Shown piece after piece: positions 1 to 64,000 of a DNA stretch of 64,000 nucleotides. A model generated the notes under the pieces. That model made no database searches. It was given only the letters and a program-made list of their open reading frames with translations, and was not told the DNA's origin. Numbering within the stretch: position 1 is the first letter of the stretch; the number at the start of each line of letters is the position of its first letter. The position numbers were made by a program, and so were the translations under genes. Origin of the DNA: Escherichia coli (lineage in GTDB: Bacteria; Pseudomonadota; Gammaproteobacteria; Enterobacterales; Enterobacteriaceae); assembly GCF_016903815.1 (NCBI RefSeq), contig NZ_CP069973.1; one strand, 5' to 3'.

Positions 1-40
1 ATTATCAAAGCCACTCTGTAGGGAATGGCTTTTGTAATAA

Positions 41-379
41 CTACTGTTCGCTTAGCTTCTGCTTCAGCAAGTAACCTTCGAGCATCCAGATTTTGTTTAC
101 AGCATTTTGCCGGGCAATCTTCCGACCAATTTCTGCATCAAAGTTTTCCGGGCTTGCACAGGCGCTTTCACCGGTGACGGTGAAGCCATTTTGTAGAGTC
201 AATACACAAAATGTCAGCAGAGCCAAACTGTCGTGATAGTCATCGCCAGTTGCAATAGCTCCATCAGCAGCAGTGAAGTACGTTTCCGCAAGAATAATGC
301 TTTCGATATGGTCTGGCGTAACGCGCTGGGCGGTTTTGCCTTTCTCAACGATTTCTTTTTCGATTTGCTGGTCGTTCAT
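41..379 (-). CDS. Hypothetical prophage protein
   Basis: 112-aa ORF downstream of the lysis cassette; no motif recognised. Confidence 0.35.
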   Translation of the reverse strand: MNDQQIEKEIVEKGKTAQRVTPDHIESIILAETYFTAADGAIATGDDYHDSLALLTFCVLTLQNGFTVTGESACASPENFDAEIGRKIARQNAVNKIWMLEGYLLKQKLSEQ

Positions 380-758
380 AATTATGACCCTGTAGAGTGG
401 TTGCTTGATTAAGATGTCTTTCCATCAGTCCGCCACCACAAAGAATCTTTTTTGCCATAAGGCAGGAGGTTCATCTTTCAGTGGCTGCCAGTGTTATTTC
501 CCCCACTTACTGGCTTGGGTTGCTTCGTGGTACTGCCGTAACTGGTTGCCTAGAACAAATTCCGGTTTCATTATCAAGCCCACCCGTAGATAGGCTTTGT
601 AATGAACTGGCTCTTATCTCAACGCAGCCCCTTACCGCGCGCCAGATGCTCAATATCAAGCATCAGCAATGAGATGTTTAATCTGGATTCACTCCAGAAG
701 TGATCACCACCCTGTCTACAGAGCCAGATGTGAAGGATGATGAGTAAAATTATCGCTA

Positions 759-1226
759 TCATCGAAGGCATTGCGTCCTGATGTATTCCTGAAGCGTTCT
801 CAGTGCTGTTTGGTCGCGGATAATTCCGCCCCGGACACCGAGAACGTTTCGTCCAGCAACTGGAGAGAGTTCGACGGTGGCATCATTGCCCATGCCGGAG
901 GCGCTGGAGGTTTCGGCTGAGGATGGCATATGGCATTTTCCTTTGACGAACACCCGACCACCATTATCAAGCTTGCGCCGAAGAGCATCATTTTCAGCTT
1001 TCGCATCAGCTAACTCCTTCGTGTATTTAGCATCGAGTGCATCAGCAGAACGCTGGCGCTGCTGCATGTGAGTAATGGTGGCGGTCGCCTGCTTCAGCTC
1101 ACTGACTTTTTTATCTCGCTGCTCTTTGTAGGTCATGGCGTTATCACGGTAATGATTAACCGCCCATGACAGGCAGACGATGATGCAGATAACCAGAGCG
1201 GAGATAATCGCGGTGACTCTGCTCAT
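759..1226 (-). CDS. Rz: Rz i-spanin
   Basis: Translation [30 protein letters not shown]... closely matches recalled lambda Rz; stop overlaps the endolysin gene. Confidence 0.85.
800..1006 (-). CDS. Rz1: Rz1 o-spanin lipoprotein, embedded in Rz in another frame
   Basis: ORF nested in Rz with signal/lipobox-like VVGCSS and a proline-rich stretch PPAPPAW, as in lambda Rz1. Confidence 0.65.
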
Positions 1227-1699
1227 ACATCAATCTCTCTGACCGTTCCGCCTGCTTCTTTGAATTTTGCAATTAGGCTGTCAGCCTTATGCTCGAACTG
1301 ACCATAACCAGCGCCCGGCAGTGAAGCCCAGATATTGCTGCAACGGTCAATTGCCTGACGAATATCACCGCGGTCAATCATCGGTAAAGCGCCACGCTCC
1401 TTAATCTGCTGCAGTGCCACAGCGTCCTGGCTTTTCGGAGAGAAGTCTTTCAGGCCAAGCTGCTTGCGGTAGGCATCCCACCAACGGGAAAGAAGCTGGT
1501 AGCGCCCGGCGGCTGTTGATTTGAGTTTGGGGTTTAGCGTGACAAGTTTGCGAGGGTGATCGGAGTAATCAGTAAATAGCTCTCCGCCTACAATGACGTC
1601 ATAACCATGATTTCTGGTTTTCTGCCGTCCGTTATCAGTTCCCTCTGACCACGCCAGCATATCGAGGAACGCCTTACGTTGATTATTGATTTCCACCAT
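1223..1699 (-). CDS. R: Endolysin R (lytic transglycosylase)
   Basis: 158-aa translation [35 protein letters not shown]... matches recalled lambda R nearly throughout. Confidence 0.9.
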
Positions 1700-2006
1700 C
1701 TTCTACTCCGGCTTTTTTAGCAGCGAAGCGTTTGATAAGCGAACCAATCGAGTCAGTACCGATGTAGCCGATGAACACGCTCGTTATATAAGCGAGATTG
1801 CTACTTAGTCCGGCGAAGTCGAGAAGGTCACGAATGAACCAGGCGATAATGGCGCACATCGTTGCGTCGATTACTGTTTTTGTAAACGCACCGCCATTGT
1901 ATCTGCCGCGAAGGTACGCCATTGCAAACGCAAGGATTGCCCCGATGCCTTGTTCCTTTGCCGCGAGAATGGCGGCTAACAGGTCATGTTTTTCTGGCAT
2001 CTTCAT
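1683..2006 (-). CDS. S: Holin S with dual start (MKM)
   Basis: 107-aa translation [25 protein letters not shown]... matches recalled lambda S. Confidence 0.9.
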
Positions 2007-2515
2007 GTCTTACCCCCAATAAGGGGATTTGCTCTATTTAATTAGGAATAAGGTCGGTTACTGATAGAACAAATCCAGGCTACTGTGTTTAGTAATCAGA
2101 TTTGTTCGTGACCGATATGCACGGGCAAAACGGCAGGAGGTTGTTAGCGCGACCTCCTGCCACCCGCTTTCACGAAGGTCATGCGTAGAAGGCCGCAGCA
2201 TAACTATCACTGATGAATTCAGGATAGCCAGTGGCTACGGCTCAGTTTGGGTTGTGGCGGCCGGAATCGAACCGGCTTCCATCGGTGCGCTGCCGATTGC
2301 AGTACGCGCGGCGGTCAGCTACATGACTAGTATTTTCACTGTCGCCTATCTGCTAGCTCGCCATTGAGCTTCACCACAACGATAAGAGCACTGCGCGGCA
2401 CCTTTCACCAATTCCGCGAGGTCTGCGGGTTCAATGCTCTTACCTGTTGTGCAAACAAAAAAAGCCACCATTGCAACTTAAGAGTCACTAACGGCAGCTT
2501 ATCTTCTAATTATGG

Positions 2516-3034
2516 CTAAATGGATAATTGCATGTCAAGGCTTTTAACAGCAACATGCTTAACTTTCTCAACACGTTTACGCATTTTGAAAGCATTTTGC
2601 ATTGGCTGGTACAAAACAAATAACGACGCTTTCAGGATGTCGTCAATTTCGTTTCTACAGGTTGCCAGTGAAGGTTTTCTCCATCCCTCACCACCACGTC
2701 CACACATCTTGCGTGGCTTTGCAGTCGCGTGATAGTAGGATGCAATTGCTCGCTTAGATGAACCATGAGCGTAGTAGCTGAGGAGGATGCCAAATGCTTT
2801 CTTGTCAATGCACATGACGGAATCGACGACCTGAGAAATCAACATTCCATCATCATCATTACACATTGGCCTTGTCATAACTCTTCCCGGCTCTACGCTC
2901 TCCATGAACTTCGCTATTACGCTGCTCATGCGCTTTTCCAGACGACCTGAATAAACCCATGCGCCCCACAGTTCAAGCCAGCCATTCAGCCACTCGTGCT
3001 GCTCTTTGGTGAGGTTTAGTTCTCTTATGCTCAT
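2516..3034 (-). CDS. Late-gene antiterminator Q (QuuD-like family, not lambda Q)
   Basis: Position immediately upstream of the lysis cassette; WGAW and CxDDDG motifs resemble the recalled DLP12 QuuD-type Q. Confidence 0.6.
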   Translation of the reverse strand: MSIRELNLTKEQHEWLNGWLELWGAWVYSGRLEKRMSSVIAKFMESVEPGRVMTRPMCNDDDGMLISQVVDSVMCIDKKAFGILLSYYAHGSSKRAIASYYHATAKPRKMCGRGGEGWRKPSLATCRNEIDDILKASLFVLYQPMQNAFKMRKRVEKVKHVAVKSLDMQLSI

Positions 3035-3219
3035 CGTCTTCCCCTCTTGCCTTGTTTGACCATCAGGACGCCGTTAACTATTACGTGACGCTCGCCTTTG
3101 CTGTCTCGGTTGTACTTGAGCACTGTTCCTCTTGCGCAGGAAAGCATCCTTGCCACTTCGGTCTGATTTCCTCGTGTCTGGATAAGCAGTTCTGGTATCG
3201 TTTGAATTGTGGCGTTCAT
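3031..3219 (-). CDS. ninH: NinH-like small DNA-binding protein
   Basis: Motif GNQTEVARxLxCxRGTVxKY resembles recalled lambda NinH. Confidence 0.55.
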   Translation of the reverse strand: MNATIQTIPELLIQTRGNQTEVARMLSCARGTVLKYNRDSKGERHVIVNGVLMVKQGKRGRR

Positions 3220-3578
3220 GCGTTCTCCAGTTCGGTGATTTTTATTCCAAGCCGTCCGCCTGGTACTTTCACACCACGAATTACGCGAATGTCATCGAAT
3301 TGCTCGTCGTCTTCCGCAAATCCGGCGTGGATAAGGGAGTCGAGTAAACCTTTCAGGATGTTATCGAGGTCGCGGCGGCGGGAGTCTGGAACGTCTGCGA
3401 TGACTTTGATGCGGAGTCGTGATTTGGTGAAAATGTCTAACTTGAGTTGGCGGATGATTTGCTGAACGTCTTTTCGGTATTTCTGGCCTTTATCGCTGAT
3501 GTAGTATTGGCTTCCCCGTCTTCGCCAGTAGGTGTTCAGCGACGGTGGGTATGGAAGCACAAACTGATATTCGTTCAT
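3216..3578 (-). CDS. rusA: Holliday-junction resolvase RusA
   Basis: 120 aa with the RRRDLDN motif and overall resemblance to recalled RusA. Confidence 0.8.
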   Translation of the reverse strand: MNEYQFVLPYPPSLNTYWRRRGSQYYISDKGQKYRKDVQQIIRQLKLDIFTKSRLRIKVIADVPDSRRRDLDNILKGLLDSLIHAGFAEDDEQFDDIRVIRGVKVPGGRLGIKITELENA

Positions 3579-3865
3579 GGCTTAATCTTCCCCTCCTTCA
3601 GCAGTATCGCCTGCGTCCTGATTACGCCTTCGAGGTGGTAAAGTCTGGCGTCTTTGTTGTCGAGGTTATGGGTGCGTCGGTCGATTTCATCGTGACACGC
3701 GCTACAAGCCCATGCGCCGATCAGGTCGTCAGGCTTCATTCCCGTTCCGCAAATTCCAGCCATCCGGTAATGTGCCAGAACTGTAGTTTCAGGATTACCA
3801 TTGCATACGCCGTAAATACGTACCTGGCATTCTCTGCCGCGTGCTTCTTTGCGTAGATTAGCCAT
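3575..3865 (-). CDS. YbcO-like DUF1364 protein (Cys-rich, putative nuclease)
   Basis: 96 aa; GRECQVRIxGVCNGNPET...CSACHDEIDRRTH resembles recalled DLP12 YbcO. Confidence 0.55.
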   Translation of the reverse strand: MANLRKEARGRECQVRIYGVCNGNPETTVLAHYRMAGICGTGMKPDDLIGAWACSACHDEIDRRTHNLDNKDARLYHLEGVIRTQAILLKEGKIKP

Positions 3866-4587
3866 TAAGCAGCCTCCCCTGTTACTTTCAGCATTCCGTT
3901 ATCGAGCAGCTTTCTGGTCAGCCACTGTTGACCACGCCCGGTGATTTTTGTGGTGAACGATATCTGTATTCCGTGATTTGTGTTGACCGCTGTTTCTTTC
4001 ACTGCGAAATAGCCGCGATCCATATATTCCTGCATTGGCACATTGCGCCGGGAACCTGAAGCAATAAGGATTTTGTGATCGCGCATCCACGCAAACAGTT
4101 TGTTTGGACCAATACCAACAACCTTTGCATAGTTTCCAATCAAAATTCCACTGGCCTCGCCAACGCGATCGGCAAACTCAACTTTAGGTGCGGCAATTGC
4201 GAGCTGGTTTTCCAGTTGCATTTTCTGCTCAGCAAGGTCAGCAGCAAGGCGCAACGCTTCTGGTAGCGTTTTTGGGATATTAACCGCAGATTCTTCAAGC
4301 TCTCGCCAACGGTCAACAAGGCGAGCGGTGAATTCCGGCGACAACTGGGCAACAACGACAATACTGTCTCGCTTACCTTGTTCGCCTTCGAAGACGTAAT
4401 GCTCGTACTGAACATTGAACCCTAAGTTATTGATTCTTCCGGAAACCTCAATTTGAGGAAGCCGGATAACACCATTTTTAGCCAGCGTTTCGATGGTACG
4501 TTTCACATTGTCATGACGCTTACCAACCAACTCAGCAATTTCAATGCTTGTCATTTTGATGGCATTGCCATTCATTAACTCATTCAT
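3865..4587 (-). CDS. Phage regulatory protein, Rha/antirepressor-like
   Basis: N-terminal IEIAELVGKRHDNVKR motif typical of Rha-family regulators; C-terminal region resembles antirepressor domains. Confidence 0.55.
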   Translation of the reverse strand: MNELMNGNAIKMTSIEIAELVGKRHDNVKRTIETLAKNGVIRLPQIEVSGRINNLGFNVQYEHYVFEGEQGKRDSIVVVAQLSPEFTARLVDRWRELEESAVNIPKTLPEALRLAADLAEQKMQLENQLAIAAPKVEFADRVGEASGILIGNYAKVVGIGPNKLFAWMRDHKILIASGSRRNVPMQEYMDRGYFAVKETAVNTNHGIQISFTTKITGRGQQWLTRKLLDNGMLKVTGEAA

Positions 4588-4792
4588 CGTCTTCTTCCTC
4601 GTACATTGAGCTATTCGGATCGCTCATCAGTTCTGCGCAGCAGTGCTCACACACGTGAACTTCCAGCACATGCAGCTTCTGACCGCAGTTAGCGCACGTT
4701 AAAGCTCGCTCGACGCTTTCTTGTTCGTAACTTCGATTTGGGTCAATCACCTTGTATTCCTCGCACGATTTCTTAGCCACCGGATATCCCAC
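4580..4792 (-). CDS. ninF: NinF-like protein (start uncertain)
   Basis: [47 protein letters not shown] matches recalled lambda NinF; the true start may be an internal GTG. Confidence 0.6.
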
Positions 4793-4929
4793 AGGTGAGC
4801 AGTGTAATTGAAGGTTTTTACGTCAGATTCTTTTGGGATTGGCTTGCGTTTATTTCTGGAGCGTTTCGTTGGAAGGTATTTGCAGTTTTCGCAGATGATG
4901 TCAGTGAAACTTCGTCGCTGTCGCCTCAT
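4747..4929 (-). CDS. ninE: NinE-like protein
   Basis: Internal Met gives [51 protein letters not shown], matching recalled lambda NinE; 4-bp overlap with the upstream gene. Confidence 0.7.
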
Positions 4930-5453
4930 GCCGCCCTCCTGACGCCCTGCCCGATCGCCATCAATGCCGCTTTGGATACGGTAGTAAACATCCGTCGAGG
5001 ACTGATGAACGGTCGCCAAATCAGCAGCATGGAACCTTTGCTGTTTCCCTTCTTCTCCAGCCCTGTCGATGGTTCGATAAAATTAATCCGTCCATCAGTA
5101 ATGATGCGAACTTCGTCAATACTCTCCAGAGCCTTGCTGAACCATCCGACAGACATATCCTCTGGCACAAGCATAACTACCGTCTGTCGCTGTTGTATGC
5201 ACTGCTCAGCGGCTTTTTCCACCCACGGCCTGATATTGCTGTACGGCGGGTTATTCCAGATTGCACCGTGGCTTACCCACTCAGAATTGAGCGCGTCGTC
5301 GGCCTCAGTCAGCCAGTGAGCGCACAGAGCATTTTTGTCGCTCGCTGCCGAATCCAGCCAGAATCCAAACTCAATATCCAGTGCATCAAAAAGCCAAAGC
5401 GGCGTTTGCCAGCAGTCCTTGTCGTGTGCTGGCGTATTTGATTTGATAGTCAT
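4926..5453 (-). CDS. Phage DNA N6-adenine methyltransferase
   Basis: NPPY catalytic motif (WNNPPYSN); start taken at MTIKS, overlapping the ninB stop as ATGA. Confidence 0.8.
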
Positions 5454-5890
5454 GCAGCCCGATCTCCCCATCTCGCTTTCCACTCCAGAGCCAGTCTCGC
5501 TTCGTCTGACCACTTAACGCCACGCTCTGTACCGAATGCCTGTATAAGCTCTAATAGCTCCGCAAATTCGCCTACACGCATCCTGCTGGTTGACTGGCCT
5601 ATTACCACAAAGCCATTCCCGGCAAGGTTAGGAACAACATCCTGCTGCTTTAATGCTGCGGTAAACACACACTTCCAGCTTTCTGCATCCAGCCAGCGAC
5701 CATGCCATTCAACCTGACGAGAGACGTCACCTAAGCAGGCCCATAGCTTCCTGTTTTGGTCTAAGCTGCGGTTGCGTTCCTGAATGGTTACTACGATTGG
5801 TTTGGTTGGGTCTGGAAGGATTTGCTGTACTGCGTGAATAGCGTTTTGCTGATGTGCTGGAGATCGAATTTCAAAGGTTAGTTTTTTCAT
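5450..5890 (-). CDS. ninB: NinB recombination protein
   Basis: MKKLTFEIRSPAHQQNAIHAVQQILPDPTKPIVVTIQERNRSLDQNRKLWACLGDV... matches recalled lambda NinB; start set at MKK rather than the ORF-track start. Confidence 0.85.
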   Translation of the reverse strand: MKKLTFEIRSPAHQQNAIHAVQQILPDPTKPIVVTIQERNRSLDQNRKLWACLGDVSRQVEWHGRWLDAESWKCVFTAALKQQDVVPNLAGNGFVVIGQSTSRMRVGEFAELLELIQAFGTERGVKWSDEARLALEWKARWGDRAA

Positions 5891-5908
5891 GACTTCCCTC
5901 TCCCCCAA

Positions 5909-5938
5909 ATAAAAAGGCCTGCGATTACCAGCAGGCCT
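5909..5938 (-). terminator. tR2-like intrinsic terminator upstream of ninB
   Basis: Minus-strand transcript forms hairpin GGCCTGC-8nt-GCAGGCC followed by TTTTT; same context as lambda tR2. Confidence 0.6.
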
Positions 5939-5963
5939 GTTATTAGCTCAGTGATGTAGATGA

Positions 5964-6233
5964 TCATTGCTTCATCTCCCTTTCCATTTCATCAATGTCA
6001 ACGTCATCAGGAAGATGGGAGCAATACGCCGCTATACCATGATGATTTATCTCATACCCTTTGAACGTTACCATCTGGTGCGTAATCTCAACTTCGTTCA
6101 GGAATCCGTCATCGCATAACTGCCTGGCTATTTTCGATTTGGTCTGGATTATTGGTAGTGCCTGTTCTTTCAAAGCGCATGATATTTGTGCATCCCATGC
6201 CTTTTCGAGAATGGCTAATTGTTTTTTATTCAT
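5964..6233 (-). CDS. Hypothetical protein (ren position)
   Basis: 89-aa ORF between the helicase gene and tR2. Confidence 0.4.
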   Translation of the reverse strand: MNKKQLAILEKAWDAQISCALKEQALPIIQTKSKIARQLCDDGFLNEVEITHQMVTFKGYEINHHGIAAYCSHLPDDVDIDEMEREMKQ

Positions 6234-7684
6234 CAGAATCCTCCTTTCTTCTTGGACTGCGGTTCCTCGCGTTCACGGCGGCGCATTTCAGCAGACTGTT
6301 GGTCTGTGTCATAAATAGCGCCATTTGCCTGAATGCAATACACCGTGCCGGTATTGCCATGACGATTGAGGCGAAGGATTAGTTCGGTTTCACCAGGAGG
6401 AAAGCTGTCATCAAAAGCACCTTCACGATGGATCCCAACCCAATAATCGCAATCCTGTTCAATCTGCCCTGTATCTCGTGAGTCACTTGGTAATGGGCGT
6501 TTATTGGTTCGGCTTTCCAGTGCGCGGTTAAGCTGTGTCAGAAGCACAACAACGCAATCAAGCTCTTTGGCAAGGTTCTTCAGTCCTTTGGTGATCATGC
6601 CGTAAGCAAGGTCGTTGCGATCGGCCTTTTCAGCGGTCATTAGTGTCAGGTAATCGACCAGAATCATGCCAACACATCCTTTTTCTCGCTTGATTCGACG
6701 GCTTTCGCTGACGATTTGAGCCAGAGATAATCCCGGCGTGTCGTCGATGTAAAGCAGGTCGATTTCACTCAAGCGATTGGCTGTTTCGATCGCCCTGTTG
6801 AAGTCACCATCGTAATCACCCTGATAGCCGTCATCAGCGTCATTTGTCGCCGGAAGGTAAAAAATATTGGGGTTAACACCTGACTTTTGCCCTACCAGTT
6901 TTTCCAGTATCTGGTCACCTGGCATTTCAAGGCTGAACATCAGAGCGGGCTTTTTCTCATGCACTGCGCAGTTGATTGCCATCTGGCTGTATAGCGTCGT
7001 TTTCCCCATCTTAGGGCGAGCGCCAATGACAAACAAAGAGCCTTTCACCAGACCTTTCGGTGACAGCATCCTGTCCAGCGATGGGATCCCTGTGCTCATT
7101 CCTCGTTGTTCGCCTGACGGGTCAAAACGCTTCTCAAGGTCGCTAACCCAGTCTTCCATGACCTCACCAAATGAGCGAAGTCCGCGACGCGATCCGGTTT
7201 TTGCATGGTCTGTCAGTTGCGTGAAAATCGCCTGAATAGCTTCGTACTTCTGCGTTGCAGTCATTCCGTTGCGGGAATAGAGCAATTCCGTCGCTTCAGT
7301 CATGCGGTTGATGGCGTAGCGTTCCATTGCGGTTTCGCGAACCTGCATTGCATAGGCAACGATGTTTGCTGCGCTTGGCGTGTTCTTTGCGATCTCAGCG
7401 ATATAAGCAAAACCGCCAACAGACGCCGTTAACGATTTACGCTCCAGTTCATCGAAAAGCGTCAGGCCATCTACTGGCTTTTGCTCCCGGTGCATTCTGG
7501 TTATCTCTTCGAAAAGGATTTTGTGTGGTCGGCTGTAAAATGAATCAGGCTTCAGCATCGCCAGAACTTTCTGGACGCGCTCACTGCTGTCATCATCCAG
7601 AAGCAATCCACCAATCACCGCCTGCTCTGCCTCGATGCTATGGGGCGGCGCATAAAAATTATCGGTCATCGTGTTCACCCTCAC
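6233..7684 (-). CDS. Replicative DNA helicase, DnaB family (phage-encoded)
   Basis: 483 aa; DnaB-like N-terminus (HSIEAEQAVIGGLLLD) and Walker A GARPKMGKTTL. Confidence 0.85.
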   Translation of the reverse strand: MRVNTMTDNFYAPPHSIEAEQAVIGGLLLDDDSSERVQKVLAMLKPDSFYSRPHKILFEEITRMHREQKPVDGLTLFDELERKSLTASVGGFAYIAEIAKNTPSAANIVAYAMQVRETAMERYAINRMTEATELLYSRNGMTATQKYEAIQAIFTQLTDHAKTGSRRGLRSFGEVMEDWVSDLEKRFDPSGEQRGMSTGIPSLDRMLSPKGLVKGSLFVIGARPKMGKTTLYSQMAINCAVHEKKPALMFSLEMPGDQILEKLVGQKSGVNPNIFYLPATNDADDGYQGDYDGDFNRAIETANRLSEIDLLYIDDTPGLSLAQIVSESRRIKREKGCVGMILVDYLTLMTAEKADRNDLAYGMITKGLKNLAKELDCVVVLLTQLNRALESRTNKRPLPSDSRDTGQIEQDCDYWVGIHREGAFDDSFPPGETELILRLNRHGNTGTVYCIQANGAIYDTDQQSAEMRRREREEPQSKKKGGF

Positions 7685-8558
7685 GAACTTTCAGGTAGGT
7701 ATTGTCGTTAAGCAGGAAATCAAATCCCTTTTTGTGCCAGACGGTTCCGCGTTGATGGTTTGGGCGTTCTTCGAACATCCATCGGCAATTTTCGCCTACG
7801 TAGCTCAAATAATTTCTCCAGTCCTGCATCGTGAACCCATGTCCGTCAAGCTGGCGGGTTATCACTCCGGCTTTGCGCCAGAACGTTCGGATCTGGTTTT
7901 TACGCTTGTCATTCAGTGCGCGGATTCTTGGCGCTTCAGGAAGGATTTCGTGGTAAGCATCGACAACATCCTGACAGCTGACGGAAGGTTTTTTCTTGTC
8001 AGACTTTTTGTCTGCTGTGGCACTCTCTAATACGTCAGTATTAGAGATAATATTATTATATTCTTTATCTGTGGTAATTTGCTGGTAATCTGCTGGTACA
8101 GTATTGCTTGCAGGCATTGGTATTGCTGGCTTTGAGGTGGTAATTTGCTGGTAATCTGCTGGTACAAAACTTGACTGATAATCGTCATATTTCTCTACCG
8201 AGAAAACTGAGAATTTACCGTGTGAAACCCAGTCAATCATGCCGAGTTTTTTGAACTTTCTAAGCAGGTACTGAACGCGATCTGGTTTGAGTCCTGTTTC
8301 AAACGCCAGAGAGTTTCTACCGCCAAGTAGCTTCCCTCTGCCTACCAGAATTTCTCCTGCGTCAGTCATTACATACTCAGGCGTATGCTTTGCTTTGAGG
8401 ATTAAGTGAACCCACAGATGCGCTGCTTCTGCGTCCTTGTAAAACGGCACATCCATAATTTTACGGTGCAGCAAGGCATACCCCTTACCGCTGCTTTGAT
8501 GCGGTTGTTGTAGCCTTCTGGCCTCTCTGGCTTCGGCTAGATTAGATATGTTACTCAT
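7659..8558 (-). CDS. Replication initiator, lambda O-like, with internal origin repeats
   Basis: Position between cII and the helicase; contains direct DNA repeats encoding a duplicated [10 protein letters not shown] peptide. Confidence 0.65.
8071..8166. repeat. Origin-like iterons inside the O-like gene: two identical 30-bp direct repeats (8071-8100, 8137-8166) beside an AT-rich stretch (8041-8070)
   Basis: GTGGTAATTTGCTGGTAATCTGCTGGTACA appears twice; the lambda origin likewise lies inside O. Confidence 0.5.
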
Positions 8559-8697
8559 GACCTTTCTCCTTCTGCATCAGCTTCACTTTTTCCAACTCAG
8601 CCCGAAATCGACCAGGCTGCTTGAAGCTGGACAGGAAGCGATCACGTAGTATGTGTTTGTGAATTTTGTCCTGGTAAGGACTGAGTTGTTTTGTCAT
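8551..8697 (-). CDS. Small basic ORF (48 aa) between cII and the O-like gene, not on the ORF track
   Basis: My own translation [21 protein letters not shown]...; its stop overlaps the O-like start codon. Confidence 0.25.
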
Positions 8698-8729
8698 AAT
8701 TACTCCTGTGGATTGATCCAGTAATGACC

Positions 8730-9023
8730 TCAGAACTCCATCTGGATTTGTTCAGAACGCTCGGTTGCCGCCGGGCGTTTTTTATTGGTGAGAATCGAAG
8801 CAACTTGTCGTGCCAATCGAGCCATATCGTCGTCAACGACGCCCCATTCAAGAACAGCAAGCAGCATTGAGAACTTTGGAATCCAGTCCCTCTTCCACCT
8901 GCTGATCTGCGACTTATCAACTCCTACAGCTTCCGCTGTCTTCTCAGTTCCAAGCATTGCGATTTTGTTAAGCAACGCACTCTCGATTCGTAGAGCCTCG
9001 TTGCGTTTGTTTGCACGAACCAT
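8730..9023 (-). CDS. cII: Transcriptional activator CII
   Basis: From the internal Met, [51 protein letters not shown]... matches recalled lambda CII. Confidence 0.85.
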
Positions 9024-9102
9024 ATGTAAGTATTTCCTTAGATAACAATTGATTGAATGTATGCAAATAAATGCATACACCATAGGTGTGGTTTAATTTG
9101 AT

Positions 9103-9135
9103 GCCCTTTTTCAGGGCTGGGATGTGTAAGAGCGG
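9103..9135 (-). promoter_or_regulatory. nutR (boxA CGCTCTTACAC and boxB GCCCTGAAAAAGGGC on the minus strand)
   Basis: Minus-strand sequence matches lambda nutR boxA/boxB between cro and cII. Confidence 0.7.
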
Positions 9136-9142
9136 AAATGTC

Positions 9143-10495
<1,353 letters not shown>

Positions 10496-10543
10496 TCCCC
10501 ACCTCAATCTCGATAACCAAAAACAAACTATTTTTCATTTAAA

Positions 10544-10612
10544 AACAATGGAGTTTGTTTTTCACGCCCCTTTTTACAATATTTCTTGTTTACAACATAC
10601 AATCTTTCTTGT
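10544..10612. promoter_or_regulatory. Left operator OL (three ACAA-N6-TTGT sites) with the pL region
   Basis: Sites at 10544-10557, 10576-10589 and 10599-10612 upstream of nutL and N. Confidence 0.6.
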
Positions 10613-10656
10613 AATTTTAAGCCATCAGCAGGACGCACTAACCACCATGAAGGTGA

Positions 10657-10687
10657 TGCTCTTAAAAATTAAGCCCTGAAGAAGGGC
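10657..10687 (+). promoter_or_regulatory. nutL (boxA GCTCTTAAAAA, boxB GCCCTGAAGAAGGGC)
   Basis: Sequence GATGCTCTTAAAAATTAAGCCCTGAAGAAGGGCAGC matches recalled lambda nutL. Confidence 0.8.
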
Positions 10688-10885
10688 AGCTTTCAAAGCA
10701 GAAGGCTTTGGGATTGGATGAATGAGCAGGCTGATGCTCGACCAATGTATAAACAGCGCTCATGGCAAGCAGTAACCAATCTGCGCCTCAAGACAGCGTC
10801 ACTGGTAGTGCGGGCGCTCTAACCAGTAAGCCGGGGTTCAGCGCCGGCCATCCAATCACCAAAGCTAACTGACAGGAGAATCCAG

Positions 10886-11218
10886 ATGGATGCACAAACA
10901 CGCCGCCGCGAACGTCGCGCAGAGAAACAGGCTCAATGGAAAGCAGCGAATCCCCTGTTGGTTGGGGTAAGCGCAAAACCAGTTAACCGCCCTATTCTCT
11001 CGCTGAATCGCAAACCGAAATCACGAGTAGAAAGCGCACTGAATCCGATAGACCTTACGGTGCTGGCTGAATACCACGAACAGATTGAAAGCAACCTGCA
11101 GCGTATTGAGCGCAAGAATCAGCGCACATGGTACAGCAAGCCACGCAGTGAAATGGGTGTGACTTGCTCAGGCCGCCAGAAGCAACGCGGAAAATCAATT
11201 CCAGCTTATTACGATTGA
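10886..11218 (+). CDS. N: Antitermination protein N
   Basis: MDAQTRRRERRAEKQAQWKAANPLLVGVSAKPVNRPILSLNRKPKSRVESALNPIDLTVLAEYH... matches recalled lambda N. Confidence 0.9.
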   Translation: MDAQTRRRERRAEKQAQWKAANPLLVGVSAKPVNRPILSLNRKPKSRVESALNPIDLTVLAEYHEQIESNLQRIERKNQRTWYSKPRSEMGVTCSGRQKQRGKSIPAYYD

Positions 11219-11226
11219 GGTGATAT

Positions 11227-11478
11227 ATGGAATTTCATGAAAGTGCGATTTGTGATTTTCGCGCTAACGCAAATTCAGTAAAACCACAGCCAATTGCAGT
11301 TCTTTTTAAAACAATGGGAGCGTGGGCTGTTTTATGCTTCGCCGCTGATGACACTGACGCAAGAATGGCAATAGGCCAAGAGATGGAGATGGATCCGACA
11401 AACGATGAATTCATAATTTATGGCGCTCCATCTAATTACTTACTTGATACCTGCAACATTTACAACAAGGCTGCCTGA
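11227..11478 (+). CDS. Hypothetical early-left protein
   Basis: 83-aa ORF directly after N with an SD-ATG context. Confidence 0.4.
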   Translation: MEFHESAICDFRANANSVKPQPIAVLFKTMGAWAVLCFAADDTDARMAIGQEMEMDPTNDEFIIYGAPSNYLLDTCNIYNKAA

Positions 11479-11537
11479 TGGTGGTCTTTATTTTTTAGCC
11501 GTAAATAATTTCATGCTTATTACAATCAAGGTGATAT

Positions 11538-11903
11538 ATGGAAGAACAAGCAAACAAGATTCTCGTAGAACTACTGCAAAAAGCCAGCAATGGAATAGAC
11601 GCGGCTGTTTCATTTAGCCAGGCACAGATTCCTGATGTCATCCATCAGCTTTTGATGTGGCACGCCGTATCATCAGCTGGAATTCAGGCTATCTGTGTAT
11701 TGGTGATTATAGCGTGTGTTTATCTGATGATTTTTGCATGGAATAAAGGAGATGATGCAGATATTGTTCTTTCATCACTACTTGTCACATCAGGAATAGC
11801 GATTATTTCTATTGTTGTTTTCTTCAATTATTTCGACTGGCTGAAAATTTGGCTTGCTCCAAAACTTTACCTTATCGAATATGCAGCATCATTGGTTAAG
11901 TAA
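11538..11903 (+). CDS. Small membrane protein (two predicted TM segments) in the sieB/ral slot
   Basis: 121 aa with two hydrophobic stretches (AICVLVIIACVYLMIFAW and VTSGIAIISIVVFFNYF). Confidence 0.5.
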   Translation: MEEQANKILVELLQKASNGIDAAVSFSQAQIPDVIHQLLMWHAVSSAGIQAICVLVIIACVYLMIFAWNKGDDADIVLSSLLVTSGIAIISIVVFFNYFDWLKIWLAPKLYLIEYAASLVK

Positions 11904-12092
11904 TTTCAGGACGCATAGCCGGCCTTTATTTTTGGCACAAACAACAGAATAAACACTGCACTGTGTATTCATTCCAACGAGTGGATACACGGAGCAATGT
12001 CGCTCGTAACTAAACAGGAGCCGACTTGTTCTGATTATTGGAAATCTTCTTTGCCCTCCAATGTGAGGGCAGTTTTTTTGACGGAGTAAACG

Positions 12093-12341
12093 ATGATAAA
12101 AACTGATTACCCTGCAGAGCTTAAACAAAAAGTAATAACAGCAATTAAATGCTCTTTTATCTCATGTCGTACAGATGAAGAACGATATGTCGTTGAGTGT
12201 GCAATTGTCGAGTTTCTCACAGCGATGGAATTTACCGCTGCAGAATCAATAGATGTATTAAAGCAATCAGACGGAAATGATATTGAAACGGATGATGTTA
12301 TTGACCGACTAATAAAATCATTCGAAGAAGAAATAGAGTAG
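12093..12341 (+). CDS. Hypothetical acidic protein
   Basis: 82-aa ORF; no motif recognised. Confidence 0.4.
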   Translation: MIKTDYPAELKQKVITAIKCSFISCRTDEERYVVECAIVEFLTAMEFTAAESIDVLKQSDGNDIETDDVIDRLIKSFEEEIE

Positions 12342-12424
12342 CCGCCTGAGCGCGGCTTTACCGCATACCAATAATGCTTCACGAGAGGCATTTTAGTTAT
12401 GCAATCAAATATAAGGAGTTACCC

Positions 12425-12559
12425 ATGATGCACTTTCAGCTCGCGGGTAGCGGCGTCATGTCCGCTTTCTACCCGCACGAATCTGAATTATCACGCCGAG
12501 TTAAACAATTAATCAGAGCAGCAAAGAAACAAATGGAGGCGTTATGCGCAATGAAATAG
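12425..12559 (+). CDS. CIII-like protein (putative FtsH inhibitor)
   Basis: From the internal Met, MMHFQLAGSGVMSAFYPHESELSRRVKQLIRAAKK follows the pattern of recalled lambda CIII (AGWPVAGCPSESLLERITRKLR). Confidence 0.5.
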   Translation: MMHFQLAGSGVMSAFYPHESELSRRVKQLIRAAKKQMEALCAMK

Positions 12560-12777
12560 CCATCAATCACCAGATGCTTCGTGCTGCACAGAACAAAGCA
12601 GTAATAGCCAGATTTATTGGTGATTCCAAAATGTGGCTTGAAGCAAATAAAGCGATGAAATCAGCTATCAACCTTCCGTGGTATCGCAGGAAATGAGTTT
12701 TACAGATAACTGGTCAGACGAAGAATTCATTCGTCAGATGAACAAAATGCTCAATCAGCACAAAGAACAGGAGAAAG

Positions 12778-13089
12778 ATGATGATTCTGACTCTGAATGA
12801 TAAGCGTGAAATATCGCAAATAATCGCAAGTTTTACTGATGAAGATTACGAACGAATCAACAGTGAAGTTGATCGCCTCTGCAAACGTTGCGACCCAATA
12901 AGCGAAATGCTTCGCTCATATAAACCAGATGAACACACTAAGGACGCTATCGACTGGCTGGAAGATGATGACTGTAACTATCAGGAAAAAGCCGCTGAAT
13001 GGTTCTGGGATGCAATAACCGAAAGAGTTAAGGCTGAATATGCCTTCGCAATATTCAAACGCAGACATATTTATGGAGAAGCTGCATGA
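12778..13089 (+). CDS. Hypothetical protein
   Basis: 103-aa ORF; stop overlaps the recT-like start. Confidence 0.4.
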   Translation: MMILTLNDKREISQIIASFTDEDYERINSEVDRLCKRCDPISEMLRSYKPDEHTKDAIDWLEDDDCNYQEKAAEWFWDAITERVKAEYAFAIFKRRHIYGEAA

Positions 13090-13997
13090 GCAATATCGTT
13101 GAATTCGTTAAACAGCAAGAGCAGTTATTCTGCGGAGCATTGACTGAACAGACGGTGACATGGGCTAAGGAAAGCCAGTTTGCAATTCAGTATTTCCAGA
13201 AAAATGATTACCTGGCTAAAACGGCACTGGCAAATCCAACCAGCGCACAGAACGCCATCATCAATGTTGCGGCGATCGGCATCACCTTAAACCCGGCCAG
13301 CAAACTGGCTTATCTGGTTCCTCGCGACGGCATGGTGTGCCTTGATATCAGTTATATGGGATTGCTCCATATTGCAATGGAGTCTGGTGTTATCTCATGG
13401 GGTCAGGCAAAACTTGTTCATGCTAACGATACCTATGAGTCAAACGGGCTTGATAAAGCACCAACCCATAAATACAACGCCTTCGGTGATCGTGGTGATA
13501 TCGTTGGCGTTTACTGCACAGTTAAGACGCCAGCAGGTGATTATCTAACGGAAGAGATGAGTCTGGCTGAAATTGAGGCTGTAAGGAAAACAAGCAAGGC
13601 GGCATTCAGCGATAAAGGACCATGGGTAAATCACTGGAATGAGATGGCGCGAAAGACGGTCGTAAAGCGTGCAAGCAAGTTTTGGCCTAAGGCATCACGT
13701 CTTGATAGTGCTATTCACGTACTAAACGAAGAAGAAGGTGTGTGGACTGAACCAGTTATGCCGCACAAATCAGAGGAAGATATCCGCGAAGATGAACGGA
13801 AACGCCAGCAGGAAATAACGGATAAAGCACAACTTCTTTGTGATGAAATGGCTCAGGCTGAAAACATGGATGATTTGAAGCGATATTTTGCAGAAGCATA
13901 TCGCCTGACATCTGGAATGAAATTGCAGCAGAACGTACAAGCCATTTACGCAGAATGCAAAGCGAAACTGGAGGTTGCCAGTGAGCAAACTATATGA
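13086..13997 (+). CDS. RecT-family single-strand annealing recombinase
   Basis: GPWVNHWNEMARKTVVKRASKFWP resembles the recalled RecT motif GPWVTHWEEMAKKTAIRR. Confidence 0.7.
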   Translation: MSNIVEFVKQQEQLFCGALTEQTVTWAKESQFAIQYFQKNDYLAKTALANPTSAQNAIINVAAIGITLNPASKLAYLVPRDGMVCLDISYMGLLHIAMESGVISWGQAKLVHANDTYESNGLDKAPTHKYNAFGDRGDIVGVYCTVKTPAGDYLTEEMSLAEIEAVRKTSKAAFSDKGPWVNHWNEMARKTVVKRASKFWPKASRLDSAIHVLNEEEGVWTEPVMPHKSEEDIREDERKRQQEITDKAQLLCDEMAQAENMDDLKRYFAEAYRLTSGMKLQQNVQAIYAECKAKLEVASEQTI

Positions 13998-14463
13998 AAT
14001 TGCCAATGAATACGCAAAATTGATGGATTCAGATTTAGAACCAGAGATGATTGCTGACACAATAGAAGGCATGGAAGGAGAATTTACCGATAAAATAGAG
14101 CAACTTCTTGCCATTATTAAAAATGAATCTGGTTATGCTGAACGCCTCAAGGAAGAGGCAAAGTCACTGAATGAGCGAGCCGCAGTAATTCAAAATAAGA
14201 TTGAGAGCATCAAATCATATATAGCGTCATCGCTTGAAATGGTTGGCAAGAAAAAGATTCGAGCAGGTATTCACCAGGTAACAATCCGCAAACCGTCAGA
14301 AACTGTAGAAATCATCGACTCAAGCGCCCTTCCTCCTGAATACGTTGAGTTTGAAACGACAATTAAAGCCGACAAACTGGCAATCAAACACCAACTAAAA
14401 GCAGGAATAAATATCCCCGGCGCTCAACTCAAAGTTGGGAAACCTTCACTTCTTATCAAATAA
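13975..14463 (+). CDS. Hypothetical protein coupled to the recombinase
   Basis: 162-aa helical ORF overlapping the recT-like stop. Confidence 0.4.
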   Translation: MPVSKLYEIANEYAKLMDSDLEPEMIADTIEGMEGEFTDKIEQLLAIIKNESGYAERLKEEAKSLNERAAVIQNKIESIKSYIASSLEMVGKKKIRAGIHQVTIRKPSETVEIIDSSALPPEYVEFETTIKADKLAIKHQLKAGINIPGAQLKVGKPSLLIK

Positions 14464-14474
14464 CGGTATCGACT

Positions 14475-14789
14475 ATGAAAAAGACTCCATGGGAGAAATG
14501 GGAAGTCGATTTCTTGCGCGAGGTAGCGGCGACAATGCCAGTTGAAGTTATCGCTGAAAAACTGGAAAGGACTGAAAAAGCAGTAATGGCGAAAGCAACA
14601 AGGATTGGCGCTGACATTGTTAGCCGACTTCGTGGAAGACGATGGACAAGAGCCGAAGTATCACTTTTCGGTAAGTTCTCCGCAGAAGAAATAGCAATTG
14701 CAACCTGCCGCTCAATTTATTCAGTAAGAGCTATGCGATACAAGCTAAAAAAACTCGATGAAGAAAGAGCAGGCATACGAATAAATTAA
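14475..14789 (+). CDS. Hypothetical protein
   Basis: 104-aa ORF. Confidence 0.4.
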   Translation: MKKTPWEKWEVDFLREVAATMPVEVIAEKLERTEKAVMAKATRIGADIVSRLRGRRWTRAEVSLFGKFSAEEIAIATCRSIYSVRAMRYKLKKLDEERAGIRIN

Positions 14790-14805
14790 CATGGAGTAAT
14801 TAACA

Positions 14806-15087
14806 ATGAAGCTAAACATCGACCTTGGAAAATACGTTATTACCGGAACCAAACACGACCTGATTCTTAGTGAAAGAGGAATTATCAAAGAAGGCGAGAA
14901 TGCAGGGAAAGAAACACTAAGTCGTATCGGTTATTACAGCAAGTTTGAGCATCTGGTTAAAGAGTTATGCAACCGTGAAATCCTGTTATCTCAGGCGCAG
15001 ACACTACAGGATATTCAGCAGCATATCGAGACTTTAGGTGTATCACTTAGCACGGCTGTTGACCAGTTCGCGGAGAGTAAATCATGA
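14806..15087 (+). CDS. Hypothetical protein
   Basis: 93-aa ORF. Confidence 0.4.
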
Positions 15088-15488
15088 GAGGACTTGCATA
15101 CAATCCCGGCATTCTTCCGGCAGAAATGATTATTCGCCAACGCGTAAAGCCAATGCCATCGAGAGAGGAATTGCTTAAGAGAAATTCTTTTCCATCAGTG
15201 AATCAAAACAAATATCTGAATTCGATGTGGCGCAAAGGAGGCAAGCAGTGAGTAATTCCGCACGACTACAGCTTGGTTTTTCACCGCTATCAAAAACTAT
15301 CATGCTGGCAAAAATGCGCGATGTTGAAGGTGGACGTATGCGCGTTGGCAATGATCCAGGTCGTGATGTTACCAATGAGGCTGCTCAATTGGTGTGGCGA
15401 CTGGTCATGGCTGAAGGTGGTGAGATCGCGTGGGAACTTGATGATGGTTCTCGCATGGTGTTGAAGGCAGAGAAGCAGGAGACAACCA

Positions 15489-16181
15489 GTGAGCAAGATT
15501 GACTATCAGGCACTGCGTGATGTGGCAGTGAAAGCCGGTAAAGATAAGTGGCAAGCTAAAAAAATAAACGGTGATTTTTTCGTTATTCGTCACGGTAGTT
15601 ATACAAGACAGCATGGCTACACATTGTATCAACCCATTGCGGAGATTGATTGTAAGTCAGTCCGGGATTTTGTTGCCAAGGCTAATCCGGCTACCGTGCT
15701 TGCGCTTCTTGATGAACTGGAAGCTCAAAGCAAACGCATTGCAGAGCTGGAGAAAAAAGCTGCACCAGATTCGTTTGGCATCATCGGTGAAAATATTCGA
15801 ACACAGGATAATCGAATAACGTCAGACCCTATGTTTTGTGTGTATCAAAAGCGCGAAATCGTTGTTGATGCTGATTATGACTATGACCGGATTGTCTGGG
15901 TTGATGAAGATGGTAATGAAGCCAATAAACGCCAAAGTCGTCGTCTCGAACTACTTCACGAAAACTTTCGAGAGCCACAAGAAAAATGGCGGCGCGTTGC
16001 TGTGAAAGATATTGATGAATTCGTTACCTGCTGTTTCACCGAACAGGGTTGTAAAGACTACCTGGCAGCCAATGGTCACAATCTTCGCTTGCCATTTATA
16101 TATGTAAAAAGCGGTTTCAGGAACGCTGAATATATCGGCATAAGAAACTGGCTTGCTGGCATTCGCATCAAAGGAGAGTGA
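15489..16181 (+). CDS. Ead/Ea22-like protein
   Basis: 230 aa; composition and position resemble the lambdoid ea22 family; assigned from memory. Confidence 0.45.
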   Translation: MSKIDYQALRDVAVKAGKDKWQAKKINGDFFVIRHGSYTRQHGYTLYQPIAEIDCKSVRDFVAKANPATVLALLDELEAQSKRIAELEKKAAPDSFGIIGENIRTQDNRITSDPMFCVYQKREIVVDADYDYDRIVWVDEDGNEANKRQSRRLELLHENFREPQEKWRRVAVKDIDEFVTCCFTEQGCKDYLAANGHNLRLPFIYVKSGFRNAEYIGIRNWLAGIRIKGE

Positions 16182-16392
16182 TATGGCTATCGCTGCAAGT
16201 TACACCATGCATCTCTATTGTGATTGCCTCCAGTGTACAGATGGCAAATATAAGTCGCCAGACTTCGGTGAGTATATAGGTACGTCATGGGCTGGCTGTG
16301 CAAAAGAGGCGCGCAAGGATGGCTGGCGAATAAGCAAAGACAAAACGCGTGCTTTTGCGCCCGGGCATAAAGTTTTGAGGATTAACAAATGA
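16153..16392 (+). CDS. Hypothetical Cys-rich protein
   Basis: 79-aa ORF overlapping both neighbours. Confidence 0.35.
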   Translation: MLAFASKESDMAIAASYTMHLYCDCLQCTDGKYKSPDFGEYIGTSWAGCAKEARKDGWRISKDKTRAFAPGHKVLRINK

Positions 16393-17180
16393 CCACTTTA
16401 ACCGACAAAGAACTGATTAAAGAAATCAAAGAGCGCATAGGCAGCTTGGACGTTCGAGACAATATTGAGCGCCGTGCTTATGAAATTGCACTGGCATCGC
16501 TGGAAGCAGAGCCGATAGGTTTCCGTTGCAGGCGCAATGATAACCTTGGTGACTGGAGTTACGTATATCATCGAGAGCCAGATGATTTTGAGCGCAAACA
16601 TTTAGTGATAGAGGGCATTTACGCCTCCCCTCCAGCGCCAGTAGTACCGGAAGAAAAACCAATGCCTAATCCTCTTAGCATGTACGCGGTTGATGCTGTT
16701 GCCGCTATTGCAGAGGTGAGAGGCTGGAACGCCTGCCGCGCTGCCATGCTTCATAGTGCCGAACCTGCAAGTAATCATGAAGAGTTGCCGCTTGATTATC
16801 TCCAAGGTCAAAAAGATGGTCTTGAATGGGCTGCGCAGCTTGCAGAAGCAAATCACCCACAAACTGGCGACTGGCTTTACGATGACCCGCTGGAGCTGGC
16901 TAAAGCTATCAGAAAAGGTCCTGACATGCCCGAATTCGATGGACCAACTCCGGTGACTCCGGATAGTTGGATAAGCTGTAGTGATCGAATGCCGGAAGAC
17001 ACCAAAATGTTACTGGCATTTAGTCAAGGTCAAATAGTGGCAGCATATTGGAACTGGGTAGTGAGTCCAATTGATTACAAAAAATACAGAGCTTTCACAT
17101 ATTTATCAGGCAATATCTTGGATGACGTAACCCACTGGATGCCACTACCGGAACCGCCGCAGGAGGCTGACAATGGCTAA
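16389..17180 (+). CDS. DUF551-like phage protein
   Basis: C-terminal ...THWMPLPEPP is characteristic of DUF551 proteins. Confidence 0.5.
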   Translation: MTTLTDKELIKEIKERIGSLDVRDNIERRAYEIALASLEAEPIGFRCRRNDNLGDWSYVYHREPDDFERKHLVIEGIYASPPAPVVPEEKPMPNPLSMYAVDAVAAIAEVRGWNACRAAMLHSAEPASNHEELPLDYLQGQKDGLEWAAQLAEANHPQTGDWLYDDPLELAKAIRKGPDMPEFDGPTPVTPDSWISCSDRMPEDTKMLLAFSQGQIVAAYWNWVVSPIDYKKYRAFTYLSGNILDDVTHWMPLPEPPQEADNG

Positions 17181-17457
17181 TCTGCAACTGGCAGTGAACG
17201 GCGAATACTTCGACCAGATGAAGCGGGGCGAGAAAACGGAAGAGTATCGCCTGTGTAATGACTACTGGAATAAGCGAATTATGTTCCGGGAGTATGACCG
17301 CCTGATTATCACAAAGGGATATCCGAAGCGCGACGATTCCAGTCGCAGAATTGATGTTCCGTATGGTGGATATGAAATCAAGACAATCATACATCCACAC
17401 TTCGGTGATAAACCGGTAAAGGTGTTCGCGATAAAGGTGAATATCGGCAATGAATAA
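17173..17457 (+). CDS. Hypothetical protein
   Basis: 94-aa ORF, translationally coupled. Confidence 0.4.
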   Translation: MANLQLAVNGEYFDQMKRGEKTEEYRLCNDYWNKRIMFREYDRLIITKGYPKRDDSSRRIDVPYGGYEIKTIIHPHFGDKPVKVFAIKVNIGNE

Positions 17458-17529
17458 CATCCTCGCACTCGCGGGGATTTCTTTTATCTGAACTCGCTAC
17501 GGCGGGTTTTGTTTTATGGAGATGATAAA

Positions 17530-17697
17530 TGCACTTCCGAGTCACTGGTGAATGGAATGGAGAGCCATTCGACAGGGTTATAGAAGCAGAGGACATCAAC
17601 GACTGCTATAACCACTGGATGATATGGGCGCAGATAGCGCATGCAGACGTAACCAATATTCGAATTGAAGAACTGAAAGAACACCAAGACGCCTGAT
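17530..17697 (+). CDS. Small prophage ORF (55 aa), not on the ORF track
   Basis: My own translation MHFRVTGEWNGEPFDRVIEAEDINDCYNHWMIWAQIAHADVTNIRIEELKEHQDA. Confidence 0.35.
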
Positions 17698-17753
17698 GGC
17701 GGTTTTTTATTGCCTGATTTGCAGGTTCGATTCCCTATTCGGAGATAGCACTC

Positions 17754-17954
17754 ATGCAACACGAACTACAGCCTGATTCACTGGTTGATTTGAAATTCAT
17801 CATGGCCGATACTGGCTTTGGTAAAACCTTCATCTATGACCGGATTAAGTCCGGCGACCTTCCTAAAGCCAAAGTTATCCACGGACGAGCAAGATGGTTA
17901 TATCGTGACCATTGTGAATTTAAAAATAAGCTCTTAAGCCGCGCCAATGGGTAA
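17754..17954 (+). CDS. torI: Excisionase / recombination directionality factor, TorI type
   Basis: 66-aa excisionase-family HTH protein immediately inside attR; I recall it as matching K-12 TorI. Confidence 0.7.
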   Translation: MQHELQPDSLVDLKFIMADTGFGKTFIYDRIKSGDLPKAKVIHGRARWLYRDHCEFKNKLLSRANG

Positions 17955-18027
17955 AATAGCGGGTAAAATATTTCTCACATCTAAAAAACACCATTCCAAT
18001 CAATCCCCTGCCGCTTCAAGTAGATGT

Positions 18028-18042
18028 CTGCAGGGGACACCA
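18028..18042 (+). repeat. attR-like direct repeat: 15 bp identical to the 3-prime end of tRNA-Arg (argW), CTGCAGGGGACACCA
   Basis: Exact 15-mer also present at 28336-28350; lies between torI and the next integrase. Confidence 0.7.
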
Positions 18043-18206
18043 TCCCGCTGTACACCAACGTCTACCATTGTCTATAAATCCCATGTAAACATATAAAAAT
18101 AAAGAGATTTTATTCTCATGACGTCCATTTCCGTCTATTGAAATCAAGTAAATCTATGGGGCATAATTAGGGGCATTGCTGGTTCGATTGTATATGTGCC
18201 CCCAAC

Positions 18207-19493
18207 ATGTCCAGAAATACCCTCAACAAATTAACAGACCGTCAGTGCAAAGCAGCTAAGCCACGAGACAAAACTTATAAATTGTCTGATGGTGGTGGTC
18301 TTTATCTTGAAGTATCCCAGACCGGGTCGAAGTATTGGCGAATGAAGTATCGCCGCCCATCAGATAAGAAAGAAGACAGACTTGCTTTTGGTGTATATCC
18401 AACCATTAGCTTACAAGACGCCAGAGAAAAACGAGACAACGCCAAAAAGTTGTTAGTCAAGGGGATAGATCCCAAAGCAGAGCAAAGAGCAGCAAAAGCA
18501 GAAGAAAAAGGCGCATTCACTTTTGAGACAATAGGACGTCAATGGGTTGAAAGCCACCAGATGTGGAACGAAGACCACCGAAAACGCGTACTTAGAAGCC
18601 TTGAAATGTATATTTTCCCTCACATTGGCACTTCGGATATTCGCAAACTGGAGGCGATGACAATTTTACCTTTGTTTAAGAAGGTAGATGACGCCGGGAA
18701 ACACGATACAGCCAACCGACTTAAACAACGAGTTAAGGACATCATACATAGCGCCCGTCTGAGCGGCATTAAGACAGAAATCATCACGAATGATCTCGAT
18801 GTCCGGTTAATGCAATATGAAACTAAGCATCATGCCGCACTACATCCCAGAGATTTACCAGACTTTTTCACTCGATTGGGCAGCTTTAAAGGTAATCCTC
18901 TTACCCGCCTTGCCATTGAGCTAACCATGTTGACATTTGTTCGTTCAAGCGAGTTAAGGTTTGCCCGTTGGAAAGAGTTTGACCTTGATCGGGCTGAGTG
19001 GATTATCCCTAAAAAAAGAGAGCCTATCGATGGTGTGAGGTTTTCCACCCGTGGCACAAAAACGGGAAAAGACGAACATATCGTGCTTCTTAGCCGTCAG
19101 GCTGTTTCTATTGTAAAGCAGTTGAGAGAACTAAGCGGAAGCTACGATGTTGTGTTTCCGAATGAAAGAAACACCAAAGGCGTGATGAGTGAAAACACGG
19201 TAAACAAGGCATTACGCTTAATGGGCTATAACACGCAAGAGGACGTAACTGGACATGGATTCCGTGCCACAGCCTGTAGTTCCCTGATGGAGTCCGGTTT
19301 GTGGCAGGAGGACGCAGTAGAGCGCCAGATGAGCCACAAAGAATATAAAGACGTTAAAAGAGCCTACAAGCACAAGGCTGATTACTTAGAAGAGCGCAAA
19401 CTAATGCTTCAATGGTGGGCAGATTATCTGGACGCCAATCGAGAAATACATATAAGCCCTTACGAGTTCGGAAGGAGAACACGCCGTGACTAA
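18207..19493 (+). CDS. Tyrosine integrase, P4 family
   Basis: 428 aa; P4-type N-terminus (KLTDRQCKAAKPRDKTYKLSDGGGLYLEV) and C-terminal LMLQWWADYLD motif. Confidence 0.9.
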   Translation: MSRNTLNKLTDRQCKAAKPRDKTYKLSDGGGLYLEVSQTGSKYWRMKYRRPSDKKEDRLAFGVYPTISLQDAREKRDNAKKLLVKGIDPKAEQRAAKAEEKGAFTFETIGRQWVESHQMWNEDHRKRVLRSLEMYIFPHIGTSDIRKLEAMTILPLFKKVDDAGKHDTANRLKQRVKDIIHSARLSGIKTEIITNDLDVRLMQYETKHHAALHPRDLPDFFTRLGSFKGNPLTRLAIELTMLTFVRSSELRFARWKEFDLDRAEWIIPKKREPIDGVRFSTRGTKTGKDEHIVLLSRQAVSIVKQLRELSGSYDVVFPNERNTKGVMSENTVNKALRLMGYNTQEDVTGHGFRATACSSLMESGLWQEDAVERQMSHKEYKDVKRAYKHKADYLEERKLMLQWWADYLDANREIHISPYEFGRRTRRD

Positions 19494-20241
19494 GATGACA
19501 GGACTAGATGCGTTTTATAACGAGTCAGAAGATAAAATCTGGTTTGGTAATCTGATCAGCGAACTGGCAAGACTAAACAATGAAAATGAAAGAATGATCG
19601 CTGCCGCTATCTTAAGTAACTACAGATTGAGCAAAGCTAAACCAGATACTTTAGGGGGGCTGGGCTTTTATCAGTTCGATTGGGTATCAGGTTTTACAAC
19701 TAATGACGACTTTGAAAAGCAGTGTGTGGAGTTTTTAGGTCTTCTGGCTATGGGGCATGAATACAGGGAGAGCCCGATACCGGGGGAAGAAGGGACTTTC
19801 AACGTTAGGAAAGGGGAAGACTTTTTATATCACGATGATGAGGATGATTGGTATGGGTCTTACGATTCGTTTTATTTCAAGCGCTCCGAGGTTGTGAACT
19901 TCTTCCCAGAACTGGATATGAATGTTCCAGATAACGAACCAGAAATTGGAGCACTGTCAAAAAAAGTAGAAAGAGAACAAAACTGGAGAGGAAAAGATAC
20001 GGCTTTAAAGATGATCGCCGGAATGGCGATTGCCTTATTTGAATCAAGCAAAGATTTCCATAGTGGAGGAAACCTTAGTATCAATAGGGTTAGTGCCCAA
20101 GTAATAGAAAACAACATAATATTCGGGAACGATGAAGACAGCGATACCCACCCAGATACATTTCGGAGATTGCTAACGAACGCTTTGGATAAGTACGCCC
20201 CCAAATTTAAGAAAAAAGCAACCAAAAAGCGTCCAAAATAA
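19486..20241 (+). CDS. Hypothetical acidic protein coupled to the integrase
   Basis: 251-aa ORF; start overlaps the int stop by 8 bp. Confidence 0.45.
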   Translation: MTKMTGLDAFYNESEDKIWFGNLISELARLNNENERMIAAAILSNYRLSKAKPDTLGGLGFYQFDWVSGFTTNDDFEKQCVEFLGLLAMGHEYRESPIPGEEGTFNVRKGEDFLYHDDEDDWYGSYDSFYFKRSEVVNFFPELDMNVPDNEPEIGALSKKVEREQNWRGKDTALKMIAGMAIALFESSKDFHSGGNLSINRVSAQVIENNIIFGNDEDSDTHPDTFRRLLTNALDKYAPKFKKKATKKRPK

Positions 20242-20397
20242 AGGAAGGATGTTCCCAAATTGTGCGTTAGAACTAAAAAATAACGCCCAATTTGGGGTAA
20301 TTCTATTCCCAAAAATTTTTTCTCCAAATTCACAGAAAACTTAAAAAAACAATGATTTACTATCTCACATAGTCAAGCAACGTATTACGAGGTAGAT

Positions 20398-20589
20398 ATG
20401 AAAAAGTCGCTGATTCGGCTATCTGAGGTTTTGAAACGCACTGGCTATAGCAAGGCGTGGGTATATGCTCTGATGAGCCGAGGACAATTCCCCCAATCAG
20501 TCAAGATTGGTGCTCGCGCAATAGCTTTTATTGAAAGCGAGATCGATGACTGGATCGATCAACGTATAGCCGAATCGCGTAGTAACTAA
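20398..20589 (+). CDS. alpA: AlpA-family transcriptional regulator / excisionase
   Basis: 63 aa; RLSEVLKRTGYSKAWVYALMSRGQFPQSVKIGARAIAFIESEIDDWI is the classic AlpA HTH. Confidence 0.8.
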   Translation: MKKSLIRLSEVLKRTGYSKAWVYALMSRGQFPQSVKIGARAIAFIESEIDDWIDQRIAESRSN

Positions 20590-20637
20590 AGAACAGAAAC
20601 AAACAGGATACAAACAATACGTTATTAGGTATTAAGA

Positions 20638-20829
20638 ATGCAGTTGAAACCTACCAATCAAAAGCTGAACGTAACCCATGTTGATTTTGAAACCTTCGCG
20701 GCACTGATTAGATCAGAGCCACAAAAGGTGAGCACCAGCACCTGGGTTTATGATGTGAAATCCACCAGCGGTGGAAAAGCTATCGGCATTGCCTCTGGCG
20801 ATGATTACTTAGTAATAGATCTGATTTAA
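20638..20829 (+). CDS. Hypothetical protein
   Basis: 63-aa ORF. Confidence 0.3.
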   Translation: MQLKPTNQKLNVTHVDFETFAALIRSEPQKVSTSTWVYDVKSTSGGKAIGIASGDDYLVIDLI

Positions 20830-20910
20830 TCGCACAAAAATTGTAGAGTAATTTGGGGAGACAGGAAGTCTCCTCCATATTACATTTTGGTACAACAGTA
20901 AGGGAATAAA

Positions 20911-21105
20911 ATGATTAATTACCTGACCGCTAAAGACGCAGCAGAATATCTTGGCGTCTGTCTGTCACGCTTCTATCAGTTAAAGCGATATATCCGAAGC
21001 TTTCCTCCCTATATAAATCAGACCATCAATGGACGCAAGCGCCGGGTGTGGCTTGCCTCCAGCCTTGATCAATTTGCCGACAGATTTCTGGGGGGACGAA
21101 AATGA
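20911..21105 (+). CDS. Hypothetical small protein, possible HTH
   Basis: 64-aa ORF with LTAKDAAEYLGVCLSRFYQL (HTH-like). Confidence 0.4.
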   Translation: MINYLTAKDAAEYLGVCLSRFYQLKRYIRSFPPYINQTINGRKRRVWLASSLDQFADRFLGGRK

Positions 21106-21488
21106 GCACTCTTACACGCTCTCAGGTCGCCGCGAATATACGCGATATCCTACTAAGTGGCAGGAAGCTTACCCCAAAAGAGTTTGACGACATATTAAGG
21201 AAAGCCGGAAATCACGAACGTAGTCGCGTTTTAACGCTGTTACGCAACGATTGGGGAATTCCTGTTGAGCAGTTTAAAACAGAGGCGTATCACGTCACAG
21301 AACGCAATTTAGAAGCATACCACAGCGATAAAGACGAAACATTGAAGATCTGGAGGACGAACGCCAGATATGTAAAGACATTGCGTAAGGTAAACATAAC
21401 GTTGTCGTTGTTGCGTGGGCTGGTGGGTAAAGTGCCTGAAGACACGCTTAGAACTGTTTACAAGGGTATTGAAACCAAATACCTGTGA
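21102..21488 (+). CDS. Hypothetical protein
   Basis: 128-aa ORF, 4-bp overlap with the upstream gene. Confidence 0.4.
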   Translation: MSTLTRSQVAANIRDILLSGRKLTPKEFDDILRKAGNHERSRVLTLLRNDWGIPVEQFKTEAYHVTERNLEAYHSDKDETLKIWRTNARYVKTLRKVNITLSLLRGLVGKVPEDTLRTVYKGIETKYL

Positions 21489-21556
21489 TTGACAAAGCAG
21501 AAAGCCGACTTTGCGAGAGTCGGCTTTGAAGCAATTGAAATATATGAACTTTACAC

Positions 21557-22609
21557 ATGGAATTATACGATAAAGACGCGAGTCTATCCACAAAATCACA
21601 AGCCGTAATCAATCACATCAATGGTCGCACATTAGCTTATGTGAGATCAGTTACGCACAAACGTAATGAATTAAAGGCGGAGAATAAACGCCAATCATCA
21701 AAGGCTAACCACTGCATACCACCAGCTTGGACAAAGAAGAAATGGCGTACAATGAGGCGAGCTTTGTTTACTCTGGATGTCGAATCAACTAGTGGTATCC
21801 CCTACTCCTTTACCTTCAGACCCGTTAAGGGAACAACGCCAGAGAAATTCAACAAAGCGTTAAAGGCACTTACCAGATGGTTGACTTCGAAAGGCAATCA
21901 GTGGGTTTACGTCATGGAGTGGGCTCAACACCAGTCAGAGCCGCATGTACACGCAATAATTATGGTGAACGAAAGAAGCATTAATGGGCAAGCAGGCAAA
22001 ATTGTCAGCAAATGGGTAACACTGGCAAACAATGCAATCCCATCAAATGTTCCTCCCCAGTGGGATCTAGATTTGAAAGGTCAGCAATATTCAGAGCCTA
22101 CAAGGTGTATAGGTAAACAGATTGATTACATGGCAAAACCCGAAACTAAGTTAAATGACTTTAATAGAGAGGCGAGCAAGAGCCTATATGATTGGTCAGA
22201 TGCCAACGTTTGGGGTTATTCGAATGGCTGGGCGCGGCATGAGATAAAAAAAGAAACACTTTCTATCACTGGCTTTCATGCTGTAAGACGCATACTAAAA
22301 GCCATTCAGGCATCAAGGAAAGACAACTACAAAGTTAAGCGACAGATACAGCGTACATTGAAACGACAAGACATAAATCGCTCACCAATCACCCCGTTCC
22401 AAGCACCGTTAATTAGCAAACACGATTGGGATTTATCAGTGATAGCGGTCACCAAAGAGGCAGAGACAGAGCGCAGGGAGTTACTATCCTCACAGACAAT
22501 AAACTCGAACAAAGTACAAACCCACCCGCTGTTAAGGATGTTAAGAAAAGCACGAGTGAGAGCATCCAGAGCCAGAAGAGAAAGCGGAGGTTATGACCAT
22601 TACTACTAG
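21557..22609 (+). CDS. Putative rolling-circle replication initiator (HUH endonuclease)
   Basis: 350 aa with an HUH-like motif (EPHVHAIIMV) and tyrosine-rich region; family assignment is from motif only. Confidence 0.45.
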   Translation: MELYDKDASLSTKSQAVINHINGRTLAYVRSVTHKRNELKAENKRQSSKANHCIPPAWTKKKWRTMRRALFTLDVESTSGIPYSFTFRPVKGTTPEKFNKALKALTRWLTSKGNQWVYVMEWAQHQSEPHVHAIIMVNERSINGQAGKIVSKWVTLANNAIPSNVPPQWDLDLKGQQYSEPTRCIGKQIDYMAKPETKLNDFNREASKSLYDWSDANVWGYSNGWARHEIKKETLSITGFHAVRRILKAIQASRKDNYKVKRQIQRTLKRQDINRSPITPFQAPLISKHDWDLSVIAVTKEAETERRELLSSQTINSNKVQTHPLLRMLRKARVRASRARRESGGYDHYY

Positions 22610-23407
22610 TAGTGACAGATCGTGACAAGGCAGAGCAAAAAACGACCAATATAAGAGAAATATCCCTGCCCAATCGCCAAAAGCGCGGAGCGCGGAGCGC
22701 GGCAAGCGCCGCGAGAGGCGCAAGAAGGCGAACCTATCCATTGAAACGGTCAGAAGAGCGCATCGCGCTCGATGACCGAAGTCCCCACTAACACCGTTAA
22801 CGAAAGATCAAAGTCTTAGAAAAAAATGACGTTTCTTTGAAGGGCTTCCATCCGTAAAAATCAAATTTTGAGATAAAGTACTTATAGAAATTAATCACTC
22901 TATAAGAGTGAGTTGACGTGAGTTTGAAGTGAGCAACATATTAAAAATATATATAATAATCAAACATATAATAACAACTACTGAGCAAAAATCACCAGAA
23001 AACAACGTCAACGTAACGTCACTCTGTAAGCACTTTTTCAGTCACTTTTTGGGTTGAATACACGTATAAATCCCCAACCATGAAATTTGAGCGCGTAAGC
23101 ACGACTCTGAAAGGCTTTTTATCTTTTAACCATTTAATATACCTGAGGTATTGAAGAAGATTCTGAGACATATACTAGAACTTTACCGTGCACGACTAAC
23201 AACATAAACGTTATATTTATATATAAATCAATGAGATAAATACATCCCCATCCAAAAAACAAGCATAACGCAAAATTGCGTTATCAACTTAAAAGGTACG
23301 ATTGAATCTGACAGTCTGCTCTGAGCGAAATGTGGGCACGTTCACCATAAGTCTCCAGATTGAAACGAAATGATAGTGTTAAATGTTCGATAGTTACTTT
23401 TCTAAGC

Positions 23408-24400
23408 TCAACGTTCGTAATAGTAATCCGACACCTCAGTAAAATCTATTTCCTCCCTAGAAAGTAATGATTCCATCTCATCTAGTTTATCGATTTGAGG
23501 CAAAACACTTGTTGGTGAAATCACAACATTAAAGTCCTCATTATATCGGTGACCTACCCTTGTGAGCTCTTTACCTAATTGCAACAATATATAATCACGT
23601 AAAATAAGTTGATTCCGTCTAAATCGAATAAGACGATAGTAATGGAAGAAATCAGAACATTTTGATGAATCATAATTTCTACCATTCCACCCGGTTTTCC
23701 TCGTAGCTCGGAATAATGCTTGCTCTTGCGTATTTTTCCAAATGCTAAAATCAAAGTGACTTTTCGGGTTAGGATTTTCGTATGTTGCTTGAGGATAAAA
23801 ATTAGTAACACCAAATTGATGCTTGTCAATGATCTTTAAAGTCCGATTTTGTTCAGACAACATCCGCCTTAAGGACCTAGGAATTTCGAAACGCATTAGT
23901 TTGTTTTTATCCAAGATTCTTAATTCTCTTGGAAGCATCTCATGATCCCGTTCTAAATATCTTTCACACCGTTTCGGCACATACTGAAAATACACTGAAA
24001 AAAAACAAAATATATTATCAGAAACGAGAGGAGTAATATGTATTTTTTCTTGCTCAGGAACGTTTTGAACAAAATAGTATGCCGTTCCTTGCCAAATCAA
24101 CGATTGCGCTACTGCCTCCACCAATTCACGTATTGTTTCATCTACCGAGTATTTCCTATATCTAGCTTGTAAATTTCCAAACATTTTACGTATGAGTTCT
24201 TCGTCGTTAGTTTCGACTTGAAACAAATTGGTATCACCGTGATTTACAAAATTAAAAACTCTAGCAAAATCCTCATAAAACATCCTTTGATAGAAACCTG
24301 GTCGTTCATTCTTAGACTTGGTCAATAGTCTATCAACAAAACTTAATTGCTCAGGATCGACGCTATAACCGTAAAGGGGTATATTCTTGATAATTTTCAT
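23408..24400 (-). CDS. Unclassified 330-aa soluble protein, downstream gene of the cargo operon
   Basis: Long ORF with AAGGA Shine-Dalgarno; start ATG overlaps the upstream stop as ATGA; no TM segment and no catalytic motif recognised. Confidence 0.6.
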   Translation of the reverse strand: MKIIKNIPLYGYSVDPEQLSFVDRLLTKSKNERPGFYQRMFYEDFARVFNFVNHGDTNLFQVETNDEELIRKMFGNLQARYRKYSVDETIRELVEAVAQSLIWQGTAYYFVQNVPEQEKIHITPLVSDNIFCFFSVYFQYVPKRCERYLERDHEMLPRELRILDKNKLMRFEIPRSLRRMLSEQNRTLKIIDKHQFGVTNFYPQATYENPNPKSHFDFSIWKNTQEQALFRATRKTGWNGRNYDSSKCSDFFHYYRLIRFRRNQLILRDYILLQLGKELTRVGHRYNEDFNVVISPTSVLPQIDKLDEMESLLSREEIDFTEVSDYYYER

Positions 24401-26874
24401 TCAAAATCCTTATCGTATTCCACGCCAAAACGACGAGCCAACTCACTAACATGGTAATCGATCTTGAAGTCAATTTGCTCGAGTTGCGGGAAAATTTCGA
24501 GAGCACAAAAGAGATGCGATGCATCTGAATGGGAGTTTAAGAACTCTCTGACAACTTTGTTCGTATGAGATTTCCCTCGATTCATTCCCATTTGATCGCT
24601 AAAGCCATCATGTCTTGCGCGGCGCTCAAATTCCATTTTCCAGTTAAGACGAATCATATCTCTCGGTGATGCGCACAAGCTGAAATTGCGCGGATTTGAA
24701 AGAATCATCATTCTCTTCAAATACTGCTGTTTGTTGGGAACAGACTCGAGCCAAGACTTAAACCTATCAAGTACTGTTTTAGATAGTTTTGCATTATCGA
24801 AATAAGCACTGTAAAGGATAGCAAAACCTAGAACTGACATCAGATCGTTGATCGCGGATGAAAGGAGATGCAGTCGAAACTCGTTGTTTATATCGAGTTT
24901 CGGATCTACAAATTTGGTATCTGATGCCAGCAATGAGAGAACCATGAACATAGGGAATACCTTGCTCAGTTTATTTTCATCATTCTGTTCAAGCGCATGT
25001 ATACATTCCTCAGCCAACTCAAAATATATCTGTCCAAAATGATCCGGTAGTTCATCATCTTGCTCTTGTTCAATGATATGTCCCACAATTTCCACCCTAC
25101 CAAGAATAGCTATAGCTTCATCCTGTGTAACGACAAACTGTTTGAGCATTTCAGCAATATTAATTTCTGGTAATGCGTATAGCTTTTCAGAGTAGTGCTC
25201 GTACTTTCTGTATCTCTCCAAGAGCAGAGAAAGTTCATTAAACCAATGGGGAAACTTCAAATGATTATGTAGGCTAGCGAGAACGACTTGCGTTGCGGCT
25301 TCCGGCATCTTCATGTTTATCAGTGAGTTAACGAAATCTGGAACCATGTTTACGTGAAAATCGCATACTTCTGGCAGAATTTTAGAATATTGTTGTAATA
25401 ACTTCTGAACCGCCAACTGCTGGACGTACTTTGGTTTGGATAATCTCTGTCCTTCAATCTCTTTTTCGAATTCGATACGTTCTACGATAAAGGCCAACTC
25501 AACCTGCAGAAAAGCAGGCAAAGTGTGTAGAGAGGTCTCTGTCCAGATATCATCTTTAAAGAACTGCTCCAATTCTTTCTCAAAAGTAATCATGCGGCGT
25601 AACATTTCAAGGCAAAGATTGCTGCCTAATGCAGCCCATGCATCCGCAATTCCAACTTTTATCACCTTTTCCTCAAAATAATTAACGACATCAGACGGTG
25701 TAAAGGCTTTTTCAATGATCGTCTTCATTTTCCGAAGTTCACGTATACCAATATCGAACTGAAACTGTTGTGCATAAGTTAATATACGAGATGAGAATAG
25801 ACTGATGAGATCCAACCCGAGCTTGAAATCACCGGCTTTGAATGCAAGTTCAATATGGCCTACCAACCTATTGATAATTTCATTCTCTAACCAAAGATAA
25901 TTTGGTTCTTCTTCAACCGTTAATTGGCTCCTTGTTTTTAAAGCAATGGATGTTACACTGTCGCCAGCTAAGAACCATTGCTTATGTTTTATTCGTCTAG
26001 GGAACCAGTAACTTTGATAATCAATTCTGTGTTTCTGATTAAGGTAATGAAGAAGTAATGCCGAATAAACATTACTGAGAGCAGGTAAATTATCTCCGAG
26101 TCCTACTTTTTCACATATCAGGCGATCATCAATGTAGTTTAACTGCTCAAAGGCCAAATGTGCGGCTTTAGAGTGATGATTAGCTAAAGATACTGAATTC
26201 TTGGGATTAGACGCACCTTCGATGTGTCGTGCAATTCGTGGGAGTATTTCACTTCGGGCTAACTGATTTAGGTCAAAAAAATTGAATAATCTTTGACCTA
26301 ATGGGAACAGAGCTAAGGAACTAACAAGTGTCAGCAATGTTCCCATTGCATAAACGAAAAGACCGGGTTCAACCCCGAACAAGTGGAGAGCAGTTGCACT
26401 AAGACAAAACACCGCAGAAAGCACTAAAGTCCGCGAATACACATTACCTACCTGCTCGGTAGTAAGCATTTGTATAATATCTCGCCGAAGTCTGGTATAT
26501 CCTGTACTTAGAATGATACCTATTGTAGCAAAGTATATTGAAAATATAGCGGTAAGTATCTGTGCGTACAACCTAAGTTGATCAATATTAAATTTTTTTT
26601 CATCATAGCTAAGAGGATGAAGCAAAATCGTATTATTCCGAATATAATCTTCAACAAAACCCAGTGCAAATAACGTTAATATGACCCATAACAAATTTTT
26701 TAAACCTACCAACGCAAAAGACATAAAAACATGAGCGTTAGACTTAGCTTTAAAAACAGACGTACGATGTATGTATGACGCACGTTCTAAAATAAATCTA
26801 ACCCTCACAAGATCTGTTCTTAATTTCCAGAACCACTTTTGAGAAATAAGCCAAACCTTCATTATATCAATCAA
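24397..26874 (-). CDS. Unclassified 825-aa membrane-anchored protein (about four N-terminal TM helices plus a roughly 630-aa helical cytoplasmic region)
   Basis: Uninterrupted 2.5-kb ORF in AT-rich DNA; hydrophobic segments near residues 50-74, 102-124, 148-168 and 172-192; no Walker or nuclease motif seen. The track start is TTG; the first ATG is at 26862. Confidence 0.6.
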   Translation of the reverse strand: MIDIMKVWLISQKWFWKLRTDLVRVRFILERASYIHRTSVFKAKSNAHVFMSFALVGLKNLLWVILTLFALGFVEDYIRNNTILLHPLSYDEKKFNIDQLRLYAQILTAIFSIYFATIGIILSTGYTRLRRDIIQMLTTEQVGNVYSRTLVLSAVFCLSATALHLFGVEPGLFVYAMGTLLTLVSSLALFPLGQRLFNFFDLNQLARSEILPRIARHIEGASNPKNSVSLANHHSKAAHLAFEQLNYIDDRLICEKVGLGDNLPALSNVYSALLLHYLNQKHRIDYQSYWFPRRIKHKQWFLAGDSVTSIALKTRSQLTVEEEPNYLWLENEIINRLVGHIELAFKAGDFKLGLDLISLFSSRILTYAQQFQFDIGIRELRKMKTIIEKAFTPSDVVNYFEEKVIKVGIADAWAALGSNLCLEMLRRMITFEKELEQFFKDDIWTETSLHTLPAFLQVELAFIVERIEFEKEIEGQRLSKPKYVQQLAVQKLLQQYSKILPEVCDFHVNMVPDFVNSLINMKMPEAATQVVLASLHNHLKFPHWFNELSLLLERYRKYEHYSEKLYALPEINIAEMLKQFVVTQDEAIAILGRVEIVGHIIEQEQDDELPDHFGQIYFELAEECIHALEQNDENKLSKVFPMFMVLSLLASDTKFVDPKLDINNEFRLHLLSSAINDLMSVLGFAILYSAYFDNAKLSKTVLDRFKSWLESVPNKQQYLKRMMILSNPRNFSLCASPRDMIRLNWKMEFERRARHDGFSDQMGMNRGKSHTNKVVREFLNSHSDASHLFCALEIFPQLEQIDFKIDYHVSELARRFGVEYDKDFE

Positions 26875-27055
26875 GTGATACCTGCCTTCTCATCTCTACA
26901 TGCAACATAAAAATGCTTACTATGGTGGCAAACAAAATCAAGAATCATATGTTTGAACACTTTTTACGCACGAATTATCCGGTGTAAGATACTTATAGTC
27001 AAATGGCAGGGCTAATCTCATCTGTATTGAGCTATTAACAGCCATATGTAAGACT

Positions 27056-27084
27056 AAGAAACGCGCCCAGCAAAGGCGCGTTCT
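27056..27084 (-). terminator. Hairpin terminator after the small minus-strand ORF
   Basis: ACGCGCC-TTTGCTG-GGCGCGT stem-loop followed by a T-rich tract on the minus strand. Confidence 0.4.
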
Positions 27085-27264
27085 GCATCAGGTAAGTTTG
27101 CTGGGGTCTACGGTTTCCATCCAATCTGGAGCAATTCCCAAACGTTCCGCTATCTCTTCGTTGGTCATGTCTTCAGTTGAGAAATTAGCCAGAGAATCGT
27201 TAACTTCAGGATAGTCAGGGGAGAGTAACAGGTATTCCCGCAACGCTTTCAGATCTTTTTCCAT
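27085..27264 (-). CDS. Small ORF (59 aa) upstream of the cargo operon, not on the ORF track
   Basis: My own translation MEKDLKALREYLLLSPDYPEVNDSLANFSTEDMTNEEIAERLGIAPDWMETVDPSKLT; followed on the minus strand by a hairpin. Confidence 0.3.
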
Positions 27265-27431
27265 TTTAACGCTCCTTGTTTATTGACAGTCGAACGATGG
27301 TGAAGATTCTTGCCATCTCAAGTACAGGCAAGAAAATCCACCAGAACACCAAATTATCTCATAAGGTTAAATCGGTGTCGGGCTATTTCTTTCGGCTAGG
27401 TGAGTGTACCGCCTTAACCACCGGCAATTAT

Positions 27432-27564
27432 CATTGTCTCAATTGGGTATACCGTAATGACAAGGTGATACAAAGTCTCAATAGGGTTGTATAGGAACAT
27501 TTTGACTACACAAAATGCATTATGTATCATTTGCACTTATATTCACAACCCTATTGAGACAATG
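27432..27564. promoter_or_regulatory. res-like repeat cluster directly upstream of the serine recombinase gene
   Basis: 16-bp inverted repeat GTCTCAATAGGGTTGT (27475-27490) / ACAACCCTATTGAGAC (27545-27560) plus a partial direct copy CATTGTCTCAAT at 27432-27443. Confidence 0.45.
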
Positions 27565-27566
27565 CA

Positions 27567-28193
27567 ATGAACGTTAGAATTTACTGCCGAGCATCAACTG
27601 AGGGGCAACACGCTGATCGAGCACTTACCAGCCTACGTGAATTTTCAAAATCAAAAGGCTGGCAGATTGCAGGAGAGTATATAGAAAATGCTAGCGGGGC
27701 GAAGCTTGAGCGCGTAGAGCTTATGCGGCTATTGTCTGAAGCCCAGTCCGGCGATCTGTTGCTAGTGGAAGCTATAGATCGTCTGAGTCGCCTAGAACAT
27801 AGCGCATGGGTCGAACTGAAAGATACGCTCAACCGAAAAGGGTTAATCATCGTATCAATGGATTTACCAACGAGCTGGCAGATGGTCGAGATGGCAGGCA
27901 ATGACCTAACCAGCGGCATCCTGAGAGCCGTAAATGCCATGTTGATTGATATCCTTGCCACAATGGCACGGCAGGATTACGAAACACGTCGTAAACGCCA
28001 ACAGCAAGGCATTGAGCGAGCTAAAAGCGAAGGAATATACATTGGCAGGGAGAAAAATCAGGAAGCCCGAGAGATCGTTAGAGAGATGTTGGAGCAAGGA
28101 GTAAAACCTGAACTCATCATGAAGGCAGCAGGAATCAGCCGAGCGACTTACTACCGTATAAAAAGTGAGCTGTCAGTCGTAAAATCAGAATAA
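27567..28193 (+). CDS. Serine recombinase (resolvase/invertase family)
   Basis: 208 aa; N-terminal VRIYCRASTEGQ catalytic-serine motif and C-terminal HTH. Confidence 0.85.
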   Translation: MNVRIYCRASTEGQHADRALTSLREFSKSKGWQIAGEYIENASGAKLERVELMRLLSEAQSGDLLLVEAIDRLSRLEHSAWVELKDTLNRKGLIIVSMDLPTSWQMVEMAGNDLTSGILRAVNAMLIDILATMARQDYETRRKRQQQGIERAKSEGIYIGREKNQEAREIVREMLEQGVKPELIMKAAGISRATYYRIKSELSVVKSE

Positions 28194-28327
28194 CCTTTGA
28201 AAGGTCGTCAGGCTTGTTTCATCTGCTAAAAGCCAGCATTTCTGACCATAATACCTGGGGGCACCTACTGGGGCACCCACCAAAATCGAAAGACAAATAA
28301 GTTATAATTCAATCTGTTAGTTTACTT

Positions 28328-28350
28328 TTCGATTCCTGCAGGGGACACCA
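28328..28350 (+). repeat. attR direct repeat: 23 bp identical to the argW 3-prime end, TTCGATTCCTGCAGGGGACACCA
   Basis: Matches the recalled 3-prime end of E. coli tRNA-Arg (argW); shares a 15-mer with 18028-18042. Confidence 0.8.
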
Positions 28351-28790
28351 GATACCCTTCAAACCAAATCTACCTTCACCCCGTAAAAGATGGGTTTGGC
28401 GCACACTAGCCCTATATCTACTCATTTTTACTGCAACAGGTTGAAATCTCAGCACTGTCAGAAAGCGCTGATGACTAAACAGCCCTGGGCCGGGCGATGT
28501 AACCATCATACAGAATCCTGATAGCGAAATATGGCGTGACTCGATACTTCACTCTGCAATGCATTCCTTGATGAATTCGCAGGCCCGTGATACTCGGGAC
28601 AGGTCGCTGAATGACGACAATGTCCTGGAAATCAGCGAACCGCGTATCCGGAGTACATTTGAGCGACTGTACCAGAACATGAATGAGGCGTTTGGATTAG
28701 GTGATTATTAGTTGGGCTAAGCATTTTTGTATTATTATTTTCCGGTTGAGGGATATGGAGATATCGACAACAACCGGAAAAAGTTTACGT

Positions 28791-30038
28791 CTATATTGCT
28801 GAAGGTACAGGCGTTTCCATAACTATTTGCTCGCGTTTTTTACTCAGGAAGAAAATGCCAAATAGCAACATCAGGCAGACAATACCCGAAATTGCGAAGA
28901 AAACTGTCTGGTAGCCTGCGTGGTCAAAGAGTATCCCAGTCGGCGTTGAAAGCAGCACAATCCCAAGCGAACTGGCAATTTGAAAACCAATCAGAAAGAT
29001 CGTCGACGACAGGCGCTTATCAAAGTTTGCCACGCTGTATTTGAAGACGGATATGACACAAAGTGGAACCTCAATGGCATGTAACAGCTTCACTAATGAA
29101 ATAATCCAGGGGTTAACGAACAACGCGCAGGAAAGGATACGCAACGCCATAATCACAACACCGATAAGTAATGCATTTTTTGGCCCTACCCGATTCACAA
29201 AGAAAGGAATAATCGCCATGCACAGCGCTTCGAGTACCACCTGGAATGAGTTGAGATAACCATACAGGCGCGTTCCTACATCGTGTGATTCGAATAAACC
29301 TGCATAAAAGACAGGAAAGAGTTGTTGATCAAAAATGTTATAGAAAGACCACGTCCCCACAATAAATATGACGAAAACCCAGAAGTTTCGATCCTTGAAA
29401 ACTGCGATAAAATCCTCTTTTTTTACCCCTCCCGCATCCGCCGCTATGCACTGGTGATCCTTATCTTTAAAACGCATGTTGATCATCATAAATACAGCGC
29501 CAAATAGCGAGACCAACCAGAAGTTGATATGGGGACTGATACTAAAAAATATACCGGCAAAGAACGCGCCAATAGCATAGCCAAAAGATCCCCAGGCGCG
29601 CGCTGTTCCATATTCGAAATGAAAATTTCGCGCCATTTTTTCGGTGAAGCTGTCAAGCAAACCGCATCCCGCCAGATACCCCAGGCCAAAAAAGAGCGCC
29701 CCCAGAATTAGACCTACAGAAAAATTGCTTTGCAGTAACGGTTCATAAACGTAAATCATAAACGGTCCGGTCAAGACCAGAATGAAACTCATACACCAGA
29801 TGAGCGGTTTCTTCAGACCGAGTTTATCCTGAACGATGCCGTAGAACATCATAAATAGAATGCTGGTAAACTGGTTGACCGAATAAAGTGTACCTAATTC
29901 CGTCCCTGTTAATCCTAGATGTCCTTTCAGCCAAATAGCGTATAACGACCACCACAGCGACCAGGAAATAAAAAAGAGAAATGAGTAACTGGATGCAAAA
30001 CGATAGTACGCATTTCTGAATGGAATATTCAGTGCCAT
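28791..30038 (-). CDS. cscB: Sucrose:proton symporter (MFS, LacY-like)
   Basis: 415-aa 12-TM protein with a LacY-like N-terminus, in the csc gene order. Confidence 0.85.
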   Translation of the reverse strand: MALNIPFRNAYYRFASSYSFLFFISWSLWWSLYAIWLKGHLGLTGTELGTLYSVNQFTSILFMMFYGIVQDKLGLKKPLIWCMSFILVLTGPFMIYVYEPLLQSNFSVGLILGALFFGLGYLAGCGLLDSFTEKMARNFHFEYGTARAWGSFGYAIGAFFAGIFFSISPHINFWLVSLFGAVFMMINMRFKDKDHQCIAADAGGVKKEDFIAVFKDRNFWVFVIFIVGTWSFYNIFDQQLFPVFYAGLFESHDVGTRLYGYLNSFQVVLEALCMAIIPFFVNRVGPKNALLIGVVIMALRILSCALFVNPWIISLVKLLHAIEVPLCVISVFKYSVANFDKRLSSTIFLIGFQIASSLGIVLLSTPTGILFDHAGYQTVFFAISGIVCLMLLFGIFFLSKKREQIVMETPVPSAI

Positions 30039-30099
30039 AATTACCTGCCTGTCGTTAAAAAATTCATGTCCTATTTAGAGATAAGAGCGGCCTCGCCGT

Positions 30100-31023
30100 T
30101 TACTTCTCACCTTCCAGTTCTTGTCGACATGGCAGCGCTGTCATTGCCCCTTTCGCTGTTACTGCAAGCGCTCCGCAACGTTGAGCGAGATTGATAATTC
30201 GTCGCATTTCTCTCTCATCTGTAGATAATCCCGTAGAGGACAGACCTGTGAGTAACCCGGCAACGAACGCATCTCCCGCCCCAGTGCTATCGACACAATT
30301 CACAGACATTCCAGCAAAATGGTGAACTTGTCCTCGATAACAGACCACCACCCCTTCTGCACCTTTAGTCACCAACAGCATGGCGATCTCATACTCTTTT
30401 GCCAGCGCGCATATATCCCGATCGTTCTGTGTTTTTCCACTGATAAGTCGCCATTCTTCTTCCGAGAGCTTGACGACATCCGCCAGTTGTAGCGCCTGCC
30501 GCAAACACAAGCGGAACAAATGCTCGTCTTGCCATAGATCTTCACGAATATTGGGATCGAAGCTGACAAAACCTCCGGCATGCCGGATCGCCGTCATCGC
30601 AGTAAATGCGCTGGTACGCGAAGGCTCGGCAGACAACGCAATTGAACAGAGATGTAACCATTCGCCATGTCGCCAGCAGGGCAAGTCTGTCGTCTCTAAA
30701 AAAAGATCGGCACTGGGGCGGACCATAAACGTAAATGAACGTTCTCCTTGATCGTTCAGATCGACAAGCACCGTGGATGTCCGGTGCCATTCATCTTGCT
30801 TCAGATACGTGATATCGACACCCTCAGTTAGCAGCGTTCTTTGCATTAACGCACCAAAAGGATCATCACCGACCCGACCTATAAACCCACTTGTTCCGCC
30901 TAATCTGGCGATTCCCACCGCAACGTTAGCTGGCGCGCCGCCAGGACAAGGCAGTAGCCGCCCGTCTGATTCTGGCAAGAGATCTACGACCGCATCCCCT
31001 AAAACCCATACTTTGGCTGACAT
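30100..31023 (-). CDS. cscK: Fructokinase (PfkB family)
   Basis: 307 aa; ribokinase-family motifs (GDAVVD, DSTGAGDAFVAG). Confidence 0.9.
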   Translation of the reverse strand: MSAKVWVLGDAVVDLLPESDGRLLPCPGGAPANVAVGIARLGGTSGFIGRVGDDPFGALMQRTLLTEGVDITYLKQDEWHRTSTVLVDLNDQGERSFTFMVRPSADLFLETTDLPCWRHGEWLHLCSIALSAEPSRTSAFTAMTAIRHAGGFVSFDPNIREDLWQDEHLFRLCLRQALQLADVVKLSEEEWRLISGKTQNDRDICALAKEYEIAMLLVTKGAEGVVVCYRGQVHHFAGMSVNCVDSTGAGDAFVAGLLTGLSSTGLSTDEREMRRIINLAQRCGALAVTAKGAMTALPCRQELEGEK

Positions 31024-31128
31024 TTTTTTCCCTTAAATTCATCTGACTTACGCATAGTGATAAACCTCTTTTTCGCAAAATCGTCATGGATTTACTAAAA
31101 CATGCATATTCGATCACAAAACGTCATA

Positions 31129-31204
31129 GTTAACGTTAACATTTGTGATATTCATCGCATTTATGAAAGTAATGGACTTTATTTTTATAAAAGTTAACGT
31201 TAAC
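31129..31204. promoter_or_regulatory. Two identical 12-bp palindromes GTTAACGTTAAC (31129-31140, 31193-31204) in the cscK-cscA divergent promoter region; candidate CscR operators
   Basis: Perfect palindromes 64 bp apart between divergent csc genes, typical of LacI-family operators. Confidence 0.45.
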
Positions 31205-31229
31205 AATTCACCAAATTTGCTTAACCAGG

Positions 31230-32672
31230 ATGATAAAAATGACGCAATCTCGATTACATGCGGCGCAAAACGCACTAGCAAAACTTCACGAGCGCCGAGG
31301 TAACACTTTCTATCCCCATTTTCACCTCGCGCCTCCTGCCGGGTGGATGAACGATCCAAACGGCCTGATCTGGTTTAACGATCGTTATCACGCGTTTTAT
31401 CAACATCACCCGATGAGCGAACACTGGGGGCCAATGCACTGGGGACATGCCACCAGCGACGATATGATCCACTGGCAGCATAAGCCTATTGCGCTAGCGC
31501 CAGGAGACGAGAATGACAAAGACGGGTGTTTTTCAGGTAGTGCTGTCGATGACAATGGTGTCCTCTCACTTATCTACACCGGACACGTCTGGCTCGATGG
31601 TGCAGGTAATGACGATGCAATTCGCGAAGTACAATGTCTGGCTACCAGTCGGGATGGTATTCATTTCGAGAAACAGGGTGTGATCCTCACTCCACCAGAA
31701 GGAATCATGCACTTCCGCGATCCTAAAGTGTGGCGTGAAGCCGACACATGGTGGATGGTTGTCGGGGCGAAAGATCCAGGCAACACGGGGCAGATCCTGC
31801 TTTATCGCGGCAGTTCATTGCGTGAATGGACCTTCGATCGCGTACTGGCCCACGCTGATGCGGGTGAAAGCTATATGTGGGAATGTCCGGACTTTTTCAG
31901 CCTTGGCGATCAGCATTATCTGATGTTTTCCCCGCAGGGAATGAATGCCGAGGGATACAGTTACCGAAATCGCTTTCAAAGTGGCGTAATACCCGGAATG
32001 TGGTCGCCAGGACGACTTTTTGCACAATCCGGGCATTTTACTGAACTTGATAACGGGCATGACTTTTATGCACCACAAAGCTTTTTAGCGAAGGATGGTC
32101 GGCGTATTGTTATCGGCTGGATGGATATGTGGGAATCGCCAATGCCCTCAAAACGTGAAGGCTGGGCAGGCTGCATGACGCTGGCGCGCGAGCTATCAGA
32201 GAGCAATGGCAAACTTCTACAACGCCCGGTACACGAAGCTGAGTCGTTACGCCAGCAGCATCAATCTATCTCTCCCCGCACAATCAGCAATAAATATGTT
32301 TTGCAGGAAAACGCGCAAGCAGTTGAGATTCAGTTGCAGTGGGCGCTGAAGAACAGTGATGCCGAACATTACGGATTACAGCTCGGCACTGGAATGCGGC
32401 TGTATATTGATAACCAATCTGAGCGACTTGTTTTGTGGCGGTATTACCCACACGAGAATTTAGATGGCTACCGTAGTATTCCCCTCCCGCAGGGTGACAT
32501 GCTCGCCCTAAGGATATTTATCGATACATCATCCGTGGAAGTATTTATTAACGACGGGGAGGCGGTGATGAGTAGCCGAATATATCCGCAGCCAGAAGAA
32601 CGGGAACTGTCGCTCTATGCCTCCCACGGAGTGGCTGTGCTGCAACATGGAGCACTCTGGCAACTGGGTTAA
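31230..32672 (+). CDS. cscA: Sucrose-6-phosphate hydrolase / invertase (GH32)
   Basis: GH32 motifs WMNDPNG, FRDP and WECPD. Confidence 0.9.
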   Translation: MIKMTQSRLHAAQNALAKLHERRGNTFYPHFHLAPPAGWMNDPNGLIWFNDRYHAFYQHHPMSEHWGPMHWGHATSDDMIHWQHKPIALAPGDENDKDGCFSGSAVDDNGVLSLIYTGHVWLDGAGNDDAIREVQCLATSRDGIHFEKQGVILTPPEGIMHFRDPKVWREADTWWMVVGAKDPGNTGQILLYRGSSLREWTFDRVLAHADAGESYMWECPDFFSLGDQHYLMFSPQGMNAEGYSYRNRFQSGVIPGMWSPGRLFAQSGHFTELDNGHDFYAPQSFLAKDGRRIVIGWMDMWESPMPSKREGWAGCMTLARELSESNGKLLQRPVHEAESLRQQHQSISPRTISNKYVLQENAQAVEIQLQWALKNSDAEHYGLQLGTGMRLYIDNQSERLVLWRYYPHENLDGYRSIPLPQGDMLALRIFIDTSSVEVFINDGEAVMSSRIYPQPEERELSLYASHGVAVLQHGALWQLG

Positions 32673-32679
32673 CATAATA

Positions 32680-33675
32680 TCAGGTGGAACAACGGATCAA
32701 CAGCGGGCAAGGGATCCGCGTCACTCTTCCCCCTTCACGATCTTCAATAATATGCAATGCAGCTTCCCGCCCGATAATGTCATGTGGAAGCTGAATTGTG
32801 GTCAGCGGCGGTAAAAACAGATGCCCGACGCCAACCAGATTATCAAAGCCCATTACGGCGACATCCTGCGGGATACGTACCCCCTTCGCCAGGAGAACCT
32901 GATAAGCGACAAAGGCTGCGCGATCGTTACCACATATCAGAACATCAAAATCTGGTTTGCCAGATTTGAAGTGGGCATTGAGTAAACTTGCGAGATCGGT
33001 GTAGTGATCATCACCTGTTGCCATGTGAAATTGTTTCACCTCAGCCAGATCTCGTCCAGCATCACGCCAGGCCTGCTCAAATCCCTGCCGACGATACCCT
33101 GTTGCCAACGCACTTTCCGGTAGCCAGAAGCATAACGGTTGACGATAGCCCGCCGCGAGCAAATGCTGTGTTGATTCATATTGTGCAGTGTAATCATCAG
33201 GGATATAACTGGGTAACGCTGGGTCATCCGCCACACAGTTCGCCAATACAATATTTTCACCATACAGAGACTCAGGCAGCGTGATATGTCGCAGCCCCAT
33301 TGTAGTATAGATAATGCCATCCGGACGGTGGGCAAGCAGCTGACGAGCAGCACGGGCAGCGTCATCTTCAGAAAAAATATTGATTAAAAAACTATTCCAG
33401 CCGAACTCGCTGGCGGTTTGCTCAATGGCAAGCAGAATATCAACAGAGAAAGGAGTGGTAGCAGTGTCCTGCGCCAGCACGGCGAGAGTCGACGGCTTAC
33501 GTCCTTGAGCGCGCATCTTACGGGCGGAAAGATCAGGAACATAATTCAGGGTCTGGATTGCCTGCAATACGCGGTCACGCGTTGCAGGACGCACAGATTC
33601 TGCATTATGCATCACCCGGGAGACTGTCATCATCGACACTCCCGCCAGGCGTGCGACATCCTTTAATGAAGCCAT
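32680..33675 (-). CDS. cscR: LacI-family sucrose repressor
   Basis: From the internal Met, MASLKDVARLAGVSMMTVSRVMHN... is a LacI-type HTH; the ORF-track extension upstream is probably not translated. Confidence 0.85.
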   Translation of the reverse strand: MASLKDVARLAGVSMMTVSRVMHNAESVRPATRDRVLQAIQTLNYVPDLSARKMRAQGRKPSTLAVLAQDTATTPFSVDILLAIEQTASEFGWNSFLINIFSEDDAARAARQLLAHRPDGIIYTTMGLRHITLPESLYGENIVLANCVADDPALPSYIPDDYTAQYESTQHLLAAGYRQPLCFWLPESALATGYRRQGFEQAWRDAGRDLAEVKQFHMATGDDHYTDLASLLNAHFKSGKPDFDVLICGNDRAAFVAYQVLLAKGVRIPQDVAVMGFDNLVGVGHLFLPPLTTIQLPHDIIGREAALHIIEDREGGRVTRIPCPLLIRCST

Positions 33676-33904
33676 ACCCAAGCCGTTTGCCGTAAAACGG
33701 GCACTGTAGCAGAAACAGACGTCACTGGCGAGATCCAACGATATTCTCGACGCCCTATCACCCGACACGGCAATACAATAAAAAATAACAATAATTCCCG
33801 GACAATTGTACCCAATTCCGCCTCTGTTCTCGCCAACGAGTAACCATGTAGGCAAGTAGGTAAAACATGCCAACTGGCATCGCCAACCTGGAGAAGAAAA
33901 TATA

Positions 33905-34136
33905 AATATGGATCATTGTGCTGCCGCTGTATCCCGACATCAGCCCGGAAATTATTGCGATTGCTATCGGTTCAGGTGCGATTGGCTGCACGATCGTTAC
34001 GGACTCGCTTTTCTGGCTGGTGAAGCAATATTGCGGCGCTACGCTCAATGAAACATTTAAATACTATACGACCGCGACATTTATCGCTTCAGTCGTCGCT
34101 CTGGCGGGCACATTCCTGCTGTCATTTATCATCTAA
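33905..34136 (+). pseudogene. dsdX: 3-prime remnant of the D-serine permease gene dsdX (truncated by the csc insertion)
   Basis: Encodes only a GntP-family C-terminus (...[41 protein letters not shown]...) immediately upstream of dsdA. Confidence 0.6.
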
Positions 34137-34153
34137 GCGCAAAGAGACGTACT

Positions 34154-35482
34154 ATGGAAAACGCTAAAATGAACTCGCTCATCGCCCAGTATCCGTTGGT
34201 AAAGGATCTGGTTGCTCTTCAAGAAACCACCTGGTTTAATCCTGGCACGACCTCATTGGCTGAAGGTTTACCTTATGTTGGCCTGACCGAACAGGATGTT
34301 CAGGACGCCCATGCGCGCTTATCCCGTTTTGCAGCCTATCTGGCAAAAGCATTTCCTGAAACTGCTGCTACTGGGGGGATTATTGAATCAGAACTGGTTG
34401 CCATTCCGGCTATGCAAAAACGGCTGGAAAAGGAATATCAACAACCGATCAGCGGGCAACTGCTACTGAAAAAAGATAGCCATTTGCCCATTTCCGGCTC
34501 CATAAAAGCACGCGGCGGGATTTATGAAGTCCTGGCACATGCAGAAAAACTGGCTCTGGAAGCGGGGTTGCTGACGCTTGAAGATGACTACAGCAAACTG
34601 CTTTCTCCGGAGTTTAAACAGTTCTTTAGCCAATACAGCATTGCTGTGGGCTCAACCGGAAATCTGGGGTTATCAATCGGCATTATGAGCGCCCGCATTG
34701 GCTTTAAGGTGACAGTACATATGTCTGCTGATGCCCGGGCATGGAAAAAAGCGAAACTGCGCAGCCATGGCGTTACGGTCGTGGAATATGAGCAAGATTA
34801 TGGTGTTGCAGTCGAGGAAGGACGTAAAGCAGCGCAGTCTGACCCGAACTGTTTCTTTATTGATGACGAGAATTCCCGCACGTTGTTCCTTGGGTATTCC
34901 GTCGCTGGCCAGCGTCTTAAAGCGCAATTTGCCGAGCAAAGTCGTATTGTCGATGCTGATAACCCTCTGTTTGTCTATCTGCCGTGTGGTGTTGGCGGTG
35001 GTCCTGGTGGCGTCGCATTCGGGCTTAAACTGGCATTTGGCGATCATGTTCACTGCTTTTTTGCCGAACCAACGCACTCCCCTTGTATGCTGTTAGGCGT
35101 CCATACAGGATTACACGATCAGATTTCTGTTCAGGATATTGGTATCGACAACCTTACCGCAGCGGATGGCCTTGCAGTTGGTCGCGCATCAGGCTTTGTC
35201 GGGCGGGCAATGGAGCGTCTACTGGATGGCTTCTATACCCTTAGCGATCAAACCATGTATGACATGCTTGGCTGGCTGGCGCAGGAAGAAGGCATTCGTC
35301 TTGAACCTTCGGCACTGGCGGGTATGGCCGGGCCTCAGCGCGTGTGCGCATCAGTAAGTTACCAACAGATGCACGGTTTCAGCGCAGAACAACTGCGTAA
35401 TGCCACTCATCTGGTGTGGGCGACGGGAGGTGGAATGGTGCCGGAAGAAGAGATGGAGCAATATCTGGCAAAAGGCCGCTAA
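34154..35482 (+). CDS. dsdA: D-serine dehydratase
   Basis: 442 aa; [31 protein letters not shown]... matches recalled DsdA. Confidence 0.95.
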
Positions 35483-35589
35483 TTACTTTTCAATTCAGCA
35501 TCGCCATCCTTTCCCTGGGTGAGCGATGCTGCCGATGGCGCAGACTTAAGGTCCCTGGTCTTACCTGCTATAACCCCCTCCTTTTATCA

Positions 35590-37128
35590 TCACCCAACGC
35601 CTTTCGCTGTAAACGGCGGTTTCGCAAACCAAACCAAAACTGTAAGTAAGATAAAAGCAATAGCCGCCATACGGAAAATCTCATTTGCAGAAATTGAAAG
35701 TGACTGCTGAGTTATTTCATTATTAATTTCATTAAGAACCCCTGAAAGCGAACCATAGTATTTATCCATAATTTGTGACGATGAATTAAACACGGGGTTA
35801 AATTGATCGATGGTTGCTGTCAACTGACTATGGTGTAACGATTCGCGTCGTCCCCACAGCGTCATTGTCAACGACGTACCAACTGATCCTGACAAGGTGC
35901 GAAAAAAATTACTCATACTCGAGGCATTGGCAAATTTATTATCTGGCAACCCTGAAAACGAAATCGTTGTTAAGGGTAAAAAGAAACAGGCAACGGCGAA
36001 TCCCTGGAAAAACTGTGGCAAAATGATGCCTGTAAAATCAATCGTTGGCATAAATGTCACAGAACGCCAGTAATAGCAAACCGCATACATTAAAAAACTA
36101 AATGTCACCAACAACCGCATATCAATTTTGTTGCCATAACGTCCTATCAAAGGTGATATTAATAGCGGCATGATGCCGATGGGCGCATAGGCAAGTCCGG
36201 CCCATATCGCATTATACCCCATCGTTTCCTGGAGTAACTGCGGCATAAGGACTATCGCCCCAGAGTAAAATAAATACGCGCATGTGATACTCACAATACC
36301 AATGGTGAAATTACGGGACTTAAACAAACTGAGATCAAGAATCGGGTTCTCTGAGGTCGACTCCCAAATGACTAAAGAAATCAGAGAAATAACTGACACT
36401 ACTGTTAGTATTATTATTGTACTCGAGTTGAACCAATCCAGGTCGCGCCCTTTATCAAGCATTATCTGCAAGCCACCAACACCGAGCACTAACAGGGTCA
36501 GTCCTGGTAGATTCATTTTGACCGGTGAAGTCTCAGTTTCTCTTCCTTTAAGTAAGGTTAAGCATAATGTCAGAACGATAATCCCCATAGGGACATTGAT
36601 TAAAAATATCCAACCCCAGCTAAAGTTATCACAAATATAACCGCCCAATATCGGCCCACATATCGGCGCGATAATCACGGTCATAGACCATAATGCCAGA
36701 GCAAATGTTCTTTTTTCTGGTGGATAATTCCTTAATAATAAACTCTGTGACAGTGGAATTAACGGCCCCGCCATTAACCCCTGAACGACTCTAAAAAATA
36801 TCAGCACATCAAGATTGGTCGATAGGCTACACATTAATGAAGATAGCGAAAAAAAGGTTACTGAAAGTAAAAATAATCTTAATTCGCCTATTCTTTGTGC
36901 CAACCTGCCGGTAACAGGGATCGCAATGGCATTTGCTACACCAAACGAAGTGATAACCCAGGTGCCTTCGTCTGTTGATGCTCCCAGAAAGCCAGATATT
37001 GTCGGTATTGCGACGTTAGAAATAGTGGAATCCAACATTTGCATAAACGTCGCTAATGACAATGCAATAGTGACGCACCATAACGTCCCACCGGTTAATG
37101 GTGCCGGAGTTGATTTAGTGATTGCCAT
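35590..37128 (-). CDS. emrY: MFS multidrug efflux pump
   Basis: 512-aa 14-TM EmrB-like protein, adjacent to emrK and evgAS. Confidence 0.9.
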   Translation of the reverse strand: MAITKSTPAPLTGGTLWCVTIALSLATFMQMLDSTISNVAIPTISGFLGASTDEGTWVITSFGVANAIAIPVTGRLAQRIGELRLFLLSVTFFSLSSLMCSLSTNLDVLIFFRVVQGLMAGPLIPLSQSLLLRNYPPEKRTFALALWSMTVIIAPICGPILGGYICDNFSWGWIFLINVPMGIIVLTLCLTLLKGRETETSPVKMNLPGLTLLVLGVGGLQIMLDKGRDLDWFNSSTIIILTVVSVISLISLVIWESTSENPILDLSLFKSRNFTIGIVSITCAYLFYSGAIVLMPQLLQETMGYNAIWAGLAYAPIGIMPLLISPLIGRYGNKIDMRLLVTFSFLMYAVCYYWRSVTFMPTIDFTGIILPQFFQGFAVACFFLPLTTISFSGLPDNKFANASSMSNFFRTLSGSVGTSLTMTLWGRRESLHHSQLTATIDQFNPVFNSSSQIMDKYYGSLSGVLNEINNEITQQSLSISANEIFRMAAIAFILLTVLVWFAKPPFTAKGVG

Positions 37129-38291
37129 TAAAGTTGTCCATTATGCGAAATAATGTTGCTAATTTCTTTTTCTATCGGACTGGTATCGATAACTAAAGCC
37201 TTACTGGTATAAGCAGGCATGGACGTCACGGTTGAAGCCAGCTCAGGCATCTCGGCAATGTCTTCGTTCTTCGTATCAATAGTTGCTGTCATCGATAAAC
37301 CAATACGTAAGGGATGTTCCATGAGTTCTTTTGGATCAAGAGAAACTTCAACCGGTACACGCTGAACGATTTTGATCCAGTTCCCTGTCGCATTTTGTGC
37401 AGGTAATAAGGAGAACGCATTGCCGGTTCCCATATTGATCCCTGTCACCCGACCATGAAACACAACATTTTCACCATAAAGATCGCTGATAATATTGACC
37501 GATTGACCAATCCGTACATCCGTGAGTTGTGTTTCTTTAAAGTTGGCATTAACCCACATTTGACGTGCCGGTACGACAGCCATTAACGATTGTCCGGGAC
37601 TCACTGTTTCGCCGACCTGAACGCTTCTCTGGGCAATATAGCCGGTAACAGGACTCTTAATATCCGTACGTTTAAGCGCTAACCAGGCTTCTTTGGTTGC
37701 ATCCGCCGCTTCAACGACTTGTGGCTGACGGTTTAATGGTGTGTTCATTACTAAAGCTTTATTCGCTTTATAAGCCTGGATAGCGGCATTCAATGCCGCT
37801 TTGCTACTTATTAACGTATCTTTGGTATGCTCCAGCGTTTCTTTTGAAATAACCCCCTGCTTCGCTAAAGGTACACGACGGTTATAATCTTCTAAAGATT
37901 GTTGATACTGAATACGTGCTGAAGCGACTTCGGCACTGTATTGTTTATCCTGTAAGTACAGTTTATTCGTTTGCCGAACAATATTGGCCAGATTATTTTT
38001 AGCTTTATTGAGTGCGATAGTGGCATCAGTCTTATCCAGTGAGACTAAAATGTCACCCTGTCGAACGTAGTTCGTATCTTTATGATTAACGACAGTGACG
38101 CTGCCTGAAACTTGTGCAGAAATTGGATCTGCATTCCCCGTGACATAGGCATCATCTGTACTAATCATGTCTTCTAATTCCATTGACCAATAGGCATAGG
38201 CACCTGAAAACGCAATAAATAAAACTACCGCCAATAAAGAAAAGTATTTTCTTCTGTTAGAATGTTTTTTATTTGAATTAATCTGTTCCAC
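37128..38291 (-). CDS. emrK: Multidrug efflux membrane fusion protein
   Basis: 387-aa EmrA-like periplasmic adaptor; stop overlaps the emrY start. Confidence 0.9.
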   Translation of the reverse strand: MEQINSNKKHSNRRKYFSLLAVVLFIAFSGAYAYWSMELEDMISTDDAYVTGNADPISAQVSGSVTVVNHKDTNYVRQGDILVSLDKTDATIALNKAKNNLANIVRQTNKLYLQDKQYSAEVASARIQYQQSLEDYNRRVPLAKQGVISKETLEHTKDTLISSKAALNAAIQAYKANKALVMNTPLNRQPQVVEAADATKEAWLALKRTDIKSPVTGYIAQRSVQVGETVSPGQSLMAVVPARQMWVNANFKETQLTDVRIGQSVNIISDLYGENVVFHGRVTGINMGTGNAFSLLPAQNATGNWIKIVQRVPVEVSLDPKELMEHPLRIGLSMTATIDTKNEDIAEMPELASTVTSMPAYTSKALVIDTSPIEKEISNIISHNGQL

Positions 38292-38706
38292 TATTATCTC
38301 TCATTTCGCATAGATGAAATTTATGAATTGAATGAAAAGAGTATTCATTCTTCATATCAAACACAGTGCATGTGTTGCACATTGTCCCAGGAACGTTGGA
38401 GGCCTAATTTAAATGAGGTGCAAAAAAAACAACAGAGGACTAAACCGTGGCTTTTGCAATACAATTCTTACGCATGTAGGATTAGTGAGAAGACTTATAG
38501 TACTAATGTGAAACTATAAATCATCGGTACAATCCCTGATTTTATTGTTGACATTTCATATATGCCGACTATTTATATGGTATACTTGTCGAATTATCTT
38601 AAAGGAAGCTCAAATTTTCTTATTTTTATTGAGAAAATGAGATGATGCCTTATGTCTGTATTACTACAGGGAGAAGGGAGATGCTTCATTGCAAAGGGAA
38701 TAATCT

Positions 38707-39321
38707 ATGAACGCAATAATTATTGATGACCATCCTCTTGCTATCGCAGCAATTCGTAATTTATTGATCAAAAACGATATTGAAATCTTAGCGGAGTTGA
38801 CTGAAGGGGGAAGTGCCGTTCAGCGGGTGGAAACACTTAAACCTGATATCGTCATCATTGATGTCGATATCCCCGGAGTTAACGGTATCCAGGTGTTAGA
38901 AACGCTGAGGAAGCGCCAATATAGCGGAATTATTATTATCGTCTCCGCTAAAAATGACCATTTTTACGGGAAACATTGTGCTGATGCTGGCGCTAATGGA
39001 TTCGTGAGTAAAAAAGAAGGCATGAACAATATCATTGCGGCTATTGAAGCTGCAAAAAATGGCTACTGCTATTTCCCCTTCTCTCTCAACCGGTTTGTTG
39101 GAAGTTTAACGTCCGACCAGCAAAAACTCGACTCCTTATCGAAACAAGAAATTAGTGTCATGCGATATATTCTTGATGGCAAGGATAATAATGACATTGC
39201 TGAAAAAATGTTCATCAGCAACAAAACTGTCAGCACTTATAAAAGTCGCCTGATGGAAAAATTAGAATGTAAATCACTGATGGATCTTTACACATTCGCA
39301 CAACGTAACAAAATCGGCTAA
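38707..39321 (+). CDS. evgA: Response regulator EvgA (NarL/LuxR family)
   Basis: 204 aa with receiver domain and LuxR-type HTH. Confidence 0.95.
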   Translation: MNAIIIDDHPLAIAAIRNLLIKNDIEILAELTEGGSAVQRVETLKPDIVIIDVDIPGVNGIQVLETLRKRQYSGIIIIVSAKNDHFYGKHCADAGANGFVSKKEGMNNIIAAIEAAKNGYCYFPFSLNRFVGSLTSDQQKLDSLSKQEISVMRYILDGKDNNDIAEKMFISNKTVSTYKSRLMEKLECKSLMDLYTFAQRNKIG

Positions 39322-39325
39322 CCAC

Positions 39326-42300
39326 ATGAAGTTTTTACCCTATATTTTTCTTCTCTGTTGTGGTCTTTGGTCGACCATAAGTTTCGCAGACGAAGATTAC
39401 ATCGAATATCGTGGCATCAGTAGTAACAACCGTGTCACGCTTGATCCACTACGTCTGAGCAACAAGGAATTACGTTGGTTAGCGAGCAAAAAAAATCTTG
39501 TGATTGCAGTACACAAGTCCCAAACGGCTACTTTGTTGCATACCGATTCGCAGCAACGGGTTCGTGGTATTAATGCTGATTATTTAAATCTTTTAAAAAG
39601 AGCGTTAAATATTAAATTAACACTCCGGGAATACGCAGATCATCAAAAAGCAATGGACGCGCTTACAGAAGGGGAAGTCGATATAGTGTTATCACATTTA
39701 GTTGCTTCGCCGCCTCTTAATGATGACATTGCTGCAACCAAACCGCTGATAATTACCTTTCCGGCGCTGGTCACCACCCTTCACGATTCAATGAGCCCGC
39801 TTACCTCATCAAAACCAGTAAATATTGCTCGGGTAGCAAATTACCCTCCAGATGAGGTAATTCATCAATCATTTCCAAAAGCAACAATTATCTCTTTTAC
39901 AAATTTATATCAGGCATTAGCATCCGTCTCAGCCGGACAGAATGATTACTTTATTGGTAGTAACATTATTACCAGCAGTATGATTTCCCGCTATTTCACT
40001 CACTCCTTAAATGTAGTGAAATATTATAACTCGCCGCGTCAATATAACTTTTTCTTAACCAGAAAAGATTCAGTCGTTCTTAATGAAGTACTCAATCGAT
40101 TTGTTGATGCTTTAACAAATGAAGTTCGCTATGAAGTATCACAAAATTGGCTTGATACAGGAAACCTGGCCTTTCTGAACAAACCATTAGAACTCACTGA
40201 ACATGAAAAACAGTGGATTAAGCAGCATCCCGATTTAAAGGTGCTGGAAAATCCTTACTCGCCACCCTATTCTATGACAGATGAAACTGGCTCAGTTCGG
40301 GGCGTGATGGGTGATATTCTTAATATTATTACCTTGCAAACAGGTTTAAATTTTTCTCCGATCACCGTTTCACACAATATTCATGCGGGGACACAGCTTA
40401 ACCCCGGTGGATGGGATATATTGCCCGCCGCTATTTATAGTGAAGATAGAGAAAATAATGTTTTATTTGCTGAAGCCTTCATAACAACGCCTTACGTTTT
40501 TGTCATGCAAAAAGCGCCTGACAGTGAACAAACATTAAAAAAAGGAATGAAAGTTGCCATTCCCTATTATTATGAGCTTCATTCGCAATTAAAAGAGATG
40601 TATCCGGAGGTAGAGTGGATAAAAGTCGATAACGCCAGCGCTGCATTTCACAAGGTCAAGGAAGGCGAACTTGATGCTCTGGTCGCGACACAGTTAAATT
40701 CACGTTACATGATCGACCATTACTATCCTAATGAACTTTATCATTTTCTTATTCCCGGCGTTCCGAATGCATCGCTTTCGTTCGCTTTTCCTCGCGGAGA
40801 ACCGGAACTTAAGGATATTATTAATAAAGCACTGAATGCAATTCCCCCAAGCGAAGTTCTGCGCCTGACGGAAAAATGGATTAAAATGCCCAATGTGACC
40901 ATTGACACATGGGACCTCTATAGCGAGCAATTTTATATTGTCACGACATTATCCGTTTTATTAGTTGGCAGTAGCCTTTTATGGGGATTCTACCTGTTAC
41001 GCTCAGTTCGTCGTCGTAAAGTCATTCAGGGTGATTTAGAAAACCAAATATCATTCCGAAAAGCACTCTCGGATTCCTTACCGAATCCAACTTATGTTGT
41101 AAACTGGCAAGGTAATGTCATTAGTCATAATAGTGCTTTTGAACATTATTTCACTGCGGATTACTACAAAAATGCAATGTTACCATTAGAAAACAGTGAC
41201 TCACCCTTTAAAGATGTTTTTTCTAATGCGCATGAAGTTACAGCAGAAACGAAAGAAAATCGAACAATATACACACAGGTATTTGAAATTGATAATGGCA
41301 TCGAGAAAAGATGCATTAATCACTGGCATACATTATGCAATCTGCCAGCCAGCGATCATGCTGTTTATATTTGTGGTTGGCAAGATATTACCGAGACGCG
41401 TGATTTAATTCATGCACTCGAGGTAGAGAGAAATAAAGCGATCAATGCAACTGTCGCAAAAAGCCAGTTTCTGGCAACAATGAGTCACGAAATAAGAACA
41501 CCAATAAGCTCCATTATGGGCTTCCTGGAACTTCTGTCGGGTTCTGGTCTTAGCAAGGAGCAACGGGTGGAGGCGATTTCACTTGCCTACGCCACCGGAC
41601 AATCACTCCTCGGCTTAATTGGTGAAATCCTTGATGTCGACAAAATTGAATCGGGTAACTATCAACTTCAACCACAATGGGTCGATATCCCTACTTTAGT
41701 CCAGAACACTTGTCACTCTTTCGGTGCGATTGCTGCAAGCAAATCGATCGCATTAAGTTGCAGCAGTACGTTTCCTGAACATTACCTGGTTAAGATCGAC
41801 CCTCAGGCGTTTAAGCAGGTCTTATCTAATTTACTGAGCAATGCTCTCAAATTTACCACCGAGGGGGCAGTAAAAATTACGACCTCCCTGGGTGACATTG
41901 ATGACAACCACGCTGTTATCAAAATGACGATTATGGATTCTGGAAGTGGATTATCGCAGGAAGAACAACAACAACTGTTTAAACGCTATAGCCAAACAAG
42001 TGCAGGTCGTCAGCAAACAGGTTCTGGTTTAGGCTTAATGATCTGCAAAGAATTAATTAAAAACATGCTGGGTGATTTGTCATTAGAAAGTCATCCCGGC
42101 ATAGGAACGACATTTACGATCACAATCCCGGTAGAAATTACCCAACAAGTGGCGACTGTCGAGGCAAAAGCAGAACAACCTATGACACTCCCTGAAAAGT
42201 TGAGTATATTAATCGCGGATGATCATCCAACCAACAGGCTATTACTCAAACGCCAGCTAAACCTATTAGGATATGATGTTGATGAAGCCACTGATGGTGT

Positions 42301-42919
42301 GCAAGCGCTACACAAAGTCAGTATGCAACATTATGATCTGCTTATTACTGACGTTAATATGCCGAATATGGATGGTTTTGAGTTGACTCGCAAACTCCGT
42401 GAGCAAAATTCTTCCTTACCCATCTGGGGGCTTACAGCCAACGCACAGGCTAACGAACGTGAAAAAGGGTTAAATTGCGGCATGAACTTATGTTTGTTCA
42501 AACCGTTGACCCTGAATGTACTGAAAACACATTTAAGTCAGTTACACCAGGTTGCGCATATTGCACCTCAGTATCGCCACCTTGATATCGAGGCCCTGAA
42601 AAATAATACGGCGAAAGATCTACAACTGATGCAGGAGATTCTCATGACTTTCCAGCATGAAACGCATAAAGATCTACCCGCTGCGTTTCATGCGTTAGAA
42701 GCTGGCGATAACAGAACTTTCCATCAGTGTATTCATCGCATCCACGGTGCGGCTAACATCCTGAATTTGCAAAAGTTGATTAATCTTAGCCATCAGTTAG
42801 AAATAACGCCCGTTTCAGATGACAGCAAGCCTGAAATTCTTAAGTTGCTGAACTCTGTTAAAGAACACATTGCAGAGCTGGACCAGGAGATAGCTGTTTT
42901 CTGTCAACAAAATGACTAA
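39326..42919 (+). CDS. evgS: Hybrid sensor kinase EvgS
   Basis: 1197 aa; periplasmic domains, H-box SHEIRTP, receiver and HPt domains. Confidence 0.95.
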   Translation: MKFLPYIFLLCCGLWSTISFADEDYIEYRGISSNNRVTLDPLRLSNKELRWLASKKNLVIAVHKSQTATLLHTDSQQRVRGINADYLNLLKRALNIKLTLREYADHQKAMDALTEGEVDIVLSHLVASPPLNDDIAATKPLIITFPALVTTLHDSMSPLTSSKPVNIARVANYPPDEVIHQSFPKATIISFTNLYQALASVSAGQNDYFIGSNIITSSMISRYFTHSLNVVKYYNSPRQYNFFLTRKDSVVLNEVLNRFVDALTNEVRYEVSQNWLDTGNLAFLNKPLELTEHEKQWIKQHPDLKVLENPYSPPYSMTDETGSVRGVMGDILNIITLQTGLNFSPITVSHNIHAGTQLNPGGWDILPAAIYSEDRENNVLFAEAFITTPYVFVMQKAPDSEQTLKKGMKVAIPYYYELHSQLKEMYPEVEWIKVDNASAAFHKVKEGELDALVATQLNSRYMIDHYYPNELYHFLIPGVPNASLSFAFPRGEPELKDIINKALNAIPPSEVLRLTEKWIKMPNVTIDTWDLYSEQFYIVTTLSVLLVGSSLLWGFYLLRSVRRRKVIQGDLENQISFRKALSDSLPNPTYVVNWQGNVISHNSAFEHYFTADYYKNAMLPLENSDSPFKDVFSNAHEVTAETKENRTIYTQVFEIDNGIEKRCINHWHTLCNLPASDHAVYICGWQDITETRDLIHALEVERNKAINATVAKSQFLATMSHEIRTPISSIMGFLELLSGSGLSKEQRVEAISLAYATGQSLLGLIGEILDVDKIESGNYQLQPQWVDIPTLVQNTCHSFGAIAASKSIALSCSSTFPEHYLVKIDPQAFKQVLSNLLSNALKFTTEGAVKITTSLGDIDDNHAVIKMTIMDSGSGLSQEEQQQLFKRYSQTSAGRQQTGSGLGLMICKELIKNMLGDLSLESHPGIGTTFTITIPVEITQQVATVEAKAEQPMTLPEKLSILIADDHPTNRLLLKRQLNLLGYDVDEATDGVQALHKVSMQHYDLLITDVNMPNMDGFELTRKLREQNSSLPIWGLTANAQANEREKGLNCGMNLCLFKPLTLNVLKTHLSQLHQVAHIAPQYRHLDIEALKNNTAKDLQLMQEILMTFQHETHKDLPAAFHALEAGDNRTFHQCIHRIHGAANILNLQKLINLSHQLEITPVSDDSKPEILKLLNSVKEHIAELDQEIAVFCQQND

Positions 42920-42974
42920 ATAGCGGCTCCCACAATATTCAAATGTGGGAGCTATTTACCAGCACATCTTACAT

Positions 42975-44120
42975 TTATGATGAGAACTCCTGGCGAATTT
43001 GTTCCCCATGCTGGTCGAGCGTTGCCGCTCCCGGCATAACATGCGGGTCCGCGCAGCCGCTGATTTTTATCGGATTACCTGGCATCATTATTCCCCCGGC
43101 TTCAATCAACATATTTCTCGCCTGAGTTTGTGGCAAATTAATGGCCTCAGCCACACTTAATAACGGCGCGACGGGCACACCAACTTCATGTATTTTGGCT
43201 AACCAAACTTCAGCTGCCTGCGTTTTTAACGTTCGCTCAATATATTGTTTAAGAATAGCCTGGTTTTGTACGCGTAAAATATTGCTGCTAAATCGGGGAT
43301 CATTAACCAGTTCCGTAAGCTCCAGTGCCTGGCATAACGCAGAAAAAAGCTTGTCATTACCACAACAAATAGTAATCGGCTTATCCTGAGTATCAAAAAC
43401 ATCAAAAGGTGCCATGTAGGGATGGCGATTTCCCAGGCGTTGTGGTGACTTCCCTGTCGCAATATATGCCATCAGACCATGCTCCAGAAAACTCAGCGTG
43501 GCATCAAACATCGCTATATCGACATGCGCCCCTCTCTGGCTCTTTTCGCGGCCATAAAGTGCACTCACTATTCCGCTGAATAAATAGACACCGCCACATA
43601 AATCCGCAAGAGAGGTACCCACGCGCACTGGCGGAGCATCAGAGTACCCTGTTTCCATCATTATCCCGCTCATTGCCTGAATGATGGTATCGTAGGCAGG
43701 AGCATCTTTTAGCGGGCCGGTATGCCCAAAACCTGACGATGAAGCATATATGAGACGCGGGTTGATTTCTTGTAGCGTTTCCCATGAAAACCCCAGTTTT
43801 TCCATTGTACCTGGGCGAAAATTCTCAGCTAATACATCCGCTTGTTTAAGCATATTTATAAATATGCTTTTATCGTGATCATTCTTTAAATCAAGAACCA
43901 CACTCTCTTTGCCATGATTAATAAAACTGTAATAGAGTGACTGTCCATCCACATAGGGACCAAATGTGCGGGTATCATCACCATGACCTGGCGGCTCAAC
44001 TTTAATTACCCTTGCGCCCATATTACAAAGAAGTTGAGTTCCGAAAGGCCCATTAAGGACATGCGTCATATCGATAACTAATAAGCCTTCAAACGGCCCT
44101 TTGCATTCATTATTGGTCAT
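42975..44120 (-). CDS. yfdE: Acetyl-CoA:oxalate CoA-transferase (family III CoA transferase)
   Basis: CaiB/BaiF-family protein; start set at MTNNECKGPFEGLLVIDMTH rather than the ORF-track start. Confidence 0.8.
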   Translation of the reverse strand: MTNNECKGPFEGLLVIDMTHVLNGPFGTQLLCNMGARVIKVEPPGHGDDTRTFGPYVDGQSLYYSFINHGKESVVLDLKNDHDKSIFINMLKQADVLAENFRPGTMEKLGFSWETLQEINPRLIYASSSGFGHTGPLKDAPAYDTIIQAMSGIMMETGYSDAPPVRVGTSLADLCGGVYLFSGIVSALYGREKSQRGAHVDIAMFDATLSFLEHGLMAYIATGKSPQRLGNRHPYMAPFDVFDTQDKPITICCGNDKLFSALCQALELTELVNDPRFSSNILRVQNQAILKQYIERTLKTQAAEVWLAKIHEVGVPVAPLLSVAEAINLPQTQARNMLIEAGGIMMPGNPIKISGCADPHVMPGAATLDQHGEQIRQEFSS

Positions 44121-44193
44121 TTGCTTATACCTTGAAAAAAGCCGAAGGTGAAAAGACACTTCGGCATTTATGTAAAATCAATAACATGATTAA

Positions 44194-45138
44194 TTATGAA
44201 ACCAGTCGACTGACATAAATCCACAAGGGAGCCGTGACGACAAAACCCAGTACGCTCACAGCCAATGACGCTGTACCAGTGCGGGTGTAGACATTAAACC
44301 GACTGGCAATAATGATTCCGGAGAATGCCGGCGGTAATGCGCCTGCCAGTACCATCATCTGCAGATGTTCGCTGTTCAAATGACATGCCATACCCACGAG
44401 AAGCAGCGCCAGTGGCATCAGAATCAGCTTCAGGAAGGTGTTATAAGCAATTTCGGCACTGAACTCGAATTTATGTGCAGCCAGAGTCAACCCCGCAGCG
44501 AATACCGCCACCCCTGAGTTAGCCTTCGCAATCAGATTAAAGGTTGGGTCCCATGCTGCCGGAATTTTTACCCCAACCAACACCAGGATCGTTGCCAGAA
44601 CAGGTGCCCATACTACTGGCTCCTTTGCCGCAGAAATTAATGCGCTCAGATTACTATTCTTCTTACCATCTGCTCCTGAGGAAGGATTCAGCAAATACAG
44701 ACCAATAGGAATAGTAATTGCGTTAACAATAATAGAAATAATTGCTACAACTAAACCTGTTGATACGGAATCACCATAAATAGGATCGAGAACTGCAAAT
44801 CCCAGGAATCCGATGGTAGGTGAACCTGCAATTAATGCACATACTGCTGCTTCTGCATGAGTACGTTTAAAAAATTTGTAGCAACCAAACCAGGAGAAAA
44901 AGAAACATCCGACAATAACCACAAGTGATACAAGGGTCAGGCGAGTGTCCGCAAAAATCATTTCCCTGTTTGCCCGGGTAATAGAAACAAATAGGGCCGC
45001 AGGAAGAGCGTAGTTTAATACCAGTTTATTAAATGCCCGGGCTTGATCTTCTGAAAAAGTTTCTCGTCTGCCGCTAAAATAACCCAACAGCATGATTACG
45101 ATAATAGGCAATAAATCGCCAATAAAAAATGTTAGCAT
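44194..45138 (-). CDS. yfdV: AEC-family transporter
   Basis: 314-aa polytopic membrane protein in the oxalate cluster. Confidence 0.8.
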
Positions 45139-45206
45139 AATAGTATTTCCGATAAGGGTCCCCTCACCATCGATAATGAGTTGGCAAGAGGAGACGATGT
45201 CAGTAT

Positions 45207-46901
45207 TTAATTACCAGCGACTTGTTTTGGGTTAAGTTTGGTAATATGGCCACTTTCAGTTCCTGCTGCAGGGTCGATGACCACATTAATAATGGTCGGT
45301 TTGCGCGACTGAATACCGGTGGTTAAAGCATGACGAAGTTCATCTGTCGTAGTGACGTTATAGCCAACGCCACGAAACGCATCCATTAATTTGTCATACC
45401 TTGCATGGTGCAATAGATCTGTTGGTGATGGTGCACCAGCGCCACTGAGATCAACACCGTCTCCTCTGTAGATGCCGCCATTATTAAAAATAACGATCGT
45501 CACCGGCAGGTTATATCGACAAATCGTTTCAATCTCCATCCCACTGAAACCAAAAGCACTATCACCTTCAATGGCGACAACCGGAGAACCAGAGGTCACG
45601 CTAGCACCGATGGCATAGCCCATACCGATGCCCATGACACCCCAGGTTCCACAATCCAGACGGCGACGTGGTTTATACATATCAATAATATTTCGTGCAT
45701 TATCCAGGGTATTTGCACCTTCATTAACTAAATAAATATCCTGGTTCTCGCGCAATACATCGCGCACAGCACTTAATGCATTAAAGTAATTTAATGGTTG
45801 AGTATCTGTACTTAATTTTTCATGCATTTTTTGTGCATTTTGCTGCTTGTGGATATTTAAAATATCGCGCCATACCAGTGGAGTCGTAAATGTGTTTTGT
45901 TTCAGTTCTGCCAGCATACCTTGCATACTGGATGCAATATCGCCAACGACTGGCACAGCAATGGGGCGGTTGCTGTCAATTTCCTGCGGTTCAATATCCA
46001 GTTGAATAAACTGTGTATCTGCCGCCCATCCTTTTTTACCGTGTGCCAGTAACCAATTCAGTCGTGCACCAACAAGCATGACAACGTCAGCATTTGCCAG
46101 GGCAAACGAACGCGCAGTTGCCGCAGAAAGTGGATGTGTATCTTCGAGGATCCCTTTCGCCATAGACATTGGCAGGAATGGAATCTGGGCACTTTCAATA
46201 AATTCACGAAGCTGTTCATCCGCTTGTGAATACGCCGCGCCTTTGCCAAGGATAACTAATGGTCGTTCAGCTTTTGCTAAAAGCGAAATTGCGCTAGCGA
46301 CTGACTTCGGGCATGGCAATAATGCTGGCGACGGATTTTCAACTTTTACAATCGTGGTTAACGCTTCGTCTTTTTCCATCGTCGCGGCCAGGACATTTGC
46401 AGGCAAATCAAGATAAACTCCGCCAGGGCGACCCGATACTGAGACCCGGATAGCGCGTGCCAATGCAATGCCAAGATCCTGCGGCTGATTAACGCGAAAT
46501 GCTGCTTTGGCATACGGTTTTGCCGCATTCATTTGGTCCAGCTCTTCATAATCACCTTGCTGTAGGTCGACGATCGCGCGGTCGCTGGAGCCGCTAATCA
46601 TGATCATCGGAAAACCATTTACCGTTGCGTTGGCCAATGCGGTCAAACCATTGAGGAATCCTGGCGCAGACACTGTCAGGCAGATCCCTGGTTTTTGGGT
46701 AAGAAAACCGCTTGCAGCAGCGGCATAGCCTGCCGACTGCTCATGACGAAAACCAATATAACGAATGCCTTCCGCCTGGGCATGGCGTGCCATATCCGTC
46801 ACAGGAATACCTACAACACCATAAATAGTGTCAATATTATTCTGTTTTAATGCTTCAACGATGATATGCATACCATCTGTCATTTGAAGTTGATCTGACA
46901 T
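45207..46901 (-). CDS. oxc: Oxalyl-CoA decarboxylase (ThDP-dependent)
   Basis: 564 aa; ThDP-enzyme motifs ([11 protein letters not shown]...NN). Confidence 0.9.
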
Positions 46902-46954
46902 GATTAATAACCTCGAAATTTTTATAAATTGGGAGCCAGAAGCCCCCGTTAATA

Positions 46955-48205
46955 TCAGATGGCGTGGTTTTGCTTCATTGCAGCAATTTCATCGTCGCTA
47001 TAACCCAGCTCCTGCAATACAGCAGCGGTATGTTCACCTAATAGCGGCGCAGCTTTAATATCCGGCGTAAAGGCAGAGAATTTCATTGGACAACCAACTG
47101 TCAGATATTTTCCACGCAATGGTTGTTCCACTTCAACAACACTGCCACTTTGGCGCAAAGAGGGATCAAGTGAAATTTCTTTCATACTTAAAACCGGTGC
47201 ACAAGGAATATCAAACTGAGTCAAATAGGCCACCGCTTCATGTTTATCAATAGTGACAGTGTATTTTTCGATTTCAGCAAAAATATCGAAAATATGTGGC
47301 TGTCGGGCATGGGCTGTACTGTATGCCGGATCGGTAATCCAATCTGGTTTGCCGATGGCTTTACAGGTGTTTTCCCAGTTTTGCTCCTGAATAGTGAAAT
47401 AAATATAGGCGTTAGGATCGGTTTCCCAACCTTTACATTTCAGGATCCAGCCAGGCTGACCGCCACCACCCGCATTACCTCCGCGGGGAACTGCATCACC
47501 AAATGTGCCATTCGGATACTGCGGGTATTCTTCCAGATAACCCAATTTATCGAGACGCTGCTGGTCGCGTAATTTCACGCGGCAAAGGTTCAATACGGCA
47601 TCCTGCATTGACATGGTGACTCGTTGCCCACGCCCCGTTTTTTCGCGATGCAGCAAAGCAGCAAGTAAACCGATCAGTAAATGCATTCCGGTGTTGCTGT
47701 CACCCAACGCTGCAGCGCTTACCAGCGGCGGACCGTCCCAAAAACCCGTAGTGGATGCCGCACCACCCGCTGCCTGAGCAACGTTTTCATAGGCTTTTAC
47801 ATTCACATAAGGCGAACACTCATCAAACCCTTTGATCGAACCAAAAATCAGACGTGGATTGATTTCTTGAATATGCTCCCAGGTGAAGCCCATGTGATCA
47901 ATGGCCCCTGGATGAAAGTTCTCGACTAAGATATCAGCTTCGCGGATCAGCTTTTCCATTACCTCTTTGCCTTCCGCTGTTTTGGTATTTAATTCAATAG
48001 AACGTTTGTTACTGTTAAGCATGGTGAAGTAAAGCGCATCGATATCAGGAATATCTCGCAGCTGGTGACGCGTTACGTCACCAACGCCGGGACGTTCAAT
48101 TTTAATGACGTCAGCGCCAAACCAGGCCAGCATTTGAGTACAAGATGGGCCAGATTGCACACCGGTGAAATCGAGAACTTTAATTCCTTGAAGTGGAGTT
48201 GACAT
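46955..48205 (-). CDS. frc: Formyl-CoA:oxalate CoA-transferase
   Basis: 416-aa family III CoA transferase adjacent to oxc. Confidence 0.9.
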
Positions 48206-48716
48206 AGCAATACCTATTAGTTAATTAAATATGTGTTAATTTAGCGTTTATTTAAGACATAACGCCTCTATAAATAATCCGCAAAATATCGTCGTAGCTG
48301 CACTCGATATTTTTAAATTCCTGTATCAAGTACTGAAAATCATTTCATCGCTACTTCCAATTCCTTTCTGCATGGTAAGTAGTGAGGACGAAAAGAAGAA
48401 TATGATAAATATTGGTTCGCGGTAATCAGAGAGAGCCGCGACATTTGTGATGTTATTCTTACAACTGTAAGAAGCGCCGGTGATTTACAAGTAAGGGTAT
48501 GATTACGCTTTTTAAAGCGTACCATAAAACATAACATAATAAATGATTTGTGATGACACGGGATTATTGCGGTTTACTTTGAGGAAGATAAAATGCGAGT
48601 TTATAGAACCGCGAGCGCCAAATAATTTTATGACCACAATCTGTCGTATTGTGGTCATAAAAAATTGTCGGCTGGAGGGAGTTAAATCCTTTACCTCAAT
48701 ATACTGCCTGTCAGCA

Positions 48717-49349
48717 TTAGTTCACAAACAGTGCTTCGCTATCGACGATGATTCCATCTTCCGCACCTTTAAGCGCCAGGTTTGCCTCGTAGTATTGCTT
48801 TTTATCAAGCAGTTTCTGCGCATCAGCAAGTGCATTACGAGTCTGTTTGAGCGGCATCAGATATTGGTTTTTCATTACGCCAACACCGGCCAGGCGAAGC
48901 TCTTCCATTGCGCCCTTTTTATCCCCTTTCGCCATTTTTTCGTTGGCAATTTTTATCGCGGCTTCTTTTTCGGGTGTCGCTACATAACTCTCAGAAATTC
49001 CGATAGATGCATTAATGACAATATATTGGTCATCATTGACATTGGTTTTTTTACCTGGCTTAGCGAACTTTGCCCATTCGGTACTGTCATCTGACAACAA
49101 AGCTGAAGCTTCATTGGTCAGTTCTTTTGCCTTTTCCGGATCGCCATGAAACAGAGCCAGGCGCGCTACCTGCACGTCACGCATCGCATATAAACCTTGT
49201 TCAGAGATACGCTCTGCTGCTGCCGTTTTCTGGGTTTGCTGAACTTGCTGAGTTTGCTGTTGTGCCGCTACCGGTGCATTATCAGCCGCCCATACAGTTG
49301 AAGATGCCAGAATTGCTGTGACCATCGTAGCCATAATTAAACGTTTCAT
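48717..49349 (-). CDS. yfdX: YfdX periplasmic protein (EvgA regulon)
   Basis: 210 aa with signal peptide, at the conserved position. Confidence 0.8.
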
Positions 49350-49644
49350 ACTTACCTCATTCTTTAACAGTTTTAGAAAACGCCGCCATCATATTGGGTG
49401 AGCATGAAATGAGAAATCAGAGAGCAACGGTCATTTTGAAAGGGTTATCTTACAGTTGTAGTTATTATCGCAAGAAGTATTTTAGTCTTACAATTGTAGG
49501 AATATGCTTCCTGTCGCAGAGAACTATTCTTATATACCACAAAGAGATGTCATTTATTATATCGATGTAAATACTGATTAATTAAATGTAAATACAGCCA
49601 TAACATCGTAGGTTCTCAGTGAGCCATTCTCAGGATAACTTTCT

Positions 49645-49920
49645 ATGAAAGTAAACTTAATGCTTTTTAGCTTATTTTTATTGGTCTCTATTATGGCATG
49701 CAATGTTTTTGCATTTTCCATTTCTGGTGGTGGAAGTGAGACGAGCTATAAAGAGACAGAAAAAACGTCAGTGATGACGACAACTCATTCTACAAAACTT
49801 CAGCCATCACAGGCGATTTTGTTTAAGATGAGAGAAGATGCGCCACCATTAAATCTCACAGAAGACATCACGCCCCCTTTTCCGACAAAGGCGAATTATC
49901 TTATTCATCCTGTGCGATAG
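49645..49920 (+). CDS. ypdI: Small exported lipoprotein
   Basis: 91 aa with signal peptide, at the conserved position. Confidence 0.65.
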   Translation: MKVNLMLFSLFLLVSIMACNVFAFSISGGGSETSYKETEKTSVMTTTHSTKLQPSQAILFKMREDAPPLNLTEDITPPFPTKANYLIHPVR

Positions 49921-49996
49921 CGTCTGTCACATGGCAGGTGAACAATCATATCTGTTGATGATGTGAGCACCTGCCCAAATGATCCATCCTGAACTA

Positions 49997-50239
49997 CTAC
50001 CGCCTGCCATACCCCACCATAAAGCGAATCATCAAGCCACAAGCCGGGGCAAGAAACATAAATATCCCCGTCACCAGTTCATTACCGCCTGTTAACCACA
50101 TGGTGAAGTAGTAAATGAGTGCAGCGAGGATCACCATGCCGAAGAAAGAAGAGACCGCCGAGACCACGTTCAGTACCTGACCGATGTATCCGCTTACGCA
50201 GACAATACACAGGGCGAGAAACATCCATAAATAAATCAT
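49997..50239 (-). CDS. yfdY: Small inner-membrane protein
   Basis: 80 aa with two TM segments, at the conserved position. Confidence 0.65.
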   Translation of the reverse strand: MIYLWMFLALCIVCVSGYIGQVLNVVSAVSSFFGMVILAALIYYFTMWLTGGNELVTGIFMFLAPACGLMIRFMVGYGRR

Positions 50240-50591
50240 AGCTCAACCTCCTGCCGCGCTAAAAAACCTGTAACTTCAGTCAATTTAATAGTAAGACAAT
50301 CCTTAACCTCTGGCAATTTTTGCTAAGCATCAATGAAAACAGCATGTTAAATGCAAGACTGTTGCGTACGGAAAAATATTTACTTTGCACGATTAATAAT
50401 CAGTAGCTGAAAGCAGTCAGCCAGTGATAAAGTACAGATACCGCATTCATGCTCCTCGTGGTTATGTCCTGACTAGTCTTTACACTCTTTACAGGAACCA
50501 TTGTCGTACATGATGGCCCAACCAATTGAGTGTACCGCTGTCGACATGGAATCTTCTGCGATACAACAATTCGTATCTACAGAAGGTAACT

Positions 50592-51512
50592 ATGTTTCCA
50601 AAATGCAAATTTTCCCGCGAGTTTCTGCATCCTCGCTACTGGCTCACATGGTTTGGGCTTGGTGTACTCTGGCTTTGGGTACAGCTTCCTTATCCTGTTC
50701 TCTGCTTTCTCGGCACGCGTATTGGCGCAATGGCGCGACCATTCCTGAAACGGCGTGAATCTATCGCCCGTAAAAACCTGGAACTTTGTTTCCCGCAGCA
50801 TTCTGCTGAAGAGCGCGAGAAGATGATCGCCGAAAACTTTCGTTCACTCGGCATGGCGCTGGTAGAAACCGGCATGGCGTGGTTCTGGCCCGACAGTCGC
50901 GTACGCAAATGGTTTGATGTTGAAGGGCTGGATAACCTTAAACGCGCACAAATGCAAAATCGCGGCGTAATGGTTGTCGGCGTCCATTTTATGTCGCTGG
51001 AACTGGGCGGCCGCGTGATGGGACTGTGTCAACCAATGATGGCTACCTATCGTCCACATAATAATCAGCTGATGGAATGGGTGCAGACCCGTGGGCGCAT
51101 GCGCTCTAACAAAGCGATGATCGGCAGAAATAATCTGCGCGGCATTGTTGGTGCACTGAAGAAAGGTGAAGCGGTATGGTTTGCTCCCGATCAGGATTAT
51201 GGTCGTAAAGGCAGCTCCTTCGCGCCGTTCTTTGCGGTGGAAAATGTCGCCACAACCAATGGTACGTATGTCCTTTCACGTCTCTCTGGCGCAGCCATGT
51301 TAACCGTAACGATGGTAAGAAAAGCGGATTACAGCGGATATCGTTTGTACATCACCCCAGAGATGGAAGGCTACCCGGCAGATGAAAATCAAGCCGCTGC
51401 CTATATGAACAAGATTATCGAAAAAGAGATCATGCGCGCACCGGAGCAGTACCTCTGGATCCACCGTCGCTTTAAAACGCGCCCGGTGGGAGAATCGTCG
51501 CTATACATTTAA
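50592..51512 (+). CDS. lpxP: Lipid A palmitoleoyltransferase (cold-induced)
   Basis: From the internal Met, MFPKCKFSREFLHPRYWLTWFGLGVLW... matches recalled LpxP. Confidence 0.85.
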   Translation: MFPKCKFSREFLHPRYWLTWFGLGVLWLWVQLPYPVLCFLGTRIGAMARPFLKRRESIARKNLELCFPQHSAEEREKMIAENFRSLGMALVETGMAWFWPDSRVRKWFDVEGLDNLKRAQMQNRGVMVVGVHFMSLELGGRVMGLCQPMMATYRPHNNQLMEWVQTRGRMRSNKAMIGRNNLRGIVGALKKGEAVWFAPDQDYGRKGSSFAPFFAVENVATTNGTYVLSRLSGAAMLTVTMVRKADYSGYRLYITPEMEGYPADENQAAAYMNKIIEKEIMRAPEQYLWIHRRFKTRPVGESSLYI

Positions 51513-51867
51513 CAAACTGCTCTAACTCTTTCCCTCCTCAAATCAGCCATAATAACCTCATGGTTTTTATGGCTTTTTTCTTAAGGTTTTTTCCTTCGCT
51601 GAATCTCTAATTATTACCGTCAGAAATTAAACTGTCGCCGATATGAGACACCTGTAAGTTACTAAAAGTAAATAAGAAAATGCCTCTTGTCTCGTTTCAG
51701 TTTTAGGCGTACATTAGCGCCGTCTGGAGCAGTTTAGCTCAGAATTCTGGGGTGATGCCCACGGTAAAATACAGGACTTTTAAGGTCGTTTTGCCCGGTG
51801 TCAACTCACTGTATCAGGTGTAATGAAGTCATTCAGGCGTAACAGTAATTACGCGGAGAGATGTAAA

Positions 51868-51939
51868 GTGAAATATTTCTTTATGGGCATTTCTTTTATG
51901 GTCATCGTTTGGGCCGGTACTTTTGCCCTGATGATCTAA
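51868..51939 (+). CDS. ypdK: Tiny membrane protein (23 aa, GTG start)
   Basis: My own translation MKYFFMGISFMVIVWAGTFALMI; recalled as ypdK at this position. Confidence 0.5.
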   Translation: MKYFFMGISFMVIVWAGTFALMI

Positions 51940-51956
51940 AAGCAAACTGTGCAATG

Positions 51957-51992
51957 AAAAACAGGAGCCATCAGGCTCCTGTTTGCATTTTT
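51957..51992. terminator. Bidirectional intrinsic terminator between ypdK and alaC
   Basis: Hairpin ACAGGAGCC-ATCA-GGCTCCTGT flanked by T-runs on both strands. Confidence 0.55.
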
Positions 51993-52003
51993 GAGGTCGG
52001 TGT

Positions 52004-53242
52004 TTATTCCGCGTTTTCGTGAATATGTTTGCTGCTGGCGGGTAGTAAACCATCGGCACGGAACATCGCTTTAATCCCACGAATCGCCTGACGAATACGG
52101 TCGCGGTTTTCAATCAGTGCAAAGCGAACATGCGTGTCGCCGTAGTCGCCAAAGCCAATCCCCGGAGAGACACAGACCTTCGCTTCGTTCAGCAGCTTCT
52201 TGGCAAATTCCAGCGAGCCCATGGCAGCATACGGTTCCGGGATTTTCGCCCAGACATACATCGAAGCCTTCGGCATTTCGACCATCCAGCCCGCTTCATG
52301 CAGCCCTTTTACCAGTACATCACGGCGGCGTTTGTACTGTTCAGCAATGTCGCGCACGCACTGCTGATCGCCCTCCAGCGCCGCAATCGCTGCCACCTGC
52401 AACGGCGTAAAGGTGCCGTAATCGTGATAGCTTTTAATACGTGCCAACGCGCTGACCAGCGTTTTGTTGCCAACCATAAAGCCGATACGCCAGCCCGCCA
52501 TGTTGTAACTTTTCGACAGGGTAAAGAACTCGACCGCCACGTCGCGTGCGCCCGGCACCTGCATGATTGACGGCGCTTTCCAGCCATCGTAGACGATATC
52601 GGCATAGGCCAGGTCATGGACCACCAGCACATCGTAGCGTTTTGCCAGCGCCACAACCTTCTCAAAGAATTCCAGTTCCACGCATTGCGCGGTTGGGTTC
52701 GACGGGAAGCCGAGGATCATCATCTTCGGTTTCGGATAACTTTCGCGAATGGCGCGTTCCAGTTCGTTGAAGAAATCGACACCTTCCACCAGCGGCACTG
52801 AGCGTACCTGCGCCCCGGCAATCACCGCGCCGTAAATATGAATCGGGTAGCTTGGATTAGGCACCAGTACAGTGTCACCATGATCCAGCGTCGCCAGCAT
52901 CAGATGCGCCAGTCCCTCTTTCGAACCAATGGTGACGATGGCTTCTGATTCCGGGTCGATCTCGACGTCGTAGCGATCCTGATACCAGCGGGAAATGGCG
53001 CGACGTAGCCGCGGAATGCCGCGTGACGTGGAGTAACCATGCGTGTCCGGGCGCTGGGCCACCGTACATAATTTTTCGACGATATGCGGCGGAGTCGCAC
53101 CGTCCGGGTTACCCATACTGAAATCGATAATATCTTCGCCGCGCCGACGCGCAGCCATTTTCAGTTCAGCGGTAATATTAAAAACGTAGGGCGGGAGACG
53201 ATCAATGCGCGTAAAGCGACGTTCAGGGCGAGTGTCAGCCAT
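52004..53242 (-). CDS. alaC: Glutamate-pyruvate aminotransferase
   Basis: 412-aa class I aminotransferase at the conserved position. Confidence 0.9.
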
Positions 53243-53618
53243 AATTTCCTCAGATTAACGTTAGCGCCCGGACCGTCCGAGCGACGCTGCCACGATGGTG
53301 GCTGTTTTGAAAATAGCCTGATTAATTTCTGTCTGTCCAGCGTTTTAGAACATTTTTATCAATGGCTTTAAATGAGGAACTCCACTTCAAAAACAGGAAA
53401 TTTATCTGCGCTAACAAGAAAATTACCACTCATTTTATTAACATTATAATTTCAATAAATTTACCAAGCAGATGTGCATTATCAAGAGATGCATTGCTAA
53501 TACACCATTTATCTTTCAATCCCCTTTTAAAATTGTGGTTTTTCCTCAAAAACGGCCTGCTGGTCATCAGCCTTCAGGTTACCTATCATAGAGGTTTAAT
53601 CCTTATTCAGAGTCACCC

Positions 53619-55316
53619 GTGCACGAAATATTCAACATGCTGCTGGCGGTCTTCGATCGGGCAGCGTTAATGCTTATCTGCCTGTTCTTTCTCATCCGTA
53701 TCCGCCTGTTTCGCGAACTGTTGCACAAGTCGGCGCACTCCCCAAAAGAGCTGCTCGCTGTTACCGCCATTTTCTCGCTGTTCGCCCTGTTCAGCACCTG
53801 GTCCGGCGTTCCCGTAGAAGGCTCGCTAGTGAACGTTCGTATTATCGCGGTGATGTCAGGCGGGATTCTGTTTGGCCCGTGGGTAGGCATCATTACCGGC
53901 GTGATTGCGGGTATTCACCGGTATTTAATTGATATCGGCGGCGTGACGGCGATCCCCTGCTTTATCACCAGCATTCTGGCGGGTTGTATATCGGGCTGGA
54001 TCAACCTGAAAATCCCCAAAGCACAGCGCTGGCGCGTCGGTATTCTCGGCGGCATGTTATGTGAAACGTTGACCATGATTCTGGTGATTGTCTGGGCACC
54101 AACTACCGCGTTGGGGATCGATATCGTCTCTAAAATCGGCATTCCGATGATCCTCGGTAGCGTCTGTATCGGCTTTATTGTGCTGCTGGTGCAAAGCGTT
54201 GAGGGCGAAAAAGAGGCCAGCGCCGCGCGGCAGGCCAAGCTGGCGCTGGATATCGCCAACAAAACGCTGCCGCTGTTTCGCCATGTCAATAGCGAGTCAT
54301 TACGCAAAGTTTGTGAAATTATCCGCGATGATATTCATGCCGATGCGGTGGCGATTACCAATACCGATCATGTGCTGGCCTATGTTGGCGTGGGTGAACA
54401 CAACTATCAGAATGGCGATGACTTCATTAGCCCGACTACCCGACAGGCGATGAATTACGGAAAAATCATCATTAAAAACAATGATGAAGCCCACCGCACA
54501 CCAGAGATTCATTCCATGCTGGTGATCCCATTGTGGGAGAAAGGCGTTGTGACCGGAACACTGAAAATTTACTACTGCCACGCGCATCAGATTACGTCAT
54601 CATTACAGGAAATGGCGGTCGGTCTGTCGCAAATCATCTCCACGCAACTGGAGGTTTCACGCGCCGAGCAGCTACGTGAAATGGCAAATAAGGCAGAGCT
54701 TCGCGCCCTGCAAAGCAAAATTAATCCCCATTTCCTGTTTAACGCTTTGAACGCTATTTCATCGTCAATCCGTCTGAATCCGGATACCGCTCGCCAGCTG
54801 ATCTTTAATCTGTCGCGTTATCTGCGCTATAACATTGAATTAAAAGACGATGAGCAAATCGATATCAAAAAAGAGCTGTATCAAATTAAAGACTATATTG
54901 CCATTGAGCAGGCCCGCTTTGGCGACAAGCTGACGGTTATCTATGATATTGATGAAGAGGTGAATTGCTGCATTCCCAGCCTGCTGATCCAGCCGCTGGT
55001 GGAGAACGCCATTGTCCACGGTATTCTGCCTTGCAAAGGTAAAGGCGTTGTCACCATCAGCGTTGCAGAGTGCGGTAATCGGGTACGCATTGCGGTGCGG
55101 GATACCGGGCACGGCATCGATCCAAAGGTGATTGAGCGGGTCGAAGCGAACGAAATGCCGGGCAATAAAATTGGCCTGCTGAATGTCCATCATCGCGTGA
55201 AGTTATTGTATGGCGAGGGGCTGCATATCCGCCGCCTGGAACCGGGGACGGAAATTGCGTTTTACATTCCTAACCAACGCACCCCAGTCGCCTCACAGGC
55301 TACGTTATTGCTTTGA
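53619..55316 (+). CDS. ypdA: LytS-family sensor histidine kinase
   Basis: 565 aa; 5TM-LytS membrane domain, GAF-like region and His-kinase domain. Confidence 0.85.
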
Positions 55317-55330
55317 GCCGGAGTGATATT

Positions 55331-56065
55331 GTGAAAGTCATCATTGTTGAAGACGAATTCCTGGCACAACAGGAACTGAGCTGGCTAATTAAAGAGCACA
55401 GCCAGATGGAGATTGTCGGCACCTTTGACGACGGTCTGGACGTGTTGAAGTTTTTGCAGCATAACCGCGTCGACGCCATTTTTCTGGATATCAATATTCC
55501 GTCGCTGGATGGCGTGTTGCTGGCGCAAAACATCAGCCAGTTCGCCCATAAACCGTTTATTGTGTTCATCACCGCGTGGAAAGAACATGCGGTAGAAGCA
55601 TTTGAACTGGAAGCGTTTGACTACATTCTCAAACCGTATCAGGAGTCACGCATTACCGGGATGCTGCAAAAACTGGAAGCAGCCTGGCAACAACAGCAGA
55701 CCAGCAGTACGCCTGCCGCGACGGTAACGCGTGAGAATGACACCATTAATCTGGTGAAAGATGAGCGAATCATTGTCACGCCAATTAACGATATCTATTA
55801 CGCCGAAGCGCACGAGAAAATGACCTTTGTCTATACGCGGCGTGAATCCTACGTAATGCCGATGAACATTACCGAGTTTTGCAGCAAGCTGCCGCCGTCG
55901 CATTTTTTCCGCTGCCATCGCTCATTTTGTGTCAATCTGAACAAAATCCGCGAGATCGAACCGTGGTTTAATAACACCTATATTCTGCGGCTGAAAGATC
56001 TGGATTTTGAAGTGCCGGTCAGCCGCAGCAAAGTTAAAGAATTCCGCCAGTTAATGCATCTTTAA
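55331..56065 (+). CDS. ypdB: LytTR-family response regulator
   Basis: Receiver plus LytTR domain; probable GTG start at 55331 (MKVIIVEDEF). Confidence 0.85.
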   Translation: MKVIIVEDEFLAQQELSWLIKEHSQMEIVGTFDDGLDVLKFLQHNRVDAIFLDINIPSLDGVLLAQNISQFAHKPFIVFITAWKEHAVEAFELEAFDYILKPYQESRITGMLQKLEAAWQQQQTSSTPAATVTRENDTINLVKDERIIVTPINDIYYAEAHEKMTFVYTRRESYVMPMNITEFCSKLPPSHFFRCHRSFCVNLNKIREIEPWFNNTYILRLKDLDFEVPVSRSKVKEFRQLMHL

Positions 56066-56077
56066 TCGGGAACTTTC

Positions 56078-56935
56078 ATGAAAGCACCAGGCTTGCCCGC
56101 CGATCAACAATTTTTCGCCGATCTGTTCAGCGGCCTGGTGCTTAACCCGCAACTACTGGGGCGCGTCTGGTTTGCCAGCCAGCCTGCCTCATTGCCAGTG
56201 GGCAGTTTATGTATTGATTTTCCCCGTCTGGATATCGTGCTACGCGGCGAATACGGCAATCTGCTGGAAGCAAAGCAGCAACGTATGGTGGAAGGAGAAA
56301 TGCTGTTTATTCCGGCACGCGCGGCTAATTTACCGGTCAACAACAAACCGGTGATGCTGTTAAGCCTGGTGTTCGCTCCGACCTGGCTTGGGTTATCGTT
56401 TTACGATAGCCGCACCACGTCGTTGTTGCATCCTGCTCGCCAGATCCAGCTTCCCAGCCTGCAACGCGGTGAAGGTGAAGCGATGCTTACCGCCCTCACC
56501 CATCTTAGCCGTTCACCGCTGGAGCAGAATATCATTCAGCCACTGGTGTTAAGTTTGCTGCATCTTTGCCGCAACGTGGTGAATATGCCACCGGGCAATT
56601 CGCAGCCGCGCAGCGATTTTCTCTATCACAGCATTTGTAACTGGGTTCAGGATAATTATGCCCAGCCGCTCACCCGCGAGAGCGTGGCGCAGTTTTTTAA
56701 TATCACGCCCAATCATCTGTCAAAACTGTTTGCCCAACATGGGACGATGCGTTTTATCGAGTATGTTCGCTGGGTGCGAATGGCGAAGGCGAGGATGATT
56801 TTGCAGAAATATCATCTGTCGATTCATGAAGTGGCGCAGCGTTGCGGTTTTCCGGATAGCGATTATTTTTGTCGCGTCTTCCGGCGTCAGTTTGGTCTGA
56901 CGCCGGGAGAGTACAGCGCCCGCTTTCGGGGCTAA
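56078..56935 (+). CDS. ypdC: AraC-family transcriptional regulator
   Basis: 285 aa with C-terminal AraC-type HTH. Confidence 0.8.
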   Translation: MKAPGLPADQQFFADLFSGLVLNPQLLGRVWFASQPASLPVGSLCIDFPRLDIVLRGEYGNLLEAKQQRMVEGEMLFIPARAANLPVNNKPVMLLSLVFAPTWLGLSFYDSRTTSLLHPARQIQLPSLQRGEGEAMLTALTHLSRSPLEQNIIQPLVLSLLHLCRNVVNMPPGNSQPRSDFLYHSICNWVQDNYAQPLTRESVAQFFNITPNHLSKLFAQHGTMRFIEYVRWVRMAKARMILQKYHLSIHEVAQRCGFPDSDYFCRVFRRQFGLTPGEYSARFRG

Positions 56936-56937
56936 CT

Positions 56938-59433
56938 TCAGAAGGTTAATTCCGTTTCCAGCAGCGTCAGGATGCTTTGCGCATCTTGCGCGGCGAACAG
57001 CGACTGGCGGAAGTTTTTATTCACCAGTTTACGCGCCAGCTGCGAGAAGACTTTCACATGATTCATCCCTTCGTTAGCGCCCAGTGTCAGCATGATCACC
57101 AGTTCGACTTCGCCCATTTCTGACTGCCAGTCAACCGGTTTCACCAGCCGGGCAATGCTGATACTGGAATGACGGATCCACTGAGATTTGGTGTGCGGGA
57201 TCGCTACGCCAAAACCAACGCCGGTGGTAACAATCTCTTCCCGCTGCCAGACATCCTCTTCCAGCTCGAACGGATGTTCAGTACGCCCGTTAACGCCGAG
57301 GTTGCCGCACAGAAACTGGATCGCCTGCTCTTTATTACTAACGGCCTGATCAACGAAGATATTCTCCAGCGCCAGCAGCGGGCGAACGTCTTCTTCCGGC
57401 GTAAAGGCGGTGAGTAACGCTTCAATTTCCTGCGCGCTGCGACATTCACACGCCTGACGTGCCAGTTCCCGACACGCCTCGCTATCCAGTTGACGAAGCT
57501 GGCTTTTCACCGCCGGAATGCGCGGGCTACTCATACTCAGCTCATCCAGGCCCAGCCCAAGCAGTAGCGGCAGATAACGGCTTTCACCGCCCAGTTCACC
57601 GCAAATTCCTACCCATTTGCCCCGCTGATGCGCAGTGGTAACTATTTGCTGCAACATGCGCAGGAACGATGGCGTAATCGGGTTATATAGCGGCGATACA
57701 CGCGGGTTATTACGATCGACCGCATACAGATACTGGGTCATATCGTTAGAACCGATACTGAAGAAATCGACCTCATCGCAGAAGTGATCGATGATGTAGC
57801 ACACCGATGGCACTTCCACCATGATACCCAGCGTAATCGTCTCTGCATGACGCAGGCCATCGCGCTTAAGCTCAACGATCGCTTTTTGGATCTCGCCCTT
57901 CACCCATAAGATCTGATCGAGGCTGTGGACCATCGGGATCATCAACTGGGCGTTGCCGAAACTGGCGGCGCGCAAAATAGCCCGCAGTTGAGTGCGGAAC
58001 AGGCCAGCAAATTCCGGGTAAATTCGTACCGCACGATAGCCGAGGAACGGGTTCTCTTCCTGGGGAATGTTGAGGTAAGGAATGCTTTTATCGCCGCCGA
58101 TGTCCATTGTGCGGAAGATAATCGGCTTGTCGCCCGCGGCCAGTAGCACCTGCTGGTAGGCTTCAAATTGCTCCTGCTCGTCCGGCGCGCTGTCGCGATC
58201 CATATAGAGCATTTCGGTACGGAACAGCCCGACGCCTTCCGCGCCGTTGGCAAACGCGCCAGGCGCTTCCAGAGCGGTGCCAATATTCGCCGCGATATCA
58301 ATACGCTTGTTATCACGGGAATAAGCCAGCTGCGCGGCAGCCTGCGCCTGTTGTTTTTGGCGTTTATCCGCCAGCGTCTGCGCGACCTGATAATAACCGC
58401 TCACCGCGTCATTCGGGTTAATCGCCAGCACGCCGCACTGGGCGTCAAGCACTGCCGGTTGCCCGGCATAACGGGCAATCGCATCCAGCGGCAGGCCGCT
58501 CAGTACCGGGATCGCCGAGGCGCGGGCCAGAATCAGGGTATGCGAGGTGCGCCCGGTTTTCTCCAGAATCATGCCCGCAAGATTTTTTAAATCGAGGCTC
58601 AAAAACTGGCTTGGGGTTAAATCTTCAGCCACCAGAATAGTCGGTTTTTCAAGCACCAGATTATTGCGCGGTTTTAGTTCCGGCCAGGTGATATGCAGTA
58701 ACTGTTCGCTGATATCGCGAATGTCGCTGACCCGCTCGCGCAGATAATCGCTGGCAGAAGCAGAAAGTTTGGCACAAACTTGCTCCATATTGCTGATGAT
58801 CGCCGCCCCCAGCCCCTGATGCTGTTCTGCCATCAGGTGACGGATATTGCCTGCAAATTCATCATCCTGAATCAGCGACAAATGGGCGCTGAGGATAGTT
58901 TTGCTTTCGCCGTCACGCTCACGCAGCTGCTGGTTCAGTTGCTCGGCAAGCGTTGCCAGGCTGTGCTCCAGCCGGGTGGAGTCTTGCGCACTGGCCGGGA
59001 TGGCCCGATAACTGTCGAGGCTGTCGCTCTGTAACAGGGTCAGCGTACCCACGCCGACGCCGCTTGCCAGCACATTGCCGTACAGTAAATCAGGATTCAG
59101 ACGGCTTAATGAACGCGGCAGCGGATGCGCCGTCAGTTCTGCCTGTGTTGGCTGGATGCTGTCGCTGTCGATAAAGCGCACCTGGATGTACTCTTCCAGC
59201 ACGCGCCGCGCCTGCTCTTCATCGCTGCCGCTAATGTTCAGGCTGCAACTGTCATTAAATAAAGTGCCGGTGCCAATCAGCGCCAGCGAACTTTTCGCAT
59301 CGGCCTTTGCGTTCTGGCGATGGTTAATAAAAGTGATTTCGCTTTGCCACTGGCTGCACTGTTCTTTAAGTTCCCACGCCGGACGAGCATGAATACCGTT
59401 AGGCAAAGGACAGAGAAATTGAATCGTTAACAT
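56938..59433 (-). CDS. fryA: PTS multiphosphoryl transfer protein (EI-HPr-IIA fusion)
   Basis: 831 aa with Enzyme I domain and PTS IIA/HPr-like regions. Confidence 0.85.
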   Translation of the reverse strand: MLTIQFLCPLPNGIHARPAWELKEQCSQWQSEITFINHRQNAKADAKSSLALIGTGTLFNDSCSLNISGSDEEQARRVLEEYIQVRFIDSDSIQPTQAELTAHPLPRSLSRLNPDLLYGNVLASGVGVGTLTLLQSDSLDSYRAIPASAQDSTRLEHSLATLAEQLNQQLRERDGESKTILSAHLSLIQDDEFAGNIRHLMAEQHQGLGAAIISNMEQVCAKLSASASDYLRERVSDIRDISEQLLHITWPELKPRNNLVLEKPTILVAEDLTPSQFLSLDLKNLAGMILEKTGRTSHTLILARASAIPVLSGLPLDAIARYAGQPAVLDAQCGVLAINPNDAVSGYYQVAQTLADKRQKQQAQAAAQLAYSRDNKRIDIAANIGTALEAPGAFANGAEGVGLFRTEMLYMDRDSAPDEQEQFEAYQQVLLAAGDKPIIFRTMDIGGDKSIPYLNIPQEENPFLGYRAVRIYPEFAGLFRTQLRAILRAASFGNAQLMIPMVHSLDQILWVKGEIQKAIVELKRDGLRHAETITLGIMVEVPSVCYIIDHFCDEVDFFSIGSNDMTQYLYAVDRNNPRVSPLYNPITPSFLRMLQQIVTTAHQRGKWVGICGELGGESRYLPLLLGLGLDELSMSSPRIPAVKSQLRQLDSEACRELARQACECRSAQEIEALLTAFTPEEDVRPLLALENIFVDQAVSNKEQAIQFLCGNLGVNGRTEHPFELEEDVWQREEIVTTGVGFGVAIPHTKSQWIRHSSISIARLVKPVDWQSEMGEVELVIMLTLGANEGMNHVKVFSQLARKLVNKNFRQSLFAAQDAQSILTLLETELTF

Positions 59434-59457
59434 AACCGCTCCGGGTTAATCAGGAGA

Positions 59458-60495
59458 TCATCTGAAATCCGTCAGTTGAACAACCGTCTCACGCGTAAGA
59501 CGTTGAATAAGGGCAGATAAAAGTTGCTGCATCTGCAAAATGTCGCGGCAATCGGCAATCGATGCCGCACAATGTCCGTGGCGCGTCGCTGGCCCCATCA
59601 CCACCGTGGGTACGCCGGTGCCAGTTAAATGCACCGCTCCGCCATCTGTGCCGCCGTTGCTGAACATATCCGCCTGCAACGGTACGCCAATTTCTGCCGC
59701 CACGGTTTCAATCCACGCGGTAAGTTTTGGCGGCGCAATCAGCGACTTGTCGCTTAATACCAGCATCGGCCCGTTACCAATCTGGCGATGGTTAGCCGCG
59801 CCATAATCAAAGTTTTTCGCCCAGCAGGCGGTATCAAGCACAATGGCGACATCCGGCGACACCGCGCGGGTGGCAGTTTTCCCGCCGCGTAATCCCACCT
59901 CTTCGCTGGAACTTGCCACCAGCCACACTTCCGCAGGCAGTTCGGCGTCGTGCAGCTCACGCAGTAACGTCACCAGCAGATAGCAACCGAGGCGGTCATC
60001 AAAGGCTTTCCCCATCACTCGCTGGTGGGGTAGAACCTGAAAAGTTGTATCAAAGGTGACGCGATCGCCTGGACGAATTCCCGCCTGCATCACTTCGTCA
60101 TACGAGCGAGCGCCAATGTCCACGCGCATGGTGCTGACGTCATTTCCCTGCCGGTCGCCATCAAGCAGACCGGGAATTTTGCACTCTTCACGGGTGGTGA
60201 TGCGCACCGGCTGCAGCTGGCGGGCAGCCATGCGCACGTTACCAACTGGCAGCACATCAATCGCCCCTTCGCGGGAGATGCTGCGCACCATAAATCCCAC
60301 TTCATCCATATGCGCACAGATCATCACCTTCGGACCTGTCGATTCATTGAGGCGGATCAGCACCGATCCCAGACCATCAAATCGCACCTCCTTTTGCAGG
60401 CGATCCGCTTCTTCCAGCAGGATCTGCCGCACTTCCTGTTCCGAGGAGGCGATCGCATCTGCCTCGCTCAACGCTTTTAATAGCGATAAATCCAT
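59458..60495 (-). CDS. ypdE: M42-family aminopeptidase
   Basis: 345-aa FrvX/M42-like peptidase. Confidence 0.85.
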
Positions 60496-61580
60496 TATGC
60501 CTCTCCCGTGAGCAACACTGTTTTCGGCATGGCGTAGAGCACTTCTGCGCCTTGCGGGGTGACCAGCACAACATCCTCGATGCGCACGCCCCCTTGCCCT
60601 GGCAAATAAATCCCCGGCTCCACGGTCAGTAACATGCCTGGCTGTAGCGTCGTGGTGTCCCGCGGTGAAAAACGCGGATCTTCATGGACTTCAATGCCGA
60701 TAGCATGACCGGTGTTATGACCGAAATAGTCGCCATAACCGGCTTCTGTAATCACCCGGCGCGCGGCGTCGTCAACCTGCTGGCAACGCACGCCGGGGCG
60801 AATCGCGGAGATTGCCGCGAGCTGTGCCTGCAAAACAATCTGATAGACGTCAAACAGCGGGTGAGATTCGGCGCTCACCCCTTCGCCATTCACCAGCAAG
60901 GTACGCGTCATATCAGAGCAGTAGCCCTGATACAGCGCACCGAAATCGAGAGTGACAAACTCGCCCGCTGCAACAATCTTGTCGCTGGCTTTGCCGTGCG
61001 GTAGCGCCCCACGCCAGCCGCTGGCGACAATGGTATCGAAAGAGGCTTTTTCTGCGCCCTGCTGGCGCATAAACCACTCCAGTTCAGCGGCTATCTCGCG
61101 CTCGCTCATCCCCGCCTGAATAAAGCGGCGAATATGCTCAGCACCGCGATCGGCAATCCCACAGGCGAGGCGGATTTTCTCCACCTCCTCTGGCGTTTTG
61201 ATTTGCCGCAGCACATCCGGCGTGGCGCTAACCAGTTTCGCATTGAGTTCAGACTGCCAGCGGTGCGCGGTTTCCCAACATACCTGCTGGCCTTCAAAAC
61301 CGAGCGTTTGCAACTGCTCATCGGCAATGATTTGATTGACGATAGTGGTAAGCGTGTTCGTCGCGTCAAGCAAATGCAGCTGGTAGCCTTGCGTGCGGGC
61401 TTCTACATCCGCGTAATAGCGCGAGTCCACCAGAATGTGCGCACTTTCACGGCTAATCAGCACATAGCCTGATCCGGTGGAGATCCCCAGATGCGGCTGT
61501 TTGTTCTGCCGTGAGGAGAGAAGCACCGCATCCAGTTGTTGCGCCTTAAGCCAGTCACGCAGCGAAGCGAGTAATGTCAT
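60495..61580 (-). CDS. ypdF: Xaa-Pro aminopeptidase (M24 family)
   Basis: 361-aa M24 peptidase with metal-binding motifs ([13 protein letters not shown]). Confidence 0.85.
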
Positions 61581-61594
61581 CTGGATTTTCCTTC

Positions 61595-62842
61595 TTACAG
61601 GCTATCGATTAACAATTTGCCTTTACGGAACATCATCAGACGCAGGAACACCACCATCAGCGCAGTTATGACTGCCCCCAGCGCGATCCCCGCCATGTAG
61701 ACGCCGAGGTTAGTGACCAGCGGCCATGCCCAGATAGCGGACTCCGGGAACCATTGCACTGCGCCCAGCCAGACTGCAGCGGTTGAGCCGACAATCGCGC
61801 CGACCATATAGGACGGAATGGCGGTGATGGGGCTTTCCAGTGCAAACGGAATCGCACCTTCACTGATCCCCATAAAGGCCAGGAACATGGCGGTTTTACC
61901 CTGCGGATAAAGCTGAGCGTTGAACAGGCGTTTGCCGGTTAAACGGCGGTCGATAATGGTCGCCAGACCCAGACCAATCGGCGGAATAACGATAGCGATA
62001 GAACGTGCGGTGACCGGTAATACGTGGTCCGTGGTAAAGCTGAAGGCAACGAAACCAGCTGCTTTGTTGATCGGGCCACCAAGGTCGATTGCTGTCGCCG
62101 CGGCGATCCCCATCGCGTACATCAGCGCGCCCTTCTCACCTGCGGCAGTCAGCACGGTACGGATACCGCCGTTGATCCAGCCGCCAAAGGGGGTGATGAC
62201 GTAGTACATCGCCAGCATGACAAAAATGGCGGAAAGAATCGGTAGCAAAAAAGTGGTTTTGAACGCTAACAGGAAATCCGGTAACTGGATTTTCTGGTTC
62301 ATCCATTTCACAAGGTAACCAGCAACGATAGAAATAATCAGGGCACCAATGAAGGTGGACGGCACCGGCGAAGAGGTCGCCCATTGCATAGTGCTGGGAT
62401 CGAAGTTCAGCAGTTGCGTCGGCTGGGTAGACATCAAGCCGCCGATAAAACCAGCCGGGAACGCCAGTTTGCCACCGATAGAGTTCGCCACAAATGCAGC
62501 AAACATCGGAATGGCGAAACCAAACAACACGCCGCCGAAGGATTGCGACAGCCAGGCAAATTTCAGTAAGGAAAGGTCGAAACCGGAGAATTTCCCGCTA
62601 TTAAGAGCATCCATGATGCCGATATCAGCAGGAATTTTAAGCCAGCTATAAGCAATCAGCTGGCTGAAAGCGAGGATCACACCGCCCATAATTAAGGTCG
62701 GCACCATGCGTGAAATCCCTGACATCACATGCTGCGGGAGTTCACCCCAGAAGCTGCTTTTAGAGGCCTGCGGATTCTTAACTGCCGCTGCCGCACCGGA
62801 TGCGCCAGGCACAACGGTTGCACTGCGTTTTTTAATGGCCAT
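61595..62842 (-). CDS. fryC: PTS fructose-like permease IIC
   Basis: 415-aa polytopic IIC component. Confidence 0.85.
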
Positions 62843-62863
62843 AACAATTATCCCTGTCGAATA

Positions 62864-63190
62864 TTACTGTTGTTCAGAGGCAATCATCTCTTCGATTTCT
62901 TTGATGATGCCCGCAGCGTTTTTAATTGCGTCCTGCAAAGTGATTTCATAAACGTCGCGTGATTCGAAACGTTCGTTATCTTCCGGGGTAACCGCCACGG
63001 AGTGGATGATGATGGTCGCTTCGGCGATATCCTGCGCGGTCAGACGATTCTGGATACCGTCCGCACCCTGGGTTTCAATTTTCACTTCATAACCGGCTTC
63101 TACCGCCGCTTCTTCCAGCGCCTGAGCGGCCATAAAGGTGTGAGCCAGGCCCATTGGGCAGGCACATAAGGCAATCAGTTTCTTACTCAT
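62864..63190 (-). CDS. fryB: PTS fructose-like IIB
   Basis: Start set at MSKKLIALCACPMGLAHTFMAA with a catalytic Cys; the ORF-track start is an upstream extension. Confidence 0.8.
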   Translation of the reverse strand: MSKKLIALCACPMGLAHTFMAAQALEEAAVEAGYEVKIETQGADGIQNRLTAQDIAEATIIIHSVAVTPEDNERFESRDVYEITLQDAIKNAAGIIKEIEEMIASEQQ

Positions 63191-63408
63191 CGTTAATTCC
63201 TCGTTCAGTGATAGTTGACGAGTGAAATTATGAACGTGCAAAACAAATCGCCGTTACCAGACAAATAATGCATTTACTGGAGAATTAATCCCGCTGCACG
63301 GAAGTGTGACGCAGGTCGGCCTTGTGAGGGGACACAAAGGAAAATTGAATTAACTGTATGATTTAAAAGATTATCGGGAGAGTTACCTCCCGATATAACA
63401 GGAAGGAG

Positions 63409-64000
63409 TTACAGAATGTGGCCTAAGGTCTGGCGTAAATGTGCGCCGGAACCGAGAAGGCCCGGATTGTCATGGACAATGAGATACACCGGAATATCAT
63501 GGACATATTCTTTAAAGCGCCCTTTATCCTCAAATGCGGCACGGAAACCGGAGGCTTTGAAGAACTCAAGGAAACGTGGCACGATGCCACCTGCAATATA
63601 AACCCCACCGAAAGTTCCCAGCGTCAATGCAAGGTTGCCGCCAAAACGACCCATAATCACACAAAATAGCGACAACGCGCGGCGACAATCGGTGCAGCTG
63701 TCAGCCAGCGCGCGTTCAGTAATATCTTTTGGCTTGAGATTTTCTGGCAGGCGGTTGTCGGCTTTCACAATCGCGCGATACAAATTCACCAGCCCAGGAC
63801 CAGAAAGCACGCGCTCTGCCGAAACATGACCAATTTCTGCACGCAGTATTTCGAGGATAATGGCCTCTTCTTCACTATTCGGCGCAAAATCAACGTGACC
63901 GCCTTCGCCTGGCAAACTTACCCAACGCTTATCGACATGGACCAGATGCGCAACCCCAAGCCCCGTTCCGGCACCGTAAACCGCAATAGGCTTACCTTCG
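63409..64000 (-). CDS. glk: Glucokinase, 3-prime portion (gene continues past the window end)
   Basis: Translation matches the recalled Glk C-terminus (...[45 protein letters not shown]...). Confidence 0.9.

What the first reader, a model, noticed from the sequence alone, without database searches (positions are those of the whole stretch)
26860..27084. Start-codon ambiguity and own promoter for the cargo operon
The ORF track starts the large gene at TTG (26874), but the first ATG is at 26862 (MKVWLIS...). A hairpin terminator at 27056-27084 ends the upstream small ORF, so the operon must have its own promoter in the AT-rich 26875-27055 interval.
Basis: seen in the sequence. Interest (0 to 1): 0.3.

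Follow-up and report, generated by a model that had tools for sequence, protein, structure and literature searches.

The report
Start codon and promoter of island cargo
This stretch is the ordinary control region (terminator of the gene before it, its own promoter, ribosome-binding site and a TTG start codon) of a two-gene cassette that was dropped into a variable slot of an E. coli genomic island; comparison with relatives shows that the TTG, not the nearby ATG used in the public annotation, is the family's start codon.

Summary
On the minus strand a TTG (26874) and an in-frame ATG (26862) both open the 825/821-aa gene. A GC-rich hairpin (27083-27059) lies 4 nt after the stop of a 58-aa ORF. 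The 181-bp gap between them is 36.5% G+C.

Start codon: comparison favours the TTG. In 29 homologous loci the aligned codon is TTG 26, GTG 2, ATG 1, and never another Leu codon. A purine-rich Shine-Dalgarno sequence sits 4-9 nt upstream. Residues 2-8 (I-D-x-L-K-I-W) are conserved. The E. coli ATG is codon 5, which is ATA (Ile) in the closest relatives. RefSeq nevertheless starts the E. coli protein at the ATG.

Promoter: sister islands share the backbone up to the hairpin tail (27057) and carry unrelated cargo beyond it, once on the opposite strand. The 5' region therefore travels with the cassette. The best candidate is TTGACT-17-GATAAT (27002-26974), conserved in position in 6 of 9 enterobacterial relatives. 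No transcript data were available.

Verdict: ordinary gene-expression signals, and a useful annotation correction.

Side finding: the cassette is an uncharacterised pair, a membrane/helical 825-aa protein and a 330-aa protein with a predicted phage-portal-like fold, sitting in a defence-type hotspot.

The parts
26872..26874 (-). TTG initiation codon of gene A (family-conserved start)
   Evidence: The aligned codon is TTG 26, GTG 2, ATG 1 in 29 loci. It is also TTG in a relative of 28% identity. 65 of 120 homologue clusters are annotated to start here, and 19 of 20 upstream-extended ones have Leu here.
26881..26889 (-). Shine-Dalgarno sequence GAAGGCAGG serving the TTG
   Evidence: Anti-SD duplex is -9.2 kcal/mol at a short spacing to the TTG. 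For the ATG, whose upstream window holds no SD at usable spacing, it is -2.8 kcal/mol. AAGGNAGG plus a 6-nt spacer is conserved in 9 enterobacterial loci.
26860..26862 (-). In-frame ATG, codon 5 (Met in E. coli; Ile or Leu in nearly all homologues, ATA in the closest relatives); the start used by RefSeq
   Evidence: At this position 85 of 90 homologues have L or I and only 4 have M.
26890..26892 (-). In-frame TGA that closes the reading frame upstream of the TTG
   Evidence: Read from the sequence. No start further upstream is possible.
26974..27002 (-). Best promoter candidate P1: TTGACT (27002-26997), 17 nt, GATAAT (26979-26974). Predicted transcription start near 26967, giving a leader of about 93 nt.
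   Evidence: 10 of 12 consensus matches. PWM score 12.7 bits, reached by 2.3% of shuffles of the interval and 0.6% of window tiles. It is the top-scoring site at about -100 from the start in the window, L026, L029, L022 and L031, and at -89 in L034. The hexamers are 68% conserved against 41% for the spacer.
26904..26931 (-). Second promoter candidate P2: TTGCCA, 16 nt, TATGTT. The TATGTTG block is conserved about 30 nt upstream of the start.
   Evidence: 9 of 12 matches. PWM score 10.2 bits, reached by 19% of shuffles. TATGTTG is conserved in the enterobacterial loci, and TATATGT-like sequence occurs in distant ones.
27049..27083 (-). Terminator-like hairpin (27083-27059) plus U-rich tail of the 58-aa ORF; the last element of the island backbone before the cargo
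   Evidence: It is conserved in sister islands with stem pairing kept, and homology ends at 27057.
27088..27264 (-). 58-aa backbone ORF with a weak helix-turn-helix signature; SD AAGGAG 7 nt before its ATG
   Evidence: PHROG_35119, E = 4.5e-30. Sub-threshold HTH matches. Present in 549 E. coli genomes together with the serine recombinase.
24397..26874 (-). Gene A, 825 aa: N-terminal membrane helices followed by a large all-helical body
   Evidence: AF2 pLDDT 88.4. No Pfam, PADLOC or NCBIfam family. 324 close homologues and 844 representative clusters.
23408..24400 (-). Gene B, 330 aa, overlapping gene A by 4 nt (ATGA); predicted portal-like fold
   Evidence: Always found next to gene A.
23265..23284 (-). 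Terminator-like hairpin after gene B: ATAACGCAA-TT-TTGCGTTAT, then GCTTGTTTTTT
   Evidence: 1 found, 0.2 expected.
23127..27056 (-). Cargo cassette as delimited by loss of homology with sister islands

Best explanation
The interval is the 5' control region of a horizontally acquired two-gene cassette (about 23127-27056, minus strand). The cassette sits in the variable slot of a small integrase-bearing island inserted next to the KpLE1/CPS-53 prophage remnant at the argW locus.

Terminator (shown as sequence, function inferred): the hairpin at 27083-27059 belongs to the island backbone. It most likely terminates the transcript of the 58-aa ORF.

Promoter (inferred): the cassette brings its own sigma-70-type promoter. 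The best candidate is TTGACT-17-GATAAT at 27002-26974, which would give an unstructured leader of about 93 nt. A weaker proximal site, TTGCCA-16-TATGTT at 26931-26904, is the alternative.

Translation start (shown by comparison): translation of gene A begins at TTG 26874. The ribosome is positioned by GAAGGCAGG a few nucleotides upstream. This TTG is the ancestral start codon, conserved across the family.

The ATG (shown by comparison): ATG 26862 arose from a single ATA-to-ATG change (Ile5 to Met) in the E. coli lineage. It lacks a Shine-Dalgarno sequence at usable spacing. It is what led automated annotation to shorten the protein by four residues.

Why TTG (inferred): a weak start codon kept in about 90% of family members suggests selection for low expression of the membrane protein. 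Gene B is translated from an ATG overlapping the gene A stop (ATGA).
For: Start codon:
- The aligned codon is TTG 26, GTG 2, ATG 1 in 29 loci that are 42-75% identical, and never CTN or TTA. It is also TTG in a relative of 28% identity.
- An SD-like purine run lies 4-9 nt upstream. The anti-SD duplex is -9.2 kcal/mol for the TTG and -2.8 for the ATG.
- About half of the loci have no in-frame ATG within 20 codons on either side.
- Residues 2-8 are conserved (I 73/87, D 77/87, L/I 85/90, K, I/V, W 87/90). Codons 2-3 show synonymous variation (ATT/ATC/ATA, GAT/GAC). Residues 2-11 are modelled as a helix with pLDDT 87.
- Codon 5 is ATA in the closest relatives.
- NCBI itself starts the Pectobacterium and Morganella orthologues (P0006, P0024) and a third orthologue (P0002) at the TTG.

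Cassette boundary:
- Sister islands are about 83% identical from 27057 outward and unrelated inward. The other boundary is near 23125.
- The slot holds four different cargos, one of them on the opposite strand.

Promoter:
- P1 matches 10 of 12 consensus positions. Its score is rare in shuffles (2.3%) and in window tiles (0.6%).
- It is positionally conserved in 6 of 9 enterobacterial loci, with hexamers more conserved than the spacer.
- In L029 the upstream neighbour is divergent, so that copy cannot depend on read-through.
Against: - There are no transcript or peptide data. The promoter position is a consensus-based prediction.
- P1 is absent from the two Pectobacterium loci and weak in L033.
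- Promoter-like hits are only mildly enriched in this AT-rich region (7 found, 2.8 ± 2.0 expected).
- The hairpin's U-tract is weak, so read-through from the 58-aa ORF may add to expression.
- ATG is intrinsically a stronger initiator than TTG (general knowledge). It lies in an unstructured A/U-rich context, so in E. coli some or even most initiation could occur at 26862 despite the poor SD spacing.
- The 29 loci are not fully independent samples.
Confidence: 0.72

Rival explanations
1. In E. coli the functional start is ATG 26862, as in RefSeq. The Ile5-to-Met change created a better initiator that now takes over, and the TTG is bypassed or minor.
For: PGAP chooses it and makes the analogous choice in Enterobacter hormaechei. 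ATG is a stronger start codon than TTG (general knowledge). The region is unstructured.
Against: There is no SD at usable spacing: the purine run ends 18 nt upstream and the duplex is -2.8 kcal/mol. The four preceding codons encode the conserved M/L-I-D-x. The TTG and its SD are intact in E. coli. Only 4 of 90 homologues have Met at this position.
Confidence: 0.2
2. The operon has no promoter of its own. It is transcribed by read-through from the promoter of the 58-aa ORF, and the hairpin is leaky or acts only as an RNA-stabilising element.
For: The two are co-directional. The hairpin tail has only 3 consecutive U. The terminator pattern is at chance frequency.
Against: The cassette boundary lies 3' of the hairpin. 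The same cassette and 5' region occur behind unrelated or divergent genes elsewhere. An alternative cargo in the same slot lies on the opposite strand. A high-scoring, positionally conserved -35/-10 pair lies inside the gap.
Confidence: 0.12
3. The real promoter is the proximal site TTGCCA-16-TATGTT (26931-26904), giving a leader of about 23 nt. The distal TTGACT/GATAAT pair is fortuitous or secondary.
For: The TATGTTG block is the most widely conserved non-coding element. It is present in all 9 enterobacterial loci, including those that lack P1, and it resembles TATATGT found about 30 nt upstream of the start in distant loci.
Against: Its score is lower, 10.2 bits, reached by 19% of shuffles. 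The -35 is not conserved. In many distant loci the motif lacks the key T at position 6 of the -10 hexamer.
Confidence: 0.3

Closest known systems
Intrinsic (Rho-independent) terminator followed by a sigma-70 promoter, separating adjacent co-directional transcription units in Enterobacteria
   Same: A GC-rich stem-loop right after a stop codon with a U-rich tail, then a -35/-10 pair with 17-nt spacing in an AT-rich gap, then an SD and a start codon.
   Different: The U-tract is interrupted (UUUCUUAGUCUU). The promoter is predicted, not mapped.
Genes initiated at TTG with a canonical Shine-Dalgarno sequence (a small minority of E. coli genes; general knowledge)
   Same: A purine-rich SD a few nucleotides before a TTG that is read as fMet.
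   Different: Here the TTG is kept in about 90% of sampled family members across several proteobacterial classes. That is a family-wide trait rather than a sporadic one. A secondary ATG 4 codons downstream is specific to E. coli.
Hotspots of anti-phage systems in P2-like phages and P4-like satellites (PMC9122126, abstract seen)
   Same: A conserved mobile-element backbone with one slot where unrelated cargo cassettes are exchanged. Two of the four cargos seen here match defence models: PDC-S06 and SIR2-STAND.
   Different: The annotated backbone genes are not P4-like: a tyrosine integrase, AlpA-like HTH proteins, a rolling-circle Rep-like protein, the 58-aa ORF and a serine recombinase. No anti-phage activity was tested.
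Phage portal proteins (comparison for gene B only)
   Different: No sequence-family match. At 330 aa it is at the small end of the matched portals (roughly 285-830 aa). It is not next to terminase or capsid genes and is instead always paired with an 825-aa membrane protein. Model confidence is moderate (pLDDT 68).

Membership tests
Translation start at a non-ATG codon (TTG) with Shine-Dalgarno | The aligned codon is restricted to initiator codons (ATG/GTG/TTG) across homologues | tested here: met
   TTG 26, GTG 2, ATG 1 of 29, with no CTN or TTA. TTG also at 28% identity.
Translation start at a non-ATG codon (TTG) with Shine-Dalgarno | SD complementary to the 16S rRNA 3' end at about 4-10 nt spacing | tested here: met
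   GAAGGCAGG, duplex -9.2 kcal/mol. Conserved in the enterobacterial loci.
Translation start at a non-ATG codon (TTG) with Shine-Dalgarno | Protein-level conservation begins at the codon after the start and not before it | tested here: met
   Residues 2-8 are conserved. Upstream, in-frame stops lie 1-20 codons away and there is no conserved peptide.
Translation start at a non-ATG codon (TTG) with Shine-Dalgarno | Direct evidence of initiation (N-terminal peptide, initiating-ribosome footprint) | not testable with these tools
   No proteomic or ribosome-profiling data are accessible.
Sigma-70 promoter | -35 and -10 hexamers close to consensus with 16-18 nt spacing | tested here: met
   TTGACT-17-GATAAT, 10 of 12. 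12.7 bits, reached by 2.3% of shuffles.
Sigma-70 promoter | Conserved position and hexamers in orthologous loci | tested here: inconclusive
   Top site at about -100 in 5 loci and at -89 in a sixth, but missing in 3 of 9. Hexamers 68% conserved against 41% for the spacer.
Sigma-70 promoter | Mapped transcription start | not testable with these tools
   No RNA data.
Intrinsic terminator | GC-rich stem-loop directly downstream of a stop codon | tested here: met
   10 pairs, 6 G-C, 4 nt after the TGA.
Intrinsic terminator | Uninterrupted U-tract after the stem | tested here: inconclusive
   UUUCUUAG: 5 U in 8 but only 3 consecutive.
Intrinsic terminator | Stem maintained in related sequences | tested here: met
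   Kept in strain 4 and O157 islands that are about 83% identical. One C-to-T change in the 5' arm still gives a G-U pair. Only 3 sequences were compared.
Known or candidate anti-phage defence systems (PADLOC-DB v2.0.0) | HMM match of gene A or gene B to a catalogued system protein | tested here: not met
   No family at E <= 0.01.
Phage portal protein (gene B) | Portal fold | tested here: met
   [not shown]
Phage portal protein (gene B) | Sequence membership in a portal family (Pfam/PHROG) | tested here: not met
   No Pfam, PHROG or PDB-profile hit.
Phage portal protein (gene B) | Encoded in a head-morphogenesis cluster next to terminase and capsid genes | tested here: not met
   In all 12 annotated contexts it follows gene A, with no terminase or capsid gene nearby.
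Phage portal protein (gene B) | Dodecameric ring assembly | not tested
   No multimer prediction was run.

The most novel reading that the evidence does not exclude
The cassette is a previously undescribed two-gene anti-phage system, and its control region keeps a weak TTG start across the family. A portal-fold protein (gene B) would act as a mimic or sensor of the phage head-assembly or packaging machinery. It would be coupled to a large membrane-anchored helical protein (gene A) acting as effector. The conserved weak start would hold the potentially toxic membrane protein at a low level.
Probability: 0.35. Interest if true: 0.7.

Novelty: new member of a known kind. Interest (0 to 1): 0.33.

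Why it matters
For the finding as given, the value is practical.
- It corrects the start of a protein annotated identically in about 150 complete E. coli genomes (RefSeq WP_020233471.1 lacks the first four residues, M-I-D-I).
- It shows how a single Ile-to-Met change can mislead start-codon prediction.
- It defines the expression unit (promoter to terminator, about 3.9 kb) that would have to be cloned to test the cassette.

The family-wide retention of a TTG start is a modest but real oddity that points to selection for low expression.

The larger interest lies beside the finding. The cassette is a widespread, uncharacterised gene pair. Its members are 63-74% identical between E. coli and bacteria of other proteobacterial classes. 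It sits in a slot that elsewhere holds defence genes, and one partner is predicted to have a portal-like fold.

Tried and rejected
- Conserved RNA structure or riboswitch in the leader. RNAalifold on 7 enterobacterial leaders gave -1.4 kcal/mol with no covariation. The E. coli leader folds worse than its shuffles, z = +1.45. Rejected.
- Upstream ORF coupled to the TTG through the overlapping TGA (T-TGA). Such uORFs are present in some loci, but they vary in length and sequence and are absent in several. Rejected.
- The 35-aa ORF at 27045-26938 inside the gap. It has no SD and overlaps P1. It was not pursued as a gene.
- Family assignment of genes A and B. Pfam, PADLOC, NCBIfam and PHROGs gave nothing. 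Ten distant gene A relatives gave nothing in Pfam either.
- Fold of gene A against the PDB. Only generic helical-repeat matches appeared, with TM-score <= 0.22 normalised to the query.
- Profile of gene B against PDB sequences. Nothing.
- Literature. Searches for the accessions, for portal-like defence proteins and for argW hotspots found nothing relevant.
- tRNA at the island border. None in the window. The island follows torI of the KpLE1 remnant, and argW lies outside the window.
- The AlphaFold-database fold library was not available.
Full report
**Setting.** The window is E. coli chromosome. It contains torI, the right end of the KpLE1/CPS-53 prophage remnant, at 17754-17954. A tyrosine integrase follows at 18207-19493. 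Next come small HTH genes and a rolling-circle Rep-like gene (21557-22609). Two large minus-strand genes lie at 26874-24397 and 24400-23408, and a 58-aa minus-strand ORF at 27264-27088. A serine recombinase lies at 27567-28193. Beyond it are the csc sucrose genes, dsdA, emrYK and evgAS. ARAGORN finds no tRNA in the window. In strains without the prophage the same island lies directly beside tRNA-Arg. The finding concerns the gap between the 58-aa ORF and the first large gene, all on the minus strand.

**Observation.** It is correct. TTG lies at 26874-26872 and an in-frame ATG at 26862-26860 (MKVWLIS...). An in-frame TGA at 26892-26890 rules out any start further upstream. The hairpin is at 27083-27059 and begins 4 nt after the stop of the 58-aa ORF. 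It has 10 pairs, 6 of them G-C, and is followed by TTTCTTAGTCTT. The 71-nt fold is -21.8 kcal/mol with z = -2.4. As a bare pattern the terminator is at chance frequency in this region (1 found, 0.8 expected). The gap 26875-27055 is 36.5% G+C against 46.3% for the window, but the two cargo genes are equally AT-rich.

**Start codon.** RefSeq starts the protein at the ATG (WP_020233471.1, 821 aa). Comparison favours the TTG.
- A search returned 324 homologues, and the 120 best listed are 63-74% identical to the E. coli protein. They come from very diverse Proteobacteria.
- Most of these begin M-I-D-x-L-K-I-W, or L-I-D-... where the caller printed the literal codon.
- In an alignment of the 120 best, 65 are annotated to start exactly at the position of E. 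coli's TTG. Of the 20 that extend upstream, 19 have Leu there. Residues 2-8 are strongly conserved. E. coli Met5 is Leu or Ile in 85 of 90.
- I fetched DNA for 28 homologous loci. With the window that makes 29, and the aligned codon is TTG in 26, GTG in 2 and ATG in 1. It is never another Leu codon.
- A relative of only 28% identity also starts at TTG.
- About half of the loci have no in-frame ATG within 20 codons on either side.
- A purine-rich SD precedes the codon. In E. coli it is GAAGGCAGG (26889-26881), and the anti-SD duplex is -9.2 kcal/mol. The window upstream of the ATG gives -2.8 kcal/mol, and the SD ends 18 nt before the ATG.
- In the closest relatives codon 5 is ATA, so one A-to-G change made the E. 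coli ATG.
- An Enterobacter hormaechei orthologue has an ATG at codon 4 and is likewise annotated from it, although its TTG and SD are intact.
- NCBI starts the Pectobacterium and Morganella orthologues (P0006, P0024) and a third orthologue (P0002) at the TTG.

The TTG is therefore the family's start and very probably the main E. coli start. Use of the ATG as well cannot be excluded without peptide data. The two products would differ by four residues of an N-terminal helix.

**Cassette boundary and the hairpin.** About 360 E. coli genomes, including O157:H7, match the window at about 83% identity from 27057 outward. That stretch covers the hairpin, the 58-aa ORF and the recombinase. They do not match inward. 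On the other side homology with a sister island ends near 23125. The cargo cassette is thus about 23127-27056. It comprises 182 bp of 5' region, gene A, gene B (ATGA overlap) and a terminator-like hairpin at 23284-23265. The 27083-27059 hairpin is a backbone element, and its stem is kept in the sister islands.

The slot holds at least four cargos in E. coli:
- this gene pair;
- a 470-aa protein of PHROG_13435;
- a PDC-S06 AAA ATPase on the opposite strand;
- a SIR2-STAND protein.

Cargo in either orientation cannot rely on read-through from the 58-aa ORF.

**Promoter.** The consensus scan finds TTGACT-17-GATAAT at 27002-26974 (10 of 12) and TTGCCA-16-TATGTT at 26931-26904 (9 of 12). With a simple position-weight matrix built from textbook consensus frequencies, the first scores 12.7 bits. 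That score is reached by 2.3% of shuffles of the gap and by 0.6% of 181-nt tiles of the window. The second scores 10.2 bits, reached by 19% of shuffles. In nine enterobacterial loci carrying the cassette in unrelated contexts, the distal site is the top hit at about -100 from the start in five. These include one with an identical TTGACT-17-GATAAT. It is the top hit at -89 in a sixth, and it is missing in the two Pectobacterium loci and weak in one other. The hexamers are more conserved than the spacer, 68% against 41%. The TATGTTG block about 30 nt before the start is conserved in all nine, and a TATATGT-like motif sits at the same distance in distant loci. The proximal site, or some other role for that block, therefore stays open. 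In Morganella-type loci the upstream gene is divergent, so that copy of the cassette must be self-sufficient. I conclude that an own promoter is well supported as an inference. I put P1 at about 55% and P2 at about 30%.

**Things that are not there.** The leader has no conserved RNA structure. There is no conserved upstream ORF.

**What the cargo is.** Genes A and B are always adjacent. They lie at prophage ends next to integrases, or in islands beside toxin-antitoxin, SIR2 or T6SS-related genes. The pairing persists in relatives of 26-28% identity. Neither protein matches Pfam, PADLOC, NCBIfam or PHROGs.
- Gene A is modelled with high confidence (pLDDT 88). It has long N-terminal hydrophobic helices and a large helical body, and it has no informative PDB match.

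The slot context suggests a defence role. This is association only and was not tested.

**Verdict.** The signals are ordinary: a terminator, a promoter, an SD and a TTG start. The useful results are the resolution of the start in favour of the TTG, which differs from RefSeq, the cassette boundaries, and a specific promoter prediction. The conserved TTG start and the portal-like partner are the only unusual points.

Noticed in passing
[not shown]
   Followed up: partly
window about 23127-27056, compared with L003 8433-9845, L035 4238-6814 and L036 4073-6553: The slot between the Rep-like gene and the 58-aa ORF of this argW island holds four unrelated cargos in different E. coli strains. Besides this pair they are a 470-aa PHROG_13435 protein (O157:H7 and others), a PDC-S06 AAA ATPase on the opposite strand, and a SIR2-STAND protein. 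It behaves as a defence-type hotspot.
   Followed up: partly
window 24397-26874: Gene A homologues are 63-74% identical between E. coli and alpha-, beta- and gammaproteobacteria and Desulfobacterales/Trichloromonas. This points to recent wide horizontal spread. The wider family has 844 representative clusters and no Pfam model.
   Followed up: partly
window 27088-27264 (minus) and 27567-28193 (plus): The 58-aa ORF (PHROG_35119, weak helix-turn-helix signature) is divergently paired with a serine recombinase in 549 E. coli genomes. It may be a small regulator or a directionality factor for that recombinase.
   Followed up: no
window 17754-19493: The island integrase follows torI, the end of the KpLE1/CPS-53 remnant, and there is no tRNA gene in the window. 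In strain 4 the same island abuts tRNA-Arg directly. Here the island therefore appears to be integrated in tandem with the prophage at the argW site.
   Followed up: partly
window 21557-22609: The Rep-like ORF is 350 aa from its first ATG, but RefSeq annotates 285 aa (start equivalent to window 21752), and sister islands annotate 215 aa. This is a second start-codon discrepancy in the same island.
   Followed up: no
window about 27200, and within 23300-27600 in other strains: Some strains carry IS insertions in or next to the cassette. IS903B interrupts the match near the 58-aa ORF in AR_0137, and IS1A lies within the cassette region in NZ_OZ501684.
   Followed up: no
L034 3990-4010 (Enterobacter hormaechei): The orthologue is annotated from an ATG at codon 4, although the conserved TTG and SD lie just upstream. 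This is the same annotation artefact as in E. coli.
   Followed up: yes

What the first reader, a model, noticed from the sequence alone, without database searches (positions are those of the whole stretch)
27432..28193. Serine recombinase with a res-like repeat cluster immediately upstream, flanking the cargo operon
A resolvase/invertase-type serine recombinase (catalytic RASTEGQ motif) sits at the island end. Directly upstream is a 16-bp inverted repeat (27475-27490 and 27545-27560, spacer about 54 bp) plus a partial third copy at 27432-27443, resembling a res or invertase binding site. A serine recombinase is unusual beside a tyrosine-integrase island and could reflect independent capture of the cargo module or an inversion switch.
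Basis: seen in the sequence. Interest (0 to 1): 0.55.

Follow-up and report, generated by a model that had tools for sequence, protein, structure and literature searches.

The report
Island resolvase with its res site
The repeats are the binding sites of a small serine resolvase and form a three-part "res" site wrapped around the enzyme's own promoter, at the end of a 10-kb mobile island in E. coli; this is an ordinary multimer-resolution module, not an inversion switch, though its crossover point also marks where different cargo genes have been joined to the module.

Summary
There is an intact 208-aa serine recombinase (27567-28193). Three copies of GTCTCAATWGGGT lie just upstream, including a perfect 16-bp inverted repeat.

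The inversion-switch idea is not supported. None of 547 E. coli genomes carries the 54-bp spacer flipped, and the window has no second crossover site.

Comparison across Enterobacterales resolves the repeats into a 125-bp res-like site (27436-27560):
- Site I is a 28-bp dyad centred on GGTA|TACC.
- Site II holds the -35 hexamer.
- Site III holds the -10 hexamer and the ribosome-binding site.

The gene is under purifying selection (pN/pS about 0.1). Its nearest solved relatives are the Sin and gamma-delta resolvases. Relatives at 35-48% identity sit on plasmids such as pWW0.

The module ends a 10.3-kb argW island that carries a tyrosine integrase, an AlpA-like regulator, a Rep protein and variable defence-like cargo. 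SGI1 is an experimentally tested precedent for this arrangement.

Sequence relatedness switches abruptly at site I in several independent island pairs. I infer that resolution of mixed dimers has reassorted the cargo.

Verdict: a new member of a known kind, of modest interest.

The parts
27436..27463 (.). res site I (predicted crossover site): GTCTCAATTGGGTA|TACCGTAATGACAA, an imperfect 28-bp dyad centred on GGTA|TACC (27449/27450).
   Evidence: GGTATACC and the left half-site are invariant in 10 Enterobacterales relatives with 58-100% protein identity. The right half reads GTCTTTATCAGGTA-like on the other strand in relatives. Homology to other cargo variants and other genera starts here.
   Evidence: In relatives at about 80% identity the right half is AACCCTATTGACA, which gives a clear 32-34 bp dyad. 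The centre lies 42 bp (4 helical turns) from the site I centre.
   Evidence: The left half is GTATCATATGGGT (9/13) in relatives. TGAGAC in the right half is nearly invariant. A half-site at about -21 to -25 from the start codon recurs in distant relatives.
27502..27530 (+). Predicted sigma-70 promoter of the recombinase gene: TTGACT, 17 nt, TATCAT.
   Evidence: 10 of 12 consensus matches. Both hexamers are conserved in the footprint alignment.
27567..28193 (+). Small serine recombinase (resolvase type), 208 aa, with catalytic Y6 R8 S10 Q14 D71 R72 R75 invariant in 16 homologues.
   Evidence: pN/pS is 0.10-0.15.
27088..27264 (-). 58-aa ORF (phrog_35119) transcribed divergently from res. It is semi-conserved between islands and its function is unknown.
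23408..26874 (-). Variable cargo: ORFs of 330 aa and 825 aa with no family assignment.
   Evidence: Sister islands carry GapS6, SIR2, HNH, GTPase or ParA-like genes in the same slot.
18028..18042 (.). attL core, a 15-bp direct repeat from the argW 3' end.
28336..28350 (.). attR core, within a partial argW copy at 28328-28350.
18207..22609 (+). Island backbone: P4-type tyrosine integrase (18207-19493), a 251-aa ORF, an AlpA-like excisionase/regulator (20398-20589), small DNA-binding proteins, and a rolling-circle Rep-like protein (21752-22609).

Best explanation
This is a resolvase/res multimer-resolution module belonging to a 10.3-kb argW-integrated island that is probably able to excise and replicate. 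The 208-aa serine recombinase is proposed to bind as dimers to three subsites spanning 125 bp directly upstream of its own gene. When two res sites lie in direct repeat on one molecule (a dimer or concatemer of the excised island, or a tandem array), the accessory sites II and III would assemble the synapse. The enzyme would then cut and rejoin at the centre of site I (GGTA|TACC), returning monomers. The -35 hexamer lies in site II, and the -10 hexamer and ribosome-binding site lie in site III, so occupancy should also repress the recombinase's own promoter. A likely by-product is cargo reassortment: resolving heterodimers formed by homologous recombination between related islands joins one island's cargo to another's res-right+gene block at site I. 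What is shown: the sequence anatomy, its conservation, the co-variation of motif with recombinase lineage, the absence of inversion, purifying selection, and the mosaic junctions. What is inferred: binding, the crossover position, autorepression, island replication, and the origin of the mosaics.
For: Protein:
- It has the Resolvase domain and a weak HTH_7 match.
- The best solved relatives are Sin/Bin3 (1.5e-15) and the gamma-delta and Tn3 resolvases, aligned over residues 6-201; no DNA invertase is among the 21 hits.
- The catalytic residues are invariant.
- pN/pS is 0.10-0.15.

Site:
- There are three strong half-sites plus degenerate partners, and these partners become clear dyads in relatives at about 80% identity.
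- The promoter hexamers are embedded in the site.

Family-wide pattern:
- Repeated 10-mers occur in the 150 nt upstream of the gene in 40 of 80 loci, against 2 of 80 and 1 of 78 control windows (p about 1e-18).
- The motif sequence changes with lineage, but the positions (about -120, -80, -50, -21) persist.
- The motif travels with the gene into different backbones, including a plasmid: DNA homology spans only 27432/45-28162/72.

Plasmid relatives:
- pWW0 backbone recombinase, 47.8% identity.
- A gene annotated 'parA, plasmid stabilization protein, resolvase', 35% identity.

Precedent: the SGI1 res/resolvase removes island multimers (PMC12217951).

Mosaicism:
- WIN vs L103 has 41 mismatches in -420..-118 and none in the next 877 bp.
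- L099 vs L102 has 233 mismatches, then 2.
- L002, L004 and L099 are identical on the left and differ on the right.
- The junction intervals intersect at -122..-78, which contains the site I centre.
- The K. aerogenes islands L085 and L089 show the same pattern.
Against: - No binding or recombination data exist for this protein.
- The right half of site II (7/13) and the left half of site III (7/13) are weak in this window, so the three-dyad model leans on relatives.
- Site III (37 bp) and the I-II spacing (42 bp) differ from the Tn3 and SGI1 values.
- Excision and replication of the island are inferred only from gene content.
- The mosaic junctions could come from homologous recombination inside the perfectly conserved 125-bp res, or from selection to keep res intact. 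Several cargo swaps end further left, at 27056-27338 rather than at site I.
Confidence: 0.72

Rival explanations
1. Invertible promoter switch: the recombinase flips the 54-bp segment between the 16-bp inverted repeats, redirecting the promoter from its own gene towards the leftward 58-aa ORF and cargo.
For: A perfect 16-bp inverted repeat brackets a 10/12 promoter, and there is a weaker promoter-like site on the opposite strand. Divergent genes lie on either side.
Against: A query with the spacer inverted matches all 547 genomes only at 87-89% identity, meaning none carries the flipped form. Each arm is a 13-16 bp half-site, not a full dimer-binding crossover site. An 86-bp unit is too short for synapsis by a serine invertase (established knowledge of Hin/Gin systems). 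Relatives do not keep the inverted arrangement. The Mpi invertase model scores 37.9 bits against a cut-off of 272.
Confidence: 0.03
2. Operator only: the recombinase (or another island regulator) uses the repeats purely to control transcription of itself and perhaps the leftward cargo, and no recombination is now catalysed.
For: The promoter hexamers and ribosome-binding site lie inside the repeats. res lies between divergent transcription units.
Against: All catalytic residues are conserved under purifying selection. Site I lies 53 bp or more upstream of the -35 hexamer yet is the most conserved element, with a palindromic centre that a repressor function does not obviously require. Abrupt mosaic junctions occur at site I. 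The motif follows the recombinase gene, not the island backbone.
Confidence: 0.12
3. Dedicated cargo-docking system: site I acts as an attachment point where the recombinase integrates or exchanges circular cargo cassettes. Cargo turnover would then be its selected function rather than a by-product.
For: At least five or six left/right allele combinations occur among 11 loci, with junction intervals that include site I. The same holds in K. aerogenes islands. The res+gene module starts exactly at site I in six contexts.
Against: No second site I-like sequence bounds the cargo on its left side. The left cargo boundary is at about 22919-23126 with no repeat. Many swaps end left of res. Accessory sites II and III are the hallmark of a topological filter that favours deletion over fusion (established for Tn3-type and Sin resolvases).
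Confidence: 0.08
4. Inactive remnant of a plasmid or transposon resolution system, stranded at the island end.
For: The window has no partner site. One genome has a truncated copy (H195) and one has a 3' relic.
Against: The ORF is intact in about 547 genomes, pN/pS is about 0.1, and res is almost invariant while its flanks diverge by 14-30%.
Confidence: 0.05

Closest known systems
SGI1 (Salmonella genomic island 1) Res/res resolution system
   Same: It is an integrative island with a tyrosine integrase, its own replication module and a small serine resolvase. The res site has three subsites directly upstream of the res gene and contains that gene's -35 and -10 hexamers. It removes island multimers (PMC12217951). 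Variable cargo sits immediately upstream of res.
   Different: SGI1 res is 107 bp (28 + 22-bp spacer + 30 + 2 + 25). Here it is 125 bp (28 + 11 + 34 + 15 + 37). SGI1 Res groups with the Tn3/Tn5044 resolvases, whereas this protein scores better with Sin/Bin3 than with gamma-delta or Tn3. The direct sequence relationship to SGI1 Res was not tested. SGI1 cargo arrived by res-hunter transposition, and no transposon ends are seen here.
Tn3/gamma-delta resolvase and res
   Same: Three dimer-binding subsites lie upstream of the gene, with the crossover site I distal, a 28-bp site I, a 34-bp site II, and divergent transcription units on either side. Hybrid elements with junctions at res are known from the literature (own knowledge).
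   Different: Sequence similarity is only distant (E about 1e-10). There is no transposase and no terminal inverted repeats. The I-II spacing is 4 helical turns rather than 5.
Plasmid multimer-resolution resolvases (pWW0/IncP-9 backbone recombinase; RP4 ParA type; Sin/Bin3)
   Same: These are the closest sequence relatives with a known or presumed role: pWW0 at 47.8%, a gene annotated 'parA, plasmid stabilization protein, resolvase' at 35%, and Sin as the best PDB hit. The resolution site doubles as the regulatory region of the gene (PMC6312765).
   Different: This module is chromosomal, in an integrated island. Sin uses two subsites plus a DNA-bending protein, whereas three subsites are predicted here. 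That the pWW0 gene acts as a multimer resolvase is my recollection and was not checked here.
DNA invertases (Hin, Gin, Pin, Mpi)
   Same: They share the protein superfamily and the size class.
   Different: There is no pair of inverted crossover sites, no inverted form in 547 genomes, and the score is far below the Mpi family cut-off.

Membership tests
Small serine recombinase (resolvase/invertase superfamily, PF00239) | N-terminal catalytic domain with the nucleophilic serine and the conserved Arg/Asp residues | tested here: met
   PF00239 at E=7.8e-23 over residues 5-156. Y6 R8 S10 Q14 D71 R72 R75 are invariant in 16 homologues.
Small serine recombinase (resolvase/invertase superfamily, PF00239) | C-terminal helix-turn-helix DNA-binding domain, about 180-210 aa in total | tested here: met
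   208 aa. HTH_7 at E=0.0049 over residues 169-201. The alignments to Sin and gamma-delta run through residue 201.
Tn3-type res site | About 110-125 bp directly upstream of the resolvase gene, with three subsites of inverted half-sites and the crossover site distal | tested here: inconclusive
   Site I is a clear conserved dyad. Sites II and III each have one strong and one weak half in this window (7/13 each), but they are clear dyads in relatives at about 80% identity.
Tn3-type res site | Resolvase binds each subsite, cleaves at the central 2 bp of site I, and resolves only directly repeated sites | not testable with these tools
   This needs EMSA or footprinting and a resolution assay.
Tn3-type res site | The promoter of the resolvase gene lies within res (autoregulation) | tested here: met
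   TTGACT-17-TATCAT lies at 27502-27530 inside sites II and III. This shows position only; repression was not tested.
Tn3-family transposon | DDE transposase and about 38-bp terminal inverted repeats flanking the unit | tested here: not met
   The island has no transposase. It is bounded by 15-bp direct repeats of the argW end.
DNA invertase (Hin/Gin/Pin/Mpi) | Two inverted crossover sites flank a segment that is found in both orientations | tested here: not met
   0 of 547 genomes have the inverted form. The window has only one site I.
DNA invertase (Hin/Gin/Pin/Mpi) | Sequence membership in the family | tested here: not met
   NF009949 Mpi scores 37.9 bits against a cut-off of 272. No invertase chain appears among the PDB hits.
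IS607-family serine transposase / large serine integrase | Family HMM score above cut-off; for large serine integrases, the C-terminal recombinase and zinc-ribbon domains | tested here: not met
   IS607 scores 35.2 against a cut-off of 110, XisF 27.5 against 375, and CcrB 22.2 against 900. The protein is only 208 aa.
Island or plasmid multimer-resolution system | Carried on an element that exists as a replicating circle able to form multimers | tested here: inconclusive
   The island has an integrase, an AlpA-like excisionase and a Rep-like gene. Relatives sit on plasmids. No circular or multimeric form was observed, and there is no match in viral contigs.

The most novel reading that the evidence does not exclude
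The res/resolvase module is a selected cargo-exchange device for a family of small argW islands and their relatives in other Enterobacterales. On this reading, crossover at site I routinely recombines anti-phage cargo modules between co-resident islands, making a serine-resolvase analogue of an integron-like docking point for defence genes.
Probability: 0.12. Interest if true: 0.6.

Novelty: new member of a known kind. Interest (0 to 1): 0.3.

Why it matters
The repeat now has a concrete, testable anatomy: a crossover site, two accessory sites and an embedded promoter. That removes the more exciting inversion-switch reading.

The wider value lies in the context:
- About 10% of complete E. coli genomes carry this small argW island.
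- Its backbone is constant, while one slot holds GapS6, SIR2, HNH, GTPase, ParA-like or unknown genes.
- The sharp relatedness switch at res site I suggests that dimer resolution helps shuffle these defence cargos between islands, as res-site hybrids do among Tn3-family transposons.
- The unannotated 825-aa and 330-aa pair in this window becomes a candidate anti-phage system by position.

Tried and rejected
- Inversion test: two synthetic queries with the 54-bp spacer flipped, one with the local flank and one with the conserved block only, found no genome with that form.
- Second site: searches for the 16-mer and for the site I core found nothing. The exception is a 13/16 match at 20078-20093 that carries an exact 11-nt core, which is chance level by shuffles.
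- Structured RNA: Rfam gave only chance-level eukaryotic hits. The left arm lies upstream of the predicted promoter, so the two arms would not share a transcript.
- Phage-satellite packaging: an exact 44-nt res pattern has no match in IMG/VR viral contigs.
- PADLOC, NCBIfam and PHROGs gave no function for the cargo, and no equivalog for the recombinase.
- Literature searches on argW islands with resolvases or defence hotspots found no description of this island family. A search for the role of the pWW0 backbone resolvase returned only papers about its transposons.
- The look-up of encoding contigs for the exact protein returned a single uninformative place.
- I considered a Sin-type two-subsite res. 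The footprint alignment fits three subsites better, but the two are not rigorously distinguished.

Full report

Yes. The ORF at 27567-28193 (+) encodes 208 aa beginning MNVRIYCRASTEGQ.
- It matches Pfam Resolvase (PF00239, E=7.8e-23, residues 5-156), and more weakly the resolvase HTH_7 domain (E=0.0049, residues 169-201).
- The arms 27475-27490 and 27545-27560 form a perfect 16-bp inverted repeat with 54 nt between them.
- A third copy at 27432-27448 is a direct repeat of the left arm (92% over 13 nt, 39-bp spacing). It is also 17 nt / 94% complementary to 27548-27564.
- The 16-mer with up to 3 mismatches occurs 3 times in the window against 0.29 expected, and no shuffle out of 100 reached 3.

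**2. Where the finding sits**

The window is E. coli chromosome at the argW-dsdA hot spot. It holds a lambdoid/KplE1-type prophage ending with torI, then a small island, then cscBKAR, dsdA, emrYK and evgAS. The csc insertion at this variable argW region is described in PMC3032704.

The island is bounded by a 15-bp direct repeat of the argW 3' end, at 18028-18042 and 28336-28350. It carries, in order:
- a P4-type tyrosine integrase;
- an AlpA-like excisionase/regulator;
- small DNA-binding proteins;
- a rolling-circle Rep-like protein;
- two unannotated cargo ORFs on the minus strand (330 and 825 aa);
- a 58-aa ORF;
- the repeat cluster and the recombinase, which stops 143 bp before attR.

About 547-549 of 5426 complete E. 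coli genomes carry the recombinase block, always on the chromosome.

**3. What the repeats are**

I aligned the 150 nt upstream of the gene from ten Enterobacterales relatives with 58-100% protein identity, and mapped half-sites in each locus. The cluster resolves into three subsites.

- *Site I (27436-27463).* The sequence is GTCTCAATTGGGTA|TACCGTAATGACAA. The left half and the central palindrome GGTATACC are invariant. In relatives the right half reads GTCTTTATCAGGTA-like on the other strand, so this is a 28-bp imperfect dyad.
The right half is degenerate here (7/13) but reads AACCCTATTGACA in relatives at about 80% identity. It contains the -35 hexamer.
- *Site III (27524-27560).* The left half is degenerate (7/13 here, 9/13 in relatives) and contains the -10 hexamer.

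The predicted promoter is TTGACT-17-TATCAT at 27502-27530, with 10 of 12 consensus matches. Both hexamers are conserved in the alignment.

The centres of sites I and II are 42 bp apart, which is four helical turns. The review text in PMC12217951 gives 4-7 turns as the known range.

**4. Evidence that the recombinase itself binds these repeats**

- Across 80 loci encoding relatives at 44-98% identity, a repeated 10-mer family occurs in the 150 nt upstream of the gene in 40 of 80 loci. Control windows give 2 of 80 (inside the gene) and 1 of 78 (further upstream), Mann-Whitney p about 1e-18.
- The motif differs by lineage: TCAATAGGGT in Enterobacterales, TGGTTCGATT in Rhizobiales, TAGTGATA-type in Pseudomonas. 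Copies nevertheless recur near -120, -80, -50 and -21.
- In Citrobacter, Buttiauxella, K. aerogenes islands (which use a large serine integrase) and an Enterobacter IncFIB plasmid, DNA homology to the window starts at 27432-27445 and ends at 28162-28172. The sites travel with the gene, not with the island backbone.

**5. What kind of recombinase it is**

- The best solved relatives are Sin/Bin3 (2r0q, E=1.5e-15) and the gamma-delta and Tn3 resolvases, aligned over residues 6-201. No invertase chain is among the 21 hits.
- It reaches no NCBIfam equivalog: Mpi invertase scores 37.9 against a cut-off of 272, and IS607 scores 35.2 against 110.
- Y6, R8, S10, Q14, D71, R72 and R75 are invariant in 16 homologues.
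- Pairwise pN/pS among five alleles is 0.10-0.15.
- Plasmid relatives include the pWW0 backbone recombinase (47.8% identity) and a gene annotated 'parA, plasmid stabilization protein, resolvase' (35%).
- Few phage records have a relative, and none is close.

**6. Inversion switch: rejected**

- A query with the 54-bp spacer reverse-complemented, tried both with the local flank and with only the conserved block, matches all 547 genomes at 87-89% identity over its full length. An inverted allele would have ranked first at about 100%.
- The window has no second site I.
- Relatives do not keep the inverted-repeat layout.
- Rfam gives nothing credible for a structured-RNA reading.

**7. Mechanism proposed**

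This is a resolution module of the kind found on plasmids, Tn3-family transposons and SGI1. The resolvase would bind all three subsites. Two res sites in direct repeat on one molecule would synapse, and the strands would be exchanged at the centre of site I. Occupancy of sites II and III would repress the embedded promoter.

SGI1 is the direct precedent. It is an integrative island with a tyrosine integrase, its own replicon and a small serine resolvase. Its three-box res lies upstream of the gene and contains the gene's promoter boxes. Restoring that res eliminates island multimers (PMC12217951). PMC6312765 states the general rule that the plasmid resolution site doubles as the regulatory region of the resolvase gene.

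Binding, the cleavage position, autorepression and the existence of circular replicating island forms are all inferences here.

**8. Cargo and mosaicism**

Sister islands share the backbone at 95-99% identity but differ in the slot between about 22919/23126 and 27056-27437. That slot holds GapS6a/b, a SIR2-family protein, an HNH endonuclease, a GTPase pair, a ParA-like protein, a 470-aa ORF in O157:H7, or the 825+330-aa pair seen here.

The left flank and the res-right+gene block have discordant histories:
- WIN vs L103 differ at 41 positions in -420..-118 (the last at -134) and at none in the next 877 bp.
- WIN vs L100 differ at 99 positions, then 2.
- WIN vs L002 and L099 vs L102 have unrelated left sides, including two differences inside the left half-site (the last at -123), then 2 differences in 877 bp.
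- Conversely, L002, L004 and L099 are identical for the 303 bp compared on the left but differ at 34-47 positions on the right.
- L003 and L101 are identical from -235 to -53, then differ.

The junction intervals intersect at -122..-78, which contains the site I centre at -118/-117. WIN vs O157:H7 shows 14-26% divergence left of 27450, 0-2% up to about 28150 (6% in one 50-bp bin), and 10-18% beyond. The K. aerogenes islands L085 and L089 are identical from GGGTATACC onward, differ at 2 positions in the left half-site, and are unrelated further left.

The simplest reading is that heterodimers formed by homologous recombination in the backbone were resolved at res. This is inferred. Homologous recombination within the invariant 125 bp, or selection to keep res intact, cannot be excluded. 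Several cargo swaps also end left of res.

**9. Verdict**

The 'res-like' reading is supported and sharpened. The 'inversion switch' reading and the claim that the pairing is unusual are not supported. This is a new member of a known kind. Interest is modest, and comes mainly from the apparent role of res as a junction in the reassortment of defence-like cargo.

Noticed in passing
window 23408-26874 (- strand): The two cargo ORFs (330 aa and 825 aa) have no PHROG, NCBIfam, PADLOC or recorded Pfam hit. They occupy the slot that holds GapS6a/b, SIR2, HNH, GTPase or ParA-like genes in sister islands with the same backbone. By position they are a candidate uncharacterised anti-phage system.
   Followed up: partly
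window 20078-20093: A 13/16 match to the repeat, with an exact 11-nt core TCAATAGGGTT, lies inside the island ORF 19486-20241. Shuffles expect 0.29 such matches per window, so it is probably chance. It is in direct orientation relative to sites I and II.
   Followed up: partly
L098 (NZ_CM142781.1) 10241-11869: In this SIR2-cargo island the recombinase gene is followed by an extra 263-aa ORF and then a 3' relic of a second recombinase copy (equivalent to window 27907-28350), just before attR. The module's right end has also been rearranged.
   Followed up: partly
window 27088-27264 (- strand): A 58-aa ORF (phrog_35119, function unknown) is transcribed divergently from res. Its N-terminal coding sequence is recognisably conserved even in GapS6 islands whose remaining flank is unrelated.
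   Followed up: no
window 27432-28172 versus L005-L008, L085, L089, L097: The res+recombinase unit is a discrete block of about 730 bp. It is shared at about 70% DNA identity with Citrobacter, Buttiauxella and K. aerogenes islands and with Enterobacter IncFIB plasmids. Homology starts at site I and ends about 25 bp before the stop codon.
   Followed up: yes
window 28529-28711: Just outside attR there is a short ORF annotated in RefSeq as a DUF4942 domain protein (61 aa). It looks like a fragment of an older CP4-type island between the argW copy and cscB.
   Followed up: no
NZ_CP021879.1 (hit H1/H136): One genome has an IS903B insertion within the 1.6-kb region around the recombinase. The exact insertion point relative to res was not examined.
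   Followed up: no
window 22610-23125: About 500 bp downstream of the Rep gene stays conserved among the islands before the cargo diverges. The left cargo boundary is at about 22919 in GapS6 islands and about 23118-23126 in the others. The region has no annotated gene and could hold an origin or terminator.
   Followed up: no

What the first reader, a model, noticed from the sequence alone, without database searches (positions are those of the whole stretch)
28351..34136. csc sucrose regulon inserted next to the argW hotspot, replacing dsdC and most of dsdX
cscB-cscK and divergent cscA, plus cscR, lie between the island attR and dsdA. Only a C-terminal dsdX fragment remains (33905-34136) and dsdC is absent. 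This would make the strain sucrose-positive but unable to regulate and import D-serine normally, an arrangement known from some E. coli lineages.
Basis: partly seen in the sequence, partly recalled or inferred. Interest (0 to 1): 0.3.

Follow-up and report, generated by a model that had tools for sequence, protein, structure and literature searches.

The report
Known csc sucrose genes replacing dsdCX
This is the well-known E. coli arrangement in which the four-gene csc sucrose-utilisation cluster sits beside the argW tRNA site in place of dsdC and most of dsdX; about half of all complete E. coli genomes carry it, so it is ordinary.

Summary
Between a 23-bp copy of the argW 3' end (28328-28350) and dsdA lie intact cscB (28791-30038, -), cscK (30100-31023, -), cscA (31239-32672, +) and cscR (32680-33675, -). 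After them comes only the last 72 codons of dsdX (33919-34136, not 33905) and an intact dsdA (34154-35482). No dsdC and no 5' part of dsdX occur anywhere in the 64-kb window.

Relative to K-12, 2,368 bp (dsdC plus the first 1,120 nt of dsdX) are replaced by 5,568 bp. The same right junction, with the same breakpoint, is found in 2,658 of 5,426 complete E. coli genomes, including O157:H7. All 13 published E. coli W csc primers map to the window.

The cscK-cscA intergenic region carries two exact GTTAACGTTAAC palindromes (probable CscR operators) and a near-consensus CRP site. The arrangement and its phenotype are already published: slow or high-sucrose-dependent sucrose use, silent dsdA, and D-serine sensitivity.

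The only local feature is that two mobile elements, a P22-like prophage and a 10.3-kb integrase island, are stacked at argW upstream. They separate csc from the tRNA gene, which lies outside the window. Verdict: real, correctly interpreted, already known, low interest.

The parts
28328..28350 (+). 23-bp copy of the argW 3' end. It is the attR of the upstream 10.3-kb integrase island and marks where backbone sequence resumes.
   Evidence: Exact match to the last 23 nt of K-12 argW. In genomes with no island at this site, the homologous sequence is the real tRNA-Arg gene.
28529..28711 (+). 5' fragment of a DUF4942 gene (60 codons), a remnant of the distal end of a CP4-type island lying between the att copy and cscB.
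   Evidence: PF13708 match, E 9.8e-9, profile positions 8-62 of 190. About 73% nt identity to full-length DUF4942 genes that sit after cbtA/DUF5983/DUF957 at island ends. The fragment is present next to cscB in other csc+ genomes.
28791..30038 (-). cscB, sucrose:H+ symporter of the LacY family, 415 aa, intact.
   Evidence: PF01306 E 9e-194; TIGR00882 594.6 bits. 413 of 415 residues identical to O157:H7 CscB. Wild-type residues at L51, C327, Q353, L363 and F371.
30100..31023 (-). cscK, PfkB-family fructokinase, 307 aa, intact.
   Evidence: NF006957 fructokinase equivalog, 505.9 bits against a cutoff of 450. DSTGAGD motif at residue 245.
31024..31238 (.). Divergent cscKB / cscA control region. 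It holds two exact 12-bp palindromes GTTAACGTTAAC (31129-31140 and 31193-31204), which are probable CscR operators. It also holds a CRP-like site at 31144-31159 (TGTGATATTCATCGCA, 1 mismatch) and a weaker one at 31103-31118 (3 mismatches).
   Evidence: The palindrome occurs nowhere else in the 64 kb with 0 or 1 mismatch. Only 3 CRP sites with at most 1 mismatch occur in the window. The literature reports two operators and two cAMP-CRP sites in this region (PMC3938415).
31239..32672 (+). cscA, GH32 invertase (sucrose hydrolase), 477 aa, intact.
   Evidence: PF00251 E 1.8e-106 plus PF08244; TIGR01322 477.8 bits. Motifs WMNDPNG (36), RDP (160) and ECP (215) are present.
32680..33675 (-). cscR, LacI-family repressor, 331 aa, intact. 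It is convergent with cscA, with a 7-bp gap between the two stop codons.
   Evidence: PF00356 plus PF00532, E 9.4e-94. 328 of 331 residues identical to O157:H7 CscR. Gap measured.
33676..33918 (.). Region upstream of cscR, ending at the right-hand junction of the csc block with dsdX.
   Evidence: K-12 homology stops at 33919. The segment is conserved together with the junction in 2,658 genomes.
33919..34136 (+). dsdX 3' remnant: codons 374-445 of 445, with no start codon and no promoter of its own.
   Evidence: 98.2% nt and 98.6% aa identity to the K-12 dsdX 3' end. NF007395 profile positions 374-445 of 445. Annotated as a pseudogene in RefSeq genomes.
34154..35482 (+). dsdA, D-serine ammonia-lyase, 442 aa, intact, but separated from DsdC and from the dsdX promoter.
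   Evidence: TIGR02035 807 bits. 98.4% identical to K-12 DsdA. The same gene in the same context is silent in EHEC (PMC7486766).
18028..18042 (+). 15-bp copy of the argW 3' end: the attR of the P22-like prophage and the left boundary of the 10.3-kb island. Listed as context for the tandem array at argW.
   Evidence: Window 17704-18045 is 97.7% identical to the K-12 CPS-53 right end (torI to pawZ).

Best explanation
This is the canonical chromosomal csc (non-PTS sucrose catabolism) regulon of E. coli at its usual site between argW and dsdA. An ancient event replaced dsdC and the first 373 codons of dsdX at that site.

Mechanism, taken from the published system: CscB imports sucrose with a proton, CscA (a GH32 invertase) splits it into glucose and fructose, and CscK phosphorylates the fructose. 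CscR represses the divergent cscA and cscKB promoters by binding the two GTTAACGTTAAC palindromes. cAMP-CRP activates both promoters. De-repression needs high sucrose, so growth on sucrose is expected to be slow or to depend on high sucrose concentration.

dsdA is intact but has lost its activator DsdC and the dsdX promoter. It should therefore be essentially silent, and the strain should be unable to use D-serine and should be inhibited by it, because uptake through CycA and SstT persists.

The locus is inherited vertically. In this strain a P22-like prophage and then a 10.3-kb integrase island inserted in tandem at argW, pushing the tRNA gene more than 28 kb away from csc.

Shown here: gene content, gene integrity, junctions and population frequency. 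Inferred from the literature: expression and phenotype.
For: - Gene identities and integrity.
- Junctions against K-12: homology stops 3 nt after the pawZ att copy (K-12 locus position 12602) and resumes at dsdX nt 1121 (window 33919).
- No dsdC or 5' dsdX in the window.
- The right junction is fully covered in 2,658 of 5,426 complete genomes. All other genomes match only from query position 244, which is window 33919, so the breakpoint is a single shared one.
- The left junction is covered in 2,622 genomes.
- The basal arrangement yfdC-argW-DUF4942'-cscBKAR-'dsdX-dsdA is seen in strain JNE25-003.
- 97.5% nt identity to O157:H7 across the locus.
- 13 of 13 published E. coli W csc primers map with 0-1 mismatch, including the flank primers at 28615 and 34174.
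- Operator-like palindromes and CRP sites.
- Literature on regulation and phenotype: PMC3938415, PMC4366372, PMC7486766, PMC3032704, PMC11251922.
Against: - No phenotype or expression data exist for this strain.
- Five csc+ isolates with no visible defect in the locus failed to grow on sucrose (PMC11251922), so an intact sequence does not guarantee the phenotype.
- The consensus sigma-70 scan found no promoter-like site in 28300-35600. That fits CRP-dependent promoters but gives no positive support.
- The operator assignment rests on palindrome and position. The original operator paper (Jahreis 2002) could not be read.
- A second dsdCXA copy elsewhere in the genome cannot be excluded from a 64-kb window.
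Confidence: 0.93

Rival explanations
1. The csc cluster is intact in sequence but phenotypically cryptic in this strain, giving no useful growth on sucrose under ordinary conditions. The practical consequence of the locus would then be only the loss of D-serine tolerance.
For: Stephens et al. found five csc+ scr- isolates unable to grow on sucrose; one had a frameshift and the other four had no obvious defect in the locus (PMC11251922). Wild-type W needs more than 1% sucrose for de-repression (PMC3938415). This copy has full-length CscR and none of the known CscB gain-of-function substitutions.
Against: All four genes are full length, with catalytic motifs and family scores above the curated cutoffs. 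They are 97-99.5% identical to the O157:H7 proteins, in a strain background shown to use sucrose through csc (PMC7486766).
Confidence: 0.15
2. The strain keeps D-serine catabolism through a second, complete dsdCXA copy elsewhere in the chromosome, as reported for K1 strains. In that case the local truncation would have no phenotypic effect.
For: Moritz and Welch 2006 (title cited) report two dsdCXA copies in K1 strains. Some genomes show 2-3 places for the dsdX'-dsdA query. Stephens et al. note a few strains with both loci complete.
Against: The complete genome that is 100% identical over 22200-40200 (strain 7/2) has only one place matching the dsdX'/dsdA query (row H26). csc and D-serine use are reported as largely mutually exclusive.
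Confidence: 0.05
3. The csc genes are cargo of the adjacent 10.3-kb integrase island or of the prophage, and arrived recently with it.
For: They lie immediately next to the island's right end. The resolvase end of the island is also next to csc in O157:H7.
Against: A 23-bp att copy separates the island from csc. In genomes with an empty argW site, csc abuts the real tRNA gene. The csc/dsdX breakpoint is identical in about 49% of complete genomes, so it predates these insertions.
Confidence: 0.02

Closest known systems
csc regulon of E. coli EC3132 / W (cscB, cscK, cscA, cscR; Bockmann 1992, Jahreis 2002, Sabri/Steen 2013-14)
   Same: Same four genes, order and orientation, and the same divergent control region. 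The flanks are also the same: 13 of 13 published W primers map, including the flank primers in the DUF4942 fragment and in dsdA.
   Different: Only allelic differences (0-1 mismatch per primer). Here argW is displaced by two inserted elements. E. coli W has its own lambdoid prophage at argW (PMC3032704).
Truncated dsd locus of E. coli O157:H7 EDL933/TUV93-0 (cscBKAR-'dsdX-dsdA; Connolly 2015, O'Boyle 2020)
   Same: Identical dsdX breakpoint and an identical 72-aa remnant. The locus is 97.5% nt identical from 27057 onward, including the resolvase gene (z3622) upstream.
   Different: CscK is 307 aa here and 304 aa in O157:H7, owing to a stop-codon polymorphism. The 8-bp CCGGATAA repeats that mediated the LCV10B deletion in EHEC each differ by one base here (28154 CCGTATAA by script; about 33797 CCGGACAA read from the sequence).
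Intact dsdCXA locus of K-12 / UPEC CFT073
   Same: dsdA and everything downstream (emrYK, evgAS ... glk) is collinear with K-12 at 97-98% identity.
   Different: dsdC, the dsdC-dsdX intergenic promoter region and dsdX codons 1-373 (2,368 bp in K-12) are missing, replaced by 5,568 bp.

Membership tests
E. coli csc (chromosomally encoded sucrose catabolism) regulon | cscB: LacY-family sucrose/H+ symporter, full length | tested here: met
   415 aa. PF01306 E 9e-194; TIGR00882 594.6 bits against a cutoff of 220.
E. coli csc (chromosomally encoded sucrose catabolism) regulon | cscK: PfkB-family fructokinase | tested here: met
   NF006957 equivalog, 505.9 bits against a cutoff of 450. DSTGAGD motif present.
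E. coli csc (chromosomally encoded sucrose catabolism) regulon | cscA: GH32 invertase with catalytic motifs | tested here: met
   PF00251 and PF08244; TIGR01322 477.8 bits against a cutoff of 356.4. WMNDPNG, RDP and ECP motifs present.
E. coli csc (chromosomally encoded sucrose catabolism) regulon | cscR: LacI-family repressor encoded convergently downstream of cscA | tested here: met
   331 aa. PF00356 plus PF00532. 7-bp gap between the cscA and cscR stop codons.
E. coli csc (chromosomally encoded sucrose catabolism) regulon | Divergent cscKB and cscA promoters with CscR operators and cAMP-CRP sites in the intergenic region | tested here: inconclusive
   Two exact 12-bp palindromes unique to this region, one CRP site with 1 mismatch and one with 3 mismatches. 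This is consistent with PMC3938415, but binding was not tested and the original operator sequences could not be read.
E. coli csc (chromosomally encoded sucrose catabolism) regulon | Chromosomal position between argW and dsdA | tested here: met
   argW 3' copy at 28328-28350, dsdA at 34154. Same junctions in about 2,600 genomes.
E. coli csc (chromosomally encoded sucrose catabolism) regulon | Confers growth on sucrose, repressed at low sucrose concentration | not testable with these tools
   Needs growth assays.
Functional dsdCXA D-serine tolerance locus | dsdC LysR-type activator present | tested here: not met
   tblastn with K-12 DsdC against the window gives a best E of 0.54.
Functional dsdCXA D-serine tolerance locus | Full-length dsdX (GntP-family permease, 445 aa) | tested here: not met
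   Only residues 374-445 are encoded.
Functional dsdCXA D-serine tolerance locus | dsdA D-serine ammonia-lyase intact | tested here: met
   442 aa. TIGR02035 807 bits. 98.4% identical to K-12.

The most novel reading that the evidence does not exclude
In the wild-type csc/'dsdX-dsdA arrangement, dsdA may not be simply silent. It could be the distal part of the cscA transcription unit.

cscA and dsdA are on the same strand. Only a 7-bp gap and the antisense body of cscR separate them. No intrinsic terminator is predicted on that strand before the native dsdX-dsdA junction. High sucrose, by de-repressing cscAp, could therefore drive read-through into dsdA and give sucrose-conditional D-serine detoxification.

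O'Boyle et al. showed that cscAp drives dsdA once cscR is deleted. As far as the section read shows, they did not test the intact locus under sucrose induction.
Probability: 0.1. Interest if true: 0.35.

Novelty: already known. Interest (0 to 1): 0.07.

Why it matters
The locus matters only as annotation. It predicts a sucrose-utilising (slow or high-sucrose-dependent), D-serine-sensitive metabolic type, which is typical of phylogroups B1, D and E and of intestinal pathotypes. That trade-off has been linked to niche restriction, gut versus urinary tract (PMC4366372, PMC7486766). It adds nothing new to that picture. It does confirm that argW is a busy integration hotspot in this strain, with three successive acquisitions side by side.

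Tried and rejected
- tRNA scan of the window: no tRNA gene found, so argW itself lies outside the window.
- Consensus sigma-70 scan of 28300-35600: no hits. This is uninformative for CRP-dependent promoters.
- Inverted-repeat search upstream of cscB (30000-30140) and upstream of cscR (33640-33960): nothing found. There is therefore no evidence for a separate operator at those places.
- Attempts to read Jahreis et al. 2002 (PMC135337) and Moritz and Welch 2006 (PMC1698345): neither is held. Their content is cited only through papers that cite them.
- csc as cargo of the neighbouring island: rejected. An att copy lies between them, and csc abuts the real argW in island-free genomes.
- The idea that z3622 of O'Boyle et al. 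is the DUF4942 fragment: rejected. The 5,637-bp deletion and the CCGGATAA repeats map z3622 to the resolvase gene.
- PADLOC and Pfam scans of the island's two large ORFs: no hits. Left as an item noticed in passing.
- The expensive protein-database, structure-prediction and metagenome tools were not used. Near-identical annotated genomes and the published literature settled the question.
Full report
**Observation**

The ORF list and family scans show four intact genes at the stated place:

- cscB: 28791-30038, minus strand, 415 aa. LacY_symp, E 9e-194.
- cscK: 30100-31023, minus strand, 307 aa. NCBIfam fructokinase equivalog, 505.9 bits against a cutoff of 450.
- cscA: 31239-32672, plus strand, 477 aa. 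GH32 N- and C-terminal domains; TIGR01322, 477.8 bits.
- cscR: 32680-33675, minus strand, 331 aa. LacI HTH plus periplasmic-binding-like domain.

The mechanical ORFs extend cscA by 3 codons and cscR by 66 codons upstream. The RefSeq annotation of an identical locus uses the shorter starts.

CscA carries the GH32 motifs WMNDPNG, RDP and ECP. CscK carries the PfkB DSTGAGD motif.

Downstream, a 72-codon ORF (33918-34136) matches only profile positions 374-445 of 445 of the DsdX equivalog model. dsdA (34154-35482, 442 aa) is complete.

**Junctions**

BLAST of the window against the K-12 argW-evgA region gives three matches:

- a short 126-nt prophage-internal match (16388-16513, 86.5% identity);
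- the right end of CPS-53 (torI to pawZ) at window 17704-18045;
- everything from 33919 onward, at 97.8% identity.

The rest of the window, to 64000, is collinear with K-12 at 97.2%.

K-12 positions 12603-14967 of the fetched locus have no counterpart anywhere in the window. This stretch holds dsdC, the dsdC-dsdX intergenic region and the first 1,120 nt of dsdX. tblastn with DsdC gives a best E of 0.54, and DsdX matches only at residues 374-445. The base-by-base comparison puts the breakpoint at 33919.

On the left, the last 23 nt of argW occur at 28328-28350, so the finding's start coordinate is the first base after an att copy. A 15-nt copy, identical to K-12 pawZ, sits at 18028-18042. ARAGORN finds no tRNA in the window, so the real argW lies upstream of position 1.

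The window therefore reads as follows:

- 1-18042: P22-like prophage, right part, ending in attR.
- 18043-28350: 10.3-kb island with a P4-type integrase, ending in a second attR.
- 28351-33918: the csc block, 5,568 bp.
- 33919 onward: 'dsdX-dsdA-emrYK-evgAS and the rest of the K-12-like backbone.

**How common it is**

The 6-kb region is at least 80% covered in 2,645 of 5,426 complete E. coli genomes.

A 485-bp probe across the cscR-upstream/'dsdX/dsdA junction is fully covered in 2,658 genomes. In the other genomes listed in the spread sample, nearly all match only from probe position 244, which is window 33919. The dsdX breakpoint is thus one shared, old event.

The left flank (att copy, DUF4942 fragment, cscB 3' end) is at least 80% covered in 2,622 genomes. 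In many of these the match begins inside an annotated tRNA-Arg. Strain JNE25-003 shows the empty-site arrangement yfdC-argW-DUF4942'-cscB-cscK-cscA-cscR-'dsdX-dsdA-emrY.

csc is therefore resident backbone for about half of the species. The prophage and the island in this window are later insertions into argW.

O157:H7 strain G5295 is 97.5% identical from 27057 to 42160 and has the same remnant. Protein identities to that strain are CscB 413/415, CscA 472/477, CscR 328/331 and DsdA 439/442. CscK is 307 aa here and 304 aa there.

All 13 E. coli W primers published in PMC3938415 map at the expected places with 0-1 mismatch. They include the two flank primers used to amplify 'the csc operon', at 28615 and 34174.

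**How it works**

The steps below marked as taken from the literature are not shown for this strain.

- Pathway (literature). CscB takes up sucrose by proton symport, CscA hydrolyses it, and CscK phosphorylates the fructose. (PMC11251922) agrees on CscB and CscR but describes CscA as a sucrose phosphorylase.
- Regulation (literature). CscR represses the divergent cscA and cscKB operons at two operators in the intergenic region. Two cAMP-CRP sites activate them. De-repression needs more than 1% sucrose unless cscR, an operator or cscB is mutated (PMC3938415).
- Sequence support here. The 215-bp intergenic region holds two exact copies of the perfect palindrome GTTAACGTTAAC (31129-31140 and 31193-31204). 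There is no other copy in the 64 kb, even allowing one mismatch. It also holds a CRP-like site with one mismatch at 31144-31159 and a weaker one at 31103-31118. Assigning the palindromes as the CscR operators is an inference.
- Expected sucrose phenotype. CscR is full length, and CscB has the wild-type residue at L51, C327, Q353, L363 and F371. The expected phenotype is therefore the wild-type one: slow growth, or growth only at high sucrose. Some csc+ isolates do not grow on sucrose at all.
- D-serine (literature). Without DsdC the dsd system is non-functional in EHEC carrying this same architecture. D-serine still enters through CycA and SstT and is toxic. dsdA is a 'silent enzyme' that can be reactivated by deletions fusing it to cscAp or z3622p (PMC7486766).
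- Mapping z3622. The published 5,637-bp deletion and its CCGGATAA repeats map onto the O157:H7 locus. This shows that z3622 is the resolvase gene at the end of the island, not the DUF4942 fragment.
- Second dsd copy. The complete genome that is 100% identical over 22200-40200 (strain 7/2) has a single place matching the dsdX'/dsdA probe. This argues against a second dsd copy in this lineage.

**Origin of the left flank**

The 440 bp between the att copy and cscB contain a 60-codon 5' fragment of a DUF4942 gene. Full-length homologues, about 73% nt identical, lie at the distal end of CP4-type tRNA islands, after cbtA, DUF5983 and DUF957. This suggests, weakly, that csc was acquired beside or within an older argW island that has since decayed.

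**Comparison with what is known, and novelty**

The arrangement is explicitly described in the literature:

[quoted passage not shown] - csc is universal in phylogroups D and E and nearly universal in B1 (PMC11251922).

Every sequence-testable defining feature of the csc regulon is met. Two of the three defining features of a functional dsdCXA locus are tested and not met.

The one reading with some novelty that the data leave open is sucrose-induced read-through from cscAp across antisense cscR into dsdA. No plus-strand terminator is predicted between the cscA stop and the native dsdX-dsdA junction. I rate this at about 10%.

Noticed in passing
window 18043-28350: A 10.3-kb integrative element bounded by two argW-3' copies (15 bp at 18028-18042, 23 bp at 28328-28350). 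It carries a P4-type integrase (18207-19493), small HTH genes, a rolling-circle Rep-like gene (21752-22609, PF23343) and a serine resolvase (27567-28193). It also carries two low-GC (0.33-0.41) overlapping ORFs of 330 aa (23408-24400, -) and 821 aa (24397-26862, -) with no Pfam hit and no PADLOC hit. These could be uncharacterised cargo, possibly a defence system.
   Followed up: partly
window 1-18042: The right part of a P22-like prophage integrated at argW. Its last 342 bp (torI plus attR, 17704-18045) are 97.7% identical to the right end of the K-12 cryptic prophage CPS-53. Against the otherwise near-identical strain 7/2, the prophage is mosaic: only patches of 1-12362 match, at 94-99% identity.
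   Followed up: partly
window 27057-28350 and L004 1381-2700: The resolvase end of the island, together with its att copy, is shared with O157:H7 at 97.5% identity. The resolvase gene corresponds to z3622 of O'Boyle et al. 2020, whose promoter reactivated dsdA after a 5,637-bp deletion. The 8-bp CCGGATAA repeats that mediated that deletion each carry one mismatch in this window (28154 CCGTATAA; about 33797 CCGGACAA).
   Followed up: yes
window 28529-28711: A 60-codon 5' fragment of a DUF4942 gene between the att copy and cscB, conserved in csc+ genomes. Full-length homologues mark the distal end of CP4-type islands. This hints that csc arrived beside an older, now decayed, argW island.
   Followed up: partly
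window 30100-30108 (cscK 3' end): CscK is 307 aa here (C-terminus ...CRQELEGEK) and 304 aa in O157:H7 G5295 (...CRQELE), a stop-codon polymorphism.
   Followed up: no

What the first reader, a model, noticed from the sequence alone, without database searches (positions are those of the whole stretch)
31129..31204. Twin 12-bp palindromes in the csc divergent promoter
GTTAACGTTAAC occurs twice, 64 bp apart, between cscK and cscA. Perfect palindromes with this spacing are typical operator pairs for a LacI-family repressor such as CscR.
Basis: seen in the sequence. Interest (0 to 1): 0.2.

Follow-up and report, generated by a model that had tools for sequence, protein, structure and literature searches.

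The report
Known CscR operator pair, sucrose genes
The two identical 12-base palindromes between the E. coli sucrose genes cscK and cscA are real and are the already published binding sites of the sucrose repressor CscR, so the finding is correct but ordinary.

Summary
GTTAACGTTAAC occurs exactly twice in the window, at 31129-31140 and 31193-31204, 64 bp start to start. About 0.005 exact copies are expected by chance. The sites lie between cscK(B) on the minus strand and cscA on the plus strand, next to the LacI-family gene cscR.

Jahreis et al. 2002, as cited in PMC11251922 and PMC3938415, described two copies of a 12-bp inverted repeat here as putative CscR operators. Mutations in one of them de-repress the regulon.

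My own comparison agrees. In 80 loci that encode CscR relatives (49-96% identity, Enterobacterales, Gilliamella, Pseudomonas), the exact 12-mer occurs 91 times against 0.07 expected, always beside sucrose genes. It forms a pair in 64 loci, mostly 63-64 bp apart.

The conserved layout is CRP site, distal operator, CRP site, promoter, proximal operator. The proximal operator covers the predicted cscA transcription start. The distal operator sits 3 bp from the main CRP site.

Most likely mechanism: promoter occlusion at the proximal site, plus interference with CRP activation or short-range looping at the distal site. Direct CscR binding was not testable here.

Novelty: already known. Interest: low.

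The parts
31129..31140 (.). Distal operator O1 (GTTAACGTTAAC), the copy nearer cscK. It lies between two CRP-like sites. Secondary sources call one of the two copies the 'cscKB operator'; assigning that name to O1 is my inference from position.
   Evidence: An exact or 1-mismatch copy sits at the same relative position in 64 of 80 orthologous loci. Consensus with flank is (A)TGTTAACGTTAAC.
31193..31204 (.). Proximal operator O2 (GTTAACGTTAAC), 34 nt before the cscA start codon. It overlaps the predicted cscA transcription start.
   Evidence: PMC11251922 states that the downstream operator overlaps the transcription start.
31144..31159 (.). CRP-like site CRP1 (TGTGAtattcaTCGCA, 9 of 10 consensus positions), 3 bp from O1. 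It lies inside the operator pair, at about -41.5 if the start is near 31193.
   Evidence: Found at a fixed 3-4 bp gap after the distal operator with at least 7 of 10 matches in 61 of 65 regions. A putative CRP site next to the -35 region is reported in PMC11251922.
31103..31118 (.). Second, weaker CRP-like site CRP2 (TGCATattcgaTCACA, 7 of 10), 10 bp before O1 on the cscK side.
   Evidence: Found at a fixed 10-bp gap with at least 7 of 10 matches in 51 of 65 regions. 'Two cAMP-CrpA binding sites' in the bidirectional promoter are mentioned in PMC3938415.
31180..31191 (+). Predicted -10 region of the cscA promoter. Two candidates: TATTTT at 31180-31185, which puts CRP1 at -41.5, or TATAAA at 31186-31191. 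This is inferred, not mapped.
   Evidence: TATNTT is conserved in the E. coli, Citrobacter, Pluralibacter and Serratia regions. The strict consensus scan found no promoter, as expected for an activator-dependent promoter.
31239..32672 (+). cscA, sucrose hydrolase (invertase, GH32), 477 aa.
   Evidence: TIGR01322, E = 3e-143. RefSeq annotation of an identical locus.
30100..31023 (-). cscK, fructokinase.
   Evidence: NF006957, E = 4e-152.
28791..30038 (-). cscB, sucrose:H+ symporter (oligosaccharide MFS transporter).
   Evidence: TIGR00882, E = 9e-179.
32680..33675 (-). cscR, LacI-family repressor, 331 aa. The 397-aa ORF from a TTG codon in the mechanical ORF list is an over-extension.
   Evidence: PF00356 helix-turn-helix plus PF13377 and PF00532 sugar-binding domains.

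Best explanation
The twin palindromes are the two operators of the LacI/GalR-family sucrose repressor CscR, in the control region shared by cscA and cscKB. Without inducer, one CscR dimer binds each 12-bp palindrome. By family analogy the two half-sites are GTTAAC and the hinge helices sit at the central CG.

The proximal operator (31193-31204) covers the start of a CRP-dependent cscA promoter. The CRP site is at 31144-31159 and the -10 region is near 31180-31191. Bound CscR there would block RNA polymerase.

The distal operator (31129-31140) sits 3 bp from that CRP site and 10 bp from a second CRP-like site (31103-31118). Bound CscR there would interfere with CRP-dependent activation of cscA and of the divergent cscKB promoter, and may also pair with the proximal dimer.

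The 64-bp spacing follows from this geometry: operator-to-CRP 17 bp, CRP-to-start 41.5 bp, start-to-operator centre about 5.5 bp.

Shown here: the sites, their improbability, their conservation and their co-occurrence with cscR. Taken from the literature: repression by CscR, CRP dependence and de-repressing operator mutations. Inferred: the transcription start, the occlusion and anti-activation steps, and dimer stoichiometry.
For: - Exact twin sites: 2 observed against 0.005 expected.
- A LacI-family regulator is encoded next to them.
- In 80 loci with CscR relatives, 91 exact copies occur against 0.07 expected in 1.13 Mb, all beside csc-like genes.
- 64 of these loci have a pair, at spacings of 64 (36 loci), 63 (13), 62 (2), 57 (9), 69 (3) and 71 (1) bp.
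- Only the operators and the two CRP-like sites are conserved in otherwise diverged intergenic DNA.
- The motif follows CscR whatever the gene order: upstream of cscA, upstream of a cscB-like gene, or between a cscB-like gene and cscR. In Pseudomonas it occurs as a single site 30 nt before the first gene of an operon that ends in cscA-cscR.
- Literature: two 12-bp inverted repeats were identified as putative operators, one was the site of an up-regulating mutation, and the downstream one overlaps the transcription start (PMC11251922). An operator mutation that confers growth on low sucrose was recovered again (PMC3938415). Loss of cscR de-represses (PMC3938415, PMC6599523).
Against: - I could read no direct binding data (gel shift or footprint). 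The primary papers, Jahreis 2002 (PMC135337) and Sabri 2013 (PMC3553775), are not held.
- The transcription starts are predicted only, and the consensus promoter scan found nothing.
- For cscKB the distal operator lies upstream of the CRP2 site rather than over the core promoter, so simple occlusion cannot explain cscKB repression.
- The secondary sources disagree on whether the mutated operator raised cscA expression (PMC11251922) or is the 'cscKB' operator (PMC3938415).
Confidence: 0.9

Rival explanations
1. Repression loop. The two CscR dimers contact each other and loop out the 52 bp that carry CRP1 and the cscA promoter, as in gal OE/OI or lac O1/O3. On this reading the 64-bp spacing is conserved to keep both sites on one face of the helix.
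For: The two operators flank the promoter. Spacing is 62-64 bp, about 6 helical turns, in 51 of 64 loci that have a pair. Two operators that flank -35 and -10 are also reported for ScrR at the scrY promoter (PMC11251922).
Against: Spacings of 57 bp (9 Gilliamella loci), 69 bp (3 Proteus loci) and 71 bp are about half a turn out of phase. The tighter invariant is the 3-4 bp gap between the distal operator and CRP1, seen in 61 of 65 regions; together with promoter geometry this gives 64 bp without any loop. CscR ends at position 329 of the 358-position LacI-subfamily profile, so it lacks a LacI-type C-terminal tetramerisation helix. A 64-bp loop would be very tight.
Confidence: 0.3
2. The palindromes are bound mainly by a different regulator, and the link with CscR is coincidental. 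Candidates are another LacI paralogue with a similar box such as GntR or IdnR, or ArcA, whose half-site resembles TGTTAA.
For: Recalled from memory and not checked here: the extended consensus ATGTTAACGTTAACAT resembles the outer bases of GntR-type boxes, and GTTAA resembles the ArcA half-site. csc expression falls more than 10-fold on the shift to anaerobiosis in a strain deleted for cscR, with no factor assigned (PMC12465659).
Against: The motif co-occurs with cscR relatives in 70 or more loci across three orders and several gene orders, and is essentially absent elsewhere in those loci. The GTTAAC units are 6 bp apart, not the 11 bp I recall for ArcA repeats. Loss of cscR alone de-represses (PMC3938415, PMC6599523).
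Confidence: 0.04
3. Chance or structural repeat without regulatory function. Examples: a local duplication, a remnant of a mobile element, or tandem HpaI sites (GTTAAC).
For: The sites are also 14-bp direct repeats and can recombine. One E. coli genome (O84:H7 Trh52) has a clean 64-bp deletion that leaves a single copy.
Against: Two copies observed against 0.005 expected. The sites are conserved exactly while the surrounding DNA has diverged beyond recognition, from E. coli to Gilliamella and Pseudomonas. Published operator mutations have a phenotype (PMC3938415, PMC11251922).
Confidence: 0.01

Closest known systems
CscR operators of the E. coli EC3132 / W csc regulon (Jahreis et al. 2002 J Bacteriol 184:5307; Sabri et al. 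2013; summarised in PMC11251922 and PMC3938415)
   Same: This is the same element: two copies of a 12-bp inverted repeat in the cscK-cscA intergenic region, with CRP sites, and with the downstream copy over the cscA start. The intergenic sequence is at least 95% identical in 2662 of 5426 complete E. coli genomes.
   Different: Nothing material. My survey extends the published five-species comparison to about 80 species-level loci. It also shows that the CRP2-operator-CRP1 arrangement persists where there is no divergent operon.
ScrR operators O1/O2 at the scrY promoter of pUR400 and Klebsiella (Jahreis and Lengeler 1993, as described in PMC11251922)
   Same: A LacI-family sucrose repressor with two palindromic operators placed just upstream and downstream of -35 and -10, the downstream one over the start, and a CRP site upstream.
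   Different: The repressor belongs to a different orthologous group. CscR matches the fructose/sucrose-repressor family TIGR02417 only weakly (E = 1.7e-11). The ScrR repeats are 14 bp with a different sequence, and the system is PTS-based rather than permease-based.
gal operon OE/OI with GalR and CRP (textbook knowledge, recalled from memory)
   Same: A dimeric LacI/GalR-family repressor. The upstream operator is centred about 17-19 bp upstream of a CRP site at -41.5, and a second operator lies downstream of the start.
   Different: In gal the second operator is at +53.5, the operators are 113 bp apart, and looping needs HU. Here the second operator is over the start and the sites are 64 bp apart. 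Looping is unproven.
CytR-regulated promoters such as deoP2, cdd and tsx (CytR comparative genomics in PMC3454398, seen only as a search hit and not read; other details recalled from memory)
   Same: A LacI-family repressor site placed between two CRP sites upstream of a CRP-dependent promoter.
   Different: CytR operators are weak, with variable half-site spacing, and need CRP contacts. The CscR operator is a perfect fixed palindrome. CscR is not a CytR orthologue (138 bits against a cut-off of 436). The CRP sites are 41 bp apart rather than about 52 bp.

Membership tests
LacI/GalR-family operator (CscR operator) | Even-length palindrome with a central CG step | tested here: met
   GTTAAC|GTTAAC is a perfect 12-bp palindrome with CG at the centre. 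The cross-species consensus extends one outer flank of each site towards ATGTTAACGTTAACAT. The family rule is stated in PMC4052901.
LacI/GalR-family operator (CscR operator) | Located in the 5' region of the regulated operon, typically 30-140 bp before the start codon | tested here: met
   The O2 centre is 40.5 bp and the O1 centre 104.5 bp before the cscA ATG (31239). The O1 centre is 111.5 bp before the cscK ATG (31023). The distance range is from PMC4052901.
LacI/GalR-family operator (CscR operator) | Cognate LacI-family regulator gene encoded in or next to the regulated locus | tested here: met
   cscR lies at 32680-33675 (-). It carries the LacI helix-turn-helix domain PF00356 and the sugar-binding domains PF13377 and PF00532.
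LacI/GalR-family operator (CscR operator) | The motif co-occurs with orthologues of the regulator across genomes (phylogenetic footprint) | tested here: met
   91 exact sites against 0.07 expected in 80 loci, all beside csc-like genes. Flanking DNA is not conserved.
LacI/GalR-family operator (CscR operator) | Physical binding by the repressor, released by inducer | not testable with these tools
   No binding data could be read; the primary papers are not held. The inducer is reported as undetermined (PMC3938415).
LacI/GalR-family operator (CscR operator) | Mutations in the site de-repress the operon | not testable with these tools
   Known only from the literature: an operator mutation that up-regulates expression or allows growth on low sucrose (PMC11251922, PMC3938415, both citing Jahreis 2002 and Sabri 2013).
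Looping dual-operator systems (lac O1/O3, gal OE/OI) | Two operators flank the promoter | tested here: met
   O1 and O2 enclose CRP1 and the predicted -10 region.
Looping dual-operator systems (lac O1/O3, gal OE/OI) | Inter-operator distance kept in helical phase | tested here: inconclusive
   62-64 bp in 51 of 64 loci, but 57, 69 and 71 bp in 13 loci. Promoter geometry explains 64 bp equally well.
Looping dual-operator systems (lac O1/O3, gal OE/OI) | Repressor carries a LacI-type C-terminal tetramerisation helix | tested here: not met
   CscR (331 aa) aligns to positions 6-329 of the 358-position LacI-subfamily profile NF007075 and ends there. GalR-like dimer-dimer contacts are not excluded.
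CytR-type anti-activation | Repressor site lies between tandem CRP sites | tested here: met
   The layout is CRP2, 10 bp, O1, 3 bp, CRP1. The offsets are conserved in 51 and 61 of 65 regions respectively.
CytR-type anti-activation | The regulator is a CytR orthologue with a weak, flexibly spaced operator | tested here: not met
   The CytR model gives 138 bits against a cut-off of 436. The operator is a perfect palindrome of fixed spacing.
CytR-type anti-activation | Direct repressor-CRP contact | not testable with these tools
   This needs footprinting with CRP and CscR together.

The most novel reading that the evidence does not exclude
The distal operator may not be just a second roadblock. 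It could be the core of an ancestral 'CRP-CscR-CRP sandwich', with fixed 10-bp and 3-bp gaps. This layout is kept in about 50 species, including those with no divergent operon upstream. On this reading CscR acts there as a CytR-like or GalR-OE-like anti-activator that touches or displaces CRP, while the proximal site blocks RNA polymerase. This would explain how cscKB is repressed in E. coli from a site upstream of its CRP box.
Probability: 0.25. Interest if true: 0.3.

Novelty: already known. Interest (0 to 1): 0.1.

Why it matters
It matters little for discovery, because these operators were described in 2002 and their conservation was re-examined in 2024.

Practical value:
- The sites are the handles for engineering sucrose-fed E. 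coli production strains, where operator or cscR mutations de-repress growth on low sucrose.
- The broad footprint gives a clean CscR motif (ATGTTAACGTTAACAT core) for annotating sucrose loci in Enterobacterales, Gilliamella and Pseudomonas.
- The conserved placement of the operator next to CRP sites is a small, testable question about how a plain LacI-type repressor and CRP share a promoter.

Tried and rejected
- Primary papers: I tried to read Jahreis 2002 (PMC135337) and Sabri 2013 (PMC3553775). Neither is held, so the experimental claims rest on secondary citations.
- Promoter scan: the consensus promoter and terminator scan of 30950-31300 found nothing. This is uninformative for a CRP-dependent promoter.
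- E. coli W genome paper (PMC3032704): it has no operator detail.
- Within-E. coli variation: five divergent alleles show about 12 variable positions, none in the operators. At about 98% identity this is not significant on its own, so I moved to distant orthologues.
- More CscR sites in the window: matches at 2 or 3 mismatches are at chance level. None lies upstream of cscR, so there is no sign of autoregulation in E. coli.
- The 64-bp deletion allele: among the listed hits only strain Trh52 carries it. The others are normal two-piece matches.
- ArcA or GntR cross-binding: considered and rejected as the main function. See the rival explanations.
- An RNA-level role for O2 in the cscA leader: considered and not pursued, because the other copy lies upstream of the promoter and DNA-level conservation explains both.

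Full report
**Observation.** The window reads GTTAACGTTAAC at 31129-31140 and again at 31193-31204. The 12-mer is its own reverse complement. The two copies are 64 bp apart start to start, with a 52-bp gap, and share one extra base on each side (AGTTAACGTTAACA). Base composition predicts about 0.005 exact copies per 64 kb. The window has 16 perfect 12-bp palindromes, about the chance number, but this is the only one that occurs twice. Looser matches elsewhere in the window are at chance level.

**Context.** The flanking genes are:
- cscB, 28791-30038 (-), an oligosaccharide MFS transporter
- cscK, 30100-31023 (-), a fructokinase
- cscA, 31239-32672 (+), a GH32 sucrose hydrolase
- cscR, 32680-33675 (-), a LacI-family regulator
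- a dsdX remnant followed by dsdA

An identical intergenic region occurs in E. coli strain 7/2. Copies at least 95% identical occur on the chromosome of 2662 of 5426 complete E. coli genomes. The window is therefore the well-known chromosomal csc sucrose locus of E. coli.

**Literature.** PMC11251922 (2024) states four things. Jahreis et al. 2002 identified two copies of a 12-bp inverted repeat between cscA and cscK as putative CscR operators. [quoted passage not shown] The repeats flank the -35 and -10 regions, with the downstream one over the transcription start. They and a CRP site are conserved in five species. PMC3938415 (2014) speaks of cscA and cscKB operator sites and of two cAMP-CRP sites in the bidirectional promoter, and it recovered again an operator mutation that allows growth on low sucrose. 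Loss of cscR de-represses. The primary papers are not in the library.

**Independent test.** I collected CscR relatives, aligned 29 of them and fetched 80 species-level loci from Citrobacter, Pluralibacter, Tatumella, Pectobacterium, Cedecea, Yersinia, Rahnella, Serratia, Providencia, Proteus, Klebsiella, Raoultella, Erwinia, Pantoea, Gilliamella and Pseudomonas (49-96% identity).
- Nearly all of these loci carry a cscA homologue and a cscB-like MFS gene, in at least three different gene orders.
- The exact 12-mer occurs 91 times in these 1.13 Mb against 0.07 expected, always beside the sucrose genes.
- 64 loci have a pair. The spacing is 64 bp (36 loci), 63 (13), 62 (2), 57 (9, Gilliamella), 69 (3, Proteus) or 71 (1).
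- Several loci without a pair are simply cut short of the upstream region.
- In Pseudomonas sp. GM48 a single exact site lies 30 nt before the first gene of an operon that ends in cscA-cscR.

**Architecture.** I oriented the regions toward the catabolic operon and anchored them on the operators. Only four blocks are conserved in otherwise diverged DNA:
- a CRP-like site (CRP2)
- then 10 bp and the distal operator
- then 3 bp and a strong CRP site (consensus TGTGATTAACATCAC, CRP1)
- then about 33 bp and the proximal operator, followed by 35-45 nt to the start codon

In the window these are CRP2 at 31103-31118, O1 at 31129-31140, CRP1 at 31144-31159 and O2 at 31193-31204. With CRP1 at the class II position (-41.5) the start falls at about 31193, and a TATTTT hexamer at 31180-31185 fits as the -10 region. 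A TATAAA at 31186-31191 is the alternative. Either way O2 covers the start. The sum 17 + 41.5 + 5.5 bp gives the 64-bp spacing without invoking a loop.

**Ancestral layout.** Loci of the Serratia, Yersinia and Enterobacter type have no divergent gene upstream of the pair, yet they keep CRP2. The CRP2-operator-CRP1 arrangement is therefore ancestral and not a special feature of the E. coli cscKB promoter.

**Mechanism.**
- Best supported: CscR dimers bind both palindromes. O2 occludes the cscA promoter. O1 abuts CRP1 and lies between two CRP sites, so it interferes with CRP-dependent activation of cscA and of cscKB.
- Looping between O1 and O2 remains possible (62-64 bp is about 6 turns) but is weakened on three counts. 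The 57-, 69- and 71-bp variants are out of phase. The operator-CRP1 offset is the tighter invariant. CscR lacks a LacI-type tetramerisation tail.
- For cscKB, O1 lies upstream of CRP2, so occlusion cannot be the mechanism there. This is the one step that is not explained by what I could read.
- Other regulators or chance are very unlikely, given how closely the motif follows cscR.

**Comparison and novelty.** This is the known CscR operator pair. It resembles the ScrR O1/O2 pair at scrY and, in the operator-CRP juxtaposition, gal OE and CytR-type promoters, but CscR is not an orthologue of those regulators. A close homologue has a solved structure, PDB 6NDI. The verdict is 'already known' with low interest. 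The only mildly new points are the breadth of the footprint and the conserved sandwich of the distal operator between two CRP sites.

Noticed in passing
L006 (NZ_CP047600.1, E. coli O84:H7 Trh52) 1501-1651; corresponds to window 31141-31204: This genome has a clean 64-bp deletion between the twin repeats. One palindrome remains, joined to the left flank of O1 and the right flank of O2. The deletion removes CRP1 and the predicted cscA promoter. It looks like slippage or recombination between the 14-bp direct repeats. It was the only such allele among the listed hits.
   Followed up: partly
window 31103-31118 and the equivalent position in L007-L082: A second CRP-like site is kept at a fixed 10-bp distance from the distal operator in about 50 species, including loci with no divergent operon upstream (L015, L020, L034). 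The distal CscR operator is thus sandwiched between two CRP sites 41 bp apart.
   Followed up: partly
L040-L066 (Gilliamella spp.), around 6820-6850 of each locus: Besides the pair upstream of cscA (57-bp spacing), Gilliamella loci carry two more near-consensus sites 14 bp apart (TTTAACGTTAAC and GTTAATGTTAAC). They lie between the cscB-like gene and cscR. This is a second regulated promoter, possibly with cscR autoregulation.
   Followed up: no
window 32680-33873 (-): The mechanical ORF list extends cscR to 397 aa from a TTG codon. The LacI helix-turn-helix domain starts at residue 66-70 of that ORF, and RefSeq annotates 331 aa (32680-33675). Similarly cscA is listed from the ATG at 31230, but the conserved start is the ATG at 31239.
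   Followed up: yes
window 33918-34136 (+) and 27567-28193 (+): A dsdX fragment lacking its N-terminus lies between cscR and an intact dsdA. A serine recombinase family gene and a DUF4942 fragment lie just beyond cscB. Both fit csc being an insertion at the argW/dsd recombination hotspot (PMC11251922).
   Followed up: no
window 31376-31387: Another perfect 12-bp palindrome, TAACGATCGTTA, lies inside cscA, in codons for WFNDRYH. It shares TAACG with the operator but has a different centre. The window holds the chance number of 12-bp palindromes, so this one is probably coincidental.
   Followed up: no
literature, PMC12465659: In a strain deleted for cscR, cscB, cscK and cscA fall to under 10% of their aerobic level after the shift to anaerobiosis. 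No regulator has been assigned. The control region therefore has an input beyond CscR; a change in CRP activity was not excluded.
   Followed up: no
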